From: a bacterium
GTDB taxonomy: Bacteria; Electryoneota; RPQS01
Assembly (NCBI GenBank): GCA_016702305.1
Contig: JADJEH010000001.1
Coordinates: 508,368 to 572,367 of the forward strand
Reading direction: 5' to 3'
DNA: 64,000 nucleotides
Shown here: positions 1 through 64,000 of the stretch, piece by piece
How the letters are laid out: every line of letters starts with the position of its first letter
How positions within the stretch are numbered: position 1 is the stretch's first letter
Notes under the pieces: model-generated
What the model was told of the DNA's origin: nothing
Seen by the model: the letters and a program-made list of their open reading frames with translations, nothing else
The model's database searches: none
Position numbers and translations under genes: made by a program

Positions 1-227
1 GCGACATGGCTAAGATGGTCGCCAATATGGCGCTGGGTGATCAGAAAATTCTGTTCCTGACGCCGGACTTCAACGACTCGATTTCGCGCAGCGTGCGCAA
101 TCTGCCCGGAGCGGGCGCGACTAAGGCCGAAGCGGCTTCGACGCGCGATCTGCTCAACTGCTCGACGATTCTGATTCAGAAGAGTGCAGTTGCGGGCTTC
201 GTGAAAGGACTGACTCATGCTGCATAA
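1..227 (+). CDS. rplD: 50S ribosomal protein L4, C-terminal fragment (gene begins upstream of window)
   Basis: ORF 6..227 translation ..DLLNCSTILIQKSAVAGFVKGL resembles the conserved L4 C-terminus; lies directly 5' of rplW in canonical S10 operon order. Confidence 0.8.
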   Translation, partial: DMAKMVANMALGDQKILFLTPDFNDSISRSVRNLPGAGATKAEAASTRDLLNCSTILIQKSAVAGFVKGLTHAA

Positions 228-507
228 GCGGAGTGTGTTGCGCAAGCCGCTCTTGACCGAGAAGGTCGCCGCGGCGCAGGATGCGCATAATCAGTATGCA
301 TTCGTCGTGGATCCGGCCGCCAACAAGGTCGAGATCAAGCGTGCCGTTGAGAAGAAGTATGAAGTGAGCGTCGTCGGCGTCCAGACGATGAACGTGCGCG
401 GTAAGGTGAAGCGACTCGGTCGTTTTGCGGGCCGCCGTCCCAATTGGAAAAAGGCGATTGTGACCCTGAAGAAGGGGCAATCCATCGAACTGGCGCAAAA
501 CGTCTAA
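217..507 (+). CDS. rplW: 50S ribosomal protein L23
   Basis: 96-aa ORF; KRSVLRKPLLTEK..FVVD..ANKVEIKRAVEKKYEV..V is the L23 signature; positioned between L4 and L2. Confidence 0.93.
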   Translation: MLHKRSVLRKPLLTEKVAAAQDAHNQYAFVVDPAANKVEIKRAVEKKYEVSVVGVQTMNVRGKVKRLGRFAGRRPNWKKAIVTLKKGQSIELAQNV

Positions 508-522
508 GCGATTTACCCTACA

Positions 523-1368
523 ATGCCGGTAAAGAAATTTCGCCCACTAACTCCCACATTGCGCTACCGCACGGTCCTCGTGCGCGAAGGCCTGTGGCAA
601 GGTGAGCCTGAGAAGAGCCTGCTTGCCCCGCTGAGTAAAACCGGCGGCCGCAACAACCTCGGACGGGCCACCAATATCAACACCGGCGGCGGACATAAGC
701 GCCGTTACCGCGTGATTGACTTCAAGCGTGACAAGTTTGACATCGCGGGCCGCGTCGAGCGCCTCGAATATGATCCGAACCGCTCGGCTAATATCGCGCT
801 GGTATTCTACCCTGACGGCGAGAAGCGTTATATCCTCGCGCCCGACGGTCTGAAGGCTGGTGACAAGGTCACTTCGTCACGCAAAGAAGCGGACATCCGC
901 GTGGGCAACGCGCTGCCGCTTAACAAGATTCCGCTGGCAACCTTCGTCCACAATGTGGAAATGCGAGTCGGCAAAGGCGGTCAAATCAGCCGCAGCGCCG
1001 GCGCCGCCTGCCAGTTGATGGCCTTCGACGAGAAGTATGCGCTGCTCAAAATGCCGTCCGGCGAAGTCCGCCGCGTCCCGGCAGGATGTTTGGCCACGAT
1101 CGGCCAGGTTGGAAATCTCGATCACGAGACCGTCGTGTCGGGTAAGGCCGGTCGCACGCGCTGGCTGGGTCGCCGCGGTCACGTCCGCGGTGTCGTGAAG
1201 AATCCGGTGGACCACCCGATGGGTGGTGGTGAAGGCCGCAGCTCGGGTGGACGCCATCCGTGCACGCCATGGGGCAAGATTACCAAGGGTCTGAAGACGC
1301 GTAACCCGCGTAAGCAATCGAATAAACTGATCGTCCGTCGCAAGCGCGATAAGACGCAACTTTCATAA
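523..1368 (+). CDS. rplB: 50S ribosomal protein L2
   Basis: 281 aa; motifs [15 protein letters not shown] and HPMGGGEGR typical of L2. Confidence 0.97.
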
Positions 1369-1377
1369 CCTCCGCCA

Positions 1378-1665
1378 ATGGCCCGTTCGCTTAAAAAAGG
1401 TCCCTTCATCGATGCGCGTCTCGAAATGCGCATTCAGACGATGAACGACCGCAATGAAAAGAAGGTCCTCAAAACCTGGTCGCGCCGCAGCGTGATTTCA
1501 CCGGATTTCGTGGGACATACGTTGGCCGTGCATAACGGTCGCAAGTTCCTGCCGGTATACATCACCGAAAACATGGTGGGCCACAAGCTCGGCGAGTTTG
1601 CGCCGACGCGCACCTTCAAGGGTCACACGGAAAAGAAGGCGGAATCAGCCGCCAAGAAGAAGTAG
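1378..1665 (+). CDS. rpsS: 30S ribosomal protein S19
   Basis: [12 protein letters not shown]....[22 protein letters not shown] is canonical S19; C-terminal K-rich tail. Confidence 0.96.
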
Positions 1666-1674
1666 GGTCATCTG

Positions 1675-2139
1675 ATGGAAGCTCGTTGCGTAGCTCGTTA
1701 TATTCGCGTCACTCCGCGCAAAATGCGGCTGGTAGCCGATCTCGTACGCGGCAAGAACGTGAACGATGCGATCAATATTCTCAAGTTCACTCCGCGCTCG
1801 GCCTCCGGGCCGACGCTCAAGGCGATTCAATCCGCCGTGGCCAACTACGCGCAATTGCACAGCGCCACGTCGGTGGAGATTGACTCGCTGCACGTCCGTA
1901 CGATCTTTGCCGACGAAGGTCCGACGATGCACCGCTTCATGCCCCGCGCTCAAGGCCGCGCCACGCCGATCAAGAAGCGCATGACGCACCTCACCGTGAT
2001 CGTCAGCGCCCCGGCCGCCGTCGCAACCAGCGAACCGGCCGCTGAGACCACCGCCGATGCAGCGCCCAAGGCTGATAAGAAGACCGCGGCTAAGAAGAGC
2101 GCGGCGAAGAAGTCCACCAAAAAAACGAAGCCGGAATAA
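1675..2139 (+). CDS. rplV: 50S ribosomal protein L22 with Ala/Lys-rich C-terminal extension
   Basis: N-terminal 110 aa match L22 (ARYIRVTPRKMRLVADLVRGK); C-terminal ~45 aa low-complexity AAKKSAAKKSTKKTKPE tail. Confidence 0.94.
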   Translation: MEARCVARYIRVTPRKMRLVADLVRGKNVNDAINILKFTPRSASGPTLKAIQSAVANYAQLHSATSVEIDSLHVRTIFADEGPTMHRFMPRAQGRATPIKKRMTHLTVIVSAPAAVATSEPAAETTADAAPKADKKTAAKKSAAKKSTKKTKPE

Positions 2140-2142
2140 TCC

Positions 2143-2910
2143 GTGGGCCAGAAAGTTAATCCTATCGGTTTTCGCGTCGGCGTCATTCGCACCTGGAATA
2201 GTCACTGGTTCGATGAACGCAATTTCGCCGACAAGCTTGAAGAAGATCTGTACCTGCGCAAGTATCTCATGCAGCGTCTCAAGGGCGCGTCGGTCGCAGG
2301 GATTACCTTCGAACGTACGCCTAAGATGCTCACGCTGACGATCCGCACGGCACGCCCGGGCATCGTCATCGGCCGCAAAGGCGCGGAGGTGGACAAGCTG
2401 AAGGCCGAGCTGAAGAAGCTGACCAAGCGCGAAGTTCAGGTCAATATCTACGAAATTAAGCGGCCGGAACTCGAAGCCAAGCTCGTCGCTGATATGATCG
2501 CCCAGCAGCTCGAAGGCCGCGTGTCCTTCCGCCGCGCGATGAAGAAGGCGATCCAGACCACGATGCGCATGGGAGCCGAAGGCATCAAGGTTCTGGTCTC
2601 GGGACGATTGGGCGGCGCGGAAATGTCGCGTACGGAAGGTTACAAAGAAGGTCGTACGCCGCTCCACACGCTGCGAGCGGATATTGATTATGCGTGCTCG
2701 GTCGCCCGCACGACCTACGGCACCATCGGTTGCAAGGTTTGGATTTGCCGCGGCGAAGTCATCGGGAAGGGTAAAGTCAATATGCCCGGCGGTGAAATGC
2801 GCCACGAAACGCTGGGCGATGCGCCCGAGCGCCGCGATCACGGCCACGGCCGTGGCGATCGCGACCGCGATCATGGCCGCGGTGACCGCCGCCCGCATCA
2901 TAAAAATTGA
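2143..2910 (+). CDS. rpsC: 30S ribosomal protein S3 with Arg/Asp/His/Gly-rich C-terminal tail
   Basis: GTG start; [13 protein letters not shown] and S3-C domains; last ~45 aa [24 protein letters not shown] low complexity. Confidence 0.95.
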
Positions 2911-2921
2911 TCTGATTTAAC

Positions 2922-3341
2922 ATGCTGACCCCGAAACGACTCAAATTCCGCAAGCAGCAGCGCCGCCGCCGTAAAGGCTACGACTACTGCGGTTGCGACA
3001 TCTCCTTCGGCGAATACGGCCTGAAGGCGATGGATGATTGCTGGATGACGTCGCGCCAGATCGAAGCCGCGCGTATCGCGCTCACCCGCCATATCAAGCG
3101 CGGTGGAAAAGTCTGGATTCGCGTCTTCCCCGATAAACCCGTCTCCAAGAAGCCGCTCGAAGTCCGTCAGGGCAAGGGCAAAGGCGCTACGGAGTTCTAC
3201 GCGGCGGTGATTCGTCCGGGCCGCATTCTGTTTGAAGTCGAAGGAGTCAGCCGCGAGCTGGCCCAGGAAGCCATGCGTCTTGCAGCGCAGAAGCTGCCCA
3301 TCAAAACCAAGTTCGTTGAACGCGACGTCGTTCACGCCTAA
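2922..3341 (+). CDS. rplP: 50S ribosomal protein L16
   Basis: [24 protein letters not shown].....T.RQIEAAR is the L16 N-terminus. Confidence 0.96.
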
Positions 3342-3350
3342 AGTAAAGAC

Positions 3351-3590
3351 ATGGCCAAGGGATCCGCAAAACCCACTAAGATGCTCGAGCTGCGCGAATT
3401 AACCGAGCTCGAACTCAAAAACCGGCTGATCGAAGCCGAGGATAATCTCGAAGCGCTGCGCTTCCAGCTCGATGCCGGACAGCTGCCGAGCACGTCGCGC
3501 GTGCGCACTGTGCGCCGCGACATCGCTCGCATCCGCACAATGCAGCGCGAATTTGAACTCGGTCTACGCACCCGGAAAGGCGGCCAATAA
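3351..3590 (+). CDS. rpmC: 50S ribosomal protein L29
   Basis: 79 aa, [26 protein letters not shown] typical L29 coiled coil; operon position. Confidence 0.9.
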
Positions 3591-3874
3591 TGACCCAGAT
3601 CGCGACAGCCGCCGCCGCTGAAACCCGCGGACTGCGTAAGACGCGCGTCGGCGTGGTGGTGTCCAACAAGATGCAGAAGACGATCGTCGTTAAAGTCGAA
3701 CGCCGCGTCAAGCATCCTCTGTTCGGCAAGTATATCAAGCTCTCCAAGAAGTTCATGGCCGAAGACAGCCAGAACGAGTGCAACGTCGGCGATAAGGTGC
3801 GCATCATGGAGACGCGCCCGATTTCCAAACTGAAGCGCTGGCGTCTGCTCGAAATCATCGAGAAAAAGAAGTAA
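3590..3874 (+). CDS. rpsQ: 30S ribosomal protein S17
   Basis: [35 protein letters not shown]....[27 protein letters not shown] is S17; start overlaps rpmC stop (TAATG). Confidence 0.95.
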
Positions 3875-3877
3875 GCC

Positions 3878-4246
3878 ATGATTCAGGAATATACTGTTCT
3901 TAACGTGGCCGATAATACCGGCGCCAAGAAAGTTCGCTGCTTCCGCATCTACGGCGGAACCGGTCGCCGCTCGGCTTCCCTCGGCGATATCATCATGGTT
4001 TCCGTGCGTACCGCCATTCCCAATTCGAATATGAAGAAGGGCTCGAAGGCCCGCGCCGTCATCGTCCGCACGACTAAAGAAGTGCGCCGCCCCGATGGAT
4101 CGTACATCCGCTTCGACGAGAACGCGGCTGTGCTGATCAATAAGGACAACGAGCCGATCGGAACGCGCATCTTCGGACCGGTCGCCCGTGAATTGCGTGA
4201 AAAGCAGTTCATGAAGATCGTGTCGCTGGCGCCCGAGGTCATATAA
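3878..4246 (+). CDS. rplN: 50S ribosomal protein L14
   Basis: [30 protein letters not shown] is canonical L14. Confidence 0.96.
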
Positions 4247-4255
4247 GGAAACGCC

Positions 4256-4579
4256 ATGAAAATCCATAAGAATGATTTGGTGCAGGTCGTCGCCGGCAAT
4301 GACCGCGGCAAGCGCGGAAAAGTCCTCAAGGTCTTTCCCGACAAACAGCGCGTCATCGTTGAAGGCGTCAACTTCATTCTGCGCCATACCAAGCCCAACC
4401 AGCGCAATCAGCAGGGCGGTATCGTGAAGCGCGAAGGCACAATTCACGTTTCCAATGTAATGCTGATTGATCCCAAGAGCGGCAAGCCGACGCGCATCGG
4501 TCATACGGTCCTTAAGACCGCGGATGGCAACAAGCGCGTGCGCGTCGCGAGAATCTCTAACGAAATGATCGCCGAGTAA
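4256..4579 (+). CDS. rplX: 50S ribosomal protein L24
   Basis: [28 protein letters not shown] motif; 107 aa. Confidence 0.94.
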
Positions 4580-5280
4580 TGAGCGCAGATAAGGCTAAAC
4601 CGAAGGGCGGAGCACCCAAAGCGGGCGCGCCGCAAACCAAGACGGCCAAGCCCGGAAAGGGCGGCGGACTCAATGTCGCGGGCGAACGTCCCGCACTGCC
4701 GAAGGGCTACGAGCCGCGCATGGTCAAGCACTACAAAGAAGTTGTCGTTCCCGGCCTGACCAAGGCGTTCGGGTACGAGAACCCGATGGAGCTGCCGCGC
4801 CTGAAGAAAATCACCATTAACGTGGGCTGTGGCGACGCCACGCAAAACCCGCGTGTCGTGGAGAGCATCGTCAAGGAAGTCGCGATGATCACCGGCCAGA
4901 AGCCCTCCGTGGCCAAGGCGCGTAAATCCATCTCGAACTTCAAGCTGCGTGAAGGCATGCCCGTCGGTGTGTTCGTTACGCTGCGCCGCACCACGATGTG
5001 GGAATTCCTCGATCGCTTCATCGCACTGGCCACACCGCGCATCCGCGACTTCCGTGGCCTGCCTGATCGCGGTTTCGACGGCCGCGGAAATTTCTCCCTC
5101 GGATTGCGCGAACAGATTCTGTTCCCGGAAATTGACCTCGATAAGGTCGAGAAAATTCGCGGCATGGACATCACGTTCGTCACGAGCGCCAAGTCGGATA
5201 AAGAAGCCTACGAGCTGCTCAAACTGCTCGGTCTGCCGTTCCGCAAGCGCGAAGATAAGAAAGTCGCCGCCGCGGCGTAA
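4579..5280 (+). CDS. rplE: 50S ribosomal protein L5 with ~50-aa Lys/Pro/Gly-rich N-terminal extension
   Basis: Residues ~50-233 match L5 (RMVKHYKEVVVPGL....INVGCGDA, KIRGMDITFVT); N-terminus [30 protein letters not shown] is an extra low-complexity region. Start could be a later codon. Confidence 0.9.
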   Translation: MSADKAKPKGGAPKAGAPQTKTAKPGKGGGLNVAGERPALPKGYEPRMVKHYKEVVVPGLTKAFGYENPMELPRLKKITINVGCGDATQNPRVVESIVKEVAMITGQKPSVAKARKSISNFKLREGMPVGVFVTLRRTTMWEFLDRFIALATPRIRDFRGLPDRGFDGRGNFSLGLREQILFPEIDLDKVEKIRGMDITFVTSAKSDKEAYELLKLLGLPFRKREDKKVAAAA

Positions 5281-5298
5281 TCCCACGATCAATTCATC

Positions 5299-5484
5299 AT
5301 GGCCAAAGCCTGTTTAATCGCGAAAGCGAAAAAGACCCCGAAATTCAAAGTGCGTGCCTACACGCGCTGCCGCCGTTGCGGCCGCCCGCGTTCGGTCTAT
5401 CGCAAATTCGGCGTGTGCCGCCTCTGCCTGCGCGAACTGGCGCACGCGGGAGATATTCCGGGTCTTGTCAAATCCAGCTGGTAG
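5299..5484 (+). CDS. rpsN: 30S ribosomal protein S14 type Z (zinc-binding)
   Basis: 61 aa with CRRCGR..x12..CRLC zinc ribbon; between L5 and S8. Confidence 0.93.
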
Positions 5485-5496
5485 CAAAGTACACTC

Positions 5497-5892
5497 ATGC
5501 CGACGACCGATCCGATTGCTGATTTCCTGACTCGCGTGCGCAACGCCCTCATGGCGCGTAAAACGTACTGCGACGTCCCCTTCTCGCGCATCAAGCTCGA
5601 CCTGGCGCGCGTGCTCCTCGAAGCCTATTACATTCGTGACTTCGTGCAGGTGGACGAAGGCCCGCAAGGCTTCATTCGTGTCTATTTGAAGTACACCAAC
5701 GGCCGACCCGCTATTCAGGGATTGCGCCGTGTGTCCACGCCCGGCCTGCGGCAATATGTCGGCAGCCGCGATATCCCGCGCGTGCGGAACGGACTGGGTA
5801 CCGCCATTCTCACAACGCCGAAGGGATTGCTCACCGGCAATCAGGCCCGACGCGCTGGGGTTGGCGGCGAAATCCTCGCCGAAATCTGGTAA
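5497..5892 (+). CDS. rpsH: 30S ribosomal protein S8
   Basis: [13 protein letters not shown]........V.FS..K.....L...GYI typical S8. Confidence 0.95.
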
Positions 5893-5915
5893 GTTAAGTT
5901 TACGGAGTAATTGAC

Positions 5916-6452
5916 GTGTCGCGCGTTGGCCGTGCACCTATTAAGCTGCCTAAAGGCGTTGAGCTGAAGCTCAACGGTCCCGATGTGTCCGTCAAAGGAC
6001 CTAAAGGGCAACTCTCGCGGACGTTCCACCGCGATATCGAAATCAAGCTCGAAGACGGTACGGTGACGTGCCATCGCCCGAGCGACCGCAAAGAGCACCG
6101 TGAACTTCACGGGCTTACGCGCGCCCTGCTCAATAGCATGGTCGTCGGTGTCACCGACGGCTTCAAAAAAGAACTGCAAATCGTCGGCGTCGGCTTCAAA
6201 GTCGAAGCCAAGAAGCGCGGCGTGCTGCTCTCCGTGGGATACAGCCACCCGGTGTTCGTGTCCATGCCCGACGATGTGAAGGCCGAAGTTACCGGCCCTA
6301 CCACGATCGTCATTACCGGCGCGGACAAAGAAGCTGTCGGGCAGGTTGCCGCCACGATACGATCGGTGCGCAAACCCGAGCCGTACAAGGGCAAGGGCAT
6401 CATGTACACCGGTGAGCGCATTCACCGCAAAGCCGGCAAGACGGGTAAGTAA
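5916..6452 (+). CDS. rplF: 50S ribosomal protein L6
   Basis: GTG start; [15 protein letters not shown]....G..V.VKGPKG two-domain L6. Confidence 0.95.
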
Positions 6453-6455
6453 GCC

Positions 6456-6827
6456 ATGTCCAGAATCATTGCCATTCGTAAGCGCGCGCGCCAGCGCCGC
6501 AAGTATCACATTCGCAAGGTCGTCAACGGAACCGCGGAACGTCCGCGTATGGTCATCTATCGCAGCGTGGGACATATGTATGCCCAGCTCGTGGATGACA
6601 AGTCCGGTCAGACCCTGCTCGGAGTCTCGTCGCTGTCGCCCGACCTGAAGTCGGCTATAACCGGCAAGAACCCGACGCAAATCGCCGAGCTCGTTGGCGA
6701 ATTGTGTGCGCAGAAAGCTCGTGCTAAGTCTATTGAAGCGGTCGTCTTCGACCGCAACGGCTTCCCCTATCACGGCCGCGTGAAGGCCGTCGCGGAAGGC
6801 GCTCGCAAAGGCGGATTGAAATTCTAA
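6456..6827 (+). CDS. rplR: 50S ribosomal protein L18
   Basis: [38 protein letters not shown] is L18. Confidence 0.94.
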
Positions 6828-6837
6828 ACCAAGCGAA

Positions 6838-7386
6838 TTGATGAACGGCAGCAGTCCACGCCGCGGTCGCGACCGCGATGATCGTCCCGCCGAATATTCC
6901 GGCGGCGAAACACTACTCGAAAAACTGGTCGCGGTCAACCGCGTCGCCAAGGTCGTCAAGGGCGGCCGCAACTTCTCGTTCAATGCCATCGTCATCGTTG
7001 GCGATGGACACGGTCGTGCCGGCTTCGGCCTCGGCAAGGCCAACGAAGTTGCCGATGCGATCCGCAAGGGTACCGAGGCGGCCAAGCGTTCGATGAAACG
7101 CTACCCGCTGCTCGGACAGACCCTGCCACATGCCTCGCACGGCAAGTTCGGCGCTGGCAAAGTCTTCCTGCGTCCTGCCTCGGCTGGTACCGGCGTCATC
7201 GCCGGCGGCTCGGTGCGCATGGTTATGGAATGCCTCGGTGTGCGCGACGTGCTGACCAAAGTCATGGGCACGAATAATCCGCACAACGTTGTGAAAGCCG
7301 TGTTCCGCGCTCTCGAAGATCTTAACGATGCGCGCATGGTGGCGGCTCGCCGCGGCATCACCGTTCAAGAAGTATTCACCCTCTAA
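6838..7386 (+). CDS. rpsE: 30S ribosomal protein S5 with Arg/Asp-rich N-terminal extension
   Basis: [46 protein letters not shown] is the S5 dsRBD/S5 domain; N-terminal ~25 aa [12 protein letters not shown] low complexity. Confidence 0.94.
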
Positions 7387-7441
7387 CGACAACGAATCGC
7401 TCGGGCACGGCACCGGCCGCGCACGCGCAACCGTTCGCAAT

Positions 7442-7642
7442 ATGGCAAAGCAGCTTCAAGTTACTTTAGTTCGCAGCACCGCCACGCGGCCGCACTTCCA
7501 TCGCAAGATAGTTGAGGCCCTGGGCTTGCGTCGCTTGCACCACACGCGCCTGATACCGGATAACGCGGCCATGCGCGGCATGATCGCCAAGATTCCGCAC
7601 ATGCTCGAGTGGAAGGAAGTCCAGGAAGGAGCCTCCAGCTAA
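7442..7642 (+). CDS. rpmD: 50S ribosomal protein L30
   Basis: Internal ATG of ORF 7328..7642: MAKQLQVTLVRSTATRPHFHRKIVEALGLRRLHHTRLIPDNAAMRGMIAKIPHMLEW is canonical L30; upstream extension rejected. Confidence 0.9.
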   Translation: MAKQLQVTLVRSTATRPHFHRKIVEALGLRRLHHTRLIPDNAAMRGMIAKIPHMLEWKEVQEGASS

Positions 7643-8079
7643 TGGGTATGCATAAACTCACGCCCGCGCCGGGCTCCACGTTCACCAAGAAGCGCTTGGG
7701 CCGCGGCCCGGGTTCGGGTACCGGTGGTACAGCCGGTCGTGGTGAAAAGGGCTACTATTCGCGCTCGGGTTCCGTCGTCAGACGCGGTTTTGAAGGTGGT
7801 CAGATGCCGCTCTATCGTCGTCTGCCCAAACGCGGCTTCACCAATGTTTGGGCGACCGACAATGAAGTGGTCAATCTGCGGGACCTCAAAGCGCTACCCG
7901 ATACCACGGTTACGCCCGATGCACTGAAGCAGGCCGGCTTGATCCGCCACGCGGATTCAGCGGTCAAAATTCTTGCCACCGGCGACTGTGACCGCGCCTA
8001 CGAAATTTCCATGTGCGCTGTCTCCGAGGCGGCCGCGCAGAAGATCACCGCCGCCGGCGGCAAAGTGGTTGCCGCCTGA
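7642..8079 (+). CDS. rplO: 50S ribosomal protein L15
   Basis: MHKLTPAPGSTFTKKRLGRGPGSGTGGTAGRGEKG is the L15 N-terminus; start ATG overlaps rpmD stop. Confidence 0.93.
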   Translation: MGMHKLTPAPGSTFTKKRLGRGPGSGTGGTAGRGEKGYYSRSGSVVRRGFEGGQMPLYRRLPKRGFTNVWATDNEVVNLRDLKALPDTTVTPDALKQAGLIRHADSAVKILATGDCDRAYEISMCAVSEAAAQKITAAGGKVVAA

Positions 8080-9407
8080 TGCTCGACCGTTTCGCAAATA
8101 TTTTCAAGATCCCTGAGCTGCGTGACCGCATCCTGTTCACGTTGCTCATCTTGTTGGTGTACCGGATCGGCGGCCACGTTCCGCTGGCCGGCATCAATGC
8201 GCAAGCGCTCGGCGAGTTCATGGATCAGAACCGCACGACGCTCTTCGGACTCTACGACATGTTCGTCGGTGGCGCATTTGAACGCGCCACGGTGTTTGCG
8301 CTGGGTATCATGCCCTATATTTCGGCCTCGATTATCTTCCAGCTCATGGGAACGGTTATCCCGTATTTCCAGAAGCTCCAAAAGGAAGGCGAAGAGGGCC
8401 GCAAAAAGATCACGCAGTTGACCCGCTATGGCACCGTCATCCTGGCTGCAATGCAGGCCGGTGGTGTGTCGGTCTTCCTCACGCGCCTGGTCTCGCCGTC
8501 GGGATTGGCCGTCGTGCCGGAACCGGGACTCGGGTTCAATTTGCTGACCATGATCACGCTCGCCGCCGGAACCACGTTCATCATGTGGTTGGGTGAACAG
8601 ATAACAGAGCGCGGCATCGGAAACGGTATTTCGCTGATCATCATGGTCGGGATTATCAATACGCTGCCCTCGGCGATTCTTGAAGAGTACCAGATGGTCG
8701 CGACCGGCCAACGGCATATCGTCATGGAGGCCGTCTTCCTGATCCTGCTGTTCGCCGTAACCGCGATGGTCGTGCTGCTGACGCAGGGCGTGCGTAAGAT
8801 TCCGGTCCAGTACGCGAAGCGCAACGTCGGCCGCAAGCAATACGGCGGCGTCTCGACGCACATTCCGCTGCGCGTCAACTCGGCCGGCGTGATGCCGATC
8901 ATCTTCGCCCAGTCCATTATGTTCATCCCGTCCTCGATCGCGACTTTCCTGCCGGAAGGCGGCTTACGGGATGCGGTGACCAATGCTTTCGGTGTGCAGA
9001 GCTTCGTCTATTCGACGTTGACCTTCATGCTCATCGTCTTCTTCACGTACTTCTACACGGCCATCATTCTGAACCCGGTGGACCTGGCGGATAACATGAA
9101 GAAGAACGGCGGCTTCATTCCCGGTATCCGTCCGGGTAAGCAAACCTCAGATTTCATTGACAACATTCTGTCGCGTGTGACCCTGCCCGGCGCGATTTTC
9201 CTTGGCGTGATCGCCATGCTGCCCACAATCTTCATCCGCCAGTTCGGGGTGTCGTATAACGTGGCCCAGTTCTTTGGCGGCACCGGCCTGCTGATTGTCG
9301 TCGGCGTTGCGCTTGATACGCTGCAACAGATCGAATCACACCTCGTGATGAGGCACTACGACGGACTGATGAAGTCCGGTCGAATCCGCGGCCGCCGCCG
9401 CATGTAA
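8079..9407 (+). CDS. secY: preprotein translocase subunit SecY
   Basis: Start at MLDRFANIFKIPELRDRILFTLL (internal to ORF 8013..9407, overlapping rplO stop); 10 TM helices, GIMPYISASII and GGTGLLIVVGVALDT motifs. Confidence 0.95.
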   Translation: MLDRFANIFKIPELRDRILFTLLILLVYRIGGHVPLAGINAQALGEFMDQNRTTLFGLYDMFVGGAFERATVFALGIMPYISASIIFQLMGTVIPYFQKLQKEGEEGRKKITQLTRYGTVILAAMQAGGVSVFLTRLVSPSGLAVVPEPGLGFNLLTMITLAAGTTFIMWLGEQITERGIGNGISLIIMVGIINTLPSAILEEYQMVATGQRHIVMEAVFLILLFAVTAMVVLLTQGVRKIPVQYAKRNVGRKQYGGVSTHIPLRVNSAGVMPIIFAQSIMFIPSSIATFLPEGGLRDAVTNAFGVQSFVYSTLTFMLIVFFTYFYTAIILNPVDLADNMKKNGGFIPGIRPGKQTSDFIDNILSRVTLPGAIFLGVIAMLPTIFIRQFGVSYNVAQFFGGTGLLIVVGVALDTLQQIESHLVMRHYDGLMKSGRIRGRRRM

Positions 9408-9414
9408 TTTAGCT

Positions 9415-10107
9415 ATGGCCGCCCGCAGCCTGCTGTCCGTGAATCGCTATTCGATTATTTTGCTTGGTGCCGTCGGAGTCGGAAAGGGCACGCAGGCCAT
9501 TAAACTGGTCGAAGCGCTCGAAGTGCCGCAAATTAGCACAGGCGACATTTTGCGCGCTGAAGTGCAGGCGCAGACGCCGCTGGGCAAGCAGGTACAGGAT
9601 ACGATGAATCGCGGCGACTTGGTCGCGGACGATCTGCTCATTGAATTAGTACGCGTGCGATTGACCAAGCCTGATACGGCCCGCGGCGCGATCTTCGACG
9701 GATTCCCACGAACCGTGCCCCAAGCAGATGCGCTGGAGAAGCTGCTGGCCGACGAGGGCATGCCTACGGCAGTGGTCGTCTCTATTGAAGTGCCTGACAA
9801 TGAAATCGTCGAGCGATTGGCCTCGCGGCGAGTCTGCCTGACGTGCGGCGCGACGTTCAATCTTACCCTGGACGAGAAAGCCATCGCCGCACACAAGTGC
9901 CCGGGCGGTGGACTTCCGAATATCGTGCAGCGCGAAGACGACAAGCCGGAGACGGTTCAGAAACGTCTCCAAGTCTACCGCGACAAGACCGCCCCGCTGT
10001 TGGACTACTATCGCCGTAAACGCGCCCTGCGCGTGGTGTCCGGCACCGGAACGGCCAACGAAGTCTTTGCCCGTGTGCTGATTGAGCTGGATAGCGCGAA
10101 CGAATGA
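9415..10107 (+). CDS. adk: adenylate kinase (Cys/His-containing LID)
   Basis: P-loop LLGAVGVGKGTQA, ISTGDILRAEV, LID segment CLTCGATFN..x..HKCPGGG. Confidence 0.93.
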   Translation: MAARSLLSVNRYSIILLGAVGVGKGTQAIKLVEALEVPQISTGDILRAEVQAQTPLGKQVQDTMNRGDLVADDLLIELVRVRLTKPDTARGAIFDGFPRTVPQADALEKLLADEGMPTAVVVSIEVPDNEIVERLASRRVCLTCGATFNLTLDEKAIAAHKCPGGGLPNIVQREDDKPETVQKRLQVYRDKTAPLLDYYRRKRALRVVSGTGTANEVFARVLIELDSANE

Positions 10108-10859
10108 TTCATATTAAGTCGGACGCCGAAATCCGGCTGATGCGCAAGGCCGGCGGAATTCTCGCCAGCGCCTTCCGCGCCGCCGAACCACTGATGATCG
10201 CGGGCACAAATGCCGATGAAGTGGACCGCGTCGTTGAAGAAACGATTCGTTCGCAGAATGCCATACCCGCCTTCAAGAACCATCCCAACGGCGACGGCGT
10301 CAAGTTCCCCTACTCAGTTTGTTTTTCGATTGACGCGGAAGTCGTACACGGCATGCCGCGCGGCCGCATCATCCAGAACGGTCAGATAATCGGACTGGAT
10401 ATCGGTGTGATCTATGAAGGCTACTATTCAGACAGCGCCAAGACCTTCGCTATTGGACAGGTCGGCACACGCGAAGCAGAATTGATCCGCGTGACGCGCG
10501 AATGCCTGGAGAAAGCGATTATTGAAGCCACGGCTGGCGCCCGCCTGTCCAACATCGGACACGCTGTGCAGACGCACGCCGAAGCACATGGATTCTCCGT
10601 CATCCGCGAATTGGTTGGTCACGGCATCGGCCGCAATCTGTGGGAAGACCCGCAGGTGCCGAACTACGGACTGCCCGGCAAAGGCCCCGTATTACGGAAG
10701 AACATGGTCATCGCAATTGAACCGATGATCGCGCTGGGCGGACCGGAAGTGGACATGATCGGCGATTGGGACGTGCTTACGCGTGACCGCAAACCCGCCG
10801 CGCACTTTGAACATACGCTGGTCATCACAGACGGTTCCGCCGACATATTAACGATCTAA
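10104..10859 (+). CDS. map: methionine aminopeptidase type I
   Basis: 251 aa; metal ligands in ..D..D..H..E..E pattern (GLDIGVIYEGYYSD, HGIGRNLWEDP, IEPMI, EHT); follows adk as in the spc operon. Confidence 0.93.
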   Translation: MIHIKSDAEIRLMRKAGGILASAFRAAEPLMIAGTNADEVDRVVEETIRSQNAIPAFKNHPNGDGVKFPYSVCFSIDAEVVHGMPRGRIIQNGQIIGLDIGVIYEGYYSDSAKTFAIGQVGTREAELIRVTRECLEKAIIEATAGARLSNIGHAVQTHAEAHGFSVIRELVGHGIGRNLWEDPQVPNYGLPGKGPVLRKNMVIAIEPMIALGGPEVDMIGDWDVLTRDRKPAAHFEHTLVITDGSADILTI

Positions 10860-10916
10860 TCCATTGCAACGCAAGGTTCTCGTATTTCAAAAGAACAGTC
10901 CATAAAAGTTGACGGG

Positions 10917-11102
10917 GTGATCGAGGAGTGCCTGCCCAACGCGACGTTTCGAGTCGTGCTGGAAAACGGACACAAAGTCCTCTGTCACATTTCAGGGAAA
11001 ATGCGCATGCATTTTATCAAAATCCTGCCCGGCGACAAAGTTACCGTGGAACTGTCGCCTTACGATTTGAACCGCGGCCGTATTACCTACCGCTACAAGT
11101 AA
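10917..11102 (+). CDS. infA: translation initiation factor IF-1; true start probably further 5' at a non-ATG codon
   Basis: [58 protein letters not shown] is the IF-1 S1 domain. In-frame upstream codons encode ..[14 protein letters not shown] with no ATG/GTG, so the 5' end is uncertain (about 10884-10917). Confidence 0.85.
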
Positions 11103-11127
11103 ACCGACCAATCTCGGAACAACGACG

Positions 11128-11244
11128 ATGAAAGTCCGGACGTCCGTCAAAAAGATCTGCGAACACTGCAAGATCGTCCGCCGCCGCGGCAGAGTCTTCG
11201 TCGTGTGCGCTCGCACCAAAAAACACAAGCAGCGCCAGGGCTAA
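11128..11244 (+). CDS. rpmJ: 50S ribosomal protein L36 (zinc ribbon)
   Basis: 39-codon ORF below the track cutoff: [39 protein letters not shown]-x2-C..C-x4-H. Confidence 0.9.
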
Positions 11245-11279
11245 CCCCCGCGCCGTAACCTCATCAGGCAAGCAGAAGC

Positions 11280-11651
11280 ATGGCACGTTTAGCCGGCGTA
11301 GATATTCCGCGCGACAAGCGCATCGAAATCGCCCTCACCTACATTTTCGGAATCGGTCGTCCCACCTCGCAGAAAATTCTCTCCGAGTGCAAGATTGACT
11401 GGAATAAGCGCACACACCAGCTCACCGACGATGAACTCGCCGCAATCCGCGCCGTCATCGCCGAAATGAAGCTCGAGGGACCGCTCCGTTCCGAAGTGCA
11501 GCTCAACATCAAGCGCCTGATGGACGTCGGCTGCTACCGCGGCATGCGCCATCGTAAGGGTCTGCCCGTTCGCGGTCAGAATACCAAGAACAACGCCCGC
11601 ACGCGCAAGGGCCGCAAGAAAAACTTGATGGTCAAGAAGAAGGGCAAGTAA
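11280..11651 (+). CDS. rpsM: 30S ribosomal protein S13
   Basis: [27 protein letters not shown] canonical S13. Confidence 0.96.
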
Positions 11652-11702
11652 TGAGTTTCCCCGACCGCGATCGTGCGGCGTTAGCTTACACGGAGTCATA
11701 CC

Positions 11703-12098
11703 TTGGCGACTAATACCAAGAGCAAAAAGGGCAAGCGCAAGAAAGAACGCGTCGAAGACACCGGCGTTGTGCACGTCAAGTCTTCGTTCAATAATACCCT
11801 GATCACCATCACCGACAACTACGGCAACACTATCTCGTGGGCGTCCGCCGGCAAAATGGGCTTGCGCGGTTCACGCAAGAACACACCGTTCGCCGCGCAG
11901 TTGGCCGCCGACAATGCCGCCAAGGCCGCCATGGCCCTCGGCTTGAAAAAAGTGTCCATTGAAGTGCGGGGACCCGGTGGCGGTCGTGACGGCGCCGTCC
12001 GCGCCATTGCGGCGTCCGGTCTTTCGATCAGCACCATCCGCGACGTGACGCCGCTGCCGCACAACGGCTGCCGCCCCGAAAAAGCGCGCCGCGTTTAA
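11703..12098 (+). CDS. rpsK: 30S ribosomal protein S11
   Basis: [38 protein letters not shown] is S11. Confidence 0.95.
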
Positions 12099-12146
12099 GC
12101 TCTGTCTGTTTCGTTCATAATTCACTCAACATAGCTTCGTACATCT

Positions 12147-12776
12147 ATGGCAAGAAACCGCGGTCCCACAGACAAGATTTGCCGCCGAGTCGGCGTGCAG
12201 CTCTATCTTAAGGGCCAACGCGTGCGCAATGGCAAGTCGGCGTTCGACAAAAAGGGCTACCCGCCCGGTATGCATGGTCGTAACCGTCGCCCAAAAATCT
12301 CCGAATACGGACGCCAACTGCTCGAAAAGCAGAAGATCCGCGAATCGTACGGCCTGCTCGAACGGCAGTTCCATCGCTTCTTCACCGTGGCGCAGCGTCA
12401 AAAAGGCGTCACCGGTGAAAACCTGATGGGCATGCTCGAAAGCCGTCTCGATAACGTCGTCTACAGACTGGGCTTCGCTTCGACGCGCCGCCAGGCACGC
12501 CAGCTCGTTGTGCACTCGCACTTCACGGTCAACGGCAAGAAGGTCAATATTCCGTCCTACATCCTGAAGGCGAACGACCGCGTTCGCGTCCGGGACCGCT
12601 CGCGCAAGATGGAGGTGATTCACGCGGCCATGCAGCTCGCCGCGCACGGCAAAACGATGCCGAATCTGGATGTCGATCGCGCTAAAATGGAAGGCGTGTT
12701 CCTCGGACCGCCCGCGCGCAACGACATTCCGTTCGAGGCCAACGAACAGTTGGTTGTCGAACTCTACTCGCGTTAA
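12147..12776 (+). CDS. rpsD: 30S ribosomal protein S4
   Basis: MARNRGPTDKICRR.G..L.LKG.R, S4 and S4-RNA-binding domains, 209 aa. Confidence 0.95.
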   Translation: MARNRGPTDKICRRVGVQLYLKGQRVRNGKSAFDKKGYPPGMHGRNRRPKISEYGRQLLEKQKIRESYGLLERQFHRFFTVAQRQKGVTGENLMGMLESRLDNVVYRLGFASTRRQARQLVVHSHFTVNGKKVNIPSYILKANDRVRVRDRSRKMEVIHAAMQLAAHGKTMPNLDVDRAKMEGVFLGPPARNDIPFEANEQLVVELYSR

Positions 12777-12795
12777 TTTCACCTCGAGGAGACCC

Positions 12796-13788
12796 ATGAA
12801 CGGTTTGAACTTCCAAATGCCGGAAGCGGTGGAAATTGATGAATCAACCCATACCGATACCTATGGCAAATTCATCGTCCAACCCCTTGAACGCGGCTAT
12901 GGAGTTACCATTGGCAACAGCCTTCGTCGGGTTCTGATCTCCAGCTTACAGGGTGCGGCGATCGTCTCCATCAAAGTGGATGGCGTACTGCACGAATTCT
13001 CGACCATGTCCGGCGTATCCGAAGACGTGACTGAGATGATCCTGAATCTGAAGGGGGTGCGCTTCAAGCTCCTCAACAAAAAGCCGGACAAAATCTACGT
13101 CCAGCTTAAAGGACCGAAGGAATTCACAGCCCGAGACTTGCAGATCGGAAACAATGATTTCGAGATTCTGAATCCCGACCATCTGATTGCCACGCTGAAC
13201 AGCGACGCGGAACTGAAGATGGAATTGGCGATCAAAAAGGGCCGCGGCTACGTGCCCGCCGAAGAAAATCGTCCCGCAGACGCGCCTATCGGCACGATCC
13301 CGCTCGACGCGATCTATTCGCCGATCCGCAACGTTACCTACACCATCGAGAACACGCGCGTCGGACAGCGTACCGACTACGAAAAGCTGATTCTCGAAAT
13401 CTGGACCGACGGATCGGTCACGCCGGAAGACGCGCTGTCCAACGCCGGCCGCATCCTCCGCGACCACATCGCCCTCTTCATCAGCTTCGATATGAAGCCT
13501 GAAAAGGAAGATGAAGAGGACATTGACGAAGAAACTCTGCAAATTCGCAAACTGCTCCGCAAACCGGTCGAAGACCTGGAACTGTCGGTGCGCAGCGCGA
13601 ACTGTTTGAAGGAAGCCAAGATTCGCACGATTGCCGATCTTGTGCGCCGCGACGAAAACGAAATGCTGAAGTTCAAAAATTTCGGCCGCAAGTCGCTGGT
13701 CGAACTGAATGAAATCTTGAAGGCTAAGGCACTGCATTTCGGTATGGACGTTGACAAGTATCTTTCCCCGGAACTCGATAAGAAATGA
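12796..13788 (+). CDS. rpoA: DNA-directed RNA polymerase alpha subunit
   Basis: Start taken at internal MNGLNFQMPEAVEID (the upstream extension overlaps rpsD out of context); GYGVTIGNSLRRVLLSS.., C-terminal CTD LELSVRSANCLK. Confidence 0.94.
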   Translation: MNGLNFQMPEAVEIDESTHTDTYGKFIVQPLERGYGVTIGNSLRRVLISSLQGAAIVSIKVDGVLHEFSTMSGVSEDVTEMILNLKGVRFKLLNKKPDKIYVQLKGPKEFTARDLQIGNNDFEILNPDHLIATLNSDAELKMELAIKKGRGYVPAEENRPADAPIGTIPLDAIYSPIRNVTYTIENTRVGQRTDYEKLILEIWTDGSVTPEDALSNAGRILRDHIALFISFDMKPEKEDEEDIDEETLQIRKLLRKPVEDLELSVRSANCLKEAKIRTIADLVRRDENEMLKFKNFGRKSLVELNEILKAKALHFGMDVDKYLSPELDKK

Positions 13789-14249
13789 GACACCTTAATA
13801 AGGGACGGCAGCTTTCGCGCTCGTCCAGTCATAAGAAGGCGCTGCTTGGCAACCTCTCGCAGGAGCTGTTCGAGCACAAGCGCATCCAGACGACGCTGGG
13901 CAAGGCCAAAGAACTGCGCCCCTTCGCTGAAAAGCTGATTACCAAGGCCAAGGCTGGTTCGCTGGCAGCACGGCGCGATGTCGCCCGTTTCTGCTCGCGC
14001 AAATCCGCCATTGCCATGCTGTTTGACGATGTGGCTCAGAAGATGGCCGAGCGGCCCGGTGGTTACACGCGCATCATCAAACTCGGCTTGCGCCGCGGCG
14101 ATGCCGCTCCGATGGCGATTATCGAATTGGTCGGCTATGAAGGTGCCGTCGTGACCTCGGCGTCTCCGGCCGCCGATGAAAAGAAGGCCGCCAAGAAGAC
14201 CCCGGCCAAGAAGACTGCGGCCAAGAAGACCAAGAAGGCCGCCGCTTAA
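13785..14249 (+). CDS. rplQ: 50S ribosomal protein L17 with Ala/Lys-rich C-terminal tail
   Basis: MRHLNKGRQLSRSSSHKKALLGNL...L.EHKRI.TT..KAKELRP is L17; tail PAADEKKAAKKTPAKKTAAKKTKKAAA. Confidence 0.94.
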   Translation: MRHLNKGRQLSRSSSHKKALLGNLSQELFEHKRIQTTLGKAKELRPFAEKLITKAKAGSLAARRDVARFCSRKSAIAMLFDDVAQKMAERPGGYTRIIKLGLRRGDAAPMAIIELVGYEGAVVTSASPAADEKKAAKKTPAKKTAAKKTKKAAA

Positions 14250-14269
14250 GCCTCTCCTTCCGCTGAATT

Positions 14270-14306
14270 CAAGAGGCCGCTTGAGCAATCAGGCGGCTTC
14301 TTTGCG
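14270..14306 (+). terminator. rho-independent terminator of the ribosomal/alpha operon
   Basis: Hairpin AAGAGGCCGC-ttgagcaatcag-GCGGCTTCTTT followed by T-rich tract just after the rplQ stop. Confidence 0.6.
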
Positions 14307-14472
14307 TTGGTAAATTCCCCATTTCCCGCACAATGCGAGACTGACCCGGCGGCCAAACCCGAGTTTATTGCTGATTCGTGAGAGACCATTCAGCGGAAAT
14401 TCCTTGATAAATGGGAAACGCTATGGTAAATTGGTAGTAATGCCTGTGCTATTCCATACGGAGGGCCTACCG

Positions 14473-15831
14473 ATGCTGCGTTGTCTATTGATTTGTTCGC
14501 TACTGCTGGTAGCTGGGAATGCGTTCGCGGATTATCAGTACGTGATCTATAATTCGACGGGCATGACAACCTGTCCTCCGGAGAGCGCGCCCTTGCCACT
14601 TGACTGCATGGGCATGATCTACTGGGATCAGAACGAAAATGGACCGGACGCCGCCGACGCACCACCTCCGGTCGGTGCGTTGCCCGGCCAGTGCAACTTT
14701 AACACTTTCCCGTTGAACGGTGAAGCCGGCGGATTTCCACCGCACGCCTTTCTCACCGATCCGATGTTCATCTACCATGGTTCATTCCCAGTCCCTGTTT
14801 TCTACGTTGTCTTTGAGTGCGCGGGCGTGCGTTTGACCTCCCGTACTTTCACGGGCAATGGTGCAATCATGGATGTTCAGCTTGACGACGCATGGACCTG
14901 TGAGGCGATCGTGGACACCTGCCTGCATGCGGTTGAATTGTATCTGTGGGATATTCCGTCCCTGCCCGAAGACCATCGCCGTATTGTGTACACGGACTGC
15001 ATTTGGCTTTGCGCTGGTGTGCCGGTAACCATGCATGTCGCCGGGCTGGATGATTTGTGGGGCGTGCGCCATGCCTATGCGACGATTGCTGCCGGATGCG
15101 GCGGCGAGACCGCCTGTAATTCCAATGTCGTTTCCCCGGCGGCCAGCCCGCTGTGGGAAAACGGCCAGACGACAGTTGATTTTACTGAATTCTGGCAAGG
15201 CACTTCGTTTACATTGAATTCTCCCGTAGCCGGCTGGGCCTGCTTGTACGTGGATATCTTCCTGCCCGTCGAGCAAGGCAGCATTGATGCCGTGGCCGGT
15301 GACGGCCGCGTTACGTTGAACTGGAACACCCTTTCGGAAACGGGCGTGGACCGCTTTGAAGTGCTGCGCAAGACTGTGACTTCCGAATATGAAGTCATCG
15401 GATCAATTCCGGCGGAGAACAATGCCGCGGGTTCGCACTACTCGTTCTTAGATGAGCAAGCCATCAACGATGTAAGCTATGCGTACACGCTCTCGGTCGT
15501 CAACCTCGACGGCTCGCGGCAGGAGTGGGGAGTGGAAGTCAACGCGACGCCGCGCGCCAATATCGTCAGCCAGTTCGCGTTACATCAGAACTATCCCAAT
15601 CCGTTCAATCCCGAAACACAAATCGAGTTTGATCTGGCTGCCAGCGAACACGTCACGCTGACCGTGTTCAACACCAGCGGCCAGACGGTCACGGAGCTCG
15701 TCAACGGAACCCTCGAGACCGGTGCGCACACCGTCAACTTCAACGGATCAGTGCTGTCCGCCGGAGTCTATTTTTACAGACTTCAGGCCGGAAGTTTCAC
15801 GGAAACCAGAAAGATGCTGCTGCTGAAATAG
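14473..15831 (+). CDS. secreted Cys-rich protein with Fn3-like module and T9SS-type C-terminal sorting domain
   Basis: Start at MLRCLLICSLLLVAGNAFA (GGAGGG RBS, signal peptide); C-terminus ..NYPNPFNPETQIEFDLAASEHVTLTVFNTSGQTV...GVYFYRLQAGSFTETRKMLLLK matches the Por/T9SS CTD pattern. Confidence 0.75.
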   Translation: MLRCLLICSLLLVAGNAFADYQYVIYNSTGMTTCPPESAPLPLDCMGMIYWDQNENGPDAADAPPPVGALPGQCNFNTFPLNGEAGGFPPHAFLTDPMFIYHGSFPVPVFYVVFECAGVRLTSRTFTGNGAIMDVQLDDAWTCEAIVDTCLHAVELYLWDIPSLPEDHRRIVYTDCIWLCAGVPVTMHVAGLDDLWGVRHAYATIAAGCGGETACNSNVVSPAASPLWENGQTTVDFTEFWQGTSFTLNSPVAGWACLYVDIFLPVEQGSIDAVAGDGRVTLNWNTLSETGVDRFEVLRKTVTSEYEVIGSIPAENNAAGSHYSFLDEQAINDVSYAYTLSVVNLDGSRQEWGVEVNATPRANIVSQFALHQNYPNPFNPETQIEFDLAASEHVTLTVFNTSGQTVTELVNGTLETGAHTVNFNGSVLSAGVYFYRLQAGSFTETRKMLLLK

Positions 15832-15854
15832 CGCATTCATCGCTGTAATGAACA

Positions 15855-15884
15855 AAAGCCGCTCGAGCAATCGGGCGGCTTTTG
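15855..15884. terminator. bidirectional terminator between convergent genes
   Basis: AAAAGCCGC-tcgagcaatcgg-GCGGCTTTT hairpin with T/A runs on both strands; stem/loop sequence closely resembles the rplQ terminator. Confidence 0.6.
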
Positions 15885-15906
15885 TGTTACGGGAATCGAG
15901 TGGCGC

Positions 15907-17411
15907 TTACTTCAACATAATCATGCCAATCGTCTCTGCCTGTGTTGCGGTGACGAGATGGCAATAGTAGGCGCCGCTCGCAAGACCTGCGCCGTCGAAT
16001 CGCACCGTATGCTCACCTGCGGATTGAACGCCGTCGAGAAGTGTGGCAACCTGTCGTCCTAACGCGTCAAACACGGATAGCGTGACGTGCGCCGCGGACG
16101 GCAGTTCGTACGTGATCAATGTCGTAGCGTTAAACGGATTCGGGAAATTCTGGCTGAGCGCCCTATCCTCTATCATTGCGGCTGGACGCTGGCGCACTGT
16201 GTTCGGCGTCCGGCCGCGAAAGCAGCGTACGTCGGTGCCTGTGCCGCACACGATCATATGCCCGAATTGACCGATCGCCGGATTGCCGATATTTACATTG
16301 GGTATCTCTTCGTCCCAGAGAAACTGGAGATTAGCGTCAAACGACAAGAGCTTTCCCTGCGAAAATCCGCCGTTCGTCAGAAACACGACGCCCGCCGTGT
16401 CAATGGCCATGCGCGGCTGATAGAAGTCGGATTCGATGACTTGTGATGAATCCAGCGTTGCACCCGTGAGCGGATTGAGCCTGAGCACACGGAACTCACG
16501 CGAATAGCTGTAGACGCTGCCGTCAGGACCGATACCCAGTGTCCCGAACGGCACAAAACCAAGTGGAACGCGCCAAAGATCTTGAAAGGACGTGCCATTG
16601 TCCTGCAGCGCGACGAGCGAATCTGAAACCACGTTGTTCTGTGTGCGCGGCGCGTAGATTGTTCCGTTAGGACCAATTAGCAGGCTCAACTGTTGAATGA
16701 AACCGCCGCCGATACCGCGGCTGGAATAGAGTCTTGCACCGCTCGTCAGATCAAAGGCCGTCACCTTCGGGCCCTGCGGTGAGGCTTCCCATAGGTAGGC
16801 CCGCTCGCCAAACACCGCCGCTTCGCTGCCCCCTGAGGTGGGGCTGGTGCGGGCGCTGCGCCACACGCGCGATCCGTTCGTCGCGTCAACCCGCGGATCG
16901 CGCTGAAGCCGCCGACAATCAAATCACCGTTGTCCGCAAACGCCGGGCTTTCGGTCGAGCTGTCGTCGAGTGAATCTTCCGATTGCCAGAGAAACTCGCC
17001 CGTTTGTGCGTCGAGCGCATAGTAGTAAGAGTAGTTCGTATTCCCCGAGCGGCTGGCATAGACGCGCCCGTCGCGAATCGCCAGCACGCGGCTGCGCCAA
17101 TCCGTCGCCGGGAAATCCACTGGCAGTTCAGCCGTCCACAGCGTGTCGCCCGTTTCCAAATCGTGCGCGACCATCAGCGTCCCGTGCAGCGGATCCACGA
17201 TATTGAACGTGCGCGACATCACCGCAATATTGCCTTCAATCACCGCCGGCTGCGCGAACTGCGACGGCAGACTTTCATTCCATAAAATCTGACTGCCATC
17301 CGGCCCGAATTCGCTGGTCATGCCGTTACGCTGCGGATTGCCGCCCGTACCCGCATTCCAATCAGCAGCCCAAAGCAGAGCAGGGAAGAGGAGAAGAAGA
17401 AGGAGACGCAT
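15907..17411 (-). pseudogene. PQQ-like beta-propeller repeat protein with T9SS C-terminal domain, interrupted by a frameshift near 16880-16900
   Basis: Two overlapping minus-strand ORFs (16761..17546 and 15907..16866) read as one protein: signal peptide MRLLLLLLFPALLWA, WxxxxG propeller repeats, and a CTD ..NFPNPFNATTLITYELPSAAHVTLSVFDALGRQV..IGMIMLK. The frame changes once after ..DLIVGGFSA. Confidence 0.6.
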
Positions 17412-17849
17412 GGGAGAAATAGAAAATAGAAAATGGAAATAGGAAGGAGGAAACGTGTTACAAAAGAACCATGCCATCATCTCACATCTGAGGGGAACCC
17501 GCAGCGGTTGCCGCCGTGGGGAACTCAAACGAAACATTTCCCACAAAGTTCGTCCACGTCGGGTCCCAAACGAACCCGGATCTCCCCAACAACAAAACCG
17601 CGAACCCCACCCGCTTCAGAAGTCTGAATCCAGATAGAATTCGCGTTGACATGTTCGTGGACTCCAGGCGGGGCGGCAGGGTGGATCGGCTTGCGAGAAG
17701 GTAGCGACCGCCAACCGAATTGTCAAGCCGCTACCCCTTGACTTTTCCCCTCTGATGTCGTATCTTATCCCCTGAACAGACGTTCATCTCCGGCCTTCCC
17801 TTGCGCCGGATTTCTTTGACGGGTCATTTGAACAGATGTTTAGATAATC

Positions 17850-18104
17850 ATGAGTGATACCGAACTACTTGATCCCATAGAAGTTATCGCGCTGTTCCAG
17901 CACGGTAAGTTGACCCCGATCAAGTTCCGCTGGCGCGAACGGGTGTACCGGGTGTTCCGGGTCAATGGCACGTGGAAGCAAAAAGACGGTACCGCAATGT
18001 ACCACTTTTTCTCCGTCCACTGTGACGGGCCGGAGGTCTATGAACTCTCCTTCAACAACGAATCCCAGGCCTGGCGCATGGAGCGAATGCGACTCGGAGC
18101 GTGA
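17850..18104 (+). CDS. hypothetical 84-aa protein
   Basis: ORF with plausible promoter TTGACT-N17-TATCTT (~17737-17765); no recognisable motifs; directly upstream of dinB. Confidence 0.4.
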   Translation: MSDTELLDPIEVIALFQHGKLTPIKFRWRERVYRVFRVNGTWKQKDGTAMYHFFSVHCDGPEVYELSFNNESQAWRMERMRLGA

Positions 18105-18154
18105 GGGCGGAGGGGATGGGGGATGAATCAGTAGCCTTTCCGCCGTTTCCATTT

Positions 18155-18212
18155 TGAACTTTTCTATTTCCGTATTCTGACTTTTGACTTCTGATTTTTG
18201 ACTTCTGATTTC
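18155..18212 (+). repeat. short tandem pyrimidine-rich repeats (TGACTTCTGATTT x2 plus partial) in the dinB 5' leader
   Basis: ..ttctgacttttgacttctgatttttgacttctgatttcgtATG directly abutting the dinB start. Confidence 0.5.
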
Positions 18213-18214
18213 GT

Positions 18215-19465
18215 ATGAGCAAAACCCTCTTCCACCTCGACCTTGACCAATTCTTTGCGGCCGTTGAGATTCGCGACAATCCGAATCTGCGCGGCAAGCC
18301 ACTGCTTGTCGGCGGATCCCCCGGCGGGCGCGGTGTGGTCACGACGGCGTCCTACGAGGCGCGTAAATTCGGCGTGCGCTCAGGGATGCCCATGCACGAG
18401 GCGCTGCAGAAGTGTCCGCAGGCCGTCTGCGTGCGCTCAGATACCGGGCGCTACGTGGATGCGTCGCGCCGCGTGCGCGAGATTCTGGTGGACTATACGG
18501 ACCGCGTGGAATTTATCTCGATTGACGAGGCCGCGCTCGACGTGAGTGATGTGGTCTGGCAATGGCCCAGTGTCAAAGCGCTGGCCGATGAAATTCAAGA
18601 GCGCATCGAGCATGAGGTGGGTATTACCGCTTCCATTGGTGCGGCCGCCTCGCGCTGCGTCGCCAAGCTCGCCAGCGGCATGCACAAGCCGCGCGGCTTT
18701 ACCCACATTCCACCCTCGAAAATCGCCGAGATCATGGGACCCTTGCCCATAGAAGAAATGAACGGCATCGGCCCGGCCACGAGTCACGTCTTGCACGGGC
18801 TCGGCATTCGCACGCTGAATGACTTAGCAATTTACCCGACGGATATCTTGCGCAACAAGCTCGGCGTGCGCGGACCTGAATTGCAATTGCTCGCGCGCGG
18901 CGGCGGCAAGAATACCGTCTTGCGGGCCGAGGACCTGCCGCCCGAGAAATCCATGAGCCACGAGACGACGTTCCACGAGGACCAAACGTCCGGCGATGCC
19001 ATTCTGGGGCGGATGATGCTGTTGTGCGAGAAGGTAGCGCGCCGACTGCGCAATGCGCGGTTGACCGGGCGCGTAGTGACCGTCAAGGTGCGCTACAAGG
19101 GCTTCGAGACGCATCATCAGCAGCGAAAGCTCGCGCGCTTCGTGCATCTGGACACGGATATTTTCGTCGCGGCCAAGCTGATCTTCGAGCAGATCTACGA
19201 TCCAACGCGGCCCGTACGGTTAATTGGTGTGGACATTTCGGATTTGGTGCCGATGGGACGGGTGCTGCAGGAGGAGCTGTTCGCGCCGCGGCAGGACCGC
19301 GATGCGCTGACGCACGCCTGTGACGATATCAAGGAGCGCTTCGGCGCCAACCTGATCGGTTATGCGGGACACATGACCGGACCCAAGGATCGCTATCATT
19401 CGGCTCGGCGGGGCCGCGAGTTTGGTTCGATTTCCTTTCGCTATCCCGGCATGAACGGCCGATAG
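18215..19465 (+). CDS. dinB: DNA polymerase IV (Y-family translesion polymerase)
   Basis: LFHLDLDQFFAAVE, GKPLLVGG..GRGVV.TASYEARKFGV..GMP, LSIDEA are DinB catalytic motifs; 416 aa. Confidence 0.93.
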   Translation: MSKTLFHLDLDQFFAAVEIRDNPNLRGKPLLVGGSPGGRGVVTTASYEARKFGVRSGMPMHEALQKCPQAVCVRSDTGRYVDASRRVREILVDYTDRVEFISIDEAALDVSDVVWQWPSVKALADEIQERIEHEVGITASIGAAASRCVAKLASGMHKPRGFTHIPPSKIAEIMGPLPIEEMNGIGPATSHVLHGLGIRTLNDLAIYPTDILRNKLGVRGPELQLLARGGGKNTVLRAEDLPPEKSMSHETTFHEDQTSGDAILGRMMLLCEKVARRLRNARLTGRVVTVKVRYKGFETHHQQRKLARFVHLDTDIFVAAKLIFEQIYDPTRPVRLIGVDISDLVPMGRVLQEELFAPRQDRDALTHACDDIKERFGANLIGYAGHMTGPKDRYHSARRGREFGSISFRYPGMNGR

Positions 19466-19550
19466 CGGGGGAGAAGCTTTCGTTCGAGAACAGGATGAAA
19501 TGCGGCCTGGGTGTATTGCTTGGAGGTACTCCCGGGCCGCGACCAAATTC

Positions 19551-19584
19551 AAAACTCCCGGTGTGCGGCACCGGGAGTTTTTTG
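19551..19584 (+). terminator. rho-independent terminator after dinB
   Basis: AAAACTCCCGGTG-tgcgg-CACCGGGAGTTTTTTG. Confidence 0.7.
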
Positions 19585-19764
19585 TTCGAAAGCACACGGC
19601 ATACTCGGCGCAGTGCAACGGGCTTATGTAGCGGATGGCCATCTGCCCGCATTGGACCGAAGCCAGATAATACTCGTACGGTTCATTGCGCCAATTCAAC
19701 GAAATCTATTTTAAGATAATATTAATCAACATATTATAAAACATATCTTTCGCGCTCGCAATTC

Positions 19765-19793
19765 TTGACCAGTGGTCAGTTCGGCCTTATATT
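19765..19793 (+). promoter_or_regulatory. near-consensus sigma-70 promoter (TTGACC-N17-TATATT) preceded by an AT-rich UP-like tract
   Basis: ttgaccagtggtcagttcggccttatatt 23 nt upstream of the 19816 start; 19690-19760 is unusually AT-rich for this genome. Confidence 0.6.
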
Positions 19794-19815
19794 ATAGGAT
19801 AAATAATTCTGGGAA

Positions 19816-22671
19816 TTGGGGGTCACTATGTCTTTTCTGCTCATTCTTCTAATTGCCTCGTCGTTGTGCGCCGCGCCCATTGACACCGTCTGGACGCGCA
19901 AGTTCGGCACGACACTGACCGACTTGGCGCAAGGCGGCAGCGCAGACCTAAGCGGTGGCTACATCACGACAGGATACTATCAGCATCCTGCTCCGAGCCC
20001 GCGCGGACAGGACATGCTGGTTGTGCGCGTGAACTCATCCGGCGACACCATCTATGCGCGCACCTTCGGCGGCAATTCCTCAGACAACGGTACCGACGTG
20101 CACGTCTCACCGTCCCAGACTCTTATCGCCGGAACCACATCCTCGTTCGGAGCAAATCCCTCCAACTTATTTGTCGTTGCGCTGAATGACAACGGAGATT
20201 CCCTCTGGACGCGCAACTACGACTTCGGCGCAACTGATGTTGCATTCGCACTGAAGCGCTCCGTCTCAGGTGACTACTACATCGGCGGCTACTCAATTGC
20301 ATCCGGCAACTCCAGCTTCTTGTTGTTGAAGATTGACTCCACCGGTAATTTACTATGGTCGGAGACGCTTGGCGGGAGTGGCATTGACTGGGCCTTCGAT
20401 GTTGAGCCGTTAGCCGATGGCGGCTGTTTGATAGCAGGCGGCAGCGCCAGCTTCGGTGCTGGTGCGCCGCCGCGCATGAACGGATGGCTCGTGCGCTATG
20501 ATTCAACCGGTGACACCGTTTGGACACGCACCTACGGCACCGCGGCCCTTGATGAGCGCATCAATGACATCGAACCGACAAGTAATGGCGGTTTCCTCTT
20601 AGCAGGATATCAAGACGATCCATTTGGCGATCTGGATGTCTTTGTCGTCAAGGTTGACTCCAACGGCATCGAAGAGTGGAGCAACGTCTATGGCGGATCA
20701 AGCGATGACGATGCCCTCGGAATTGTTGTTGACTGCGACCGCTACATGGTCGCCGGCCACACAACGTCATACGGAGCTGGAGGTCGCGATGCCTACTTCC
20801 TAACGCTGGATCAAAATGGCGACACGCTATGGACGATGACCTTAGGCGGCACGCTCGATGACATGTTGTACGCAATTCACTCCGGCTGCACGACCGGCGA
20901 GCATCCGGGCTACTATGCCACAGGCCTCACGCGCAACGGCACCAGCGGCCCGCAAGACGCATGGCTCGTCAGGCTTGCCGCCGAACCGCGTCTTGAGTTT
21001 ACGGCGCCTCAACCGTGCGACCGCTTTGTCTTCGGAGATATGATCAATGCGACATGGGATGACGACGGCCTGGAGGGATTCCCTGATGTTTCTCTCGAAC
21101 TGAACCGTGACTATCCGAACGGCGCATGGGAAGTGCTTAACGCATCGTTCGTCAACAGCGGCTCGTTCAGCTTTGCGGCAACATCGCCGGCATCCTACCA
21201 CTGCCGCTTGCGGCTGACGAAACTCGGCGGTGTCTCCGGTCAATGGATCAGCGACGAGTTCTCCGTTGTCCCACCTGGAGCGTTAACTCCGCCGCAGGTA
21301 GACTGGGACAGCAGTTACTTCCAAACCATCATCCGCGACATCGAGTATGTCGAGAGCGACGCCGGATTCGCTTATCCGCTCGGTGCATCCATCACCAAAC
21401 GCGACTCGATCGGCGGATTCCTCTGGGACTACGCGCTTCCTAATCCCGGGAATGTCTATAACTACGGCGCAGCGGATATTGGCGAAATGAACAACGGCGA
21501 CTTGTTAGCTGCGATAACCATGGATTCCGCCGGCACGTCCGATCCATCGTCTATGTTCGTGTTGCGCCTGACTTCAACGGGCAGCGTTTCTCCGCTAAAC
21601 GTTGGAGGAAGGCCGATGGGAAGATCCGCAGTGGCAACGGAAATCCTCCCCGATGCTTCGGGAGGATTCTGGCTATTGGGCAACACCTATCCCGACGGTG
21701 GAGGTTTTGGGCCTCTACCTGCCGTGATTCACTATCCCGACACGAACGTGCCGCAGCTGCTGGATATGTACTTCTGTTCTGCGCAGGGCGCTGCACTCGC
21801 GGACAGCGGCGTTCTGTTAGCGGCATACTCAGGTGATCCCTTTGCATCCGCCGTAAACGTGCATCTTGTCCTGGTCAACGAATCGTACGACACGGTGTGG
21901 ACGCGCACATACGATTTTGGTGGGAACGATACGCCCGAGCGCGTGCTCCGGCATTCAAGCGGAAATCACGTTGTGATGGGGAACACCTCGCCCTTCATCG
22001 GCGGCTCCAACACGGCATTCTTCCTCGAAGTGGATGCCAACGGCGATTCGTTGCGGTCATGGACTTACAGCGAGCGCAATAACGTCGAGCTGCACGGCCT
22101 CGCCGAAGACGGTGACGGCGGAATCATTGCTGTTGGCACCACAAATTTCACGGCCCAACCAAGCGATTTCGTATTGGTGAAGTTCGATTGCGACGGCGCA
22201 ATCATGTGGGAGCAAATCTACGGCGGTGCCAACAGCGAGACGTTCTGGGATGTTGCCGTGACCAATGACGATGGCTACCTTGCCGCCGGATCGCGCTTCT
22301 TCCCGTCGGGGCCGGGACTCGGCGATGACCGAGGCACGGCAGTGAAGTACGGCAGCGAGACATTCTATGTTCCGCCCGCATGCGTCGCGGCGGATAGTCT
22401 CGTGATTCTCCACAACGCAGGTGCGAACTCCAACACGTTGACCTGGGTCGGCCCGGATAACGGCGCATTCTTCATCTACAGCACGACCGATCCGCTGGCC
22501 GTTTACCCAGCGGGCACATGGTCGCTAATCGGCTGCACTGAACCCGGCCCGCCGCCAGCCGCATCCGTCATGAGTTGGACCGACTTCGATCTGTCCCCCG
22601 CACAAAAATTCTACGTCGTCGTCCACGCCTGCAACCAATCCTGCGGCGGCGGCAGCAGCTTGGGCCAGTAA
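19816..22671 (+). CDS. large secreted beta-propeller repeat (SBBP-like) protein
   Basis: Signal peptide MSFLLILLIASSLCA; more than 12 degenerate ~50-aa repeats with D..WTR.YGG...D.A..V....DGGY..AG.T.S.G. consensus; no T9SS tail; 951 aa. Confidence 0.7.
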   Translation: MGVTMSFLLILLIASSLCAAPIDTVWTRKFGTTLTDLAQGGSADLSGGYITTGYYQHPAPSPRGQDMLVVRVNSSGDTIYARTFGGNSSDNGTDVHVSPSQTLIAGTTSSFGANPSNLFVVALNDNGDSLWTRNYDFGATDVAFALKRSVSGDYYIGGYSIASGNSSFLLLKIDSTGNLLWSETLGGSGIDWAFDVEPLADGGCLIAGGSASFGAGAPPRMNGWLVRYDSTGDTVWTRTYGTAALDERINDIEPTSNGGFLLAGYQDDPFGDLDVFVVKVDSNGIEEWSNVYGGSSDDDALGIVVDCDRYMVAGHTTSYGAGGRDAYFLTLDQNGDTLWTMTLGGTLDDMLYAIHSGCTTGEHPGYYATGLTRNGTSGPQDAWLVRLAAEPRLEFTAPQPCDRFVFGDMINATWDDDGLEGFPDVSLELNRDYPNGAWEVLNASFVNSGSFSFAATSPASYHCRLRLTKLGGVSGQWISDEFSVVPPGALTPPQVDWDSSYFQTIIRDIEYVESDAGFAYPLGASITKRDSIGGFLWDYALPNPGNVYNYGAADIGEMNNGDLLAAITMDSAGTSDPSSMFVLRLTSTGSVSPLNVGGRPMGRSAVATEILPDASGGFWLLGNTYPDGGGFGPLPAVIHYPDTNVPQLLDMYFCSAQGAALADSGVLLAAYSGDPFASAVNVHLVLVNESYDTVWTRTYDFGGNDTPERVLRHSSGNHVVMGNTSPFIGGSNTAFFLEVDANGDSLRSWTYSERNNVELHGLAEDGDGGIIAVGTTNFTAQPSDFVLVKFDCDGAIMWEQIYGGANSETFWDVAVTNDDGYLAAGSRFFPSGPGLGDDRGTAVKYGSETFYVPPACVAADSLVILHNAGANSNTLTWVGPDNGAFFIYSTTDPLAVYPAGTWSLIGCTEPGPPPAASVMSWTDFDLSPAQKFYVVVHACNQSCGGGSSLGQ

Positions 22672-22702
22672 ACATGGCGTATCATGGTGGAGAGCCCCCG
22701 CC

Positions 22703-22731
22703 TTGACTTTCCCCCCCAAATTCGCTATATT
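22703..22731 (+). promoter_or_regulatory. near-consensus sigma-70 promoter TTGACT-N17-TATATT for rpmE
   Basis: ccttgactttcccccccaaattcgctatatt ~28 nt upstream of the rpmE ATG. Confidence 0.6.
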
Positions 22732-22758
22732 CCGCGTTCAACTTCGAGGATTTTGTAT

Positions 22759-22974
22759 ATGAAGCCTGACATCCATCCCGCTTATCACCTTGTTACCATT
22801 GAATGTGCGTGCGGAAACTCGTTCCAGACACGTGCGTCCCGTAACGAAAACCCCTGGAAGGTCGAAATCTGCAACGCCTGCCACCCCTTCTTTACGGGTC
22901 AGCAGAAATTGCTGGATACGGCCGGCCGTGTTGATAAGTTTCGCAAGAAATATCAGAAGTTTGCGACTAAGTAG
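22759..22974 (+). CDS. rpmE: 50S ribosomal protein L31 (zinc-binding form)
   Basis: [27 protein letters not shown]....[15 protein letters not shown]...[11 protein letters not shown]; start at internal ATG of ORF 22684. Confidence 0.92.
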
Positions 22975-23058
22975 TCCGCAGCTAAGTCTTTCCAGTAGGC
23001 GGTGTCTCGTGCGAGGCATCGCCTTTTCTGCATTCTGGGGGGTAAAGGAATCCCGTCA

Positions 23059-24093
23059 ATGACCAATAATCCCACAGATTCGTCCGTCAACCGCCAGCAC
23101 ATGTCCACCGAACTGGCCATGGGCGGTCAGGCCCTGATCGAGGGCGTCATGATGCGCAGCCCGCACCGCGTCGCCATGGCCGCCCGCACGCCGGACGGCG
23201 GCATCGCCCTCCGGGCCTACCCCTATCGGCCCATCACCCGGCGCAATAAGTTCCTCGGCCTGCCCATCCTCAGAGGGGCTATCGGCATGGTCGAGGCCAT
23301 GAAAGTCGGGGTGGACGCCCTGAACTGGTCGGCCGACAAATCCACACCCGCCGATGAAAATGCCAAGCCCGCCTCGTTCAAGGACAAGCTGCTCGGCGCG
23401 CTTTCTACGGTGCTCGCGATCAGCCTGGGCGTCGGTATCTTTCTATACCTGCCGTACGTCCTGGCTCGCGTGGTCGTAGGCGGGGAAGAGAACCAGATTC
23501 CCTTCCACCTGATCGCCGGCGGCGGACGGGTGATTGCCCTGATCGGCTATATGTGGATTATCTCGAAGTTCAAAGACATCTTTCGCGTCTTCCAGTATCA
23601 CGGTTCCGAACACAAGACGATCTTCGCCTACGAACAGGGCCAGAAGCTCGAACCGGCCCAAGTCTTGAAGCAGACGCGCTTCCACCCGCGCTGTGGGACG
23701 AGTTTCCTGCTGATCGTGGCCATTCTCGCGATTATCTTCTTCGTGGTCGTAGACTCGATTGTAGTGGCACTGTGGGGACCCTACCGCAACGCCGCCACGC
23801 GCTTGTTGGCCCATCTGCCGCTGATTCCGCTGGTGGCCGGGGTGTCCTTCGAATTCCTGAAGTTTTCGGCCAAGCACGTCCGCAACCCGTTCATCAACGC
23901 CCTGATCCAGCCCGGCCTGTGGCTGCAGCGGATCACGACCAAGGAGCCCGAGGCTCCGATGTGCGAGGTGGCCATTTGTGCCCTGGAAGAGGCTCTGCGC
24001 GACCCGCAGGACAATGTTGAGGTCGAGACCGTCTTTCCGCCCGGCACGCGCCCCCATTCGCGGGCTGCGGCTCCTCTGGCCGCGATGTTCTAA
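23059..24093 (+). CDS. DUF1385 family membrane protein (YqhQ-like)
   Basis: Start at MTNNPTD (RBS AAAGGAA); GGQALIEGVMMRSPHRVAMA, multiple TM helices, HGSEHKTIFAYE motif characteristic of DUF1385; frequently linked to rpmE. Confidence 0.7.
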   Translation: MTNNPTDSSVNRQHMSTELAMGGQALIEGVMMRSPHRVAMAARTPDGGIALRAYPYRPITRRNKFLGLPILRGAIGMVEAMKVGVDALNWSADKSTPADENAKPASFKDKLLGALSTVLAISLGVGIFLYLPYVLARVVVGGEENQIPFHLIAGGGRVIALIGYMWIISKFKDIFRVFQYHGSEHKTIFAYEQGQKLEPAQVLKQTRFHPRCGTSFLLIVAILAIIFFVVVDSIVVALWGPYRNAATRLLAHLPLIPLVAGVSFEFLKFSAKHVRNPFINALIQPGLWLQRITTKEPEAPMCEVAICALEEALRDPQDNVEVETVFPPGTRPHSRAAAPLAAMF

Positions 24094-24193
24094 ACAGTGG
24101 CGCGGGAATTGCGCCGTTCCGTGTGACCAACATCCCTGTCTGTGACGCTCCGCGCTCCAGCGACAACGGGTCCGGTGTCCACGCCGGGGGGGC

Positions 24194-24222
24194 TTGACAA
24201 AGTGTGAAGAGAGTTGTATCTT
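24194..24222 (+). promoter_or_regulatory. sigma-70-like promoter TTGACA-N17-TATCTT
   Basis: ggcttgacaaagtgtgaagagagttgtatcttc ~45 nt upstream of the 24268 start. Confidence 0.5.
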
Positions 24223-24267
24223 CAAAAGTTAGACAATCCATCTGAACTGCCGCAGGCAGGCAAGACC

Positions 24268-24738
24268 ATGAAATATCTGCTGATTTTGATGTTGGGGCTG
24301 GGCCTTTTGGGACCGGCGGCGTTGGCGGGGGACTCGTGCTGCAAGTCCAGCAGCAAGTGTTGCCCGGAAGATCCGTATGCCAATCCGGACTGGGGCTACA
24401 GCTACCGCAACGCGCATTATCTGCCGGACAATCCGCCGGCCGAACTGGAAGCCTTCTGGCACAAGCTGATTCCGATGCTGGAAGCCCGGCACACGGCCGA
24501 GTCGGCCTATCTGCGCGAGTATTCCAAGGAATTGCTCACCTATGCCCGTGATGTTAAGGGTTCGCTGGACGAGGGCACGCGCTATCAGAAGCATTTCTAC
24601 AACGAAGCCGCCGCCGATCTCGTGCGCGCCTGCAAGGAATTGCATGTGCTGAGCTACGGTGCGCCGTCGCCGTCGTTGTATGCCGAGATGCACAAAGTCG
24701 AAGAAGCCTACGTGCGCCTGGCCAACCTGTGTGAATAA
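24268..24738 (+). CDS. small secreted Cys-containing protein of unknown function
   Basis: Start at MKYLLILMLGLGLLGPAALAG (signal peptide) inside ORF 24214; CCKSSSKCC motif; 156 aa. Confidence 0.55.
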   Translation: MKYLLILMLGLGLLGPAALAGDSCCKSSSKCCPEDPYANPDWGYSYRNAHYLPDNPPAELEAFWHKLIPMLEARHTAESAYLREYSKELLTYARDVKGSLDEGTRYQKHFYNEAAADLVRACKELHVLSYGAPSPSLYAEMHKVEEAYVRLANLCE

Positions 24739-24811
24739 GAAAGTCCTTTCGATAATTTCGCAAACTTAGGTCGGGCCTCCGGCCCGACAAGGTCAAGCGA
24801 GACTGGGAAGA

Positions 24812-24842
24812 TCAGCCCGCCCTTTTGGGCGGGCTGATTTGC
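24812..24842 (+). terminator. rho-independent terminator (preceded by a second GC hairpin at ~24770-24788)
   Basis: CAGCCCGCCC-tttt-GGGCGGGCTG followed by ATTTG; upstream hairpin GTCGGGCC-tcc-GGCCCGAC. Confidence 0.6.
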
Positions 24843-24862
24843 TAAGCCTGGAGGCCACGAAA

Positions 24863-27310
24863 ATGTCAACGCGAATTCTATCTGCATTCAATCTTTTGAA
24901 GCGGGTGGGGTTCGCGGTTTTGTTGTATGCGCGTTGCGCCTTTGCGCAGCCCTACGAGCCGACTTATTTGTTGGATGTTACGGGAGGGTACTTGGATTCA
25001 ATTTGCAATCCATGGGATCAAGACGGAGATGGCTTTGAGGATTTTTTCGTCTATGCAGCTTCCGAAGAAGTGCAGGTCGGGATTATTGGCAAGGCTCACG
25101 AGGAGTTAAGGACTTTTGAGTTTGGAAGATTTGACTCGCTGTCGGGTTTGGCTGGTTTGATGCGGCCTTTGATGCGGGATTTACAGTTCCGGCAGGAGAT
25201 GTCAATGGAGATGGGCATGCCGACATCATGCGCACGTTGTGCGTTTGGTACGATGGACTGTGACCTCTATCCCTATTGGGCGGTCCGGGCGTTTCGACAC
25301 CATACCGGACTGGAATGGACCTGTCACAAGTCTGGATCACCAACGTAGGCGACTACAACGGTGATGGCCGTGATGATTATACGAGTCGTCCGTTGAGTGC
25401 GCAGTATTTCGGGTTGTATTTTGGGCAGGAACCGCCGCTGTCGCAGGAGTATGAGTGGGAGCACACTCCCAACCGGAATCACATGGGGTTTGGCGACGTG
25501 AACGGCGACGGGTTCTGGATTTTGGAATGAGCTACTTCATTCACGACTCGCGGATAGAGATGTTCTTGGGCTCGGCGGATGCGACTCCATGCCTTTGGTT
25601 TCTACCAATATGGACCAGACGATCCAGGCCTAATAGAGGCCGGATTGTGGGTGACATTAATGGTGATGGATACGACGACATTGTCGCATACTTTGCCATT
25701 TGAAATGGCGCGCAAGCATGTCTATTACGGACAGCCGAGCTTGATTTTTACTGGGGAAACGGGAATGAAATCGCCGGTTATGTCACACCGCTGGCGCGCG
25801 GACGGATTTGATGACTATGCACTATGACGCCCGAGGTTGGCTGCGGGACCCTCTGAACTCCGGCGTGGATCTGAGTCCACCGAGGCGACCGCCGGTGAAG
25901 GGCGTGGGTGGCTCGGCGCGTGGCGCGCCGGAGCGCACGCGTTGCGGCGGAGGCTCCGGCGGAAATCCCAGCAGCTCGCCTCCGTCCTGGAGATTCCGCT
26001 GGAAGTAACGGGAACGGGAACGCACACGTCACGCTGACCATGCCAACACGCTTGGCGATCGCCACAGTTTTTCGCAAACGGAATTCACGGTCTAACCTGC
26101 GGCTCGAGGGACCCCGCGGAGCGGCGCTCCAAAATTTGCAAGGATACCAAGACGGGGGGCTTCGTGACTTTGACTTCAATCCTAAATCGAATGACATCGC
26201 GCTTCGCTCTATTAGGAACGACGTAAGTATCGCCACTTTCAGGTTGGGGACGAGTTTTCTGGTCGGAGCGCCGGGGGGACGGCCACCCAGTTTTGCGCCT
26301 ATACCTACTATTTCTGGGCGGTCCCGGCGTGTTTGACACGCTTGCAGATTGGGTGGCGACCTGACCACAATGCGATTCACCAACGTAGGGGACTACAACG
26401 GTGAGGCCGGAGATAGTCGCCGTGAGTGCACATTTCGGGTTGTATTTGGGGCGGGCCGGCTGTCCAGGGATGAGGGGCACCCAACCGGAATCACATGGGG
26501 TTGGCGACGTGAACGGCGACGGGTTCTCGGAGGGAATGAGCCCTGGGTGCGGCTCTTTCGGTCCGAAGCAGACTCTGTCCGGTGTTATCCAGCCCAGGAG
26601 AGGTAGGGCAGGATGTTGGCGATGTCAAGGGAGGGTTGACGACGTTTAACACTGTCCTGGTCGGCCAGCGCTGGCCTTGTATCGGGGAATGAAATGGACG
26701 GACCAAGGCTCTGGGGCGATGGATGGCCCAGAGTATGTCACGCCATGGCGACGTCAGCGATGCCTTTGACGACTATGCTTTTACGATAATGAGGCTTGAA
26801 TACCAAATCGAGGTCTGGCTTGGGCGGTAATCCGTTACCCACCGCACCTGCATGGGTTCTTGAGGCCCACGGCATGACTACCCATACCGCATCGGTGAAG
26901 CGGGCGATTTTAACGGAGACGGGATAGATGACTGGTTCTTCTCGGCGTATCACGGTCTCGAAGAGCGTGGCCGCATCATCGTGGTTGCCGGAGACCGCAA
27001 CTTCGGCGTTGCGGCGGATGACAATCCTGCGACAATCCCCGCCGCATTTGTGCTCCATGCCTGTTATCCCAATCCGTTCAACAGCAGTGTGACGATTCCG
27101 CTGGAGGTTACGGGGCCGGAGTCGCAGCACGTCACGCTGACCATTGCCAACACCCTCGTACAGATCGCCTACAGTTTTTCGCAGACGGATTTCACTCCTG
27201 GCCTGCACACGCTGCGCTGGAACGGCAGCGACGCCGCCACTGGACTCTATTTCGTCACCGCACATTCCCATAACGCTCGGCACATACAGAAGATCCTCCT
27301 AATCAAATGA
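24863..27310 (+). pseudogene. decayed FG-GAP/VCBS-repeat protein gene with T9SS C-terminal domain, containing a diverged internal tandem duplication and multiple frameshifts
   Basis: At least 10 short + strand ORFs in all three frames carry pieces of one protein: signal peptide MSTRILSAFNLLKRVGFAVLLYA, FG-GAP calcium motifs (DVNGDGHADI, GDYNGDGRDDY, GDVNGDGF, GDINGDGYDDIV), and a final T9SS tail ..ACYPNPFNSSVTIPLEVTGPESQHVTLTIAN..GLYFVT..KILLIK (26981..27310). Confidence 0.65.
25282..27160 (+). repeat. two diverged tandem copies (~1.07 kb period) of an FG-GAP-repeat plus T9SS-CTD-encoding segment
   Basis: 25335-25525 (caccaacgtaggcgactacaacggtgatggccgtgatgat..catggggtttggcgacgtgaacggcgacgggttctgg) aligns with 26385-26535 with indels; 25995-26060 (gagattccgctggaagtaacggg..cacgtcacgctgacca) aligns with 27085-27150. 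Confidence 0.7.
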
Positions 27311-27363
27311 GGGAAATCATCATGCGGAACATGACATCCTCTGGCGTTGCCCAGACTCGCCCC

Positions 27364-27392
27364 TTGACACATCCGTTCAAATTTCGTATATT
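27364..27392 (+). promoter_or_regulatory. consensus sigma-70 promoter TTGACA-N17-TATATT, ~180 nt upstream of ychF
   Basis: cccttgacacatccgttcaaatttcgtatatt; implies a long GC-rich 5' leader ending in a CTTC/GACTT-rich tract. Confidence 0.55.
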
Positions 27393-27570
27393 AAAGATTG
27401 CCCAAACAACTCGCGGCGGCGTGCGCTGCGCGTGCCCCGAACGCCTGCCTCATTAAAAACAGTCCCTTCCGTTCCGACAATTGTGAGCGTTTAACGCAAA
27501 AACAAGATTTTAGCTTCGTCCCGCTTCCGCTTCACACTTCTGACTTCAGACTTCATACTTTACCCCACCC

Positions 27571-28647
27571 GTGAATATCGGCCTAATCGGCGCCCCGCAG
27601 TCGGGCAAAACCACCGTCTTCCACCTTCTGACCGGCACTGAGCCGGATGCCGCCGCCGCGCACAAGCGCGAAACGCTGCGCGCCATGACGCATGTCCCCG
27701 ACCCGCGTGTGGACAAACTCGCCGAAATGAGCGAGTCGCGTAAAATCGTCTATACCACCGTCGAATACCTCGACACGCCCGGTCTCGAAGAAGGCGCGTC
27801 CAAACAGAGCTGGTTCGAAGGCGTGTTCTCGGGCGAACTCAAGAATTCCGATGCCCTCGGTCTGGTCGTGCGTGGTTTCGAGTTGGATGGGGCCGATGCG
27901 CCTGACGCGCCGCGCGACATTCGCCGCATCCAGGACGAACTCATCTTCAGCGACCTCGTCGTCATTGACAAGCGCCATGAGAAACTCCTAAAGCAGGTGC
28001 GCGTCAAATCGCCGTCCGCGCAGGAGACCATGGAGCTGTCCGTCCTCGAACGCGCCAAAGAGCGGCTCGAGGCCGGGAAGCCGCTGCGCACGCTCGCCCT
28101 CGAGTTCCACGAGAAAAAGGCTCTGCGCGGCTTCCAACTCTTGAGCGAAAAGCCGATGCTCGTCGTACTCAACCTCGCCGAAGGGGACCTGAACCAGGCC
28201 GAAGCGCTCGCCGCCAAACTGACCGCAGAGTTCGCCGCCGACGCCATGGCCGTCATCGGCCTGTCCGCCGGTATCGAAGGCGAAATCGCCCGGCTCGATG
28301 ACGAAGAGCGCGCCGTGTTCATGAGCGATCTGGGCATCACAACCTCCGCCCGCGACCGCGTCCTCCAGGCGAGCTACGCGCTGCTCGGCCTGCAGAGCTT
28401 CCTGACCACCGGCGACAAAGAGACCCGTGCCTGGACCATCCGCGCCGGCGAAACCGCCCTCGACGCTGCCGGCGTGATCCACAGCGATCTGGCCAAAGGC
28501 TTCATCCGCGCCGAAGTTGTCCACTACGACGACTTCGTCCGCGAAGGCGGCTATCCAGGCTGTAAAGGGAAAGGACTGGTCCGCCTCGAGGGGAAAGAAT
28601 ACGTCGTCAAGGACGGCGACATCCTCGTCATCCGGCACAGTGGTTGA
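27571..28647 (+). CDS. ychF: ribosome-binding ATPase YchF (Obg-family GTPase with TGS domain)
   Basis: GTG start; G1 GLIGAPQSGKTTVF, long coiled-coil insertion, C-terminal TGS-like ..FIRAEVVHYDDFV..G....GK.R.EGKEY.V.DGDI. Confidence 0.88.
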   Translation: MNIGLIGAPQSGKTTVFHLLTGTEPDAAAAHKRETLRAMTHVPDPRVDKLAEMSESRKIVYTTVEYLDTPGLEEGASKQSWFEGVFSGELKNSDALGLVVRGFELDGADAPDAPRDIRRIQDELIFSDLVVIDKRHEKLLKQVRVKSPSAQETMELSVLERAKERLEAGKPLRTLALEFHEKKALRGFQLLSEKPMLVVLNLAEGDLNQAEALAAKLTAEFAADAMAVIGLSAGIEGEIARLDDEERAVFMSDLGITTSARDRVLQASYALLGLQSFLTTGDKETRAWTIRAGETALDAAGVIHSDLAKGFIRAEVVHYDDFVREGGYPGCKGKGLVRLEGKEYVVKDGDILVIRHSG

Positions 28648-28670
28648 AAGATACTTCAAGCAACACTCGC

Positions 28671-28704
28671 AAGACCCGCTGATTCGTCAGCGGGTCTTTT
28701 TTTG
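28671..28704 (+). terminator. rho-independent terminator after ychF
   Basis: AGACCCGCTG-attcgt-CAGCGGGTCTTTTTTTG. Confidence 0.75.
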
Positions 28705-28828
28705 CAATGGTTATTTGCGGCGGTCGCGCGCCTTCAACGTTAGCCGGACAAACTGTCCGAAAAGCACGAGCTTGGCAGGAAAATCGGCAGTTCCGCGCGA
28801 AACGATGAAGCAGAATGCGATGTTTCCG

Positions 28829-28843
28829 TGGCATGCACTTTGC
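28829..28843 (+). promoter_or_regulatory. sigma-54 (-24/-12) promoter upstream of pilB
   Basis: TGGCAT-gcact-TTGCG, spacing identical to TGGCAC-N5-TTGC consensus; ~70 nt upstream of pilB ATG. Confidence 0.55.
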
Positions 28844-28913
28844 GAACAATTGGCGTGATGCAAAGGCAATCTCCCGCAACGTTGGAAACGGTAAACAGCA
28901 GGCACAAGCATTC

Positions 28914-30611
28914 ATGAGTTCGCGGCTACCGAATCTGCTGATCAGTAACGAACTGATCACGCAAGAGCAGTATCTCATCTTCAAGTCGCGCCAGAAGGAC
29001 TCCGGCAATTCTGTTGTGACCGAACTGACGAAGCTCGGGGTCATCAGCGAAGAACAGATTGCGCAGTTCATCAGCAGCTACTACAGTCTCGAGCTCGTGG
29101 ATCTCGAAAAGACCACCGTGCCCGAGGCCGTGCTGAAACTGTTGTCGAAGGACTTCATCCAGAAGTACCAGGTGCTGCCGCTGACGCGTTCGGGCAAGAC
29201 GCTGCGCGTCGCGCTGGTGGATCCCAGCATTGACTTCGTGCTCGAAGATATCAAATTCATCACGGGCTTCAACGTGCAGCCCGCGGTGTGCACTGAAACC
29301 CAGTTCCTGCGAGCGATTGAGCGTTACTACCAGATGGGCGGAACGCTCAACAAGATCCTCGCGGACATGGGCGACGACAGCAATGTTGAAGTCGTCTCGC
29401 AAAGCAACGACGCCGAGCTTGACCGGCTCAAGGAAGAAGGCGAGACCGCGCCGGTCGTCAAGCTCGTAGATGGCATACTAACCGACGCCGTCAACAAGCG
29501 CGCCTCGGACATCCACCTCGAACCCTACGAAAATCAATTCCGAGTCCGGTTCCGTATTGACGGTGTTCTCATAGAGGTCATGTCGCCGCCTTCGCACTTG
29601 AAAGCGGCGATTGTGTCGCGCATCAAGATCATGGCGAAGCTGAATATCGCCGAGCGCCGCGTGCCGCAAGACGGCCACATCAAAATGAAACTGGGCGACC
29701 GCGGCATTGACTTGCGCGTGTCGTCGCTGCCGACGCTCTTCGGCGAGAAGATCGTGATGCGTATTCTCGACAAGACGAATCTTACCCTTGACTTGAACGG
29801 ATTCGGCTTCAGCGAAAAGGCGCTCTCGGATTTCGAGCGAGCGATCCGCCTGCCGCACGGCTTGATTCTTGTTACCGGACCCACGGGATCGGGCAAGACC
29901 ACCACATTGTACAGCGTCCTTTCGAAGATAAACACGCCGACCGTCAACACGATGACGGCCGAGGATCCCGTTGAGTACAACTTCGCCGGATTGAATCAGG
30001 TACAGGTCAAGGACGACGTCGGTCTGACATTCGCGTCGGCGCTGAAATCGTTCCTGCGGCAGGACCCGGATATCATCATGATCGGCGAGATTCGTGATCT
30101 TGAAACCGGCTCGATTGCCGTGCGCGCCGCACTCACGGGCCACCTTGTGCTCTCCACGCTGCATACAAATTCAGCTTCCGCGACCATCACGCGTATGATT
30201 GACATGGGTATCGAGCGTTTTCTCGTGTCGTCGTCCGTGAATCTGGTGCTTGCGCAGCGATTGCTTCGTAAGATCTGCAAAAAGTGCAAAGTGCCGATTG
30301 ACGTGCATCCGGAGGCGTTGCGCGAAGTCGGGCTTGATCCCGAGCAACTCAAAGGCCACACCTTCTACCATGGCGCGGGCTGCGCGGAATGCAACGGCAG
30401 CGGGTACCGCGGACGAACGGGTATATATGAGGTGATGCCGATGTCCTCTAAAATCCGCGAAATGGTGCTTGATGGCAAAAACACGTATGAAATAGAGGCG
30501 CTTGCCGTGAAGGAAGGAATGTTGACGCTGCGCATGGATGCCTGCGAAAAATTCAAGAACGGCATCACGACTATCCAGGAAGTGCTGCGGATCACGGGCG
30601 AAGGACACTAA
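28914..30611 (+). CDS. pilB: type IV pilus assembly ATPase PilB (GspE family) with N-terminal GspE_N/MshEN-like domain and C-terminal zinc finger
   Basis: Start at MSSRLPNLL within ORF 28815; Walker A GPTGSGKTTTLYS, Asp box, Walker B, His box LSTLHTN, tetracysteine CKKC..x..CAEC; N-terminal ~140 aa T2SSE_N fold. Confidence 0.92.
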   Translation: MSSRLPNLLISNELITQEQYLIFKSRQKDSGNSVVTELTKLGVISEEQIAQFISSYYSLELVDLEKTTVPEAVLKLLSKDFIQKYQVLPLTRSGKTLRVALVDPSIDFVLEDIKFITGFNVQPAVCTETQFLRAIERYYQMGGTLNKILADMGDDSNVEVVSQSNDAELDRLKEEGETAPVVKLVDGILTDAVNKRASDIHLEPYENQFRVRFRIDGVLIEVMSPPSHLKAAIVSRIKIMAKLNIAERRVPQDGHIKMKLGDRGIDLRVSSLPTLFGEKIVMRILDKTNLTLDLNGFGFSEKALSDFERAIRLPHGLILVTGPTGSGKTTTLYSVLSKINTPTVNTMTAEDPVEYNFAGLNQVQVKDDVGLTFASALKSFLRQDPDIIMIGEIRDLETGSIAVRAALTGHLVLSTLHTNSASATITRMIDMGIERFLVSSSVNLVLAQRLLRKICKKCKVPIDVHPEALREVGLDPEQLKGHTFYHGAGCAECNGSGYRGRTGIYEVMPMSSKIREMVLDGKNTYEIEALAVKEGMLTLRMDACEKFKNGITTIQEVLRITGEGH

Positions 30612-30613
30612 TC

Positions 30614-31528
30614 ATGAGCACAAGGATCGGCCTCTACTTAGAGCGCCTTACGCTGGATGATCTGTTGTTCCTTGAGAGTGAGCTGGAGCGGCGCAAAGAA
30701 AAGTACCGGCGCCAGCATGTCGTGATGGCCGTCCAGAGCGAACAACGACTGCTGACGACACTGAAGCGTGATAAGCTGACGATCATCGCAAAGGAGATGC
30801 GCCGCTACGTGCATGAATGCGCCGTGGCCGGCAATGGCGTAGTCTTGGCGTTCTCGCCGGAATCGTCGCTCATGCTGTTTCGTGACGTAAAGAGCGCGGC
30901 TGCCACCGCCGCGCGGTTGCTCACGACGCTCGCCGATTTGAATGGCAGACTCAAAGCAGAAACATCCAGCATTGCTCTGAAGTTGGGAATGGCGACCGGA
31001 AGTGATGTACTGGCTGCGGGTTCGATGCGCTCGGTGCGACAGTCAGTGCTCGTTAAGCGCGCCGGGCATTGCGCGTGGAAGGCGCCGGCGGGAAGCATGC
31101 TGATGGACGAACACTGTGCGCAGCAATGGGAGCCGCGCAACGAGGCGCTGCGCTTACCCATGGAAGTTGACGGCATTACAATCTATCGCGCAAACCCGGC
31201 GGCGACCAACAATACCACGACCGGCGCGGATGACGACCGTCTAATCGCCTACCTGGATGCTGTGGTCAGTAAAGGCATTTCCACGTTGAAATACTTCCTG
31301 CTGCGTGAAGACACCGCCGATGACGCCGAAGCCTGGACGCAATCGAATGGGCGTGCTGTAATCACGCTCGAAGGATTTGATCCAAGCACCATGAAGAACT
31401 TGTCATTCACGACACGCTGCCCGTTGAATGACTACGCGAACAAGGTGGACGCCATACGCCGGCTAATCAGCGACCGCGGCTTAGGGCTTGTAAAACACGA
31501 AGAGTCAATGCCGATTATCGCGGCCTAA
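30614..31528 (+). CDS. hypothetical protein with a degenerate nucleotidyl-cyclase-like (class III cyclase/GGDEF fold) domain lacking catalytic Asp residues
   Basis: Begins 3 nt after the pilB stop and ends 12 nt before pilT; residues ~35-170 (VVMAV..GNGVVLAFSPESSLMLFRDVKSAAATAARLL..LKLGMATGSDVLAAGSMRSVRQSVLVKRAGHC..) follow the secondary-structure spacing of a cyclase homology domain but with metal-binding Asp positions replaced. Confidence 0.45.
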   Translation: MSTRIGLYLERLTLDDLLFLESELERRKEKYRRQHVVMAVQSEQRLLTTLKRDKLTIIAKEMRRYVHECAVAGNGVVLAFSPESSLMLFRDVKSAAATAARLLTTLADLNGRLKAETSSIALKLGMATGSDVLAAGSMRSVRQSVLVKRAGHCAWKAPAGSMLMDEHCAQQWEPRNEALRLPMEVDGITIYRANPAATNNTTTGADDDRLIAYLDAVVSKGISTLKYFLLREDTADDAEAWTQSNGRAVITLEGFDPSTMKNLSFTTRCPLNDYANKVDAIRRLISDRGLGLVKHEESMPIIAA

Positions 31529-31540
31529 TGAGGAGATAGA

Positions 31541-32653
31541 ATGTCCGCTAAACTTGACATACGTAAACTTCTGGAAGAGCTCATCGCGGCGCGGGGAAGC
31601 GACTTGCACATCGCCGTGAATAGTCCGCCGCGCGTGCGAGTTGACCAGCAGCTCGTACCGCTGAAGTACGATGCACTTTCACCGGATGACTGCCGCGTAT
31701 TGGCGTACAGCGTACTGACCGACAAGCAGCAGAAAAAGCTCGAGTTGGACTACGAAGTGGACTTTGCTTTCGGAATTGAAGGGTTGTCTCGTTTTCGCGG
31801 CAACATCTTCTTCCAGCGCGGCTCGTTGACGACGGTAATCCGCGCGATTCCGTTCACGATTCCGCAAATGGAGCAGCTTAGACTGCCGCGCATTTGCCAA
31901 GCGTTTCCGAATAAACCCAAGGGATTAGTGCTTGTCACCGGTCCGACAGGATCGGGAAAGTCCACGAGCCTGGCCGCCGTGATTGACCGCATTAACACCG
32001 AACGCCCCGTGCACATCATTACTATTGAAGATCCAGTTGAGTATGTGCATTCTCATAAGCGAGCGTTGGTCAATCAGCGCGAAGTCGGCGCAGATACGAA
32101 GAGCTTCGCAACCGCATTGAAGTTTGTGCTGCGCCAAGACCCGGACGTTATCCTCGTCGGTGAAATGCGCGACCAGGAAACGATTCAGGCGGCGCTTACC
32201 GCAGCGGAGACCGGGCACTTGGTGTTTGCGACATTGCACACCAATTCGGCGACCGAATCCGTCAACCGTATTATTGACGTGTTTCCACCACACCAGCAAG
32301 GGCAGGTGCGCGCACAGCTCTCCATGTCACTGGAGGCTGTCATGACGCAAAAACTAATACCCAAGAAATCCGGGCCTGGCGTTGTGTTGGCTGCGGAGGT
32401 GATGATCTTAACACCGGCAATTCGCGCGTTGATTCGCGAGAATAAGGTGCACGAAATGTACGGTTTGCTGCAAGTGTCGCAGAAATACGGAATGCAAACC
32501 CTGAACATGTCGTTATTCGATCTGGTTATGACCAAGCAAATCAGCCCAGAGCGCGCACTGATGGTGGCGAATGTGCCGGAAGAGTTGCAGCGCATGCTGG
32601 GATTGACTCCGCAGCCCGTGCAAGCTGGCGGATCACGCATTCAGCCGAAGTAA
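31541..32653 (+). CDS. pilT: twitching motility (pilus retraction) ATPase PilT
   Basis: LHI....PP..R..G, Walker A GPTGSGKSTSLAA, EDPVEY, LRQDPDVILVGEMRD, His box, 370 aa. Confidence 0.93.
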   Translation: MSAKLDIRKLLEELIAARGSDLHIAVNSPPRVRVDQQLVPLKYDALSPDDCRVLAYSVLTDKQQKKLELDYEVDFAFGIEGLSRFRGNIFFQRGSLTTVIRAIPFTIPQMEQLRLPRICQAFPNKPKGLVLVTGPTGSGKSTSLAAVIDRINTERPVHIITIEDPVEYVHSHKRALVNQREVGADTKSFATALKFVLRQDPDVILVGEMRDQETIQAALTAAETGHLVFATLHTNSATESVNRIIDVFPPHQQGQVRAQLSMSLEAVMTQKLIPKKSGPGVVLAAEVMILTPAIRALIRENKVHEMYGLLQVSQKYGMQTLNMSLFDLVMTKQISPERALMVANVPEELQRMLGLTPQPVQAGGSRIQPK

Positions 32654-32670
32654 ACAGGGAGACTTAGACC

Positions 32671-33873
32671 ATGCCAGTCTTTGTATATAATGGCCGTGGC
32701 GCAGGCGCCCGACCCGTGTCGGGTGAAATTGAGGCGTCTGACAAGCAGGAGGCTATGTCGAAACTGCGGCAGCGGCGCGTCGTCGTTCAAGACCTGCGCA
32801 GCAAGCCGAAAGATCTCAAAGTCGGTGGAATGGGCGGCGGCGTCGGGACGAAGGACCTCAAGATCTTCGCACGTTTGTTCGGCACGATGATCAATGCCGG
32901 CTTGCCGATCGATCAGTGCTTGCAAATCCTTGTGGACCAGATGCAAAACAAGAGATTCAGACGCACAATCGCTGAAGTGCATAATCAGGTCGCAGGCGGC
33001 GAATCGCTCTCAGAGGCGATGAGCAAGCACAAAGCGGTGTTCGACAACTTGTTTGTGCACATGGTTGCCGCAGGTGAAACGGGCGGCGCGTTGGCCATGG
33101 TTTTCAATCGTCTGGCAATTTATCTCGAAAAGGCGGATGCGCTAAAACGCAAAGTCAAAGGCGCGATGATCTATCCTGCCGTGATCGCATGCGTTGCCCT
33201 AAGCGCGACGATATTCCTGCTGATCAAGGTCATCCCGGTGTTTGCAGGAATGTTCAAAGATCTTGGCGCGGAATTGCCGAAGCCGACTCAATTCGTGCTG
33301 GCATTGTCAGACCTCGTGCAGAAGACATTTCTACCCGGCATGGGTGTTTTGATTATCGCGTTCTTTGTCTTTCGCAAGTGGCACAAAACTGCCAACGGCA
33401 AAGCGACGGTAGATAAGTTTCTATTGAAAACGCCGGTGATCGGCGGTGTGATCCGCAAAACGGCCGTCGCTCGATTCACGCGCACGCTCGGCGTGCTGAT
33501 CTCGTCGGGCGTTCCGATTCTACATGGGCTTGAGATCACGGCCAAGACGGCGGGTAACACGGTGATTCAAAAGGCGGTGGATCGAGTGCGCAAGGAAGTT
33601 AGCGAAGGTCGCAACATCACACAGCCGCTCATGGAGACCGCTGTCTTCCCGGCGATGGTGTGCCAGCTCATCGCTGTTGGTGAGCAGACCGGACGACTCG
33701 CGGAAATGCTTGAGAAGATCGCGGATTTTTATGACGAAGAAGTTGACGCCGCGGTCGCCGCGATGACGTCCTTGATCGAACCCGTTGTCATCGTGCTGAT
33801 GGGCGCGGTCATCGGCGGTATGCTTGTGTCCATGTACTTGCCGATGTTTGACATGATCGGCGCGATTAAGTAA
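32671..33873 (+). CDS. pilC: type IV pilus inner-membrane platform protein PilC (GspF family)
   Basis: Two T2SSF repeats (..MINAGLPIDQCL.. and ..LISSGVPILHGL..), 3 TM segments, 400 aa. Confidence 0.92.
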   Translation: MPVFVYNGRGAGARPVSGEIEASDKQEAMSKLRQRRVVVQDLRSKPKDLKVGGMGGGVGTKDLKIFARLFGTMINAGLPIDQCLQILVDQMQNKRFRRTIAEVHNQVAGGESLSEAMSKHKAVFDNLFVHMVAAGETGGALAMVFNRLAIYLEKADALKRKVKGAMIYPAVIACVALSATIFLLIKVIPVFAGMFKDLGAELPKPTQFVLALSDLVQKTFLPGMGVLIIAFFVFRKWHKTANGKATVDKFLLKTPVIGGVIRKTAVARFTRTLGVLISSGVPILHGLEITAKTAGNTVIQKAVDRVRKEVSEGRNITQPLMETAVFPAMVCQLIAVGEQTGRLAEMLEKIADFYDEEVDAAVAAMTSLIEPVVIVLMGAVIGGMLVSMYLPMFDMIGAIK

Positions 33874-33905
33874 ACCCAGAACTGCAGGACGCGGAGAATA
33901 CATAC

Positions 33906-35279
33906 ATGCTACGAGAGAAAATCCTGCTGGTGGATGACGAGCCCGGTCTGGCGTCATTCCTTGAAGAGGTCGTGCGAGAGGAAGGATTTCGGGTGCGTAA
34001 AGCGCAATCGGCGGCCGAGGCTCTGAGTGCGCTGGAGGAAGAGGCCTTCCAGCTCGTGATCACCGACTTGCGCATGCCGGAAGTTGACGGGCTTGAGCTG
34101 TTGCGCCGGGTGCGGGAGCGTGATCCGCAGCTCGGGGTTATCGTCATGACGGCCTTCGCCTCACTCGAGACGGCGGTGGAGGCCCTGCGGCTCGGCGCCA
34201 TGGACTACATCACAAAGCCGCTGCACGTTCAGGAGATTCAGGTCGTGCTGCGGAAGGCGGTTGAGAGCCTTGACCTCAAACGTGAGAATCGGCGGCTCAA
34301 GGCAAAGCTAAGTGAGGAGAGCGGAGAGCCTCGCATCGTGGGCAGTTCCATGGAGACGCGTTCGATGCTTGAGCTTGTGCGCCGAGTGGCGCCTTCGGAT
34401 TCGACCATTCTCATTACGGGAGAATCGGGAACCGGCAAGGAACTCATTGCACAGGTCCTGCATTTCTTTTCGGAACGGGCACGCGGTGAATTCGTGACTG
34501 TGAACTGCGCGGCGCTGCCGGATACCTTGCTGGAGAGTGAGCTATTCGGCCATCGGCGCGGCAGTTTCACCGGAGCGGTGCGCGACAAGGACGGCCTTTT
34601 TAAAGTCGCGAGCGGCGGAACGCTGTTTCTGGATGAAATCGGTGATATGTCGGCCGCGCTGCAAGTGAAGCTGTTGCGAGCCTTGCAAGAGCGTGAAGTG
34701 CTGCCGATTGGCGCGACGAAACCGGTGAAGATTGATGTGCGGGTCATTGCTGCTACAAATGCCGATCTCGAGCGCAAACAGCAAACGGGTGAGTTTCGGC
34801 CGGACCTATATTATAGGTTGTCGGTGATTCCCATTCATATTAAGCCGCTGCGCGAGCGCACGGGCGACATTCACGAGCTGGCAGCGTTCTTCCTGGAACG
34901 TGCGTGCAAGAAGGCGGGTGTGAGCACGCGCCGCTTCGCTCCCGAGACGATGCAGCGACTGATGCAGTATAAGTGGCCCGGCAACGTGCGTGAGCTGGAG
35001 AATACGATTGAGCGCTTGGTGATTTTGAGTGACCATGAAGTCATTGAGCCAGCGAGCCTGCCGGAGCGTTTGGGCGGCGGAGTCGCTGCCGCACCGTCGC
35101 AGCCGTATGCAAGCTCTGCAAGTCGTACACTTGATGATATGGAGCGGACCTACTTGCTGCAGGTGCTCGAAGAGTCCGGTTGGCAGAAAAAACGTGCTTC
35201 GGAGATTTTGGGAATTGATCCATCAACCATCTACCGCAAATTGCAACGTTACGGAATTAAGCCTCCGGCAGGTGTATGA
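33906..35279 (+). CDS. pilR: sigma-54-dependent response regulator (NtrC family; PilR-like)
   Basis: REC domain (LLVDDEPG..D..MP..DG), AAA+ sigma-54 activator domain with GESGTGKELIA and GAFTGA motif (GSFTGA), C-terminal Fis-type HTH. Confidence 0.9.
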   Translation: MLREKILLVDDEPGLASFLEEVVREEGFRVRKAQSAAEALSALEEEAFQLVITDLRMPEVDGLELLRRVRERDPQLGVIVMTAFASLETAVEALRLGAMDYITKPLHVQEIQVVLRKAVESLDLKRENRRLKAKLSEESGEPRIVGSSMETRSMLELVRRVAPSDSTILITGESGTGKELIAQVLHFFSERARGEFVTVNCAALPDTLLESELFGHRRGSFTGAVRDKDGLFKVASGGTLFLDEIGDMSAALQVKLLRALQEREVLPIGATKPVKIDVRVIAATNADLERKQQTGEFRPDLYYRLSVIPIHIKPLRERTGDIHELAAFFLERACKKAGVSTRRFAPETMQRLMQYKWPGNVRELENTIERLVILSDHEVIEPASLPERLGGGVAAAPSQPYASSASRTLDDMERTYLLQVLEESGWQKKRASEILGIDPSTIYRKLQRYGIKPPAGV

Positions 35280-35402
35280 TGTTGCGGCATTTGAACGCGA
35301 CCATTCGCGTATCGCTGGCTTAAATCAACACTTCGCATTGTGCAATGTGTCCGTATCAGTGTAAGTAAATGATAAATCTGATCCGCGTATCGGCGCCAAG
35401 TC

Positions 35403-35417
35403 TGGCACATGTGTTGC
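35403..35417 (+). promoter_or_regulatory. sigma-54 (-24/-12) promoter of pilA
   Basis: TGGCAC-atgtg-TTGCT, exact consensus, ~65 nt upstream of pilA ATG; matches the adjacent sigma-54 activator. Confidence 0.8.
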
Positions 35418-35483
35418 TCAATGGTAAGCTGAACGTGGAAGTATCACCAAGTGCCCATACACAAGAGAAGCTAGGAGACCACC

Positions 35484-35900
35484 ATGCTTAAGGCCATCCG
35501 TAACAAGAAGAACCAAAAGGGATTCACGCTCATCGAATTGTTGGTCGTGATCGTGATCATCGGCATTCTGGCCGCCGTGGCCGTGCCGCGATTCATGGGC
35601 GCGCAGGATCGCGCTCGCATTGGCGCCGCGCGTGCCGACCTTGACCTGTTCCGTCAGGCTCTCGGTATGTTCGAAATTGACAATGCCGACTATCCTGCCG
35701 CGTTAACGTTGGTCACCGCCGCGACCGTGCTGGTTGACCCGCAAGGCAACCCGTATATGTCACTGCCGACGGGCGACAACTTCGCGGCCTTCACGTACAC
35801 CTATGACGGTGCCGCGAACCCGACGTCGTACAGCATTGACGTTGAGTGCAACGACAACCAGGGGACCGTGTTGACGGCGACACCGGAAGGCATTCAGTAA
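35484..35900 (+). CDS. pilA: type IV major pilin PilA (prepilin with N-terminal methylation motif)
   Basis: [26 protein letters not shown] class III signal peptide with G(-1)F(+1)..E(+5); 138 aa; C-terminal Cys pair absent. Confidence 0.92.
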
Positions 35901-35917
35901 TCCCTGACAGCCTTGAA

Positions 35918-35956
35918 GAGAGACCCGCGGTCGTGAGACCGCGGGTTTCTCTTTTG
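35918..35956 (+). terminator. rho-independent terminator after pilA
   Basis: GAGAGACCCGCGGTC-gtga-GACCGCGGGTTTCTCTTTTG. Confidence 0.8.
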
Positions 35957-36092
35957 CAACATGCAAGAAATTGCTCGGCATTGACACGAAACTCGGCAAA
36001 AACTACGAAAGCCGTTGCGAGAACGACGGCGAAGCCGGAAAGGTCGGCCGCGAAGCATTTGAAAAATAGAGCTATACCCGGCAAGAGTTGCA

Positions 36093-36107
36093 TGGCACAT
36101 GCATTGC
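36093..36107 (+). promoter_or_regulatory. second consensus sigma-54 promoter, upstream of fis-like gene and giant Ig-repeat protein
   Basis: TGGCAC-atgca-TTGCA at 36093; sequence closely resembles the pilA promoter core (TGGCACATG.....TTGC). Confidence 0.75.
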
Positions 36108-36194
36108 ACTCGTAAGCTTGGGCTCGAATCGGATTTTCCCCGACCGTCGAGCCGAGCAAATTTTCAGTTCAGTCAATGAATAGGGTAGACGCTT

Positions 36195-36464
36195 TTGAAC
36201 GCATTAGCAACCCTCGGAGATACGTCGAATGATGTGAGTGCATCTGCTTGCGGTAGCGACCCGCAGGACCAGATGCAGATCTCATTGCCGTCGGAGACGG
36301 TGAGCATCAAACAGGCGCTGGCACGAGTCATTCCGGAAGTGGAGAGTGCGCTCATTAAACGCGCGCTCGAGCTGACAGGAAACAATCGAACCCGGGCCGC
36401 GAAGATTCTGGAGATTTCTCACCGCTCGCTACTCTACAAGCTCAAAAGTTACAATTGTGGATAA
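36195..36464 (+). CDS. small Fis-family DNA-binding protein (HTH_8)
   Basis: TTG start per ORF track (or internal ATG giving 63 aa); C-terminus ..IKRALELTGNNRTRAAKILEISHRSLLYKLKSY is a Fis/NtrC-type HTH. Confidence 0.6.
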   Translation: MNALATLGDTSNDVSASACGSDPQDQMQISLPSETVSIKQALARVIPEVESALIKRALELTGNNRTRAAKILEISHRSLLYKLKSYNCG

Positions 36465-36483
36465 AGTGCAAGGAGTGCATGTG

Positions 36484-39400
36484 ATGCAGCGCCGTTTGCC
36501 ATTCAGTTTCTGGTTGCCCATGGGCACGTTGCTCAGCGTTGCCCTGTGGTACGGTTGCGAACAGAAGGGAGATTTGAGTCCGGTGTCCTCTGCACGGGAC
36601 AATCTCGCTTTCATAGACACCATCATCATTGATCCGCCGGTTATTAGCCCATTGGGCACGGCGTGGATCGAAGCGCGTGTCGTTAACGAACAGCAGGAGC
36701 CCGCGGCCGGTGAAGATGTTCGCTTCACGGCGACGCGCGGAACGTTCGGCGAAGATGGACCTGACGTGACCATTCCCGCCGACAACTACGGCGTGGCCCG
36801 CACATTATATACGGCTCCCGCTGATACGGGCAACGTGTCCTTGCACATCGAGTTGGTCAGCATGCAGACGGCGCAATCGCGCTCGCTGCCAGTTCAAGTC
36901 GGTGCGGGATCGCAAGACGGCCTGTTAAGCGTAAGCGCTGACGAAGACACGCTGTTCGCGGACAACGGTGCTTCCACCACGCAGGTCCGGGCTCGAGTGC
37001 GCAATGCGCTGAATAACCCCATCGGCGGCGCGGAAGTTACCTTCTCGACGTCGCGCGGCGTGATTACTTCACCGAGCGTCACCGACGCGCAGACCGGCGC
37101 GGCCACCGCCACGCTAACGTCAACAGAAGCGATCGGGCGCGCCATGGTGGTTGCAACGTACAATGGAAATTCAGACACGGTCTACGTGGAATTCCTCGAA
37201 CCTTTCGAGGCTTCGGCGATTCACGTGAACACGTCCCTGTCATCGCTGACGGCGGGCATGGATTCGTCGGTCATTAGCGCGCGGGTCATTGGCGAAGACG
37301 GCCAAACACTGCGTACAAATGTCATGGTGACGTTTGCCGCCAACGCCGGATCGTTCACCGCACAGGCTGTGACAACGGTGAATGGTGTGGCGACGACGAC
37401 CTATCGCGCTCCAGTCACGGCCGGTCCGGTGACCATTGTAGCTTCAACCGGTACCGTTACGGGCGAAGCGGACGTTACCGTTAATCCCGGTGCGTTAGCG
37501 TCGTTGACACTGACAACGGGCGCCGACACCCTCGACGCTGACAATGCCAGCGAAACCATGGTCCGTGCACTCGCTCGTGACACCTACGGGAATCCCGCGC
37601 TGCCCGGAACCATTGTAGCGTTCAGCAGCGTCAATGGTTCGATTACCGAATCGGCATCCACCGACGCTTCCGGATACGCCAACGCGACGTTCCGCGCGGG
37701 CTTGAATTCAGGCAATGCCACAGTCACGGCGCTTAACGGCAGTATCGGCGGTAGTGCAGCAATCTACCTGCAGATGACCGAGGCCGAAGCTCTGAATATG
37801 ACGGTTACACCCCGCCAACTTGTGGCCGACGGCCAAAGCACTGCGATACTGCGTGCGCAAGTCCTTGACGGCGATAATCGCCCCGTGTCCAACGGAACGA
37901 TTGTTACTTTTACGTCGGAGCTCGGTCAGCTCGATGGCACAGGCGCCATTCATGATGGTGGAAAGCAGAGCCCGACTTGGAAGAATTCCGGTAACAGCGC
38001 CTTGGCGCGCACGCAAACTGCGCGGCTGCACGGCCACAACAAGGCCATGCGTGGCCCGGAACGTCGCGGCGATCCGGCCATGAGTGTTTTCAACGCTGTG
38101 ACGCAAGACGGCTATGCCGTGGCGACGCTGACGAGTTCTACGACGGCGGCCAACGACTTGATCTCGGCCGTGGTCAACGGGCTGACGGACGAAGAGACCG
38201 TTACATATAGTGCAGGAACGGCGGCGAGCGTGGAAGTGACCCCTGCGGATGCAGATTTGCCCGCGGACGGTGCATCGAGCACGCCGGTTGTCTGTCGCGT
38301 CTATGACGCTTTTGGTAATCCGCTGGGCGGCGGTGTCGCGATTGCCGTGACGAGCACGATCGGTACGCTGTTGCCGACGTCCGGCTTCACCAATGCGAGC
38401 GGCACGTTCACCACGAATTTGACGAGCGCGCGCCAGGTGGGTAACTGCGCGATCGTGGCCAATGCAGGCGCGGCGAGCGGCTATGCCGAAGTAGATTTCA
38501 CGGCACCGGAAGTCGCCGGACTGGTGCTTACCAGCACATCATCGTCCATTCTAGCGGATGGATACTCGTCAACGGTCGTCGTAGCGACGGTGCGTGACCA
38601 GCTCGGTCTCCCCGTCAGCGGACGCACTGTGGCCTGGTCCGCCGGCAATGGCATCGGCACACTGCAAGTGATTACCGGCGTCACCGACGCGAACGGCACG
38701 GTTAGCGCAGAGTTCTTCAGCGGTGCGTCAAACGTTGACGCGTCCCAAGTTGTGGATGCCGCTGCGGAAGGCGAAGAAGGATCCTACGCCATCACGATGC
38801 GCGGCGTTACCGTGCTCGTCAACGTGGAAGCGGACAATCTGCCCGCCAACGGCCAGGCGACTACTGACGTTCATGCAACGATACGTGAAACATCGAGCGG
38901 TTTGGCTGTGCCGAGCGCACCGGTCCGCTTCGCGACGACGAACGGCTCGATCGAGCAGTTCGCGGAGACGAACGAAAGCGGCGTGGCGACGGCTGTCTAT
39001 CAGGCGGGCAATGACGCAGGTGAGGTTCATATCAGCGCATCGTTTGGCGACACGCTTCGTGCACAGTCCATGATCACGCTGACGAACACCGACGCCGAAC
39101 AGATTGTCGTGACGATGGGCGATTCGGAACTATTAGCCAACGGTGAATCGTCCACGGAGGTCAGCGCATTCGTGACCGATGAGGGCGGCTATCCGGTGGA
39201 AAATGTCGAAGTCGTGTTCACGTCCGTTGCCAACGGTTCGTTCGAACCGGTGACGACCTTTACTGACGCTGCTGGCTTTGCGCGCTCTGAATTCATCGCC
39301 GTGGCGTCGGAGAACGATCTTGTCGCTCCGATTGACGTCGCCATCGAACGAAGCGCAATTCAGGATACCTTGACATTGCGCGGCGTGACTTTGCATGCGT

Positions 39401-42400
39401 ACAGTGACGCGACGCTGTTGCCCGCGAATGGCGCGGCGACCGCGACGATAACGGTCAACCTCCGCGAGACGAGCAGCACGATCGCGATATCGGGTGCAAC
39501 AATCCTGTGCGGCGCGAACATGGGTTCGATTGCCGCGAGCGGCATCACCAGTGAAGCCGGTGTTGCAACCTTCACGTATACTTCGGGAGTTGAAGTGGGC
39601 GACGCGAGTATCATCGTGCGCTACGGCAACCAGTTGCGTGATACGGTGACGATCTCTATGTTCTCGCCCTCGCCATCCGGATTGGACCTTGAGTCCGATC
39701 AGATGTCGTTGTTGGCCGACGGTCAGAGCTCGGCGAATCTGAGCTGCCGACTGTTGGATCAATCGGGCAGTCCGATTGCGAACACGCAGATTGTCTGGAG
39801 CGTGAGCGGTCCGGGCAGCCTGACGGATGGCATGAGCTACACGAACTCCGACGGCTATGCGACGAATGTTTACAACAGCGCAGGCCGCGCCACGGATGCG
39901 ACGACCATTGTGCGGGCGCATTCGCAGTCCGCGTCTGATTCCGTGTCGCTTGCGTTGCGTGGCGTGACGGTCGTCTCATCTGCACAATTCAATGCGATGC
40001 CGGCAAACGGCATTTCAAGCAACACGATTACGGCTCAAGTTCGTGAGACAACCAGTCTCGTTGCGGTGTCGGGACGAGACGTGACGTTTGGCACGAGCCT
40101 CGGTTCCATACCGAACACGGCTGTTACGAACTCGTCGGGTATGGCCACCGTGAATCTTGTAGCCGGAAGCACGAGCGGCAATGCGCTGGTCGTGTGCACG
40201 ATGGGTCCGCAACTTGGTGATTCGGTGATGGTCAACATGTATGCGCCAACGGCGCAGAACGTGGCGGTTGTCCCGCAGACCAATACGGTGCGTGCCGACG
40301 GATTAAGCAGTGTACCGGTTACGGCCACGGTCAGCGACGCCATGGGTGTACCATTGGCCGATGCGACCATCACCTGGACGGCAAGTGGAATCACTTTCAC
40401 GCCGGTGACGACCGTGACCGGACCCGACGGCGTGGCGATGCTGAATTTCGCTCCGGCGGGCCGTTCGACCAATCTGAGTACTACCTTGACTGCGGCTGCC
40501 GGTACGGCGCAAGGCACAACCGCGATTACGCTGCGCGGCGTCACAGTGACGACGACGGCGATTCCGGACATGGTCATTGCGGACGGCAACTCGACCTCAG
40601 AGATTCGCGTGCATGTTTACGAGACCGTTTCGCAGATCGCGATTCCTGAAGCGACGGTCTATTTCGGGACAAATCCCGGTACGATACCGCAATCGGCTGA
40701 AACGGATGCGAGCGGCGTCGCGTCGGTAAACCTTGAGGCTTCAACGACGACTGGCACCGCCACGGTAACGGCAACGTATGGTCAGACGCTTACTGCGCAG
40801 ACCAGTGTCCTGTTTGCCGCTTCGACGCCTACCACGCTTTCGTTGACGGCATCGCCGACGATTCTGTTTGCTGACAACAACTCGGCTTCAACGCTGACCG
40901 CGAATGTGACGGACCAGAACGGCAACCCGGTGCCCGATGGCACGCAGGTACGATTCAGCATTCCGCCGCAATCAGGATCGCTCGAGAATCTGCGGACTAC
41001 AGTCGGCGGCGTGGCGAGCAATTCGTTGACGTCCAGCTCGAGTCCTGACACGTTCTATGTCGCAGCGTGGGCCGAGGATAACCCGGTCGTGCGCGACAGC
41101 GTTCAAATCATCTACCGCGTCGGCGATCCGTCTGTAGTGATCATGTCGGCGATGACCGATAGCTTGCTGGCGAACGGCATCGCAACTGACAGCATCACCG
41201 CACGGGTGACGGATGCCGTGGGGCACCCGCTGCCCAATGTGGAAGTGCAGTTCAACGCCACCATAGGCAACATCACGGCCAGCCGCGTTACGAACGCACA
41301 GGGCAACGCGACCGTACCGTTTAGTTCGTCGCAAACGGGCACATCCATTGTGACGGCCCGCGCCGGGTCGGCGGTGGCGAGTTACAACATCTTCCTGTTG
41401 CCCGGCCTGCCGAACAGCATCCAGTTGACATTCCTGCCGAATTCGGTTGGCGTGCGCGGAAGCGGACGCAACGAAACGCTGTTGATTACGGCGACCGTCA
41501 ACGATGCGAACAACAATCCAGTCGTGGATGGAACGCCCGTGACGTTTAACATCAACAACTCCCCCGGCGGCGGTGACTTCCTGTCGAGCGGGAACGCGAT
41601 TCCGACGATTAACGGTCAAGCGACGGTCGCCTACAATTCGGGCACCGTGAGCGGTACGGCCCGCGTGCGAGCGGTCTGCGCCGGCGTGAGCGCCGTATCC
41701 ACGGAAATTTTGATTCACGCTGGACCGCCGTATATCGAGAACATTGGCGACGGCTGTCTGTCGAGTCACATGGCAATCGGCGCGAGTCCGTGCAATATGT
41801 TCGGCATGGATATCGTGGGCGAGAGCGTCCAGTTGGTTTGCCTCGTGGGCGATCGTTATAACAACCCCGTGACGCCGGGTACCGCCGTGTACTTCACGAC
41901 ATCCGGCGGCGTAGTGACCACAGCCACAGGTTATACCGACTCGGCCGGCTTTGCGCGCGTCACGCTGTACAGCGGCAATCCGCTGCCGACCGTGAGCCGT
42001 TGGCTGAACACCTTGACCGATCCGAATCTGGGCACAACGGTGCTTTGTACCGACGTGCCGGATCAGAATGGCATGGCCAAGGTCATGGTAAAGACGGCCG
42101 GTGTTGACGCCACGGGCGACAGCGTCTGGGTGTGGGCCACGACAAACGTCGTGTTCGATTACAGCCAGCCGATCCTGAACCTCCGAGAAGTGACTGTCAA
42201 CGGCGACCCGGACGAGCGCACACTGTTCATCGGCGAAAATGCGTTGATTCGCTTCGCACTGTATGACAGCAACTACTGGCCGATGGTGTCGGGTACGACC
42301 GTGACCTTCAGCGCGAGCGCAGGCAACGTCTACCCGAGTGAAATCGAAATCGGCTGTCCGGGCGACACCACCTACACGGTCAGCTTCTTCAACAACATGA

Positions 42401-42552
42401 CGACGAACGATGACGACGCCGCCACCCCGGTGCTGATCAACGTTTCCGCAGAGTACGGCGCGGCCTATGCGTTCACTGAGACGTTCACGTTGCGCGCGGC
42501 ATTCAGCGGTGCGGCGCCACCGCCGTCCCGCGATGATGAGACCATTCAATAA
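36484..42552 (+). CDS. giant (2031 aa) surface lipoprotein built from ~20 tandem bacterial Ig-like (Big_1/invasin-type) domains
   Basis: Lipoprotein signal MQRRLPFSFWLPMGTLLSVALWYGC; ~95-aa modules repeating ..LLANG.S.T.V.A.V.D..GNP.....V.F....G.....T.TDA.G.A.A.F... about 20 times; C-terminal non-repeat ~350 aa. Confidence 0.8.
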   Translation: MQRRLPFSFWLPMGTLLSVALWYGCEQKGDLSPVSSARDNLAFIDTIIIDPPVISPLGTAWIEARVVNEQQEPAAGEDVRFTATRGTFGEDGPDVTIPADNYGVARTLYTAPADTGNVSLHIELVSMQTAQSRSLPVQVGAGSQDGLLSVSADEDTLFADNGASTTQVRARVRNALNNPIGGAEVTFSTSRGVITSPSVTDAQTGAATATLTSTEAIGRAMVVATYNGNSDTVYVEFLEPFEASAIHVNTSLSSLTAGMDSSVISARVIGEDGQTLRTNVMVTFAANAGSFTAQAVTTVNGVATTTYRAPVTAGPVTIVASTGTVTGEADVTVNPGALASLTLTTGADTLDADNASETMVRALARDTYGNPALPGTIVAFSSVNGSITESASTDASGYANATFRAGLNSGNATVTALNGSIGGSAAIYLQMTEAEALNMTVTPRQLVADGQSTAILRAQVLDGDNRPVSNGTIVTFTSELGQLDGTGAIHDGGKQSPTWKNSGNSALARTQTARLHGHNKAMRGPERRGDPAMSVFNAVTQDGYAVATLTSSTTAANDLISAVVNGLTDEETVTYSAGTAASVEVTPADADLPADGASSTPVVCRVYDAFGNPLGGGVAIAVTSTIGTLLPTSGFTNASGTFTTNLTSARQVGNCAIVANAGAASGYAEVDFTAPEVAGLVLTSTSSSILADGYSSTVVVATVRDQLGLPVSGRTVAWSAGNGIGTLQVITGVTDANGTVSAEFFSGASNVDASQVVDAAAEGEEGSYAITMRGVTVLVNVEADNLPANGQATTDVHATIRETSSGLAVPSAPVRFATTNGSIEQFAETNESGVATAVYQAGNDAGEVHISASFGDTLRAQSMITLTNTDAEQIVVTMGDSELLANGESSTEVSAFVTDEGGYPVENVEVVFTSVANGSFEPVTTFTDAAGFARSEFIAVASENDLVAPIDVAIERSAIQDTLTLRGVTLHAYSDATLLPANGAATATITVNLRETSSTIAISGATILCGANMGSIAASGITSEAGVATFTYTSGVEVGDASIIVRYGNQLRDTVTISMFSPSPSGLDLESDQMSLLADGQSSANLSCRLLDQSGSPIANTQIVWSVSGPGSLTDGMSYTNSDGYATNVYNSAGRATDATTIVRAHSQSASDSVSLALRGVTVVSSAQFNAMPANGISSNTITAQVRETTSLVAVSGRDVTFGTSLGSIPNTAVTNSSGMATVNLVAGSTSGNALVVCTMGPQLGDSVMVNMYAPTAQNVAVVPQTNTVRADGLSSVPVTATVSDAMGVPLADATITWTASGITFTPVTTVTGPDGVAMLNFAPAGRSTNLSTTLTAAAGTAQGTTAITLRGVTVTTTAIPDMVIADGNSTSEIRVHVYETVSQIAIPEATVYFGTNPGTIPQSAETDASGVASVNLEASTTTGTATVTATYGQTLTAQTSVLFAASTPTTLSLTASPTILFADNNSASTLTANVTDQNGNPVPDGTQVRFSIPPQSGSLENLRTTVGGVASNSLTSSSSPDTFYVAAWAEDNPVVRDSVQIIYRVGDPSVVIMSAMTDSLLANGIATDSITARVTDAVGHPLPNVEVQFNATIGNITASRVTNAQGNATVPFSSSQTGTSIVTARAGSAVASYNIFLLPGLPNSIQLTFLPNSVGVRGSGRNETLLITATVNDANNNPVVDGTPVTFNINNSPGGGDFLSSGNAIPTINGQATVAYNSGTVSGTARVRAVCAGVSAVSTEILIHAGPPYIENIGDGCLSSHMAIGASPCNMFGMDIVGESVQLVCLVGDRYNNPVTPGTAVYFTTSGGVVTTATGYTDSAGFARVTLYSGNPLPTVSRWLNTLTDPNLGTTVLCTDVPDQNGMAKVMVKTAGVDATGDSVWVWATTNVVFDYSQPILNLREVTVNGDPDERTLFIGENALIRFALYDSNYWPMVSGTTVTFSASAGNVYPSEIEIGCPGDTTYTVSFFNNMTTNDDDAATPVLINVSAEYGAAYAFTETFTLRAAFSGAAPPPSRDDETIQ

Positions 42553-42563
42553 GCGAGGCATAC

Positions 42564-43313
42564 ATGAAGATCAGATACATTTCCATTACCTGCGCAATGC
42601 TGCTGCTCACTTCCGCAGCAACCGCAATGGTCGGAGGTCCGCTGTTTTGCGTGGGCAATAAGGTCACAAGCATGACGGTTGAAGTCGAGCGAGTTGACTA
42701 CAGTGTGCCGATGTCCGCCGACTTGAGCGGGCGCGGCGGCAGCCAGACACAACGGCTATTCCTTACCGGCAGCTATGGCTTGGCGGAATTCGTTGACGCG
42801 CACGTGAAACTCGGTGCCGCGGACTTGAACTTCGACGAGTTCAACAACGGCTTCTCGCCCTTCGCGAGTGATCCGTCGTTCGCGTGGGGCGCGGGCCTGA
42901 AGGCGGGCATTCCGTTCAACGAAAAGCTACAATTGAACGCGAGCTGTGATTACATCGGCTTCAATGCCGAAGGCGAAGTGTCGCGCACAGGCCGCACGAT
43001 TTCGAACAAGTACTTGTGGCAGGAACTTCGTCCAGCGGTCACGCTCGGTTACAGGATTTCGGACGTAACGCCGTATGTCGGCGTGAGCAAGACTTTCCTG
43101 ACCGGAAACCGCGAGTTCACGGTGGCCTATAACGGCAACATCCTTGACGCGGCGTCCGGAAGCGAAACTTATACAGATGGAGAACAGCCGATCAGTCCGC
43201 TTGTTGGTCTCGAATGGCATCTTCCCGACGGCTATTCGCTGACAGGCGAAGCGGCCAGCGGCGAGGACGGAAACTTCGGAATCTCGATTGGCTTGTCGCA
43301 AGCCTTGCGCTAA
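42564..43313 (+). CDS. putative outer-membrane beta-barrel protein
   Basis: Signal peptide MKIRYISITCAMLLLTSAATA; alternating hydrophobic beta-strand pattern with G/Y/F-rich turns; 249 aa; 12 nt after the giant protein. Confidence 0.45.
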   Translation: MKIRYISITCAMLLLTSAATAMVGGPLFCVGNKVTSMTVEVERVDYSVPMSADLSGRGGSQTQRLFLTGSYGLAEFVDAHVKLGAADLNFDEFNNGFSPFASDPSFAWGAGLKAGIPFNEKLQLNASCDYIGFNAEGEVSRTGRTISNKYLWQELRPAVTLGYRISDVTPYVGVSKTFLTGNREFTVAYNGNILDAASGSETYTDGEQPISPLVGLEWHLPDGYSLTGEAASGEDGNFGISIGLSQALR

Positions 43314-43337
43314 GCAGCAACCGGCAAGGAGAACAAG

Positions 43338-43718
43338 ATGAATATGAAACGAGCACTACGAAAATGGCAGGCCGGCATTAGCCTGTTAGAGGTACTGGTC
43401 ACGACACTCATCGTGACCGGCGGTCTGGTCGTTGTGATGGCGTCGTTCGTGGGAATTGCCAAATCGAATCGCTACGTTGAAAAGATGGAGACCGCGAACA
43501 ATCTGCTGCGACTCGAGATGGAAAACTTGCGCAACAACGACTACGGCGCGATCCAATCGTTGTCCGGCGACTACAACGAAAGTTTCTCGGATCAGCCGGA
43601 CTTCAGGCGCAGAATCACGGTGACAGACCTTGGCAGCGTAAAACGCGTTACCGTTCAGATCTTCTTCAATGACGATCACCATGTTGCCGAAGCCACGACG
43701 ATGGTGGCGAATCTCTAA
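43338..43718 (+). CDS. pilV: minor pilin / pseudopilin, PilV-like
   Basis: Prepilin N-terminus WQAGISLLEVLVTTLIVTGGLVVVMAS (G-x-x-x-x-E); 126 aa. Confidence 0.7.
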   Translation: MNMKRALRKWQAGISLLEVLVTTLIVTGGLVVVMASFVGIAKSNRYVEKMETANNLLRLEMENLRNNDYGAIQSLSGDYNESFSDQPDFRRRITVTDLGSVKRVTVQIFFNDDHHVAEATTMVANL

Positions 43719-43730
43719 AAGGAAGCGAAC

Positions 43731-44501
43731 ATGCTTGCAATAACACGCATGGGCGAACACAGGGCAATCGGGCGCATACAGCGCGGCGCATCGTTATTGG
43801 AGATGACACTCTCCATGACTCTGGGCGCCGTAATTCTGGTTTCACTCTTCTCGCTCTACTACGTCGCGGCGGCTACCGCGGCCAAAGAAGAGAGCAGATC
43901 AGTCGCTACTTCGGAAGGGCGCTTGCTGACCATGCGCGTTGTGCGCGACGTGCGTTTAATGGGGCTTCTCGCGACCGAAGACATTGACGGCGACAGCAAT
44001 GACATTGACACCGATGTTCCGGACATAAACTGGAGCAACGGGGTGCTTGAACCAATCGAGCATGCGTCCACTTACAACCTTGTCTTCAGTTGTGACATTG
44101 ACGACGACTCGGTCACCGAAACCGTCGGTTATTGGATGAATGAGAACGGCATTCAGCAGGACATGTGGGAATGGCAACGTGACTCGACGGACTGGAGTAT
44201 TCGCACCGCTCGAATCATTGGAGACAATGTGGACGCGGTGTTGTTCCGTTACTACGACAGAGACGGAAATGAGCTTCCGACGTCCGGGCCGATCCCGGTA
44301 GGCGGATATACTCTGACCGCGGGCGAGCGCATGCGGGTGACAGCCGTTGAGGTGAGCGTCGTCATTCGTTCGGAAGAGGCCGCCAACGTTACGCGCAGCA
44401 ATTACCTGATGCTGCCGGACGGCAGATACTGGTACGATCACTTTCACCGGGAGCTGTACCGCTTCCTGGTGCGCGGACGCAATTTGAATCTTGAATCATA
44501 A
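43731..44501 (+). CDS. pilW: minor pilin, PilW-like
   Basis: N-terminal GASLLEMTLSMTLGAVILVSL prepilin-like helix; 256 aa; follows pilV as in pilVWX(Y1) operons. Confidence 0.55.
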   Translation: MLAITRMGEHRAIGRIQRGASLLEMTLSMTLGAVILVSLFSLYYVAAATAAKEESRSVATSEGRLLTMRVVRDVRLMGLLATEDIDGDSNDIDTDVPDINWSNGVLEPIEHASTYNLVFSCDIDDDSVTETVGYWMNENGIQQDMWEWQRDSTDWSIRTARIIGDNVDAVLFRYYDRDGNELPTSGPIPVGGYTLTAGERMRVTAVEVSVVIRSEEAANVTRSNYLMLPDGRYWYDHFHRELYRFLVRGRNLNLES

Positions 44502-44510
44502 CGCCCGAGG

Positions 44511-46172
44511 ATGAACATGAAACGAAGTCATGGCGGCTCGAAGGGCGGCAAGGCAGGGCAAAGTACGCGCCAGCAGGGCATGATTATGCTGGCCGCGGTA
44601 GTTATGCTGGCTGGTCTGATGTTTGTGGCAACGACTTCCTCGCTGAACTCGATTGGTACAACAAAAGTTGAAACGACTGCGCTGGATGAAACCCGGACGT
44701 TCTATGCGGCGGAGGCCGCCGTCGAATGGGGTGTTGATCAGTTGCGCGACTACCTTATGGTCAATCTGGACCCGGAAACCGCAGAGCTGGATTCACTGCC
44801 GCTCCCGGACATGGATGGTTATGTGTACGACCTCTACGAAGTCGAACGTGTTGGAGTGACGACGCAAGAAGTCATCACGGCAGGTGACTATCAGGGCCTG
44901 ATCGGTTTTGTTAATCGGTACGGCATCACAGCGCGCGCGCAGTCCAACCGATCCTCGACGACCATTGCGCGCGAAATCCAACATCAGTTCATTCCGCTGT
45001 TTCAATTCGGCGTGTTCTATGATAAGGACCTTGAAATATACCCGGGCCCTGAAATGACTTTTGAGGGTCGAGTGCATACAAATGCAGACCTATTCATGGG
45101 TGCTGAGACCGGCATCATCTGCAATTCGTATGTTACATCGGGCGGTCAATACTGGCACCACCGCAAGGATGGCGCGCACGTTGACCCGCCGGGCTATGTG
45201 CGCATCATGAACAACCTTGGCGCTTACGAAGATGTGTGGCGGGGCGGATATTGGTTGGACAATCGCCAGGCGGATTGGGCGAATCAGGCATTGACTGTGT
45301 GGGGCGGACAAGTACGCGACAGCGCGCACGGCATGTCAACGCTCCGGTTGCCGCTGCCGCCCGCCGCTGACCAGCACGAAATCGTCGAGCGCGCGGACAC
45401 GCTCAATGACGGCGCTCAAGAGATTGCCGCAAAGTACTGGTACAAGGCCGGTATGCGTTACGTAGACGGAGTGCTGACGGACAGTGCGGGAACGGTGCTG
45501 GCGAATCCGGGCTACTTCGTCTATACGGTCAACAAGTTCACGGACGCTCGTGAAGGTCGGAGAATGGACGTTGTTGATGTTGACATAGGTGCGATCCGGG
45601 CCGCCGGAGTGTATCCGGCAAACGGCATCATCTACATCAGCGATTACCGCGGTGCGGACAAAGCCGTACGCATCAAGAATGCAGCACAACTCCCGCCGAA
45701 CGGGCTAACGATCGCGACCGATCTGCCGCTTTATATCTGGGGAAACTACAACACCGTCAGCAAGCGTGGTTCGTCGCTGCTTTGCGATGCGATCACCTTC
45801 TTGTCGCCGGCCTGGCTTGACGCAAACTCTGCGTTACCGCTGAACAGCCGGGTACCCAGTACCATGACGGTGAATGCCTGCATAATGACCGGTCATGTCT
45901 CGAGCGTTGACGGCGGAGCCTATAGCGGCGGTCTGGAAAATCTGCTGCGTTTCCTCGAAAAGTGGAGCTCGCAATGGGTGAACTACCGGGGGAGCATGAT
46001 AGACCTGTGGTATAGCCGCTACAACGTTGCGCCATGGGTGTATGGTGGCTACTATACGGCTCCAAAACGTAACTGGGGATTTGATACCGACCTACTTGAT
46101 CCGGACAATTGGCCTCCGGGAACTCCGCGCGTACACACAGTGCAACGCGGCGCGTGGCGGCAGATAAGCTAA
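44511..46172 (+). CDS. pilX: PilX N-terminal-domain protein (large, possibly PilY1-like tip factor)
   Basis: RQQGMIMLAAVVMLAGLMFVATTS is the PilX_N pattern; 553 aa globular C-terminal region. Confidence 0.55.
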   Translation: MNMKRSHGGSKGGKAGQSTRQQGMIMLAAVVMLAGLMFVATTSSLNSIGTTKVETTALDETRTFYAAEAAVEWGVDQLRDYLMVNLDPETAELDSLPLPDMDGYVYDLYEVERVGVTTQEVITAGDYQGLIGFVNRYGITARAQSNRSSTTIAREIQHQFIPLFQFGVFYDKDLEIYPGPEMTFEGRVHTNADLFMGAETGIICNSYVTSGGQYWHHRKDGAHVDPPGYVRIMNNLGAYEDVWRGGYWLDNRQADWANQALTVWGGQVRDSAHGMSTLRLPLPPAADQHEIVERADTLNDGAQEIAAKYWYKAGMRYVDGVLTDSAGTVLANPGYFVYTVNKFTDAREGRRMDVVDVDIGAIRAAGVYPANGIIYISDYRGADKAVRIKNAAQLPPNGLTIATDLPLYIWGNYNTVSKRGSSLLCDAITFLSPAWLDANSALPLNSRVPSTMTVNACIMTGHVSSVDGGAYSGGLENLLRFLEKWSSQWVNYRGSMIDLWYSRYNVAPWVYGGYYTAPKRNWGFDTDLLDPDNWPPGTPRVHTVQRGAWRQIS

Positions 46173-46184
46173 AGGAAGATAAGT

Positions 46185-47339
46185 ATGAACCTGTCCTTAA
46201 AGAGCGGGAAGAAACCTGATTCGAAATCGCGCCTCTTGCTGCGCAGCGGCAAGTGGAAAGCCGCGCTGCCGTTCTATGAAGAACAGGCGCGAGCGGACGA
46301 GCAAGACTACAGCAAGTTGAATCTGCTGGGTGATATACAATTCCGCGCCGGCGACTCGACTGCCGCCGCTTCAAGCTGGTTGCGCGTCATGGACGGCTTC
46401 GCTCAGGAAAGCCTGCATGAGAACGTGCTGGGCGTCGGCCGCAAGATTGCCAAGCGTTGTCCGGAGGAAACGTCCGTTCACCTGGTCCTCTCCGACGCCT
46501 ATCTTGGACTGGAGTATTACGCCGACGCAATCAGTTCGTTTCGCAGTTACGTGAAGCTCTGCAAGCAGGCAACGAGCGCGGAAAAGAAGAACTGGTTCCG
46601 CCGTGTGTTGACGATTGACATTGCGCACCCGCATCTGCTGGAAGAAGTACAGCAGATCTACGAGGAATGTGCCTTTGAAGACATCGAGCTCGAGCGCGAG
46701 GTTAAGGCGTGGGTGAAGCGGATGTTTGAGGCCCAAGAGTACAAGCCCGAAAGCGAGGAAATCCTGGTCGCTGAAGAGAATAACTTCGAATCGCCAATGC
46801 TTGCCGTCGAGACTGATGGCTTGATGACGATAGACACAGGTTGGTCAGGGCAAGGAGCTGATTTCATCCGGCAGGATGCGATCTCGTACGATTCTCCCGT
46901 CCCCGCCTATGCGCCGCAAGACGCTGCAAGTTCTTATGTTGCCGCAGCCGACACGCCCGAAGAAGATATCCCCGATGGCCAGGGCAAGGACCATTTCGAT
47001 CTGGGCGTCGTCTACGCCGAAATGAAGTTGTGGGATGCTGCCATCACGGAGTTTCAGACGGCCCGGCGAGACCGCAGTATTCGCAGCAAAGCGACGATTG
47101 AGCTCGCTCAGTGCTTCAAGAACTCCAATGATCCTCATCGAGCGTTGCGACTGCTCGAGGACGAGACAGCCGTCACCGCAGCGGAAGCGGACGTTCAGGA
47201 TGATCTCAATTTCCAGATGGGCGTCCTCAATGAGACTTTGGGCAACGCCGCTGCCGCCGCCGCATGTTACGAAAAAGTCAGCGCGGAATCCCAAAATTAC
47301 GGTGAAGCCACATCGCGAGCCGCTCGCGTGCGCGCTTAA
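46185..47339 (+). CDS. TPR-like repeat protein
   Basis: Helical-repeat character (..LGDIQFRAGDSTAAASSWLRV.., ..LGVVYAEMKLWDAAITEFQTA.., ..YEKVSAES); no signal peptide; 384 aa. Confidence 0.45.
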   Translation: MNLSLKSGKKPDSKSRLLLRSGKWKAALPFYEEQARADEQDYSKLNLLGDIQFRAGDSTAAASSWLRVMDGFAQESLHENVLGVGRKIAKRCPEETSVHLVLSDAYLGLEYYADAISSFRSYVKLCKQATSAEKKNWFRRVLTIDIAHPHLLEEVQQIYEECAFEDIELEREVKAWVKRMFEAQEYKPESEEILVAEENNFESPMLAVETDGLMTIDTGWSGQGADFIRQDAISYDSPVPAYAPQDAASSYVAAADTPEEDIPDGQGKDHFDLGVVYAEMKLWDAAITEFQTARRDRSIRSKATIELAQCFKNSNDPHRALRLLEDETAVTAAEADVQDDLNFQMGVLNETLGNAAAAAACYEKVSAESQNYGEATSRAARVRA

Positions 47340-47364
47340 CAAATAGGAGAAGAAGGGCAAGGGC

Positions 47365-48474
47365 ATGGAACTCAAAGGGCTGTTGGAGATGCTGTTCGCC
47401 AAAAAGGCGTCGGACTTGCACTTGCGGGTCGGCAGCGTGCCGGTGTTGCGGATTGATGGCAATCTGTTCGGCACGCGACCGGAGCCGGTGAGCGAGCGCG
47501 AGATGACGGTGTTGTTGAATGAAGCCCTGACATCGGGTCAGTTGGAGCGCTTCCTGCGCGACAAAGAGCTTGACCTTGCGTTGACCGTTCCCGGCCATGG
47601 CCGAGTGCGCGTAAACGCCTATTTCCAAAAAGGCACTCCGGCGCTGGCTTTCCGCGCCATCAAGACGTCCATTCCAACGTTTAAAGAGCTGGGGCTTCCG
47701 CCTGCCATCGAGCGCCTGTGCTCGCAGCGCCGCGGCATCATTCTGCTTACCGGCGCCACCGGATCGGGAAAGTCCACGACGATGGCCTCGATGATCGAGC
47801 ACATCAATCAAACGCGCAGCCTCAATATCCTGACGATTGAAGATCCGATCGAGTTCGTGTTCTCGAACAAAAAGTCGCTGATCGCTCAGCGCGAGGTGCT
47901 GATTGACACGGAGTCGTTTCTGGCGGCTCTGACGCATGCGCTGCGCGAAGACCCGGACATTATCATGGTCGGCGAGATTCGCGATCAAAATACCATGAAG
48001 ATCGCATTGCAAGCCGCGGAGACCGGCCACCTTGTGCTGACGTCTCTGCACACCCTGAATGCGGTTGAGGCTATCAACCGCATTATCTCGTTCTTCCCGT
48101 TGAATGAACAGGCGCAGATCCGCGCGATGCTCTCCGGCGCCTTGCAAGCCGTGATTTCACAGCGGCTCGTCGGCCGCAAAGATGCGCGGGGCCGCGTACC
48201 GCTGGTGGAGATCATGATCAGCACCGCCGCCATCCGTGAGTGTCTCACGCAGACTGACAAGATGAACCTGATTCACGGACTTATCGAGGACGATCAGGGC
48301 ACTCACGGTATGCAGACATTCGACCAATCCATTTTGAATCTGTTTAATCTCGGACTGATCTCAATTGAGACAGCCCTTGAAAACGCGAATAATCCGAATG
48401 ACCTCGAAATGGCCATACGCGGCATTAAGTCGTCCGGATCCAGACTTGCGGAGGCGGCCCATGGAGTCGCATAA
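47365..48474 (+). CDS. pilU: second PilT-family retraction ATPase (PilT2/PilU-like)
   Basis: Walker A GATGSGKSTTMAS, EDPIEF, LREDPDIIMVGEIRD, His box LTSLHT; 369 aa. Confidence 0.88.
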   Translation: MELKGLLEMLFAKKASDLHLRVGSVPVLRIDGNLFGTRPEPVSEREMTVLLNEALTSGQLERFLRDKELDLALTVPGHGRVRVNAYFQKGTPALAFRAIKTSIPTFKELGLPPAIERLCSQRRGIILLTGATGSGKSTTMASMIEHINQTRSLNILTIEDPIEFVFSNKKSLIAQREVLIDTESFLAALTHALREDPDIIMVGEIRDQNTMKIALQAAETGHLVLTSLHTLNAVEAINRIISFFPLNEQAQIRAMLSGALQAVISQRLVGRKDARGRVPLVEIMISTAAIRECLTQTDKMNLIHGLIEDDQGTHGMQTFDQSILNLFNLGLISIETALENANNPNDLEMAIRGIKSSGSRLAEAAHGVA

Positions 48475-49078
48475 TGAGAGCAATTTGTTGGAGACGCTGG
48501 AACGCTATCGCGTGCGACGGTTCACGGGCAAGATTTCCGTCGAGAACGAACTGACCACAGCGGACATTTGGTTCGTGCGCGGAAACTTGACGCACGTTGA
48601 GAACCGCAACGGCGAGACCGGTTGGAAAGCACTTGAAGGCCTCAAAGGCGGCACGTTGTCATGTGCCGAGCTGATGGACGCGCTGCCGCCGCAGCGCTCG
48701 ATTCGAGTCGAAACGGGGCGGCTGCTCAAGGCGATGAGAAGTTCGGCAGGCGCGCAGCGGGAAGCTGCTTTGCGCGTGCCGGTGCCGCTGCATTTGCGGC
48801 TGCAAACGAAGTTCATGGAGTTGCGCAACCGGATAAGCGGCCTGCGCGCTTTCGAGCTCAGCCGGGCCAAGCACGAACGTGAAAGCAGCCGGGGTAGTGG
48901 TGAACGTCTAATCCTCGAGCGCGATCCGCGCGGGTGCCGGTGGACGCACCGGAATAGCCAAAATGAGCTGACTGTTCGTGGAGACGAGAGTACGACCACG
49001 ACCGAATTAATGCTGGCCGGAGAAGAAATGTGGCGCGAATTTGAGCGACTGAATCATTCCGACCGGGGCCATGAGTAA
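48461..49078 (+). CDS. DUF4388-like domain protein
   Basis: Start at MESHNESN overlapping pilU end; ..LLETLERYRVRRFTGKISVENELTTADIWFVRGNLTHVEN..GWKALEGL matches the DUF4388 (PATAN-like) pattern found with pilus/gliding regulators. Confidence 0.5.
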   Translation: MESHNESNLLETLERYRVRRFTGKISVENELTTADIWFVRGNLTHVENRNGETGWKALEGLKGGTLSCAELMDALPPQRSIRVETGRLLKAMRSSAGAQREAALRVPVPLHLRLQTKFMELRNRISGLRAFELSRAKHERESSRGSGERLILERDPRGCRWTHRNSQNELTVRGDESTTTTELMLAGEEMWREFERLNHSDRGHE

Positions 49079-50255
49079 CTCCGCAGCTCTTGACGCTCGC
49101 CTCGAGAAACGACTTGTTCGCAGCCGTTTGTTGAATGACGAGCAGCTTTCGCGAGCGCAAGTCGTGCAACGCGAATCTGCGGTCAGTCTGGCCGAGGCAA
49201 TTGCCCAATTGAACCTGATTTCTATGCATGATCTCGCGACAATCGTCGAGAGCATGCAGGAGACACGCTCGGTTAAGCTCGAGGATGTTCAGATCGACTC
49301 CGAAGCGGTGAGGCACATCCCGGCGCAAGTGGCGTTGAAATTCGCGTGTGTCCCGGTCAGGCGATCAGGCAACACAATTGTGGTGGCGATGTCGGACCCC
49401 GGAGATAAGGCCGCACTGGATGCGCTGCGCGCCGTCACCGACTTCGAAATCATGCCGGTGCTGGCTGATTTTGAGGCACTTGAACATGCGCTGTACATCT
49501 TTTACGGTTCCGGAGCAAACACGGACGCAGGACGATTGGAAACGACCAAACGCGGCGGCGTGTCGAGCGGCTGGGAAATTGGTTCCCCGTGGAACTCGGA
49601 CTTTGATTCTTTTGTTGACCACGAGGGAGTGACGCGCGCGCGCGAGCTTGCCAAGATTGTGGCAGCGGGCCAGTGGGACGGCTTGAGTGAAGCGCTTGTT
49701 CTCGTCGGCCCGAGCGGTTGCGGCAAGTCGCATTTGCTAAGCGCAATTCGACACTATACGGCAACCCGCGAGCCCTTGCTGCGCGGCCTGCATGTTCACG
49801 GTGACCAGCTTAAGCGCGCGTTTGCCGATTACATGTTGGCGGGAAAAGAGAATGCGCTCCGCTTTGAAATGCGCGATAGATCATTGCTGCTCTTTGACGA
49901 CTTCTACAGCGCATGGGGACATGAAGCACTTGAAGAAGAGATCGTAACGGCCATGAACATTGTGCTTCACTCGGGCGGTGTGGTCATGGTTGCGCTGACA
50001 GTTGAACAGTTCTTCGGTGGACCGTTCAGCAAAGCGATGCGCGAGCTTATGGCGCGAGCGACCGAAGTCCGGATGCAACTGCCGACGGAGGACGCGATGC
50101 GGAGTATTGTCCGGGCCCGCTGCGGCGCGGAGCGCGCAGCTTCTCTGTGCGCCGAGCTGTGCAATCAGCAGTCCTCGCACACTTTGTGGTCTACAATGCA
50201 AGAGTGGGCGCTTGCCCATCCGGCACTCGATCAAGACAAAGCGGTGCAACGATGA
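49071..50255 (+). CDS. fusion protein: N-terminal GspE_N/MshEN-like domain + C-terminal Hda/DnaA-like AAA+ ATPase domain (no DnaA DNA-binding domain)
   Basis: aa ~10-140 parallel the PilB N-domain in this window (..VALKFACVPVRRSGNTIVVAMSDPGDKAALDALRAVTDFEIMPVLA..ALYIFY). aa ~170-390: DFDSFVDHEGVTRARELAKIVAAG....LVLVGPSGCGKSHLLSAIRH (DnaA box I/Walker A), LLLFDDF (Walker B), EEEIVTAMN, AMRELMARATEV as in DnaA/Hda domain III. Confidence 0.6.
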   Translation: MSNSAALDARLEKRLVRSRLLNDEQLSRAQVVQRESAVSLAEAIAQLNLISMHDLATIVESMQETRSVKLEDVQIDSEAVRHIPAQVALKFACVPVRRSGNTIVVAMSDPGDKAALDALRAVTDFEIMPVLADFEALEHALYIFYGSGANTDAGRLETTKRGGVSSGWEIGSPWNSDFDSFVDHEGVTRARELAKIVAAGQWDGLSEALVLVGPSGCGKSHLLSAIRHYTATREPLLRGLHVHGDQLKRAFADYMLAGKENALRFEMRDRSLLLFDDFYSAWGHEALEEEIVTAMNIVLHSGGVVMVALTVEQFFGGPFSKAMRELMARATEVRMQLPTEDAMRSIVRARCGAERAASLCAELCNQQSSHTLWSTMQEWALAHPALDQDKAVQR

Positions 50256-50644
50256 ACAGCACGAGGGTCATGCTGCTGGATGATGATTCGCGGTATCTGG
50301 AAGTCATTCAGTTCAGCTTGGAGTCCGCGGACATGACGGTCGATACAGCCGTTTCGGGAGCCGGTCTCAGCGCCCGCATAGAGCGCTTCGCACCAGATGT
50401 TCTCGTGATGGATGTCATGCTTGGTGAGCATAACGGGATTGCACTCGCGCGTGCCTTTCGTGAGGAAAGTGGGCGCTATGACTTGCCGATCGTGTTTGTG
50501 AGCGCTTGGACCGGAACCGGTGAATTGCGATTACCTGGGAATTCAGTGATGCTGTTCAAGCCGTTTACACCGAACGAGTTAATCAAAGCAATTGGTGATG
50601 CGCTGCGTGGGCAGCAGGTCACCGCAGACAATAATGTGCGCTGA
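50252..50644 (+). CDS. stand-alone response-regulator receiver (CheY-like) domain
   Basis: Start at MNSTRVMLLDDDS (overlaps previous stop, ATGA); acidic pocket DD..., phospho-acceptor D in VLVMDVML, conserved K in LFKPF. Confidence 0.75.
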   Translation: MNSTRVMLLDDDSRYLEVIQFSLESADMTVDTAVSGAGLSARIERFAPDVLVMDVMLGEHNGIALARAFREESGRYDLPIVFVSAWTGTGELRLPGNSVMLFKPFTPNELIKAIGDALRGQQVTADNNVR

Positions 50645-51755
50645 AGTTACATCAAATCACACCGCGCTTGTTCTGGCCGACGCAATCCTGCGTTCTGCTG
50701 TTGATCTGGCGTATGTTATAGATCGCAAAGGGCAACTTGTGGCCGGTAATGAGCGCTTCTGGTTGGAGTTCTCCGTTACTGGGGCGCCCAGTCCGCTGCA
50801 ACCGCTGGCTGGTATGATCGCGGAAGATGAACGCGCGATGGCTGAGCGTATATGGGAGACCGTACAGCGACACCGGCGAGCGGAGCGATCGGTGCGCCAC
50901 ATGCGAACGACAGGCGGACAGATGCACACCTTCAGCGTCGTCGAGACTCCGGTGGTGCATGCCAACGAGGTGACGGGTGTTCTGGGTGTGGCGCGCGACG
51001 TGAGCGAAGAAGCGACCATTGAAGATAAGTTGTGGAATCAGCAGGAACATCGCGAGGCGGCGCTCGAATACGCCGTGCGTGCTTCGATGGGATTGGTCAA
51101 GGGTTACGTATATTCCCTACGCAAACTTGAGAACATGCCCGAAGATAAACGCAGCCGTTTCAGTCAGGTGATCGCAGACGAAATTGACACCATGGGCCGG
51201 AGCATTGATAATTTGCTATTCAGTCGCGGCTCTGCGGACCTCCACGCGGATGAAGAGGTGTTTGACCTGCGGCATGTAGTGCACGAGGTGTTGAGCAACT
51301 GCAGAGCGGAAAGTGTGCGACGTGAGATCCGCCTGGAGTTTGACGATCCCAATGTGGAAGTGAATTACCACGGCCATGAAGAAGCGGTAGCGCGCGTGAT
51401 CGCGAACCTCGTAGACTTCTGCCTGTTGCGCCTCACTCACATGGGCACGGTCACGGTCAGCATCTCAGACTGCGTCGAGTATATTGATATCGGCATCGTG
51501 GACAAGGGCGCGCCGGTCAATCGGGAGCAATTGGACGGGCTATTGAGTCCGGCACGAACTCCCGTGAAGGCTGATGGCGTCGCCTTCAGCGGCACGTTTG
51601 ATCTTGAAGTCGCCAGACTACTGTGCGATTCAATGGGCGGAGGACTGGATCTGCGGGTGAGCGATGACCATAGCATTCAGTTTACAATCATGCTCCCGCG
51701 TTCGATCAATTATTTACATCGCGGCACCGTTCAATCACATTCGGCGGTCGAGTAA
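50634..51755 (+). CDS. PAS-domain histidine-kinase-like protein with atypical H-box and degenerate ATP-lid motifs
   Basis: PAS-like N-terminus (..YVIDRKGQLVAGNERF..), DHp-like segment QQEHREAALEYA...IDNLLFSRGSAD, HATPase_c-like region with ANLVDF (N-box-like) and DKGAPV (G1-like) but no clear GxGLGL G2; overlaps the REC gene by 11 nt. Confidence 0.55.
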   Translation: MCAEVTSNHTALVLADAILRSAVDLAYVIDRKGQLVAGNERFWLEFSVTGAPSPLQPLAGMIAEDERAMAERIWETVQRHRRAERSVRHMRTTGGQMHTFSVVETPVVHANEVTGVLGVARDVSEEATIEDKLWNQQEHREAALEYAVRASMGLVKGYVYSLRKLENMPEDKRSRFSQVIADEIDTMGRSIDNLLFSRGSADLHADEEVFDLRHVVHEVLSNCRAESVRREIRLEFDDPNVEVNYHGHEEAVARVIANLVDFCLLRLTHMGTVTVSISDCVEYIDIGIVDKGAPVNREQLDGLLSPARTPVKADGVAFSGTFDLEVARLLCDSMGGGLDLRVSDDHSIQFTIMLPRSINYLHRGTVQSHSAVE

Positions 51756-51789
51756 CCGTACGCATAGACATCAGAGATAAGGGCAAGTC

Positions 51790-53511
51790 ATGGCAAAGCG
51801 GAGCAAAATCGGCATCGGGATTGACGTGGGCAGCAAGCGTGTTCGCCTCGCGGTCCTGAAAAATACGGGTGACACCGTGGCCGTGGATAAACTGGCATGT
51901 GTGGATCTGCCACAGGACGCTGTCGTGGACGGCATGCTGATGGACAGCACGGCCGTTAGTGATGTGCTGACCCAGTTGGCCAAAGAGCACGGTCTGAAGG
52001 GCAAAGAGATCGCTGTCGCCGTCGGTGGCCGCCAGTTGATGATCAAGAAGATCACGACAGACGACATGTCTGACGAAGAACTGCGCCACGCGATTGAATA
52101 CGAAGCGGACACAAACCTGCCGTTTAATATTGATCAGGTGTCGCTCGACTATGCCCGCTTGCATCAAGACGTTGACGGCGGTCGGATGGACGTCCTGCTT
52201 GTGGCCGCGAAGAATGAGGTTGTATTCGACTCGACGGAACCGCAGCATTGGGCCGGCATGAAGCCGAAACTTCTCGAAGCCGCGCCGTTTGCCATTCAAG
52301 CCGCGCTCACCGAGGCGGGATACCTCGATATGGAAGGTATCGTCGGAGTCTTGCACATTGGTTTTCAAAGCACGGAGGTTATGCTCTATGACATGTCCCA
52401 GTTTGAGACCAGCCGCAGCATTCCGATCGGCGGTAAGGCCTACATTGAAGGACTGATCAGGCGATGTGGCTTTGGATTTGACAAGGCGGTGGGTATGCTC
52501 GGCAAGACCGTGCGTACTGAAGAGGAGCAGGATGCTCTGGATGCGGTGGCACGGAGCGTCAGTGAGCGTCTCGCTGAACAGATCGAACGCGGCCTGCCCG
52601 AGTACCTTGGAGTTTTGGCCGAGCGCCCGATTTCGCGCATGCTGATGTGCGGCGGAGGTGCGGAGCTGCCGTGCCTTCAGTCGGCCATGCGTCAGCGCTT
52701 CGGCATTGATGTTGACGTTGTGGATCCGTTCCGCAAGATGAATGCGCCGTCCAAAGGTGTTGTGCTGCCTGAAGGCGGCGACGCCGCAGGATATTCGAGC
52801 GCGGTAGGGTTGGCTCTGCGAGCCATGGGCGGCGATCACCCCGGATTCAACTTAGTGTTCCGCAGTGACCGCCCGGAGACCAAGCGCGAGCACTATCTGG
52901 GCGCGCGCGCGGTGGTACCGATTCTGGGAATCTCAGCCGTGCTGCTGGGTATGACGATTGTGCATCTCAGCCAGCAAAACCGACTATCTGCGCTCGAATC
53001 CCGACTGGAGGCTATTCGCTCCGAGACGGACATCTACAGGGACAAAATCGCCGTTGTTGAAGACCTGACGATGAAGCGCGCCGACGTCTCGGAACGCATT
53101 GACGTGATTCAAGAGCTCGATCGCAATCGGTTCGCACGTGTCGAAGTGCTTGAGATGCTTGCACGCCGACTGCCGTCCTTAATGTGGTTGACCGAAGTCA
53201 AAGAGTCGCCGACGCCCAACGGTGCGGGCGTGCACGTATCCGGTATGACGAGTTCAAATACTCGCGTCGCTGAGTTTATGACGGCGCTGCTGAACGAACC
53301 ACGCGTCAAGGCGGTGGACCTACTGGTCACGCAAAGCAACCAAATTGGCGAGACCGATGTTACCGAATTCACGCTGCAGATAACCATACCGACGATTGAA
53401 ATGCAGGCGATTAAGTCCAAGCGCGAAAATCTGATCAAGAAGGGCGCGGCCGCCGTGAAAGAGAAGAACAAGGCGCTCGATGAGGCTAAGAAAGAAACTG
53501 AGAAGCATTAA
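51790..53511 (+). CDS. pilM: PilM-PilN fusion protein (actin-like ATPase fold fused to membrane-anchored PilN)
   Basis: aa 1-350 PilM (IGIDVGSKRVRLAVL..., VGLALR), then TM helix AVVPILGISAVLLGMTIV and PilN coiled-coil/periplasmic domain to aa 573. Confidence 0.85.
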   Translation: MAKRSKIGIGIDVGSKRVRLAVLKNTGDTVAVDKLACVDLPQDAVVDGMLMDSTAVSDVLTQLAKEHGLKGKEIAVAVGGRQLMIKKITTDDMSDEELRHAIEYEADTNLPFNIDQVSLDYARLHQDVDGGRMDVLLVAAKNEVVFDSTEPQHWAGMKPKLLEAAPFAIQAALTEAGYLDMEGIVGVLHIGFQSTEVMLYDMSQFETSRSIPIGGKAYIEGLIRRCGFGFDKAVGMLGKTVRTEEEQDALDAVARSVSERLAEQIERGLPEYLGVLAERPISRMLMCGGGAELPCLQSAMRQRFGIDVDVVDPFRKMNAPSKGVVLPEGGDAAGYSSAVGLALRAMGGDHPGFNLVFRSDRPETKREHYLGARAVVPILGISAVLLGMTIVHLSQQNRLSALESRLEAIRSETDIYRDKIAVVEDLTMKRADVSERIDVIQELDRNRFARVEVLEMLARRLPSLMWLTEVKESPTPNGAGVHVSGMTSSNTRVAEFMTALLNEPRVKAVDLLVTQSNQIGETDVTEFTLQITIPTIEMQAIKSKRENLIKKGAAAVKEKNKALDEAKKETEKH

Positions 53512-53538
53512 ACTCAAGATAGATTGGCAGGAGGTTCC

Positions 53539-53943
53539 ATGCGGAACGTAATGTGGATGACAATGATCATGATCGCCGGCTTGCTGGCAGTGTCATGTGA
53601 AGAGGGAATCAACGAGGACAACAGCTCCGCGAAGGTCACGGGCTACGTCTATCGTTCGCACGGCGACCCGTCCGGAGTGCCCGGCGTGCGAGTGATCATT
53701 GAAAGTGACGTTGAGTCGGAGAATCCGTACCTCGGTCCAGACCGATGGTTTGAAACGGATGCCAACGGCTATTTTGAGGCCTACGTCTTCCTCGGTACCG
53801 ATGAAGAGACCGGCGGGTATGACTATGTCGCCGACTGTCTGATTCAGTATTTCTACCAGGACGCTTCCGTCGGCTTGCCGACCGGCGGCATCACGCTGTC
53901 GCCTGGCTCGAACTTCACGATGCCGCCGCGCTATCTCAACTGA
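53539..53943 (+). CDS. small lipoprotein with carboxypeptidase-regulatory-like (transthyretin-type) fold
   Basis: Lipobox MRNVMWMTMIMIAGLLAVSC; GYVYRS.GDPSGVPGVRVIIES pattern; inserted between pilM/N and pilO. Confidence 0.5.
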   Translation: MRNVMWMTMIMIAGLLAVSCEEGINEDNSSAKVTGYVYRSHGDPSGVPGVRVIIESDVESENPYLGPDRWFETDANGYFEAYVFLGTDEETGGYDYVADCLIQYFYQDASVGLPTGGITLSPGSNFTMPPRYLN

Positions 53944-53957
53944 CGAGGAGTAATTCG

Positions 53958-54596
53958 ATGTCGCTCAATTTACGCAGTCCGGGCACGCAGAAAACGCTGA
54001 TCGTCATCTTCCTGATGTTCGGCGCCGTCTATGCGTACTCGAACTTTGTGTACACGCCGCGGGAAGACAAAGCGACGCTGCTGGAAAAGAGTATTGCCGA
54101 AGAGCAAGAACTCTTGACCAAGGGCAAACGTATCGCCGCGAACTTCCAGACGGTGCAGGAAGACTACGCGCGGCTGATGGAAAGCTGGGATATCGCGATT
54201 CAACTCCTGCCGACGCAGCAGGAAATGGACGCGCTGCTGAAGAGCATCTCTGAAGAGGGAAGCCGCCGCGACGTGAACTTCCTCTTGTTCAGGCCGATGG
54301 ATCCCGTCGAGCAGCCGTACTACTGGGAATATCCGATCCAGATCCGCACGCTGTCATCCTATCACAGTTTGGGCCGCTTCGTGTCGGCCGTCGCCGGATT
54401 GGATAGAATCGTGAACGTGCGAAATTTCAAACTGGCCGCCTATCGCCCCAACAAGGGACGAAGCCCCAATACGGTTGAAGCCGAGTTTTTGGCCACGATC
54501 TACGTGTTCAAGGAGTTGGGCTCGCCCGTCGGTGTTACACCCAAGGAAGAAGAGACGAAGGGCAAGAAGCGCAAGAAGCCGGTGGAGGACGCATAA
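53958..54596 (+). CDS. pilO: type IV pilus alignment protein PilO
   Basis: N-terminal TM segment, coiled coil, C-terminal PilO-type ferredoxin-like repeat; position between pilN and pilP. Confidence 0.8.
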   Translation: MSLNLRSPGTQKTLIVIFLMFGAVYAYSNFVYTPREDKATLLEKSIAEEQELLTKGKRIAANFQTVQEDYARLMESWDIAIQLLPTQQEMDALLKSISEEGSRRDVNFLLFRPMDPVEQPYYWEYPIQIRTLSSYHSLGRFVSAVAGLDRIVNVRNFKLAAYRPNKGRSPNTVEAEFLATIYVFKELGSPVGVTPKEEETKGKKRKKPVEDA

Positions 54597-55162
54597 TGAA
54601 TTCGCTGATCAAATGGCTGACCATCGTGTTGTGCGTGGTCACGGTGTTTGCCGAAGAGGATAGCCCGGCCAAGCGCAAGAAGCTCGCGCCCAGCGAGCCT
54701 GTGGTCGTCGAAACGGACGGCGCGCCCCGCGCGGGCGAGACGCTTTCGACAAAGACCTCAGGGCTTGATTCTCTCGGAGTTATGCCGACAGAGATGGAGA
54801 CGCAGGCCAACGGCGGCACGCGCCGTGTGAAGCTTGAGTCGCTCGTGTTCAATCGCCACGAGCCGGTGCAATATCTGGCGTCGGATCTGCGCGATCCGTT
54901 CCGGGCATTGGTCGAAAAAGACAAACCGGACGACGCGCCGTCGGATCTACTGTCGCTTGACGGCGCGGTCCTGACCGGCGTCGTATGGTCCGATGGAAAA
55001 TATTTGGCCATGGTTAAGGACAAAGACGCCAAGAGTTTCTTCCTGCGGGAAGGCGACGCCGTACAGAATGGCAAGGTGCTATACGTCGGCCAGACCGAGT
55101 CCGTGTTCGAGGTTACCGAATTCGGTGACTACTCGCGCATCACGTTGAAAGTTCAAGGATAA
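54596..55162 (+). CDS. pilP: type IV pilus lipoprotein PilP
   Basis: Signal peptide MNSLIKWLTIVLCVVTVFA, disordered linker, C-terminal beta-sandwich ..LTGVVWSDGKYLAMVKD.....FLREGDAV.NGKVLYVGQTESVFEV. Confidence 0.78.
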   Translation: MNSLIKWLTIVLCVVTVFAEEDSPAKRKKLAPSEPVVVETDGAPRAGETLSTKTSGLDSLGVMPTEMETQANGGTRRVKLESLVFNRHEPVQYLASDLRDPFRALVEKDKPDDAPSDLLSLDGAVLTGVVWSDGKYLAMVKDKDAKSFFLREGDAVQNGKVLYVGQTESVFEVTEFGDYSRITLKVQG

Positions 55163-55206
55163 TCAAAACGGAGTCCGCTCCGGAAAATAAGCGGAAAGGT
55201 GCAAAC

Positions 55207-56433
55207 ATGCAGCGGTATTGGAATTTCCTTCTGTTGACCCTACTGGTTTGCTCGCCAGTATGGGCGCAGACAACACGCGACGCGAATTACGAGCGCCGCA
55301 TCTCAATGAATGTGGAACAGGCGGACATCCGCACGGTGCTGCGCAGCATCGCCGAATTCTCCGGGACGAATATCGTCGCGGGCTCCGAAGTCACCGGTCC
55401 GGTCACGGTCCTGCTGAACAATGTGCCGTGGCGCGAAGCGCTCGACAACGTGCTGCGCATTAACGACTTCGTGGCGGTAGAAGAGAAGGGCGTCATCCGC
55501 GTGACGACGCATAAAGACATCGCGAGCGCCGCCCAGCTCGAACAGCTGACGACGAATATCTATAAGATCAGGTACGCGCGCGCCGAGACCCTCAAGAAGA
55601 CGCTGACGAAGCTCTTGAGCGAACGCGGCAAGATGGAGTCGGACACGCGCGCGAACACGCTGATCGTCACGGATATTCCCAACGTGATCGAGGCGATGAA
55701 CCGGATCGTCAATGAGTTGGACCAGCAGACGGCGCAGGTGCTGGTCGAAGCCAAGATCGTGCAAGTGGATGCCGCGCGCAGCCGCGAGCTGGGGATCAAC
55801 TGGTCGGCCGGCAACCTGAACAATCCGACCGCCAACACGAAGGCTGGCGCGTCGGTGGATCTGGGTGTCGCTAACCCGACGGGCTCGTTCACGTTCGGCA
55901 AGCTGCACAACGGTGTGGACATCGGCGCCACCCTCAGCGCTCTGGAAGAGGATAACGATGCTGAAGTCCTGTCACAGCCGTCCGTGCTGATCAATGACAA
56001 TGAATCCGCGCAGATTACGTCGGGCAAGCGGATCCCGATCAACCGTCTCGACCAGTCGGGGAATATTGTGACGGAATTTTACGATGTCGCGGTCAAGCTG
56101 AACGTCACGCCGCACATCAACCCCAACAACGAAGTGCTGATGACGCTGAATCCCGAAGTCGCTGACCTGTCCGGTGAAGCGACCGTGGCTGGAGGTATCA
56201 TCATCCTCACTTCGGAAGTCAAGACGACGCTGTTGGTCAAGGACGGTGAAACGGTTGTGATCGGCGGGGTGATTCGGTCGAAGGAGGGGACGCTCAATCG
56301 TCGTGTGCCGCTCCTGCACGCGATTCCGCTGTTTGGCCGCTTGTTTGAGTACGAAGTTGAAACCTCGGACAAGTCCGAGATTCTTGTCTTCGTGACCCCG
56401 CGGGTTATTCCGGCGGACATGGCCAAGAATTAG
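55207..56433 (+). CDS. pilQ: type IV pilus secretin PilQ (short form)
   Basis: Secretin_N (NTLIVTDIPNVIEAMNRIVNELD) and secretin C-domain (..TLLVKDGETVVIGGVIRS...RVPLLHAIPLFGRLF.......E.LVFVTPRVI); 408 aa. Confidence 0.88.
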   Translation: MQRYWNFLLLTLLVCSPVWAQTTRDANYERRISMNVEQADIRTVLRSIAEFSGTNIVAGSEVTGPVTVLLNNVPWREALDNVLRINDFVAVEEKGVIRVTTHKDIASAAQLEQLTTNIYKIRYARAETLKKTLTKLLSERGKMESDTRANTLIVTDIPNVIEAMNRIVNELDQQTAQVLVEAKIVQVDAARSRELGINWSAGNLNNPTANTKAGASVDLGVANPTGSFTFGKLHNGVDIGATLSALEEDNDAEVLSQPSVLINDNESAQITSGKRIPINRLDQSGNIVTEFYDVAVKLNVTPHINPNNEVLMTLNPEVADLSGEATVAGGIIILTSEVKTTLLVKDGETVVIGGVIRSKEGTLNRRVPLLHAIPLFGRLFEYEVETSDKSEILVFVTPRVIPADMAKN

Positions 56434-56513
56434 TTGGCAGCAACGTGTGATTCTCGCACCGTCGAGAGGCCGTGCGTGGGAAATGCACGTGACAATGCAT
56501 GTTTTGCACGGCA

Positions 56514-56545
56514 AGAGGCCCCCAACAAGGGCCTTTTTGCTTGTT
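56514..56545 (+). terminator. rho-independent terminator after pilQ
   Basis: AGAGGCCCC-caacaa-GGGCCTTTTTGCTTGTTT. Confidence 0.7.
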
Positions 56546-56736
56546 TATATTTAGGTTACAGTAACAACTTGGACTGGCCTATGTTATGCTCAAAGTAATT
56601 GTAAACATTGACTTTCTTGCACAGTCTCCGTAGCTTTTCCCTGTCAAAATCTGAGATTTATGATTCTCCGTCCCGCCGTGAGTGGGCCCACGGCGGGAAC
56701 GATCTTTATTGGGCCCCAACAATTTGGAGTGAGTGG

Positions 56737-59454
56737 ATGAGTTCCGCACGAACTGGTTTCTTGATGTTACTGCTGGGGCTGTTGGCGTGCGCGCAAGCGA
56801 GCCCTGTTGAACAATGGCAGGGAGTGGATTATCTACAGGGACGCGCGCTCGTTGTTCTCAATGACAACGCCAGCGATGTCGTGCCGCACGTGAATGAATT
56901 CGGTGTGGTCGAAACCGGCGTGGCGGAGTTGGATGCTATCCTTGAAGAATTTGAGTGCCGTTCGATGGCCAGGCTTGTGCCGGACGCGATCCTTGACCGC
57001 ATCCCGACGGCCAGCCCCGAGGCCTACCGTACCTATGTTCTTGTGTTTCGTGCGGAATATCCCGTTCTGACGCTTCTGGAGAACCTTCTGGCGACGGCAC
57101 ACGTGCAGTACGCGGAGCCGGATGTGCTGCAGCGCATGTTCCGCACGCCTAACGACTCGCAGTTCAGCAGCCAGTGGGACAAGACCATCATGGGTTCGCC
57201 CGCGGTCTGGGACTTTACCACCGGTAGCCCGAGTATTATCGTTGCCGGTCTGGACACCGGCGTGGATTGGCGTCACCCGGACCTCGTGAATGCACTCTGG
57301 GTTAACCCGGGTGAAGACAGCGATGGCGACCAGGAACCTTGGTCCTTCAACGACTATCCCGGTGACATAGACGACCTAAACGGCGCCGACGATGAAGGCA
57401 ATGGCTACGTGGATGACTTCCTGGGCTGGGATTTCATTCAGGGCATCGGCGGCTGTTTCACCGGCGAGGATTGCGATAACGTCCAGGATAACGATATGTT
57501 CGGCCTCGAGTCGCATGGCACGCACGTGGGTGGCATTATGGCCGCGTCCGGCAATAACTCGATCGGTGTGGCCGGGCACTCGTGGAACGGCACGCTCATG
57601 GCCCTGCGCTGCGGCTATCTCGCCAGCGACGGGCAAGGCTACATGCCGCAGTCGGCGACCGTGCCGGGCACCTACTACGCAGTGGCCAACAACGTGGACG
57701 TGATCAACATGTCGTACGGCGGCGCGGGCTTCTCCAATGTCGCCGCTCAGGCGACGGTTGCGGCGTGGCAGGCCGGTGTGATTCTCTTTGGAGCGTCCGG
57801 CAACGACAATGTCAACAGTATTCACTACCCGGCCGGCTATACGGACGTTGTCGCCGTGAATGCGACCAGTCAGAATGACGGCAAGGCCGGTTTCTCGAAC
57901 TACGGAACATGGACGGATATTTCGGCGCCCGGCGTCAGTATTCCCAGCACGGTTATCAATGGCGGCTATCAGGCTTGGGACGGCACGTCCATGGCCTCGC
58001 CGAATGCGGCTGGAGCCGCGGCTTTGTTATGGGCACTGTTCCCTGATTTGTCGAATTCATCGCTGCGTGACTTGATGTACACGTCCGCGCAGAATATTGA
58101 CACGCAGAACCCTAACTACATCGGCCAGCTTGGTGCGGGTCGTGTGGATGTTGAAAACGCGGCGGCGCTGCTGATGCCGAACATGTCCGTAACCTCGGCA
58201 CTATTGAATGACAACGGCGGGGATGGCGACCAGCGGCTGGAGAGCGGCGAGACGGCGCAATTGGCGCTGGTCATCACGAACCAACCGAATTGGGCCGCTG
58301 CATCCTCCGTTGTGGTTACGGTGAGTTCCCCCGATGAGCGCGTGGTCGTCAGCAATGCCGTCCAGCAGATTGCCTTCCTTGGACCCGGTCAGTCGGAAAA
58401 CGTGACGGTAACGCTGACCGCAGGTAACATTGGCGATGCCTTCTGGCTGCCGGTGCAAGTGAACATCACCAGCGGTGAGGGCGCGAATCTGAATGTCGAA
58501 TACGAGATTCGGGTTGGCCGCGGCCGCGTGCTGGTTGTGGATGACGACGGCACGGGCAACTTCCAGCGCTTCCTGTTCAACGAGCTTGAGGAATTCGTCG
58601 CGTATCCCGACCTGTGGAGTAATTCGCTTGACGGCACGATCTCAACCTTTGAATTGAGCCACTATCAGGGTGTGTTCTGGGTCTGCGGCAACGAAGCGGT
58701 CAACACTTTGATTCAGGAAGAGCGTGACGCAATCGCCGGCTATCTGAATGGCGGAGGTAAGCTGTTCATCTCCGGACAGGGCATTCGCAACGACATTTCC
58801 GGTGATGCGTTCTTCGCGGATTACCTGCATGCCGCGGCGGATGGCGATGCCAATACCGGCGACCGCGTGGTGCGCGGTACGGCCGCGAACTCGATGTTTG
58901 GCGACCTTAATCTCCTCTTGCAGGGAGGAAGCTGCGCTAACAACGGTCAGATCGGTCCGGATAAGATCACGCCGACCAACGGCGCGGTCGCCGCGTTCGA
59001 ATACACCACCGTTGGCGGCACAGGCGCCGTGCAGTATGACGGCGACTACAAGCTGATCTACTTCGGATTCTCAATCGAAGCCGCGTGCGGTTTGGCCGGT
59101 ACGACGCACTTCTCCGAAGTTGTCAACCGCACGCTAGAGTGGTGGGGTGTGCCGCTTGCAGCTGAAGAAATCACGCCGGTGGCCGTGCCGACCTCGATTC
59201 GGCTGCTTGGCAACTATCCCAATCCGTTCAATCCGGCCAGCGATATTCGGTTTGAGCTGAGCACGGCCGCACTCGTGACGCTGAATGTGTACGATGTGCA
59301 GGGCCGCTTGGTTAACGAGCTGGTCAACGAAGTCATGCAACCCGGTGCGCATAGCGTCCGTTTCGACGGATCGGCGCTGGCCAGCGGTGTTTATTTCGCG
59401 CGGCTGTCGAGCGATCATTTCGCTCAGACGGCTAAGATGGTCCTGCTGAAATAG
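56737..59454 (+). CDS. subtilisin-like serine protease (S8) with T9SS C-terminal sorting domain
   Basis: Start at MSSARTGFLMLLLGLLACAQA; catalytic D (AGLDTGVD), H (HGTHVGG), S (GTSMASP); C-terminus ..LLGNYPNPFNPASDIRFELSTAALVTLNVYDVQGRLV....GVYFARL....AQTAKMVLLK. Confidence 0.88.
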   Translation: MSSARTGFLMLLLGLLACAQASPVEQWQGVDYLQGRALVVLNDNASDVVPHVNEFGVVETGVAELDAILEEFECRSMARLVPDAILDRIPTASPEAYRTYVLVFRAEYPVLTLLENLLATAHVQYAEPDVLQRMFRTPNDSQFSSQWDKTIMGSPAVWDFTTGSPSIIVAGLDTGVDWRHPDLVNALWVNPGEDSDGDQEPWSFNDYPGDIDDLNGADDEGNGYVDDFLGWDFIQGIGGCFTGEDCDNVQDNDMFGLESHGTHVGGIMAASGNNSIGVAGHSWNGTLMALRCGYLASDGQGYMPQSATVPGTYYAVANNVDVINMSYGGAGFSNVAAQATVAAWQAGVILFGASGNDNVNSIHYPAGYTDVVAVNATSQNDGKAGFSNYGTWTDISAPGVSIPSTVINGGYQAWDGTSMASPNAAGAAALLWALFPDLSNSSLRDLMYTSAQNIDTQNPNYIGQLGAGRVDVENAAALLMPNMSVTSALLNDNGGDGDQRLESGETAQLALVITNQPNWAAASSVVVTVSSPDERVVVSNAVQQIAFLGPGQSENVTVTLTAGNIGDAFWLPVQVNITSGEGANLNVEYEIRVGRGRVLVVDDDGTGNFQRFLFNELEEFVAYPDLWSNSLDGTISTFELSHYQGVFWVCGNEAVNTLIQEERDAIAGYLNGGGKLFISGQGIRNDISGDAFFADYLHAAADGDANTGDRVVRGTAANSMFGDLNLLLQGGSCANNGQIGPDKITPTNGAVAAFEYTTVGGTGAVQYDGDYKLIYFGFSIEAACGLAGTTHFSEVVNRTLEWWGVPLAAEEITPVAVPTSIRLLGNYPNPFNPASDIRFELSTAALVTLNVYDVQGRLVNELVNEVMQPGAHSVRFDGSALASGVYFARLSSDHFAQTAKMVLLK

Positions 59455-59533
59455 CGCGCCCAGTTTGTCGGTTTGCCCCGGGGTTATTCTAAACGGGAAA
59501 GGAATAACCGTGTTTTGTCTGAGGAGTTTGCGC

Positions 59534-62230
59534 ATGGTCGCGCTGCTCGCTCCGCTTCTGGCGTGGGCGAGCGGTGCCGTCGCGCCCGGCAGCGAGTGGT
59601 TGCCCGGCCGACTGTTGGTGAATTTCGACGAAAGCGTCGGCGAGGTGCAATCGCAACTACGCGAGCGCGGCCTATTGAGCTTGGACCAGGTGGACGTGGA
59701 CGAGCTTCTGAATCGTTATGAGGTCTTCGCGCTGACGCGCATCGTGCCCGATGGCGTGCTGGATCGCATGCCCGCCGAGCCCGACGCGCGCCGGCTGGTC
59801 GTCGTGGAGTTCCCCGCAACGTATGACGTACTTGCCGTGCGTGATGCGTTTTTGGCGCTCCCGGCGGTCGCTGATGCTGAACCGGATTACCTCATGCGCC
59901 AGCTCGATACCACGCCGAATGACCAGAGCTGGAATCAGCAGTGGGACAAGCGGCTGATGAACTGTCCGGTCGCCTGGGACTTCAGTCAGGGCAGCCGCGA
60001 GATATTGGCGGTGGCAGTGGATGGCGGTTTTTTCTGGTCACACGATGATGCCTACGATAATTTGTGGGTTAACCCCGGCGAAGACGTTGACGGTGATCAA
60101 GTTCCGTACTCGTTCCCTGATTATCCGGGCGACATAGATGACCTGAATGGTATTGACGATGACGGCAACGGATTCGTGGATGATCTGATCGGCTGGGATT
60201 TCATTGACAACATCGGCAATGCCGCGCCAGGCGAGGATGCGGATGTGCCGGACAACGACAGCTATAGCATCGGCAACCACGGCTCGCACGTACTGGGTTT
60301 GATTGGCGCACGCGGCGGCAACGGAATTGGCGTGGCGGGCGTGTGTTGGAACATGCGCATCATGGCCAGTCGGGCCGGCTACGTGCCCAGCAATGGCGAA
60401 GGCGTGGTGGTAACCTCCGCGGCAATCGCCACGATTAACTGGGCGGTCGCACATGGCGTGGACATTATCAATATGTCTTACGGCGGTCCGTCGTTCAGCA
60501 ATCAGGTGAACAACACGATTCAAGCTGCCTGGGCCAGCGGCGCGCTGCTGTGCGGCGCGTCAGGCAACGATGGCTCAACCAATCCGCAATACCCCGCCGA
60601 CTATGTGAATGTCATTTCCGTTGGCTCCGTGGATACGGACGATGGGCTGTCGAGCTTCACGAATCGCGGTCCTTGGGTCGAGTGCTACGCGCCGGGCGGC
60701 GGCGTCTATTCACTCAATCTGAATGACGGCTATACCAATTTGCAGGGCACATCCATGGCCAGTCCCAATGCGGCTGGCATTTTTGCTCTCGTCTGGTCCG
60801 TGTTTCCTGACTTGAACAATGGACAACTGCGTGACTTGGTTTTGCAGAACTGCGCCGATATTCAGGCGGCTAATCCCGGCGTGGATCCGACGTGGCTGGG
60901 GTGGGGAAGAGTGGATGCGGAGCTGGCACTGGCCGCGTTGCTGCCGAACCTGTCCGTAAACGCCGCGACGATTTCGAATGATAACGATGCCGACGGCCGC
61001 CTCGAAGCAAACGAGACCGGGCAATTGGCGCTGTCCGTGAGCAACGCGACCGATTGGTTTGAGGCGTCAGGCGTAAATGTGACGGTCACGTCCAATGATC
61101 CGAATCTCACGCTGTCGAACACGAACTACACGATTACGTCACTGCCCGGCGGACAGACGCAGCAGTTAGCGAATGCGAACGCCACGATCGCCTGCGGCGC
61201 GAATGTGCCCTGGGCGTACACGACGACGCTGACGGTTGAATTTTGGATCCCCGGCGACGTGCGCTTGGTTCGCAATGTTACGCTCCGTATTGGGCGCGCG
61301 CCGACACTGGTAGTCGACGACGATAACGGCGCCACGTTCGCCGGATTCTATGGCGCCGCCCTCGCGAATGGCGGCTATAATTTCGACGACTTCTCGACGG
61401 CGCTTGACGGCGGTGTCTCGACCCAGCTTCTGAATCATTACGACAATGTGATCTGGGCCTGTGGGAACGAACAGACCGGCACCTTAACGCAGTCGGATCG
61501 CGACGTCCTGCAATCATATCTTAGTGGTGGCGGCAACCTCATGCTCGTTGGCCAAGGGATTGACGAAGATACTGACGTGCGCAACAGCGAGTTCTACACA
61601 GATTATCTGCACTCGCAGAGCGGAGCGGCCGGTGGTTCCACGCAATTGACCGGAGTCGTTGGCGATCCGATCTCGGAGAACGCTAATTTGATTCTGCTCG
61701 GCGGTGGTTGCGGCAGTAACGGCAATGTCAGCCCGTCAGTGCTCACGGCCACCAACGGCGGGGTGATTGTCTACACCTACAATTCCAACGGTTTGGGCGG
61801 TGCGGTGCGCTACTCAAACGACACATATCGCGTCGTGTATTTCGGATTTGCGCTCGAGGCCGCCTGCGGCTCCGTCGGCTCAACTCACCACCGCGAAGTT
61901 GTGCGGCGCGTTATGAACTGGTTCGGCGCGGTCTCTGACGCCGACGATTCGCCGAACGAATTGCCGGTGAGTTTCAACGTGTCGCGCGCCTACCCCAATC
62001 CGTTCAACCCGGAAGCCAGCGTAGACCTTGAATTGAGGCGCGAGTCACACGTTCGCGTGACGCTGCATGACGTTCTGGGCAGGCAGGTCGAGACAATTGT
62101 GGACCGACCAGTCAGCGCGGGTACGCATACGCTGACGATTAGCGGCGCGAACCTGCCGAGCGGATCATACTGGCTCAATGTTTCCGTGGACAACCTCAGT
62201 CAGACGCAGCGTATTGTTCTGCTGAAGTAA
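59534..62230 (+). CDS. paralogous subtilisin-like serine protease (S8) with T9SS C-terminal sorting domain
   Basis: Start at MVALLAPLLAWASGAVAPG; HGSHVLG and GTSMASP motifs; ~40-50% identical to the upstream paralog over the catalytic domain by eye; tail ..AYPNPFNPEASVDLELRRESHVRVTLHDVLGRQV..GSYWLNVS...QTQRIVLLK. Confidence 0.88.
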   Translation: MVALLAPLLAWASGAVAPGSEWLPGRLLVNFDESVGEVQSQLRERGLLSLDQVDVDELLNRYEVFALTRIVPDGVLDRMPAEPDARRLVVVEFPATYDVLAVRDAFLALPAVADAEPDYLMRQLDTTPNDQSWNQQWDKRLMNCPVAWDFSQGSREILAVAVDGGFFWSHDDAYDNLWVNPGEDVDGDQVPYSFPDYPGDIDDLNGIDDDGNGFVDDLIGWDFIDNIGNAAPGEDADVPDNDSYSIGNHGSHVLGLIGARGGNGIGVAGVCWNMRIMASRAGYVPSNGEGVVVTSAAIATINWAVAHGVDIINMSYGGPSFSNQVNNTIQAAWASGALLCGASGNDGSTNPQYPADYVNVISVGSVDTDDGLSSFTNRGPWVECYAPGGGVYSLNLNDGYTNLQGTSMASPNAAGIFALVWSVFPDLNNGQLRDLVLQNCADIQAANPGVDPTWLGWGRVDAELALAALLPNLSVNAATISNDNDADGRLEANETGQLALSVSNATDWFEASGVNVTVTSNDPNLTLSNTNYTITSLPGGQTQQLANANATIACGANVPWAYTTTLTVEFWIPGDVRLVRNVTLRIGRAPTLVVDDDNGATFAGFYGAALANGGYNFDDFSTALDGGVSTQLLNHYDNVIWACGNEQTGTLTQSDRDVLQSYLSGGGNLMLVGQGIDEDTDVRNSEFYTDYLHSQSGAAGGSTQLTGVVGDPISENANLILLGGGCGSNGNVSPSVLTATNGGVIVYTYNSNGLGGAVRYSNDTYRVVYFGFALEAACGSVGSTHHREVVRRVMNWFGAVSDADDSPNELPVSFNVSRAYPNPFNPEASVDLELRRESHVRVTLHDVLGRQVETIVDRPVSAGTHTLTISGANLPSGSYWLNVSVDNLSQTQRIVLLK

Positions 62231-62250
62231 TCACGGCCTTGTAGCAATTA

Positions 62251-62290
62251 GAAAGCCCCGCGAGAACATCGCGGGGCTTTCTATTATTGC
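62251..62290. terminator. bidirectional terminator between convergent S8 protease and M42 peptidase genes
   Basis: GAAAGCCCCGCGA-gaaca-TCGCGGGGCTTTC flanked by T-rich/A-rich runs. Confidence 0.75.
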
Positions 62291-62304
62291 ACGGCGTAAT
62301 ATTT

Positions 62305-63354
62305 CTATAGCTTGTCGTCCAACTCGTAGCCTGAGCCCGTCGTGGTTTCAAGATACGCGGCCAATAGCTTCACGCAGGATTCCAAGTCATCTTTGTGCGC
62401 CGTTTCCACGGTCGAGTGCACATAGCGCAGCGCCACCGAAATCGCGCCGACCGCCGTGTTACCCGAGACCATGCGGATCGCGCCGCCGTCCGTGCCGCCG
62501 CGCGGGAGGATTTCGTACTGCCAGGGAATCTTTTTCTTCGTGGCGATGTCCTTCAGCTCACGCACGAGCTTCGGATTGGAGATCATCGAGCCATCCATCA
62601 CCTTGATACACGCGCCGCCACCGACTTTGGTCACATGATCCTGCGGCGGAGTGCCGGGGATGTCCGCTGCAATGGTCACGTCCAGCGCGATACCCACGTC
62701 CGGCTTGATGTCATTGGCCGCGCCCATTGCGCCGCGCAATCCGACCTCTTCCTGCGTGGTGGCCACGGCATAGATGTGCACCGAGTGCTTCTTGACGAGC
62801 TTAAGCGCCTCGATCATCAGCCACACGCCGAAACGGTTGTCGAGCGACTTGCCGGTTAGGCAATCACCTAACTCATCTAATTCGCGCGCCATGGTGATCG
62901 GATTGCCGACTTCGACTAACTTCTCAACTTCCTTATGCGGCAGGCCGAGATCAATGAAGTAGTCGGTGACGTCCAGCGACTTCTTCTTTTCCTCTTCCTT
63001 CAAAATGTGCACAGGCTTTGCGCCCATGACACCCAGCAGCCGTTTCTTGGCTGTGTGTACATAGACTCGCTGGCTCATCATCGTGCGCGGATCAAAGCCG
63101 CCGAGCGGCTGAAAGCGCAGGAAACCTTCCTTGTCAATGTGCGACACGATGAAACCGATTTCGTCCATGTGCCCGGCAAGCATCACGCGCTTCTTGCCCG
63201 TACCTTTTCGGTAGCCTGTCAAGTTCCCAAGCGAGTCCACGCCAACCGTTAACCCGACTTTTTCGAACTCGGCGCGAATCAAAGCTCGAATGCCCTCTTC
63301 GCGGCCCGATACGGCGTGACATTCGCACAGCCGTTTCAGCAATTTGAAATCCAT
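62305..63354 (-). CDS. M42-family aminopeptidase / endoglucanase-like (FrvX/CelM)
   Basis: Start at MDFKLLKRL (RBS GGAG) inside ORF 62305..63567; metal-ligand motifs ..MLAGHMDEIGF.., ..SLDNRFG.., ..TTQEEVGLRGA.., ..ALDVT.A typical of M42 peptidases. Confidence 0.85.
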   Translation of the reverse strand: MDFKLLKRLCECHAVSGREEGIRALIRAEFEKVGLTVGVDSLGNLTGYRKGTGKKRVMLAGHMDEIGFIVSHIDKEGFLRFQPLGGFDPRTMMSQRVYVHTAKKRLLGVMGAKPVHILKEEEKKKSLDVTDYFIDLGLPHKEVEKLVEVGNPITMARELDELGDCLTGKSLDNRFGVWLMIEALKLVKKHSVHIYAVATTQEEVGLRGAMGAANDIKPDVGIALDVTIAADIPGTPPQDHVTKVGGGACIKVMDGSMISNPKLVRELKDIATKKKIPWQYEILPRGGTDGGAIRMVSGNTAVGAISVALRYVHSTVETAHKDDLESCVKLLAAYLETTTGSGYELDDKL

Positions 63355-63420
63355 AACTCCTCTATGGTGTTTGATTTCGACACCTTTTGGCCATAATAAC
63401 AATTCTGCCGCAGAAATGCA

Positions 63421-63450
63421 AGAAAAAGGGCCCCGGTTCCCCGGAGCCCT
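63421..63450 (-). terminator. ftsZ terminator (minus strand)
   Basis: Minus-strand hairpin GGGCTCCGG-gga-CCGGGGCCC followed by TTTTTTCT. Confidence 0.55.
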
Positions 63451-63472
63451 TTGAAACGTCTGTGCAAATCCG

Positions 63473-64000
63473 TTAGTCCATCTGGCGGCGGAGGAAGGTC
63501 GGCACTTCGAAGTCTTCCAGTGAACTTTCGCCCTCGTCGCCCACGACGACGGGTTCGGTGCGACCATTCACTTCGCGCGTTAACGGACGCACGTTCATTG
63601 GGAACGATTCCGGCATGCGTTCGATCCGAATCGGCTCGCGCCGCAGGACCGGCTGCGGAGTTTCGGCAACCGCTGCGGGGATCACCACGGGCTGCGGACG
63701 CGTGATCACCGGAGCGCGATAGACATTTTGCGTCGAGCGCGAATGGGCCGGTGCACGGTTGAAGCCGGTGGCGATGACCGTGACGCGCACTTCCTCCGAA
63801 ATGTTACGATCAATCACGGCGCCAAAAATCACTTCGGCTTCCTCGCCTGCGGCCTCGGTGATCACCGTCGTTGCGTCGGCGACATCCATCAGCGTCAAAT
63901 CGCCGCCGCCCGTGATATTCACAAGCACCGAACGCGCGCCGTCAATCGAGACTTCTTCAAGCAGAGGAGAGGAGATTGCCTGCTGCGCCGCTTCCACCGC
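63473..64000 (-). CDS. ftsZ: cell division protein FtsZ, C-terminal portion (gene continues beyond window end)
   Basis: ..DGARSVLVNITGGGDLTLMDVADATTVITEAAGEEAEVIFGAVIDRNISEEVRVTVIATGF.. is the FtsZ C-terminal domain; variable linker and C-terminal EDFEVPTFLRRQMD tail (FtsA/ZipA-binding peptide). Confidence 0.92.
   Translation of the reverse strand, partial: AVEAAQQAISSPLLEEVSIDGARSVLVNITGGGDLTLMDVADATTVITEAAGEEAEVIFGAVIDRNISEEVRVTVIATGFNRAPAHSRSTQNVYRAPVITRPQPVVIPAAVAETPQPVLRREPIRIERMPESFPMNVRPLTREVNGRTEPVVVGDEGESSLEDFEVPTFLRRQMD

Follow-up and report, generated by a model that had tools for sequence, protein, structure and literature searches.

The choice between PilB-driven extension and PilT-driven retraction of type IV pili is still an open question, and few cofactors of these motors are known, among them PilZ, FimX, CpiA and phage peptides. 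In Myxococcus/Geobacter-type clusters, the genes pilB, pilT and pilC are contiguous; the original prediction for the locus described here took such contiguity to be the norm, which holds for clusters of this type only and not as a general rule. A conserved gene situated exactly between those of two opposing motors would readily be suspected of coordinating them. Among the protein cofactors that control PilB are PilZ and FimX (PMC11656802; PMC5595344). The latter, found together with PilZ in Pseudomonas and Xanthomonas, bears a degenerate GGDEF domain, binds PilB and promotes pilus assembly (PMC5595344; PMC11656802). It has a multidomain REC-PAS-GGDEF-EAL architecture and uses the EAL domain to sense c-di-GMP. 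A 2024 review of PilB cofactors lists no cyclase-like one (PMC11656802), and our literature search returned neither a pseudo-cyclase tied to type IV pili nor a pilB or pilT from Calditrichota.

The second point of reference is the class III adenylyl and guanylyl cyclases (PF00211), exemplified by Spirulina CyaC (1wc1), Mycobacterium avium Ma1120 (4wpa) and Synechocystis Cya2 (2w01). In pseudo-heterodimeric cyclases such as mammalian adenylyl cyclase C1/C2 and soluble guanylyl cyclase alpha/beta, each dimer combines one dead and one live site. The degenerate site of these heterodimers binds forskolin or nucleotides, and the retained dead pocket can serve as a regulatory binding site.

Gene content of the pilus motor locus

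The window, a stretch of 64,000 nucleotides of bacterial DNA, carries on its + strand (as do all features given below) a 304-aa open reading frame with an ATG start at 30614..31528. This genuine gene, here termed X, encodes a degenerate class III cyclase-fold protein, as judged from the reading frame, its homologues, the modelled structure, a fold search and hhalign. As predicted, it is wedged between pilB and pilT, with a PilB and a PilT-family ATPase as flanking products. The pilB gene (28914..30611) encodes a type IVa pilus extension ATPase (TIGR02538, 731 bits; PF00437) that includes an MshEN domain (PF05157). Its reading frame is open from 28815, and tblastn from residue 1 gave 88–92% identity; the start is most likely the ATG at 28914, which yields a protein of homologue length (565 aa), rather than the first ATG of the frame at 28815. 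Downstream of X lie the retraction ATPase gene pilT (31541..32653; TIGR01420, 477 bits), the platform protein gene pilC (32671..33873; PF00482; NF052606, 465 bits), a pilR-like gene for a sigma54-dependent response regulator (33906..35279; Response_reg, Sigma54_activat and HTH_8) and the major pilin gene pilA (35484..35900; N_methyl and T2SSG).

A terminator-like hairpin after ychF (28671..28698), whose 12-bp stem contains 7 GC pairs and precedes a T-run, is the upstream limit of the pilB transcription unit. Between this hairpin and pilB, some 70 nt ahead of the pilB start, is a candidate sigma54 −24/−12 element, TGGCAT-N5-TTGCG (28829..28844). It has two mismatches to TGGCAC-N5-TTGCW, and since matches this good are no more frequent than in shuffled sequence, it is simply a lead. 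The sigma54 −24/−12 promoter match upstream of the pilin gene (35403..35418; TGGCACATGTGTTGCT) has no mismatch. An Rfam search of the window detected no RNA family, riboswitches included.

Both junctions of X are tight. The gap to pilT is 12 nt long, as predicted, and accommodates a GAGGAG ribosome-binding site; the gap from pilB is 2 nt (TAA tc ATG) and not the 3 nt originally counted. From these two gaps and the lack of any strong terminator-like site on the + strand within pilB..pilR, we infer that X is co-transcribed with its neighbors. A chance open reading frame is ruled out by 20 homologues (E 1e-55 to 1e-192) together with a pN of ~0.3 against a pS of ~0.78. Because all available pairs are saturated at synonymous sites, dN/dS is not computable and pN versus pS is given in its place; dN itself amounts to 0.34–0.41. 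Judged from these substitution values, X is evidently under purifying selection. It nonetheless diverges fast: between loci X is 51–58% identical where PilB, PilT and PilC are 85–93% identical, and it evolves 4–6 times faster than these near-invariant proteins. Such a rate is unusual for a tight stoichiometric motor partner, and to that extent speaks against an accessory role.

Domain architecture and the degenerate active site

The AlphaFold model of X (pLDDT 79.6) begins with a helix, continues with a class III cyclase domain (residues 33–193) and ends in a small alpha/beta domain. Its elements follow the order beta1-alpha-beta2-beta3-alpha-beta4-alpha-beta, reproducing the beta-alpha-beta-beta-alpha-beta spacing that had been read from the sequence for the central region. 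A Foldseek search of the PDB with this model, which could have found no similarity of the kind, instead revealed a clear cyclase-fold likeness: each of the best 50 matches is a class III adenylyl or guanylyl cyclase (E 4e-10 to 2e-7), with TMt values of 0.62–0.83 against single-domain targets, led by CyaC at E 4e-10 and with Ma1120 at TMt 0.83. The fold of X in this model is thus that of class III nucleotidyl cyclases rather than that of GGDEF proteins.

Sequence comparison reaches the same family from afar. The window protein retrieved nothing meaningful from Pfam, NCBIfam or the PDB by sequence, with no Pfam family at E ≤ 1 and a score below the PF00211 gathering score; none of 21 members of the X family matches PF00211 at E ≤ 10 in a Pfam scan, and the family profile found nothing in the PDB. 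Searched exhaustively with the family profile, a set of 1.84 billion representatives yielded only 23 proteins, and the matches from outside the family, P0035 (E 1.9e-8), P0041 and P0042, all carry PF00211. Aligned with hhalign to seven cyclase domains, the X family scores a probability of 98% (E 2e-13), and short-form members keep a DIxxGF-like beta1 motif. On this evidence of remote homology, X evidently descends from class III cyclases, with which it shares fold and topology; at the column aligned with the second metal site an acid is kept, though as Glu and after a Pro.

The N-terminal segment, residues 1–32 (30614..30709), is an amphipathic helix (helices 3–10 and 14–30 in the model) that runs straight into beta1. 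By inferred comparison, this resembles signaling cyclases, in which a transducer helix likewise enters beta1 directly. It is the best-kept segment between long and short forms of the family, with a mean pairwise identity of 0.69, and the window protein has 17–19 of 32 residues in common with the short forms. The degenerate cyclase homology domain, residues 33–193 (30710..31192), is supported by Foldseek, hhalign (98%), the extended alignment and column contents. It is followed by a variable, low-confidence linker at residues 194–205 (31193..31228; pLDDT <50 at 197–203; mean pairwise identity 0.23).

The last domain, residues 206–297 (31229..31504), has alpha-beta-beta-beta-alpha-beta topology and bears the motifs STLKY and GLGLVKHE (domain model pLDDT 78.5). 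Missing from the short forms P0026, P0028 and P0043–45, it is an addition relative to class III cyclases and has no significant structural neighbor: searched alone against PDB structures, it has no match at E<1e-3. The weak best matches of its core (residues 224–287) are COMM/COMMD-like modules (8esd, 8f2r, 9q6a), which are obligate dimerization units (E 6e-3 to 0.1; TM 0.46–0.52; short targets). These scores are sub-significant, sequence similarity is absent, and the X domain has an extra N-terminal helix and C-terminal strand; the modeled likeness to COMM is a lead and does not assign the domain.

The four peptides on which the original prediction was built are all present: VVLAFSPESS at residues 76–85, AARLLTTLADLN at 99–110, IALKLGMATGSDVLA at 120–134 and VLVKRAGHCAWKA at 145–157. 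X has replacements at five of six residues canonical for catalysis in class III cyclases, and the same five residues are absent from all long forms. The first metal-binding aspartate, at the end of beta1, is Q41, a glutamine in 19 of 19 long-form members. The register at this column comes from the extended hhalign alignment and from the short relatives P0026 and P0028, whose aspartate in the same column (VLAMDIATGF) both fixes the alignment and indicates descent from a canonical site. The substrate-specifying Lys and Asp/Thr (Glu/Cys in guanylyl cyclases) align with A79 and V141. The transition-state Asn and Arg of alpha4 (N-x-A-x-R) correspond to K148 and H152, with Gln at 152 in most homologues, an assignment obtained from transitive alignments via P0035 to 3mr7 together with hhalign. 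The sixth position differs. P82-E83 aligns with the G-D of the beta2-beta3 hairpin that supplies the second metal aspartate, so that a proline precedes the metal-2 residue E83; this residue is Asp in most homologues, and an acid (Asp or Glu) occupies the column in 19 of 21 members. The prediction that both metal aspartates are substituted is therefore only half right, as the first is lost in all long forms while the second metal position remains acidic.

Compared with class III cyclases, the beta1-alpha1 phosphate loop of X is seemingly two residues shorter, although this is a low-confidence region of the alignment. Together with the five replaced residues, it argues that X is catalytically dead as a cyclase, in keeping with the prediction and well supported at the sequence level. 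The beta4-beta5 arm, through which cyclases dimerize, is about four residues shorter and predicted to be helical, which speaks against an X dimer. Across the wider family, the metal-1 column holds Q, D, W or N, and the metal-2 acid is lost in P0026 and P0029. Such variable metal-site columns speak against conservation of any ligand chemistry, and lend nothing to the case for protein binding.

Conservation within X is concentrated in the remains of the active site. Mean pairwise identity reaches 0.71 in beta2-beta3 and 0.73 from beta4 to alpha4, compared to ~0.52 in the rest of the domain; together with the N-helix, these former active-site and dimer-interface elements are, by alignment, the best-kept parts of the protein, and all three segments are candidate functional sites. 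The former active-site elements contain polar residues that are invariant or near-invariant among long forms (K123, D131, S137, R139, R142, S144 and R149), several of which remain so when short forms are added. All 19 long forms have an acid, Asp or Glu, at residue 43.

Distribution and pilus linkage of the family

The X family numbers ~25 homologues, every one annotated as “hypothetical,” from a few uncultured Calditrichota-like bacteria known as metagenome-assembled genomes. Since it is absent from Pfam and NCBIfam, defining it would improve the annotation of such genomes; its reach is limited by its confinement to a few uncultured lineages. The expected synteny is borne out: each homologue with readable flanks sits between pilB and pilT. 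This arrangement recurs at every recovered locus with interpretable flanks, in about eight lineages whose PilB proteins are 71–92% identical, short forms included. The full order ychF-pilB-X-pilT-pilC is seen in L001–L009, L011, L015 and L016, and pilB-X-pilT fragments in L010 and L014; on the P0020 contig, gene calls alone place X between an unassigned 563-aa upstream call and a short downstream fragment. A scan of genome contigs with two peptide patterns recovered at least five X loci, a lower bound because the patterns are specific to long forms. X junctions are very short or overlapping throughout (about −17 to +64 nt), and X is kept in the same place even where YchF is only 52–61% identical.

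Inspection of the flanks of P0035 and P0041, the nearest PF00211 relatives, found no pilus linkage, so that this linkage is specific to the X family, which is fixed in a pilus motor operon. Because its carriers are all fairly related uncultured genomes, the synteny may partly mirror shared ancestry and not functional coupling.

Possible roles at the pilus motor

X belongs to a small unnamed family confined to the position between pilB and pilT in a few uncultured bacteria, and is thus probably a new pilus-motor accessory protein. On balance, we lean toward the reading that it is a lineage-restricted type IVa pilus motor accessory protein built on a degenerate class III cyclase domain. That it acts on PilB and PilT as a nucleotide or protein-interaction sensor, as first proposed, is plausible. 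X would form a head-to-tail dimer, by analogy with all class III cyclase domains, with oligomerization possibly aided by the N-terminal helix and by the beta-beta-beta-alpha module of the C-terminal domain. The helix, in entering beta1 directly, would resemble the coiled-coil transducer element of signaling cyclases. The dimer would be produced in stoichiometric proximity to PilB and PilT and could bind either hexameric ATPase or both, or the site on PilC/PilM where these dock, and thereby tune recruitment or the switch between extension and retraction, without making any nucleotide.

By analogy, X would resemble FimX as a motor-associated regulator with a degenerate palm-type cyclase domain. 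The two differ in that X has a class III cyclase domain with neither EAL nor PilZ, is encoded within the motor operon itself, and is tied to the motors by genomic linkage alone. Pfam and NCBIfam searches detected in X none of the PilZ, EAL/GGDEF or GNAT domains of the known PilB cofactors PilZ, FimX and CpiA. X would add class III cyclases to the enzyme families that have given rise to bacterial pseudo-enzymes acting as regulators or structural components.

The former active site may also have been retained as a ligand receptor, its degenerate dimer-interface pockets binding ATP/GTP, a cNMP or a cyclic dinucleotide unconverted and relaying their occupancy to PilB/PilT. This would refine the accessory role rather than exclude it. 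Conservation of the former active-site elements within an otherwise fast-evolving protein, the (near-)invariant polar residues listed above and a second metal site acidic in 19 of 21 members are all congruent with such a receptor, as is the precedent of the dead site in heterodimeric cyclases. A further precedent is FimX with c-di-GMP (PMC5595344). We nevertheless consider it unlikely. At both positions that specify the base, X has a small or hydrophobic residue (A79, V141), the phosphate loop is apparently shortened, though in a poorly aligned region, and no known c-di-GMP- or cNMP-binding motif or domain was detected in X. Variation of the metal-1 column among Q, D, W and N and loss of the metal-2 acid in P0026 and P0029 imply that no single ligand chemistry is kept family-wide. 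PilB, moreover, has an MshEN domain of its own. The X pocket is, like the dead site of pseudo-heterodimers, devoid of catalysis, but no active partner is encoded nearby, and in a homodimer both sites would be dead. More doubtful still is a specific scheme in which X is a dimeric, stand-alone pseudo-cyclase: a nucleotide second messenger would occupy its two dead interfacial pockets, and its conserved N-helix would dock onto the PilB and/or PilT hexamer to select the motor that engages PilC. If true, X would represent an unrecognized class of type IV pilus motor regulators, an operon-encoded extension/retraction switch unlike anything in the models based on Pseudomonas, Myxococcus or Neisseria.

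Conceivably, X is not dead at all, but a non-canonical cyclase or nucleotidyl-transferase that employs relocated residues (such as E43, E83, K148 and R149) to generate a signal locally, at the pilus motor. The conserved acids at 43 (in 19 of 19 long forms) and 83 would suit such an enzyme, and P0028 retains Asp1, the site-2 Glu and the transition-state Arg column; migrated catalytic residues are described in reviews for some apparent pseudo-enzymes (PMC10211241). Nevertheless, we regard activity as highly improbable, given that five of six canonical residues are gone from the window protein and all long forms, that X seemingly has a shorter phosphate loop and has an altered beta4-beta5 arm, that catalytic columns differ between subgroups, and that a scan at E ≤ 10 matched no member to PF00211.

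An irrelevant passenger, the decaying remnant of a cyclase gene tolerated in the operon, could diverge much faster than every neighbor (51–58% versus 85–93% identity), be as rare as X (23 cluster representatives in 1.84 billion) and dispense with its C-terminal domain in some lineages. This reading is already disfavored and very hard to sustain: the reading frame is intact and of constant length (301–310 aa) in all long-form genomes, pN lies well under a saturated pS, ~42 columns are invariant among 20 mainly long-form sequences (23 with short forms included), and X has held its position and tight junctions in lineages whose YchF is only 52–61% identical.

Descent from a degenerate GGDEF diguanylate cyclase like FimX or CdgA, the other half of the “class III cyclase/GGDEF” fold first proposed, is scarcely credible despite the palm-like core common to both groups and the precedent of degenerate GGDEF proteins as pilus regulators (PMC5595344): membership in PF00990 is rejected by the absence of a Pfam match and of a GG[DE]EF hairpin and by 0 GGDEF proteins among the best 50 structural matches, while the cyclase half stands, as the remote sequence matches bear PF00211, not PF00990, and the beta2-beta3 hairpin SP[DE] (F-S-P-E-S in X) aligns with the G-D of cyclases rather than with the GG[DE]EF turn.

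Gene X and its place in the pilus operon

Gene X is a 304-codon ORF with an ATG start (30614..31528, + strand) that lies, as originally predicted, between pilB and pilT; all four peptides quoted in that prediction are found in its product. Upstream PilB (TIGR02538, 731 bits) carries T2SSE and MshEN domains, and downstream follow, in order, a PilT-family ATPase (TIGR01420, 477 bits), PilC, a sigma54-dependent response regulator and a pilin. The pilB start is probably at 28914 rather than at the first ATG of its ORF, because the resulting 565 aa match the length in all homologues. Between the pilB stop (TAA, 30609-30611, + strand) and the X start codon lie 2 nt instead of the 3 nt first claimed; between the X stop and the pilT ATG lie the predicted 12 nt, which contain GAGGAG. 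A strong terminator-like hairpin (28671-28698) lies 3′ of the upstream ychF, and the lack of any comparable site on the + strand within pilB..pilR is compatible with co-transcription of these genes.

The pilB-X-pilT position is fixed. X sits between pilB and pilT at every recovered locus with readable flanks. The order ychF-pilB-X-pilT-pilC-pilR-pilA recurs at nine loci in at least six close genomes, a Calditrichota MAG with a PilB of 75% identity has ychF-pilB-X-pilT-pilC-pilS, and a further fragment (L010) carries pilB-X-pilT. Short forms of 208-232 aa that lack the C-terminal domain, in three subgroups, occupy the same slot in clusters whose PilB is ~71-72% identical where compared. At the junctions across loci, the genes lie up to 64 nt apart at one extreme and apparently overlap by 17 nt at the other. 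On the contig of the relative P0020, the gene calls around X, a 563-aa one and a short downstream fragment, are known by length only. Two loci with the same Calditrichota-type ychF-pilB-X-pilT cluster (L007 and L009, PilB ~90-92% identical to that of the window) come from MAGs titled "uncultured Alphaproteobacteria bacterium", probably a mislabel or placeholder taxonomy.

Cyclase ancestry and the catalytic residues

An AlphaFold model built on a 20-sequence alignment (pLDDT 79.6, pTM 0.65) predicts two N-terminal helices (residues 3-10 and 14-30), a cyclase-like domain of order beta1-alpha-beta-beta-alpha-beta-alpha-beta-beta, with strands at 33-42 (beta1), 76-80, 84-89, 122-131, 162-165 and 179-193 and helices at 52-72, 92-113 and 138-156, then a disordered linker and a C-terminal alpha-beta-beta-beta-alpha-beta domain (206-294). 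Foldseek matches this model to 168 PDB entries at E<=1e-3, and all of the top 50 are class III adenylyl or guanylyl cyclases, among them CyaC (1wc1, E 4e-10), Ma1120 (4wpa, TMt 0.83), Cya2, RhGC and CyaB. The model shows X to have a class III cyclase fold, bearing out the cyclase-type fold first proposed; an origin from GGDEF, the diguanylate cyclase domain named alongside it, is disfavoured, GGDEF proteins being absent from these top 50 matches. Modelled on its own (pLDDT 78.5), the C-terminal domain has no significant structural neighbor in a fold search; its best hits, weak ones at E 6e-3 to 0.1, are beta-beta-beta-alpha modules of the COMM type that serve in dimerisation.

No X family member scores against PF00211, the Pfam class III cyclase model, even at E<=10. 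The family profile matches three PF00211-bearing proteins, P0035 (E 1.9e-8), P0041 and P0042, and when it is compared with a profile of seven cyclase domains, the match has a probability of 98% (E 2e-13); at the level of sequence profiles, descent from cyclases is shown. The nearest PF00211 relatives checked, P0035 and the membrane cyclase P0041, have no pilus linkage. P0035 (L012 6001-7422), the closest of all, contains two tandem cyclase-like domains, the first with a D-I-A-G-H motif replacing N-x-A-x-R, in a defence-island-like context of AbiEii, HATPase_c_3 and Mrr_cat-NACHT genes.

Three agreeing alignments (HMM alignments, P0035 to 3mr7, and hhalign) map the catalytic positions. The first metal Asp corresponds to Q41 (Gln in 19/19 long forms), the substrate Lys to A79 (a column nearly always Ala), the specificity Asp/Thr to V141 (mostly Val/Ile/Leu), the transition-state Asn to K148 (mostly Lys/Arg) and the transition-state Arg to H152 (Gln in most homologues). 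The claim that both metal Asp are substituted thus stands for the first and fails for the second, whose G-D is P82-E83 in X, with Asp or Glu in 19 of 21 family members. Confidence of hhalign is low for the beta1 register, which is corroborated by the short forms P0026 and P0028: in both, the Q41 column holds Asp as part of a VLAMDIATGF motif that looks canonical. Compared to cyclases, X appears to have lost 2 residues from the phosphate loop that follows beta1, and its beta4-beta5 arm is shorter by ~4. By this mapping, X is a cyclase descendant whose catalytic set is lost, five of six residues being gone; an active non-canonical enzyme, for which the acidic residue at the second metal position might speak, is disfavoured. 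Judged as a class III cyclase, X has the fold and the homology, lies below the Pfam threshold and is negative in four of five catalytic-residue tests; the fitting name is degenerate cyclase-homology-domain protein rather than cyclase.

Selection on X and its possible role

The X family is small and without a name. A word-indexed search across 5.8 billion proteins yielded 20 homologues, with lengths of 301-310 aa and identities of 37-99%; each is annotated "hypothetical protein" and comes from a MAG labelled "bacterium" or Calditrichaeota/Calditrichota. An HMM search run exhaustively over 1.84 billion cluster representatives matched no more than 23 proteins at E<=1e-3. Compared with orthologous loci, the dN of X is 0.34-0.41, 4-6 times the 0.06-0.09 of pilB, pilT and pilC; identities are 51-58% versus 85-93% for PilB/PilT/PilC in closer genomes, and 34-35% versus 75-76% (PilB) and 81% (PilT) in more distant ones. 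A decaying passenger gene might diverge at such a pace, and is disfavoured: pN is ~0.3 against a saturated pS of ~0.78, which marks X as a real gene under purifying selection.

Mean pairwise identity is 0.69 in the N-helix, 0.71 in the beta2-beta3 hairpin and 0.73 in the beta4..alpha4 segment, versus ~0.52 in the remaining cyclase-like domain, 0.23 in the linker and 0.59 in the C-terminal domain. Comparison of window X with short forms again singles out the N-helix (17-19/32 identical) and residues 120-160 (20-21/41). In class III cyclases, the hairpin, arm and alpha4 elements make up the active site and dimer interface. X may form a dimer as related cyclases do, and would serve the PilB/PilT motors as an accessory or regulatory protein, acting on them via its N-helix and former active-site/interface surfaces. 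Its dead pockets could possibly bind a ligand; the metal-site columns vary between subgroups (Q/D/W/N), which argues against one conserved ligand chemistry.

PilB cofactors in a 2024 review are PilZ, FimX, CpiA and phage peptides, with no cyclase-like protein among them (PMC11656802). Functionally, the nearest analogue is FimX, a PilB-binding protein with degenerate GGDEF-EAL make-up (PMC5595344); X belongs to another domain family, has another architecture and is encoded at a different location. X is a new, so far nameless pseudo-enzyme that has the fold of nucleotide cyclases and is associated with the type IV pilus motor; its function is entirely inferred. The original observation largely holds once two points are corrected, and its interpretation is partly supported. 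The genomic arrangement is striking and offers a testable candidate for motor coordination, restricted to a few uncultured lineages.

Other features of the pilus region

At its N-terminus (28914-29100), PilB has an MshEN domain (PF05157, 78.5 bits); it scores only 27.7 bits against the NCBIfam c-di-GMP-binding-motif model (cut-off 38), so that c-di-GMP binding by window PilB is uncertain. Upstream (24839-26650, + strand), short overlapping ORFs in different + frames with repeated calcium-binding-like motifs (GDYNGDGRDDY, GDVNGDGF, GDINGDGYDD) resemble a single repeat gene of FG-GAP/VCBS type that frameshifts have split; it would be a pseudogene, or else the long-read MAG has indels from assembly here.

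A second pilus block (47365-56433, + strand) begins with another PilT-like ATPase (47365-48474) and ends with a secretin (55207-56433). Between the two are encoded an unusual fusion of MshEN with a DnaA-type AAA domain (49071-50255), a kinase of PAS-HATPase type (50592-51755) and a fused PilM-PilN (51790-53511). Several ORFs scattered among these genes (43731-44501, 44511-46172, 48365-49078) match no Pfam family.

The sigma54 -24/-12 consensus (TGGCAC-N5-TTGC) is matched perfectly at two sites on the + strand, one (35403-35418) ~65 nt 5′ of pilA and the other (36093-36108) 5′ of a small ORF with a Fis-type HTH and of a giant adhesin gene, an arrangement that fits control by the adjacent PilR-like activator. 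The small ORF (36195-36464, + strand, 89 aa), which lies between pilA and the adhesin gene and whose C-terminal Fis-type HTH was recognised by eye, may be a truncated remnant: three related loci (L003, 11611-12528; L004; L008) have at this position a 305-aa sigma54-activator gene (Sigma54_activat + HTH_8) without receiver domain, and L001 has no gene call there. The 2031-aa adhesin (36457-42552, + strand), directly 3′ of the pilin gene, is rich in Big_1/invasin-D3-type Ig repeats (Pfam on the L001 and L003 orthologues), and its synteny with the pilus cluster is conserved. The major pilin itself (pilA, 35484-35900) is unusually conserved, at 87-94% identity to L001-L009, in which synonymous sites elsewhere are saturated; its pS of 0.49-0.59, clearly below the 0.68-0.84 of neighboring genes, suggests strong codon-usage or other constraint.

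Follow-up and report, generated by a model that had tools for sequence, protein, structure and literature searches.

The uncultured bacterial lineage from which this DNA derives has built a lipid-anchored, invasin-like rod of about 2,000 residues, together with a small outer-membrane barrel of its own, into the cluster of genes for its type IV pilus. In the window, by which we mean the whole 64,000-nucleotide stretch that was analysed, the genes follow the order pilR-like, pilA, an HTH_8-only ORF, the giant lipoprotein, the barrel gene and three pilin-like genes (Table 1). This layout, including both sigma-54 promoters, was found in all 12 distinct orthologous loci, which belong to the lineage labelled AABM5-125-24 or "Calditrichaeota", and the gene order persists even in those members whose barrel identity falls to 41%. 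The first-pass annotation had placed the giant and the barrel between pilA and the minor pilins and had suggested a test of their co-conservation with pil genes in relatives; the 12 loci bear out both the placement and the co-conservation. All genomes of the lineage are metagenome-assembled from uncultured organisms. We found no published description of the arrangement in the literature that could be searched.

Table 1. Features of the pilus-linked rod and barrel locus, numbered from the first nucleotide of the window.
Feature	Position	Strand	Evidence and remarks
PilR-like sigma-54 activator, REC-AAA-HTH_8	33906..35279	+	GESGTGK and GSFTGA motifs
P1, sigma-54 -24/-12 element of pilA, TGGCACATGTGTTGC	35403..35417	+	exact match; TGGCA[CT]-N5-TTGC in all 12 orthologous loci
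pilA, major pilin, 138 aa	35484..35900	+	N_methyl 4.9e-12, T2SSG 3e-6
pilA intrinsic terminator	35916..35953	+	17-nt arms, 4-nt loop, T-run; hairpin kept in relatives, stem/loop sequence changed
TTGCA-ACA-TGCAA inverted repeat, candidate enhancer (UAS) for P2	35954..35966	+	directly past the terminator
P2, sigma-54 -24/-12 element, TGGCAC-N5-TTGCA, TGGCACATGCATTGCA	36093..36108	+	exact match; in all 12 loci
HTH_8-only stub of EBP2	36195..36464	+	HTH_8 1.1e-12; 89 aa from TTG, 63 aa from ATG 36273
Giant Big_1/Invasin_D3 lipoprotein, ~2,022 aa	36484..42552	+	frame open from 36457; lipobox cysteine encoded at 36556-36558
K/R/S-rich loop, ~55 aa, inserted in Ig domain 5	37891..38119	+	motif RGP[DE]-RRG
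Partner outer-membrane beta-barrel, 249 aa	42564..43313	+	PF13505, 34.7 bits against a cut-off of 28.7; signal peptide ends ...ATA/MVGGP
Pilin-like gene 1, 126 aa, PilV-like	43338..43718	+	prepilin-like N-terminus; PilV 2.9e-4 (below cut-off); syntenic in all loci
Pilin-like gene 2, 256 aa	43731..44501	+	N-terminus ...GASLLEMTL...; no family match; syntenic in all loci
Large pilin-associated protein, 553 aa, PilX/HpsA-like	44511..46172	+	N-terminal hydrophobic helix; HpsA C-terminus 2.7e-21, below cut-off

The giant gene most likely starts at the ATG at 36484, which follows AAGGAG. Domain searches of its product matched Big_1 (3.5e-141, 16 stretches) and Invasin_D3 (3.9e-108, 13 stretches), and an iterated HMM resolved 18 strong and about four weaker Ig domains. 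The protein opens with a signal peptide and lipobox, ...SVALWYG-C-EQKGD, that fits the PROSITE PS51257 pattern on manual checking; the lipobox LW[YFL]GC-EQKGD, cysteine and flanks alike, is invariant in the five orthologues inspected, and a conserved 20-residue tether follows the lipidated cysteine. The initial description of a giant lipoprotein with about 20 tandem Big_1-like domains therefore stands. The N-terminal GCEQ contains the lipobox cysteine and is not a thioester motif, relatives having other residues there; an alpha-2-macroglobulin was rejected since MG3/MG4 matches were sub-threshold or marginal and lay on Ig domains, with no thioester domain, and every domain in the model was of Ig type. 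AlphaFold2 modelling of the C-terminal 402 residues (pLDDT 90.6) gave Ig-like beta structure throughout, with a short disordered tail, for which the best fold matches were FdeC, InvD, invasin and intimin, all inverse-autotransporter passengers. Other matches, to the S-layer proteins SbsC and EA1 and to macroglobulin-type Ig stacks, were generic only, and neither this model nor the fold search revealed a recognisable tip or lectin domain. The K/R/S-rich loop is variable in sequence around its kept motif and occurs in 10 of 11 aligned orthologues, the frame of the remaining one (L016) stopping at 421 aa and not covering the region; a frameshift artefact in Ig domain 5 was rejected because the K/R-rich stretch is found in every orthologue that covers it. 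The rod measures 1,987-1,999 aa in 10 orthologues with identities of 51-76%, and the repeats of the giant share on average 26% mutual identity (range 14-42%). Recent repeat expansion was rejected on this divergence and on the lack of DNA tandem repeats, and the alignments indicate an Ig array that is fixed, ancient and non-recombining.

The barrel gene starts 11 nt past the stop codon of the giant. The AlphaFold2 model of its product is a barrel (pLDDT 83, pTM 0.76), and Foldseek related it to outer-membrane barrels with a probability of 1.0, matching Pla/OmpT, NalP, EstA, FapF and OpcA; together with the PF13505 match, this upholds the earlier prediction of an outer-membrane beta-barrel downstream of the giant. 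The top fold matches are generic barrels of 10-12 strands at a TM-score of about 0.5, with no special likeness to the intimin/invasin barrels in the Foldseek comparison, and a search of PDB sequences with the barrel profile found no relative. The C-terminus, ...SQALR, lacks the aromatic end of a beta-signal. Within the AABM5-lineage alignment (A1) the family ends in ...GLSQALR or a close variant, and most members of the wider barrel set (A2) are without a terminal aromatic residue, a few such as P0057 (...KF) and P0061 (...SSFKF) having one. PF11924, the N-terminal 12-strand barrel of inverse autotransporters, had no match in the giant at E<=0.01 and none in the locus barrel. A type Va-like split, with the C-terminus of the rod lodged in the barrel, was rejected because the C-terminal tail of the giant is short and varies in length among orthologues.

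Pairing of the two genes extends beyond the lineage. Remote barrel homologues lie directly after a Big_1 protein in all four informative cases (P0032, P0034, P0037 and P0039), the partners being 680+, 697, 852 and 1,199 aa long, respectively, and both partner proteins that were readable, in loci L017 and L018, have a lipobox too and, in C-x-x-K-G-[SD], a similar tether. This adjacency strongly supports the view that lipoprotein and barrel form a conserved two-gene module. The L017 pair has a sigma-70-type promoter, and the 10 kb upstream of it and some 9 kb downstream are free of pilus genes. Occurrence of the pair away from pilus genes and without sigma-54 promoters had been named beforehand as evidence against a pilus association; it was seen in L017 only, and in none of the 12 orthologous loci. 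Since the L017 pair stands apart from pilus genes, the module is an autonomous one that was recruited into the pilus cluster of this lineage.

The exact sigma-54 sequence TGGCAC-N5-TTGC occurs at only two sites in the 64 kb, at 35403 upstream of pilA and at 36093, against about 0.03 expected from base-counting arithmetic; a search allowing one mismatch showed no enrichment (five found, 5.96 expected in a shuffle control that covers the one-mismatch search only). Both sites are intergenic and on the plus strand. P2 has GG at -24 and GC at -12 in canonical spacing upstream of a same-strand gene, as expected of a sigma-54 promoter, and lies 190-235 nt past the pilA stop codon in 12/12 loci. A -24/-12 element resembling the pilA promoter ahead of the HTH gene, as the first-pass annotation had reported, is thus confirmed by the exact match at 36093. 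That the genome contains rpoN is implied by the occurrence of two genes for sigma-54 activators in this family of loci. The promoter was said to precede three genes, and although P2 is real its operon is probably much longer: genes lie only 9-25 nt apart as far as the minor pilins and further downstream, the module lying upstream of and tightly packed with the minor pilins (gaps of 11 and 24 nt), and a terminator scan of the P2 operon gave nothing convincing. P2 is the sole conserved promoter seen for the minor pilin genes. These genes had been named pilV/W/X; three pilin-like genes with prepilin-like N-termini do follow directly, but their family matches are weak. The TTGCA-ACA-TGCAA repeat, a candidate enhancer for P2, is invariant or nearly so in the window's clade, including the loci that lack EBP2 (see below), whereas the basal clade has a different palindrome instead.

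The HTH-only gene is a remnant, the DNA-binding tail, of a further activator of the NtrC family, here called EBP2, which is full-length at the same position in relatives. The stub aligns to EBP2 residues 376-456 with 54% identity (tblastn), and the window has about 0.7 kb less between P2 and the stop codon than L011 does (by coordinate subtraction; the alignment is gapped). The same slot holds a full REC-AAA-HTH protein in the basal relatives, AAA-HTH in others, HTH alone in the window and nothing in two loci (L007 and L012), in which P2 is nevertheless intact. Full-length EBP2 relatives carry GESGTGK and GAFSGA; the 89-aa ORF has HTH_8 alone, without an AAA+ domain (Walker A, GAFTGA loop), and so is not an NtrC-family enhancer-binding protein. 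Nor is it a Fis orthologue, scoring 26.2 bits against the NCBIfam NF001659 cut-off of 99 with only HTH_8 in common. Of the small Fis-type HTH gene first described, the HTH_8 domain remains, as the C-terminal 81 residues of EBP2 and not as an independent Fis-like regulator. We consider it somewhat unlikely that this ORF is a dead remnant which is not expressed as protein. It did arise through loss of the AAA+ part, the same region has decayed in L007 and L012, and its start codon is uncertain, with TTG 36195, GTG 36234 and ATG 36273 as candidates (NCBI calls the last, P0174) and ribosome-binding sites that read as weak. However, intact counterparts of 86-93 aa persist in other relatives in at least three divergent forms (62-68% identity) with an invariant recognition helix and an HTH segment nearly identical to that of the full-length proteins, and many differences from L011 in the segment are synonymous by reading of the alignment.

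The decay series bears on which activator fires P2. Ancestrally the locus had a dedicated activator, EBP2; a stub may still be able to bind the enhancer of EBP2 but would be unable to activate, so that P2 would now have to be fired by another activator, for which PilR is the nearest candidate. It had been proposed that the giant is controlled by the same PilR-like activator as the pilus, and this is unproven given the ancestral dedicated activator and a recognition helix (ISHRSLLYKLK in EBP2) unlike that of PilR (IDPSTIYRKLQ). A PilR site common to P1 and P2 was rejected, as alignments of the loci inspected by eye contained no convincing shared motif; the conserved blocks differ, GCAATGTGTC lying upstream of P1 and TTGCAACATGCAA upstream of P2. 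As in PilS-PilR control of pilA, a PilR-like activator adjoins pilA with its -24/-12 promoter, but here there is a second sigma-54 promoter, ancestrally with its own activator, for the downstream operon, and the pilS kinase gene beside pilR, present in the comparison loci, is gone from the window's clade. An origin of Fis from the C-terminal domain of NtrC has been proposed (Morett and Bork, 1998, reference 41 in PMC7482072). The stub likewise stands alone as a small HTH_8 protein descended from the part of a sigma-54 activator that binds DNA, with the difference that the intermediates (REC-AAA-HTH, AAA-HTH, HTH, nothing) are visible here in sister lineages at one locus. This passage from full activator through receiver-less activator and DNA-binding stub to nothing illustrates how a small Fis-like protein can arise from an NtrC-type activator.

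Against this background of gene anatomy, conservation, pairing and regulator decay, we infer, with a probability of roughly 0.45, a fixed-length, lipid-anchored rod of invasin type which its partner barrel displays or anchors and which shares a transcript with the genes of the pilus tip. P2 would drive a long operon of degenerate regulator stub, rod of some 20-22 Ig domains, barrel of 10-12 strands and minor pilin genes, with the barrel, in the outer membrane, as the partner through which the rod is retained at the cell surface or delivered to it. The rod may serve as a long fixed-length adhesin or spacer and, being made together with the pilus tip, could allow attachment and pilus retraction to be coordinated; its fixed length, unusual for adhesins, and its lack of a recognisable tip count against the adhesin reading. 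Display of the adhesin on the pilus itself, as once speculated, found no support. Close analogues are the inverse autotransporters (type Ve: intimin, invasin, FdeC, InvD), which share the rod of tandem Big_1/Invasin_D3 Ig-like domains and the small outer-membrane barrel genetically coupled to it. They differ in that the barrel here is a separate downstream gene and not the N-terminal domain of the same chain, and in that this rod begins with a lipobox and has no lectin-like tip that we could find. In one possible topology the 20-residue tether behind the lipidated cysteine would thread the barrel, as the inverse-autotransporter linker does, with the parts split over two genes. That the pair uses such a split inverse-autotransporter principle as a two-gene route for surface display of a very long Ig rod, the lipid anchor replacing the covalent barrel link, the tether sitting in the barrel and the whole wired into the pilus-tip operon, seems to us unlikely.

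Another clade, lineage B, has a related lipoprotein family of about 700 aa encoded directly after pilQ, with no barrel within 8 kb, so a barrel is not needed in every case. Synteny is conserved on both sides across the 27 lineage-B loci, housekeeping genes included, and they therefore count as one association and not 27; by gene neighbourhood, the pilQ adjacency is a second link to the pilus. These links in two settings, the pilA/minor-pilin cluster here and the barrel-less position after pilQ in lineage B, fit a scheme in which the rod lipoprotein is cargo of the pilus machine, folded in the periplasm, pushed through the PilQ secretin as PulA and InvL are in type II secretion and held by its lipid at the surface, the barrel only docking or anchoring it or being unrelated to export. 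Folded Ig domains also fit a secretin better than a narrow barrel. Nevertheless, we judge this scheme to be quite improbable: the L017 pair has no pilus genes in its surroundings, the consistent pairing of remote barrels with a Big_1 protein points to the barrel as the primary partner, and the lineage-B adjacency may be passive synteny. To our knowledge, a rod of about 2,000 aa also far exceeds any type II lipoprotein cargo. A precedent is InvL of Acinetobacter baumannii, a 492-aa invasin-like lipoprotein and type II substrate with a lectin-like end and no barrel in the chain, the surface exposure of which was shown by experiment to require the GspD secretin (PMC9245377). Like the giant, InvL is a lipoprotein with invasin-type Ig domains, has no barrel in the chain and is linked to a secretin-bearing type IV filament machine, but the accessible text reports no partner barrel for it (PMC9245377), and the secretin link here is genomic only.

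Length conservation raises the alternative that the rod is not an adhesin but a fixed-length structural component of the envelope, either a periplasmic or surface spacer or cage at the outer-membrane complex of the pilus or part of a surface layer, with the barrel as its membrane anchor. In lineage A the length stays constant at about 1,990 aa, and in lineages B and C at 660-702 aa, although the sequences have diverged strongly; the repeats are of ancient origin and do not recombine, the rod has no tip domain, and its fold matches include, as generic ones only, SbsC, EA1 and macroglobulin-type Ig stacks. A 20-domain rod would, however, extend to an estimated 70-80 nm and could not stand upright in the periplasm, its best fold matches are adhesin passengers, and we know of no type IV pilus machine that requires such a component, so that we find this alternative very doubtful. 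No less doubtful is the absence of any functional pilus link, that is, a module with its own activator inserted once downstream of pilA, a known hot spot for accessory genes, and carried along by synteny: a solitary module in L017, an ancestral activator (EBP2) and promoter of its own and the broad synteny around the lineage-B genes speak for it, but the module lies upstream of the minor pilins in tight array and shares with them the only conserved promoter seen, the arrangement persisted as barrels diverged to 41% identity and EBP2 decayed, and the chance of an independent second adjacency, to pilQ, is roughly estimated at 0.5% or less.

Parts of the proposed system have counterparts elsewhere. 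The leptospiral proteins LigA and LigB are surface lipoproteins that act as adhesins and carry at least a dozen bacterial Ig-like domains in tandem; they resemble the giant in being lipoproteins of many such domains and differ in being built from Big_2 rather than Big_1 domains, and we know of no partner barrel gene or pilus-gene link for them. In Myxococcus, the small outer-membrane barrels GltA and GltB reportedly control the surface exposure of CglB. The latter is the outer-membrane lipoprotein adhesin of the Glt gliding machinery (PMC9946355) and so, by description, resembles the rod as a lipoprotein adhesin belonging to a motility machine, although it is a von Willebrand A-domain protein and serves gliding. 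Surface display of large lipoproteins in Gram-negative bacteria is only partly understood, and the conserved pair is a specific candidate for a new display route that can be put to the test: as it spans just two genes, it could be tried in a model host. Placement in the pilus cluster, together with the pilQ-adjacent family, suggests that a pilus machine can form a single unit with a long adhesin that is not part of the pilus, which we did not find described in the literature that could be searched.

Known export signals provide a final comparison. In Bacteroidota, surface lipoproteins carry C-X-K-(D/E)2 or S-D-D-D-D directly after the lipidated cysteine (PMC5080379). The corresponding residues are C-E-Q-K-G-D in the giant and C-S-N-K-G-S, C-G-K-K-G-S, C-G-D-D and C-E-D-S-D in relatives, which are polar or acidic and unlike that motif. 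Type IX secretion cargo was rejected for the giant, which has no Por_Secre_tail sorting domain. Two neighbouring S8 peptidases do carry a Por_Secre_tail.

Domain searches and a motif scan of the window agreed with the coordinates and feature descriptions of the first-pass annotation, which had placed a giant Ig-repeat lipoprotein and an outer-membrane barrel within a pilus gene cluster, behind a second sigma-54 element.

Features of the pilus gene cluster in the window
Feature	Coordinates	Evidence or detail
PilB, 304-aa protein, PilT, PilC, PilR-like activator	28815-35279	domain searches; no Pfam match for the 304-aa protein
PilR-like sigma-54 activator	last gene of 28815-35279	REC, AAA+ and HTH_8 domains
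pilA	35484-35900	sigma-54 element upstream, hairpin terminator downstream
pilA terminator	35916-35953	strong hairpin
HTH_8-only ORF	36195-36464	Pfam 1.1e-12
Giant ORF		2,031 codons; 16 Big_1 and 13 Invasin_D3 stretches
OMP_b-brl barrel	42564-43313	34.7 bits against a cut-off of 28.7
Three pilin-like genes, TPR protein, second PilT, more genes	downstream of barrel	
PilM-PilN fusion, PilO, PilQ secretin	further downstream	

We compared the neighbourhoods of 12 distinct loci, whose barrels range from 41% to 75% identity; all genomes in this comparison are from uncultured organisms, sampled in activated sludge or sediment. The gene order is identical throughout (12/12): pilR, pilA and its terminator, the second sigma-54 element (P2), an activator slot, a Big_1 lipoprotein of ~2,000 aa and the barrel, followed on the 3' side, again in every locus, by three pilin-like genes, a TPR protein and the second PilT, on to the PilM-PilN fusion. 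The lipoprotein and barrel are co-conserved with the pil genes in these loci.

The pilA start codon is preceded, 66 nt upstream, by a TGGCAC-N5-TTGC element (P1), and the exact 11-base pattern occurs twice in the 64 kb, at 35403 (P1) and 36093 (P2), where simple base counting predicts ~0.03 exact matches; the shuffle control covers the one-mismatch search only, which showed no enrichment over it in the window. P1 and P2 are both found in all 12 loci. Genes in the window are spaced 9-25 nt apart, and a terminator scan found no convincing terminator between the closely spaced genes downstream of P2. Given the short gaps and the presence of P2 in every locus, the minor pilins most likely belong to a long P2-driven operon, and the rod would most likely be produced together with the pilus tip.

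The prediction that the 3' partner is an outer-membrane beta-barrel was supported by its AlphaFold2 model, a closed barrel (pLDDT 83, pTM 0.76) with 11-12 DSSP strand segments, which Foldseek matches at a TM of ~0.5 to outer-membrane barrels of 10-12 strands (Pla/OmpT, NalP, EstA, EspP, FapF and OpcA); a profile search found no sequence relatives in the PDB. The termini of the family are odd, since it ends in ...SQALR instead of an aromatic residue and has a nearly invariant mature N-terminus, MVGGPxFCVG. A word-based search gave only 28 clusters, each from MAGs that are either unclassified or labelled "Calditrichaeota", and the barrel is present in only 7 of 185,579 reference species, one of which is named HK-STAS-AABM5-4, pointing to an AABM5-125-24-like lineage. 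The barrel is most likely the outer-membrane partner of the rod, which it would anchor or help to display. Export of the rod through PilQ is a serious rival, given that InvL, among published proteins the nearest analogue of an invasin-like lipoprotein lacking a barrel, depends on the type II secretin for its surface exposure (PMC9245377). Literature searches turned up neither an invasin-like lipoprotein paired with a barrel of its own as a separate protein nor one embedded in pilus operons.

The likely start of the giant is the ATG at 36484, preceded by AAGGAG, and DNA alignment shows that the stretch from the stop codon of the HTH_8-only ORF to this ATG is nearly invariant among relatives. 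Its signal peptide ends LWYG-C and is followed by a sequence, C-EQKGD[LI]SP, that is invariant in the five orthologues inspected (5/5), which marks the giant as a lipoprotein whose tether, ~20 residues long, is under constraint. Between residue 57 and ~1957, an iterated repeat HMM delimits 18 strong and ~4 weaker Ig domains. Their mean identity to one another is 26% and the gene contains no tandem repeats at the DNA level, which argues for an old, stable array. In ten orthologues at 51-76% identity the post-Cys length is 1,987-1,999 residues, and such a fixed length is unusual among repeat adhesins. Every orthologue covering the region also carries a K/R/S-rich loop of ~55 aa in Ig domain 5 (37891-38119) with the motif RGP[DE]-RRG. 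The model of the last 402 residues (pLDDT 90.6) consists of Ig-like domains only, with FdeC, InvD, invasin, InvE and intimin D0-D1 as its best PDB fold matches, and has no lectin-like tip; domain searches and this model likewise revealed no type IX sorting domain or thioester domain in the giant. With its fixed length and no tip domain, the giant may instead have a structural role. In one basal relative (L016) the frame of the giant stops after 421 aa (about 3979 onward); this MAG is either misassembled here or carries a truly disrupted gene.

Among 1.84 billion representatives, a profile search recovered 106 barrel relatives. Five remote ones were looked up, four with usable neighbourhoods, and in all four the barrel lies directly 3' of a Big_1 protein (680+, 697, 852 and 1,199 aa); the two readable partners, at L017 and L018, are lipoproteins with similar tethers. 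At L017 housekeeping genes surround the pair, which is preceded by a TTGACA-17-TAGAAT promoter, and no sigma-54 motif was found there. Lipoprotein and barrel thus form an autonomous module, and the linkage to pilus genes and a sigma-54 promoter seen in the 12 orthologous loci does not extend to L017. The C-terminal 400 residues of the giant are homologous to a family of lipoproteins of ~700 aa, which in a second clade are encoded directly after gspH-like, pilM, pilN, pilO, a 504-aa gene and pilQ. This order holds in each of the 27 loci whose upstream DNA was long enough to show it, and no barrel was found within 8 kb of these lipoproteins. Because synteny there is conserved on both sides, unrelated genes included, these loci count as one association, not 27. 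A purely passive neighbourhood, in which rod and barrel merely lie beside pilus genes, may also account for the arrangement. In one second-clade locus (L020, 9862-10001) the signal peptide is cut off from its gene by an apparent single-base assembly frameshift, and the other frame reads ...AIFCLSG-C-DSSSS, a lipobox.

The small Fis-type gene of the first-pass annotation proved not to be an independent regulator. It corresponds to residues 376-456 (54% identity) of a second sigma-54 activator, EBP2, which occupies the same slot whole in basal relatives (L001, L003/L004 and L016; REC-AAA-HTH, 454-457 aa). Six loci (L005/6, L008, L009, L010, L011 and L014) retain a receiver-less AAA-HTH form of 306-327 aa, the window retains the HTH only, and nothing is detectable in L007 and L012. 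On a tree of the giant proteins these states form a stepwise reduction whose last step was taken twice independently, a series that recalls the proposal of Morett and Bork (1998, as cited in PMC7482072, ref 41) deriving Fis from the C-terminal domain of NtrC. DNA alignment places the deletion in the window right after P2, and coordinate subtraction makes the P2-to-stop span ~0.7 kb shorter there than that of L011; in the alignment the HTH-coding DNA is well preserved in the window and decayed in L007 and L012. Other relatives carry intact HTH-only ORFs (86-93 aa, 62-68% identity), and NCBI annotates the window stub as a 63-aa protein. GESGTGK and GAFSGA are retained in every EBP2 protein. The recognition helix ISHRSLLYKLK is invariant over EBP2 proteins and stubs (PilR has IDPSTIYRKLQ), so the stub should still bind the DNA site of EBP2, yet be incapable of activating sigma-54. 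Where EBP2 is truncated or lost, P2 is intact and the 2,000-aa gene stays open, implying that another activator must fire P2, for which PilR is the nearest candidate.

In five receiver-less loci (L008, L009, L010, L011 and L014) a conserved TTCATGGG lies at P2 +10 to +20, ~10 nt past the -12 element; it may be a leaderless start or merely a conserved leader, and gene callers put the start ~100 nt further on. A pilS-like gene (PAS-HisKA-HATPase) lies directly 5' of pilR only in the basal clade with full REC-containing EBP2 (L001 1-1606; L003 1-1576), and in the clade of the window pilC abuts pilR (32671-35279). Kinase and EBP2 receiver domain, both absent from the latter clade, seem to have disappeared in one and the same ancestor.

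Among the remaining genes, the 304-aa ORF between pilB and pilT (30614-31528) has no Pfam match and an NCBIfam match at chance level only. PilM and PilN are a single fused protein of 573 aa (51790-53511) in the window and all lineage relatives. Three further proteins are syntenic in relatives: the TPR protein (46185-47339), with a weak likeness to the C-terminus of Myxococcus SgmX; a protein at 48365-49078, whose relatives give a weak PatA_N match; and one at 49071-50255 with an MshEN domain and a DnaA-type ATPase domain. Right after the pilQ region lie two tandem S8 subtilases (56608-59454 and 59465-62230), whose type IX C-terminal sorting domains indicate that the organism has a type IX system, which fits a lineage of the FCB group.

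Follow-up and report, generated by a model that had tools for sequence, protein, structure and literature searches.

In the 64,000-nucleotide stretch of DNA analyzed here (the window), a gene in a type IV pilus cluster (positions 49071 to 50255, + strand) encodes the docking domain of the extension ATPase PilB joined to the ATPase core of the replication initiator DnaA. Such fusions form an undescribed, pilus-linked family that extends across several uncultured bacterial lineages, the linkage being observed at the 16 loci examined. With a probability of roughly 0.55, we read the window protein as a regulator or scaffold accessory to the type IVa pilus machine and not as a replication protein.

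In the current view, hexameric ATPases of the PilB/PilT family both power and switch type IV pilus machines, whose known accessory regulators are PilZ, FimX, MglA/SgmX, and PATAN-REC proteins. If our reading is correct, a DnaA-type AAA+ protein wired to the pilus through a copy of the PilB docking domain would represent a new class of pilus-associated component, conserved in the pilus clusters of several deep uncultured lineages (WOR-3, Hydrogenedentes, and the Calditrichota-labeled clade of the window). The ATPase fold of a replication initiator would then have been recruited to a role outside replication.

Domain organization and the PilB-type N-terminal half

The 394-residue open reading frame (ATG start; TGA stop at 50253 to 50255) was found at exactly the coordinates, and on the + strand, given in the initial annotation. 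Profile searches placed two Pfam domains in it, MshEN and Bac_DnaA, each above its gathering score. No match was found to the T2SSE RecA-like ATPase domain (PF00437), which the neighboring PilB, PilT, and PilT2 match at E values of 1e-46 to 1e-144. The AF2 model contains two folded modules with a flexible tether between them. This linker (residues 148 to 175; 49512 to 49595, +) has a pLDDT below 50 over residues 148 to 173, and in the clade alignment it varies in length, with a mean pairwise identity of 0.17. The corresponding value is 0.56 for the MshEN_C region and 0.35, 0.35, and 0.15 for the remaining regions. Independent assemblies show an unbroken reading frame at 11 distinct orthologous loci, and it is intact in dozens of distant relatives, which rules out an assembly or frameshift artifact that fused two genes. 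The proposed two-domain architecture, an MshEN/T2SSE_N domain followed by DnaA domain III without domain IV, holds at the level of both sequence and fold; the N-terminal half has its T2SSE_N match, and the C-terminal half does not fall into another P-loop family.

The N-terminal half matches MshEN (PF05157) over residues 68 to 147 (E = 2.3e-16, 60 bits versus a cutoff of 23.1) and the NCBIfam PilB model over residues 11 to 152, and it is matched by PilB N termini in the PDB at E = 8e-17. It had been said to parallel the N-domain of the PilB encoded in the same cluster (28815 to 30611, +; MshEN plus T2SSE), and the two do align as paralogs, without gaps, at 24% identity over 145 residues (E = 9e-16). 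Both parts of the MshEN fold are present. The N-terminal four-helix bundle (MshEN_N; 49098 to 49256, +), modeled by AF2 as helices at residues 2 to 17, 23 to 36, 40 to 46, and 52 to 62, carries a degenerate tandem c-di-GMP motif. The C-terminal alpha-beta subdomain (MshEN_C, or T2SSE_N1; residues 66 to 147; 49266 to 49511, +) is the most conserved region of the protein. The fold, the order of subdomains, and the 24+5+24 register of the motifs are those of the PilB/MshE/GspE N-domain (PF05157; 5htl, 5zfr, 2d27). In those proteins, however, a T2SSE secretion ATPase follows MshEN, and the window protein lacks it.

It is well established that MshEN serves as a receptor for c-di-GMP and binds it with high affinity (PMC5013675). 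An intact motif was defined as RLGxx(L/V/I)(L/V/I)xxG(L/V/I)(L/V/I)xxxxLxxxLxxQ, 24 residues in length and present in two copies 5 residues apart. Motif I of the window protein (residues 10 to 33, RLEKRLVRSRLLNDEQLSRAQVVQ) is followed by a 5-residue spacer and motif II (residues 39 to 62, SLAEAIAQLNLISMHDLATIVESM). Both are in register, but key residues have been lost: RLG has become RLE and a Gly has become Arg in motif I, and motif II has the changes R to S, G to A, G to N, and Q to M. Its score is 8/11 plus 5/11, or 13/22, and it fails the relaxed regular expression of Wang et al. (2016). Against the NCBIfam c-di-GMP_motif model NF053729, it reaches 24.7 bits, under the cutoff of 38, while superfamily members with intact motifs (P0045, P0109, P0049, P0144, P0033, and P0044) pass at 60 to 66 bits. 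The replacements are clade-wide, with Gly3 of motif I usually Glu and Gly10 lost, and with Arg1 of motif II changed to Ser, Gly, or Pro, Gly3 to Ala or Ser, and Gln24 to Met or Leu. Contact residues are likewise replaced in XpsE that does not bind the ligand, where the changes that abolish binding include G11V, R38G, G40L, and Q61V (PMC5013675). Judged by its motifs, the window protein has probably lost c-di-GMP binding. The second-messenger input suggested for it at the outset finds no support in the motifs, which keep their register but not the key residues; this clade probably does not respond to c-di-GMP, and the relatives with intact motifs probably do. The motif in the window's own PilB is sub-threshold as well (26.5 bits against NF053729).

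The DnaA-type AAA+ module

The C-terminal half matches Bac_DnaA (PF00308) over residues 177 to 307 (E = 3e-13, 50.7 bits versus a cutoff of 23) and the DnaA model TIGR00362 over residues 177 to 350 (E = 5e-15), and it aligns without gaps to domain III of Thermotoga maritima DnaA (2z4r, residues 99 to 279). DnaA is its closest fold. Two other P-loop assignments, IstB (PF01695, IstB_IS21; 12.8 bits versus a cutoff of 24.1) and ATPase_2 (11.7 bits versus 33.2), fall short, and the half stays DnaA-type. Against the full-length DnaA model TIGR00362, the protein scores 55 bits, far under the cutoff of 343.9, and it matches neither DnaA domain I (PF11638) nor the DNA-binding domain IV (PF08299). Compared with DnaA proteins that share the domain III fold (PF00308; 8bv3, 2z4r, 1l8q, 8btg), it lacks domains I, II, and IV, and its lid is truncated.

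The AAA+ base is of the DnaA domain IIIa type (residues 176 to 335; 49596 to 50075, +) and opens with DFDSFV at residues 177 to 182. In and beside the Walker A P-loop GPSGCGKS (residues 213 to 220; 49707 to 49730, +), G213, G218, and H221 are invariant in the clade, and 16 of 17 members keep the Lys, the exception being P0006, which has Arg. Walker B is LLLFDD (residues 272 to 277; 49884 to 49901, +); its D276 is invariant, and the second acidic residue varies (Ala in P0008, Asn in L013 and P0030). A two-helix insert (residues 244 to 268; 49800 to 49874, +) lies between beta2 and the Walker B strand, and in the AF2 model its helices (244 to 257 and 260 to 268) sit between strands at 239 to 243 and 272 to 276. 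The insert is DnaA-like in length and aligns with DnaA without gaps; by alignment and model, it is the counterpart of the initiator-specific motif (ISM) that marks the DnaA/Orc/DnaC clade.

The helix AMRELMAR (residues 322 to 329; 50034 to 50057, +) is the equivalent of DnaA box VII. The DnaA domain III/Hda motifs noted earlier (DFDSFV, GPSGCGKS, LLLFDD, and AMRELMAR) are all present, but the arginine of RELMAR is not the arginine finger, a role excluded when the sequence is aligned with 2z4r and five true DnaAs. That residue, R324, aligns with the noncritical DnaA position 283; the finger itself (E. coli R285) is replaced by L326, and R281 is replaced by A322. R324 is conserved in 11 of the 12 aligned clade members and could substitute, from its shifted position, for the lost finger. 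The sensor-I Asp position is T310. In the short, IIIb-like lid (residues 336 to 394; 50076 to 50252, +), which has a pLDDT of 54 to 75 in the AF2 model and a mean pairwise identity of 0.15, there is no sensor-II arginine; its position (R334) is S374, adjoined by the conserved W373. The Lys/Arg positions of the single-stranded DNA (ssDNA) B-motif are H284 and A286. The placement of the sensor-I Asp, R281/R285, and R334 (E. coli numbering) is anchored on the five aligned DnaAs.

These catalytic residues are absent from nearly all 17 clade members, with an isolated Arg or Asp in one or two sequences. All five DnaA controls have them, as do about 17 canonical fusion proteins, by which we mean relatives, such as P0036 and P0065, with an intact arginine finger, sensor II, and B-motif Lys/Arg and, in some cases, intact c-di-GMP motifs. 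What the window clade has kept is the two Walker motifs, the initiator-specific insert, and the N1 subdomain, and the residues with which DnaA contacts ssDNA have been replaced. Alignments and a model, rather than a nucleotide-bound structure, are the basis for the loss of finger and sensor II; on this reading, the AAA+ module is catalytically degenerate and has probably lost ATP hydrolysis. Of the AAA+ switch that had been proposed, the AAA+ module is real, but its catalytic machinery is not preserved.

Gene neighborhood and the wider fusion family

The gene does lie, as first described, between pilU/DUF4388 and a REC/kinase pair. On its 5' side, a second retraction ATPase of the PilT/PilU type (47365 to 48474, +; T2SSE, E = 9e-46, no MshEN) is followed by a PATAN/DUF4388-like gene of about 205 codons (48461 to 49078, +), the TAA stop of which (49076 to 49078) overlaps the start of the fusion gene. 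On its 3' side, a single-domain response regulator (REC; 50252 to 50644, +; Response_reg, E = 1.5e-15) has an ATG that overlaps the TGA stop of the fusion gene (ATGA). The PATAN-like gene, the fusion gene, and the REC gene are thus translationally coupled through overlapping stop and start codons on both sides. The REC translation has an acidic DDD pocket and, at the usual receiver positions, the Asp of VLVMD, the Ser of FVS, and the Lys of FKP. Next come a PAS-containing histidine kinase-like gene (50634 to 51755, +; PAS_4 plus HATPase_c), with its ATG at 50634 set by homology to the gene call in a locus of 98 to 100% identity (L010), and a 573-residue PilM-PilN fusion in a GspL-like arrangement (51790 to 53511, +; PilM_2, E = 1e-51; PilN, E = 8e-13). 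The latter is conserved in all clade loci and is a candidate docking partner. The gene order beyond the kinase is pilMN-O-(P)-Q.

REC and kinase genes flank every ortholog, and the PATAN-like gene is present in 10 of 11 distinct clade loci (it was not detected in L016 by tblastn). PF14332 matches six of seven PATAN-like orthologs, at best with E = 2.4e-7; the window copy is a weak match (E = 0.01). PATAN and REC also occur together in a pilus-regulating context in the PixG/PixE-type regulators of cyanobacterial phototaxis. There, however, they are fused, while here they are separate genes on either side of the fusion gene, the PATAN-like one with a weak Pfam match.

A word-indexed search had returned eight proteins and the view that the architecture was unique to one small clade, which was overturned by an exhaustive profile search. 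We defined the superfamily as single polypeptides with N-terminal MshEN and C-terminal DnaA-III, without domain IV, that match one end-to-end profile. Of the top 150 representatives of 50%-identity clusters, about 38 match this profile from about position 10 to 382 in one stretch, and precomputed PF05157 plus PF00308 assignments exist in about 30 of the matches listed. Dozens of 50%-identity clusters have the fusion, with examples from metagenome-assembled genomes (MAGs) of WOR-3 and Hydrogenedentes; the clade of the window is known from MAGs alone. Many relatives retain every DnaA catalytic signature, and some retain intact c-di-GMP motifs. In 17 of 17 clade members, both halves score higher against profiles of the fusion family than against those of PilB N termini or true DnaAs, which argues that the clade shares its origin with the canonical fusions.

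A type IV pilus cluster surrounds the gene at all 16 distinct loci in a small, nonrandom sample (11 from the clade and 5 from distant members), so the same fusion is both found in relatives and pilus-linked wherever we looked. The order TPR-PilT-PATAN-target-REC-HK-PilMN-PilO-PilQ is common to the 11 clade loci, PATAN being undetected in L016, even as the identity of the fusion protein ranges from 31 to 98%. Among the five distant loci, the gene is directly 5' of pilMN in L020 (WOR-3) and L022, and it adjoins pilB, pilC, or pilT in L019, L021, and L023. In loci where PilT2, PilQ, PilO, and PilMN are 74 to 92% identical, the fusion protein is 38 to 55% identical, and its operon neighbors PATAN, REC, and HK diverge as fast as it does.

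The architecture had been noted as one not known from described type IV pilus, T2SS, or replication systems. A literature search found no paper describing MshEN-DnaA, and a query for "DnaA-like" with pilus or PilM returned nothing relevant; it is nevertheless not a one-off but a broad superfamily visible in databases. In Wang et al. (2016), MshEN is likewise an N-terminal module on an output domain (PMC5013675). The partners catalogued there are the T2SSE ATPase, NfrB/GT2, REC, HD-GYP, CheA/CheX, cyclase, STK, and the AAA_31 protein EpsG, and a DnaA-type AAA+ partner is absent from both main text and supplement (PMC5013675).

Proposed role and competing explanations

A regulatory role at the pilus motor, as suggested at the outset, remains the best reading and is supported by the pilus synteny. 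The N1-type subdomain would dock the protein on the cytoplasmic face of the pilus machine; MshEN_C, being the most conserved region, is the proposed docking surface, and the contact would be expected on the invariant RRSGN/VTD/EHAL surface. The likeliest site would be the PilM part (51790 to about 52830) of the GspL-like PilM-PilN fusion, the place at which ATPases of the PilB family dock and to which both N-domain homology and gene order point, with PilB or PilT themselves as the alternative. The AAA+ module may bind ATP or ADP and hydrolyze poorly, so that its nucleotide state or self-association would provide a platform or a slow switch. Through it, the PATAN-like protein and REC, the latter phosphorylatable and under the control of the PAS kinase, might favor access of PilB over that of the two PilT-type ATPases (PilT at 31541 and PilT2 at 47365), or the reverse, and so control extension versus retraction or the site of pilus assembly. 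The faster divergence of the fusion protein and PATAN/REC/HK relative to the core pilus genes is in line with a regulatory rather than a core role.

Precedents exist for several of these steps. GspE/XpsE bind GspL, a homolog of the PilM-PilN fusion, via their GSPII N termini, and PilMN stimulates PilF by way of its GSPII-C domain (PMC6325625). In Thermus PilF, however, the GSPII domains are needed only for stimulation and not for PilMN binding (PMC6325625), which makes it unsafe to take MshEN as a general sign of PilM docking. In Synechocystis, response regulators with a PATAN domain reportedly bind the pilus motor (bioRxiv 10.1101/2021.06.11.447907). The AAA+ module could also have a completely different client.

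That the protein is a pure pseudo-ATPase scaffold, an AAA+ fold without a nucleotide cycle that bridges the PATAN-like protein and REC to the pilus base, is a rather unlikely alternative. The joint loss of sensor-I Asp, arginine finger, and sensor-II Arg, the variable second Walker B acid, and the short, poorly conserved lid are consistent with it, as is the P0006 ortholog, in which the change of the Walker A Lys to Arg accompanies a change of R324 to Gln; nucleotide chemistry would then possibly be dispensable. However, 16 of 17 clade members keep GxxxxGK[ST] and all 17 keep the first Walker B Asp at identities of 26 to 55%, which is hard to explain without selection for nucleotide binding. 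We regard as improbable a c-di-GMP-gated switch, in which MshEN binds the ligand, controls how the DnaA-like half oligomerizes or which nucleotide state it takes, and so tunes the pilus. The receptor function of MshEN elsewhere and the preserved motif register speak for such a mechanism, and it is plausible for the relatives that pass NF053729, but the clade-wide replacements, comparable to those that abolish binding in XpsE, and the sub-threshold PilB of the same genome argue against it here.

The two readings that involve DNA fare worse. In one, a DnaA-III filament at the pilus base would bind incoming ssDNA during pilus-dependent DNA uptake. This is quite improbable: no basic residue is conserved at the two B-motif positions in subclade A, the protein has lost the arginine finger that filament formation requires, and comEC, dprA, or comF-like genes were not seen among the cluster genes examined. 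The other, an Hda-like replication regulator that merely resides in a pilus locus or couples pilus activity to DnaA-ATP hydrolysis, is very improbable. Hda (TIGR03420; 3bos) acts in replication and has a clamp-binding motif and an arginine finger that it uses on DnaA. The window protein has neither a QL[SD]LF or QLxLx[LFIM] motif nor the finger, and it scores 26 bits against TIGR03420 (cutoff, 194.8) in a match confined to residues around the P-loop; its context is pilus synteny, seen at each of 16 distinct loci, and replication genes are absent from the vicinity. The string QLNLIS (residues 46 to 51) was rejected as a clamp motif; it is part of MshEN motif II in the helix bundle and fails the regular expression.

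A broader proposal, speculative and improbable in our view, is that the superfamily is a third class of ATPase at the pilus base, a filament-forming, ssDNA-capable DnaA-type module held on PilM by a PilB-like domain. Canonical members would handle incoming ssDNA in pilus-dependent DNA uptake or contact DnaA directly, and the window protein would be a derived regulatory remnant. If this were true, surface or pilus activity and c-di-GMP would be physically linked to DNA transactions. The superfamily grades from fully canonical members, with the c-di-GMP motif and all DnaA catalytic residues, to degenerate ones like the window protein and offers ready-made biochemical comparisons. Annotation pipelines label its genes "chromosomal replication initiator protein" or "DnaA/Hda family protein"; the label "chromosomal replication initiator protein DnaA" is very likely wrong.

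Domain identity of the fusion protein

The gene at 49071 to 50255 (+ strand) of the window encodes a 394-residue protein in which an MshEN domain is fused to a DnaA-domain-III-type AAA+ module, a combination that is real and far beyond chance. Pfam MshEN (PF05157) matches residues 68 to 147 (E = 2.3e-16, 60 bits against a cutoff of 23.1), and the NCBIfam PilB model aligns residues 11 to 152. The best relatives of known structure are PilB N termini (E = 8e-17), and the N-terminal half aligns without gaps with the N terminus of the window's own PilB, whose gene lies 20 kb upstream (28815 to 30611; 24% identity over 145 aa, E = 9e-16). In the C-terminal half, Bac_DnaA (PF00308) matches residues 177 to 307 (E = 3e-13, 50.7 bits, cutoff 23), and the NCBIfam DnaA model aligns residues 177 to 350. 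Domain III of T. maritima DnaA matches this half at E = 7e-10, and the alignment with its residues 99 to 279, which spans P-loop, beta2, two-helix insert, Walker B, and box VII region, has no gaps. Pfam and NCBIfam gave no match to DnaA domain I or domain IV.

In an AlphaFold2 model based on nine family members (mean pLDDT of 77.6), a disordered linker (residues 148 to 173) joins two folded modules. By fold, the N-terminal half resembles MshE (15.2), PilF (14.3), and XpsE (11.9). The C-terminal half is of the DnaA-domain-III type by profile, fold, and initiator-specific insert, with Hda next in the fold comparison (18.0), then DnaC (16.4) and IstB (16.0); identification of the protein as DnaA, Hda, or IstB/DnaC was rejected. 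The initial annotation, which had proposed a T2SSE_N/MshEN fold joined to a DnaA domain III-like module lacking domain IV, is thus borne out: the profiles place the C-terminal half in no other P-loop family and the N-terminal half within T2SSE_N.

The pilus cluster and its distribution

The window contains a complete type IVa pilus cluster, encoded on the + strand. PilB is followed by a conserved 304-aa gene without Pfam assignment (30614 to 31528), PilT (31541), PilC (32671), a PilR-like sigma-54 response regulator (33906), pilin (35484), a 2031-aa repeat protein (36457 to 42552), an outer membrane beta-barrel protein, three unassigned genes, one of them small and called only in orthologous loci, a TPR protein (46185), a second PilT-type ATPase (47365), and a PATAN/DUF4388-like gene of ∼205 aa (48461 to 49078). 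Downstream of the fusion gene lie a single-domain REC protein (50252 to 50644), a PAS/HATPase_c kinase (50634 to 51755), a PilM-PilN fusion (PilMN) of 573 aa (51790 to 53511), a small conserved gene without Pfam assignment (53524 to 53943), PilO, a conserved, PilP-sized 188-aa gene without Pfam assignment at the expected PilP position (54596 to 55162), and the secretin PilQ (55207). Conserved cluster genes without Pfam assignment also occupy 43731 to 44501 and 44511 to 46172, making five in all, and the 256-aa one among these five has a faint N_methyl (pilin-like) match in its ortholog at locus L009. The stop codon of the PATAN-like gene (TAA, 49076 to 49078) falls within the first codons of the fusion gene, whose TGA overlaps the REC start codon as ATGA. 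Overlaps on both sides are the arrangement expected of a translationally coupled operon.

The DUF4388 match is weak in the window copy (E = 0.01), while six of seven orthologs match, the best at 2.4e-7. The kinase contains PAS_4 and HATPase_c; HisKA was not detected in the window copy and is weakly matched in the distant orthologs of L008 and L009. PilMN is a GspL-like arrangement in a type IVa cluster, found likewise in L020 (WOR-3) and L022. Orthologs of the 2031-aa protein, whose position is kept in all loci of the clade described below, carry many Big_1/Invasin_D3 repeats, and it could be a pilus-associated adhesin. Directly 3′ of pilQ are two open reading frames of ∼920 to 950 aa (56608 to 59454 and 59465 to 62230) whose orthologs are S8 peptidases with Por_Secre_tail, a T9SS sorting domain that implies a type IX secretion system and an FCB-like lineage.

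A word-indexed search returned eight proteins with the MshEN-DnaA-III architecture, and a scan of species-representative genomes returned eight loci, all from MAGs; all carriers of the gene are uncultured. The rarity suggested by the eight proteins gave way when a profile was run exhaustively against 1.84 billion cluster representatives, yielding 95 matches below 1e-30. The profile matched end to end in a single stretch in about 38 of the best 150 representatives, among them proteins with only 25 to 35% identity to the window protein and two very large ones (1876 and 1990 aa). Further relatives came from a second search that started from 17 of the distant members. The few source names are "chromosomal replication initiator protein" (JGI), a WOR-3 hypothetical protein, and "DnaA/Hda family protein [Candidatus Hydrogenedentes]"; the architecture is already visible in databases, auto-annotated as a replication initiator. 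A full-text literature search found no description of an MshEN-DnaA-type protein, and no DnaA-type module is among the catalogued MshEN partners, namely, T2SSE, glycosyltransferase, REC, HD-GYP, CheA/CheX, cyclase, Ser/Thr kinase, AAA_31, and M23 (Wang et al., PMC5013675).

The window protein belongs to a clade of 17 members, whose loci share the order TPR, PilT, PATAN-like, fusion, REC, PAS kinase, PilMN, PilO, PilQ, as checked by gene calls and by tblastn with the window's proteins. Across 11 distinct loci (identical loci counted once; 31% to 98% identity to the window protein), the sole exception is L016, where tblastn detected no PATAN-like gene. Core pilus proteins are 74 to 92% identical to those of the window in loci where the fusion protein is only 38 to 55% identical. 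The genes for the PATAN-like protein, REC, and the kinase have diverged about as fast as the fusion gene, a pattern that suits a regulatory cassette. Among five more distant loci, L019 and L023 have the order ExeA-like AAA_22, TPR, PilB, PilC, PilT, fusion, TPR (with an unassigned 380-aa gene between PilT and the fusion gene in L019); L020 has PilB, PilT, PilC, pilin, prepilin peptidase, TPR, stand-alone MshEN, TPR, fusion, PilMN, PilO, PilP, PilQ; L021 has fusion, PilB, PilT, PilS, PilR; and L022 has Roadblock/LC7, prepilin peptidase, TPR, fusion, PilMN, PilO, PilQ. The fusion gene adjoins pilMN on its 5′ side in L020 and L022. As to whether the fusion is always linked to pili in relatives, 16/16 distinct loci (11 from the clade and 5 from the wider set) are pilus clusters, a sample and not a census.

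The stand-alone MshEN protein (146 aa, L020:7651-8091) lies two genes 5′ of the fusion gene with TPR genes on both sides. The ExeA/GspA-like protein near the pilus cluster in two distant fusion-bearing lineages (L019:946-2766 and L023:1-2466) has AAA_22 in both and a faint peptidoglycan-binding domain in L019. The Roadblock/LC7 (MglB-like) gene near the fusion gene (L022:4214-4615) recalls Myxococcus polarity modules controlling type IV pili and the reported PATAN-Roadblock association.

Motif states of the two halves

The window protein keeps the exact register of the c-di-GMP motifs (motif I, residues 10 to 33, RLE...R...Q; motif II, residues 39 to 62, SLA...N...M) and scores 8/11 and 5/11, versus 10/11 and 10/11 for a PilB control. 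With the NCBIfam c-di-GMP_motif model (curated cutoff of 38 bits), it scores 24.7 bits, so c-di-GMP input is not predicted, in contrast to the second-messenger coupling raised initially as one option. Relatives P0007 (subclade B of the clade) and P0036 (a canonical-type fusion, with intact DnaA signatures) score 22.2 and 22.8, while six members of the wider fusion superfamily with intact motifs reach 60 to 66 bits. The cluster's own PilB has degenerate motifs (RLPNLL...) and scores 26.5 bits against 38. Comparable losses are known from XpsE, in which binding disappeared through G11V, R38G, G40L, Q61V, and other changes (Wang et al., PMC5013675). By profile and fold, the window protein belongs to the MshEN family, though it is predicted to lie outside the c-di-GMP-binding subset of that family; neither MshEN protein of the window locus is a predicted binder, and c-di-GMP input is plausible in parts of the superfamily.

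DnaA signature positions were read from an alignment of 46 fusion proteins and five true DnaAs, using the established E. coli numbering and functional roles; the functional assignments rest on this alignment and one AlphaFold2 model. About 17 fusion proteins are fully canonical, with TSDRPP (sensor-I Asp), RLxSRF (box VII R281/R285), and N[IV]RELEG (sensor-II R334), and also hold Lys/Arg at the single-stranded DNA (ssDNA) B-motif positions. The 17-member clade of the window protein retains the Walker A Lys (16/17), the first Walker B Asp (17/17), and the two-helix initiator-specific insert and has lost the remaining signatures: the window protein has T310 for the sensor-I Asp, A322 for R281, L326 for the R285 arginine finger, S374 for R334, and H284 and A286 in the B-motif. 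The Arg of the "RELMAR" helix, previously cited as a DnaA hallmark, is present and clade conserved (R324), but it aligns with the variable position 283 of DnaA, and L326 occupies the place of the arginine finger. At the second acidic residue of Walker B, the clade varies (A in P0008, N in L013 and P0030). In an ortholog from a "Calditrichaeota" MAG (P0006; loci L003, L004, and L018), a Walker A K→R change (GCGRT) occurs together with R324→Q, a paired loss that may point to a joint action of both residues on nucleotide.

An intermediate subgroup of the clade (P0007, P0008, L016, L017, and relatives) has a longer, DnaA-like lid and scores 77 to 142 bits with the true-DnaA profile, versus 24 to 53 bits for the window protein's subgroup, the most diverged. 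Both halves of 17/17 clade members score higher with canonical-fusion profiles than with PilB N-domain or true DnaA profiles, which, as a test that is not a phylogeny, favors a single ancient fusion followed by decay. P0007 (L008:10001-11719) has an extra C-terminal CBM_20 starch-binding-type domain beyond the lid. In the giants P0033 (1876 aa) and P0035 (1990 aa), an MshEN domain whose c-di-GMP motif is intact precedes a canonical DnaA-III module; then come ∼1300 aa of Glu/Ala/Lys-rich, coiled-coil-looking sequence, and another canonical DnaA-III module forms the C terminus.

Proposed role in the pilus machine

The most conserved parts of the clade are the MshEN_C/N1 subdomain, the P-loop, and Walker B; mean pairwise identity is 0.56 in MshEN_C/N1, 0.35 in MshEN_N and the AAA+ base, 0.17 in the linker, and 0.15 in the lid. 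In the T2SS, GspE/XpsE use their N-terminal GSPII region to bind GspL, described as a natural PilM-PilN fusion, and in Thermus PilF, GSPII-C is needed for motor stimulation by PilMN, though not for binding (PMC6325625). The window locus likewise encodes a PilM-PilN fusion, in the region two genes downstream of the fusion gene. PATAN-domain response regulators of Synechocystis are reported to bind the pilus motor (bioRxiv 10.1101/2021.06.11.447907). On the basis of N1 conservation, these precedents, and the proximity of pilMN, we propose that the N1-type subdomain mediates docking of the protein to the PilM platform or to PilB/PilT. The AAA+ module would bind nucleotide and hydrolyze it poorly, serving as a slow switch or assembly platform, and the cotranslated PATAN-like protein and REC, controlled by the PAS kinase, would act on or through the fusion protein. 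The output might be to bias extension versus retraction or to set the site of pilus formation. The domain assignments, gene order, operon coupling, and motif states are observations, and the partner for docking, the handling of nucleotide, and the output of the regulation are inferences. We assign this reading a probability of about 0.55. We regard the protein as an uncharacterized application of the DnaA ATPase fold, dedicated to the pilus and joined to the docking domain of PilB.

A pure pseudo-ATPase scaffold is unlikely given the conservation of the P-loop, and a switch gated by c-di-GMP is disfavored somewhat more strongly, by the motif tests. Handling of ssDNA during pilus-dependent DNA uptake is slightly less probable again for the window protein, which has neither the contact residues nor the arginine finger; the canonical relatives retain both. 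An Hda-like regulator of replication is very improbable, as the clamp motif and arginine finger are absent, the Hda model score is 26 versus 195, and the synteny is invariant.

DnaA-III modules also occur elsewhere without MshEN. Proteins of ∼600 to 690 aa (P0011, P0046, P0184, and others) have two tandem Bac_DnaA domains and lack domain IV; one cluster of such tandem proteins at 90% identity comprises 54 member sequences. TPR and DnaA-III are combined in P0205 (Sumerlaeia) and P0262.
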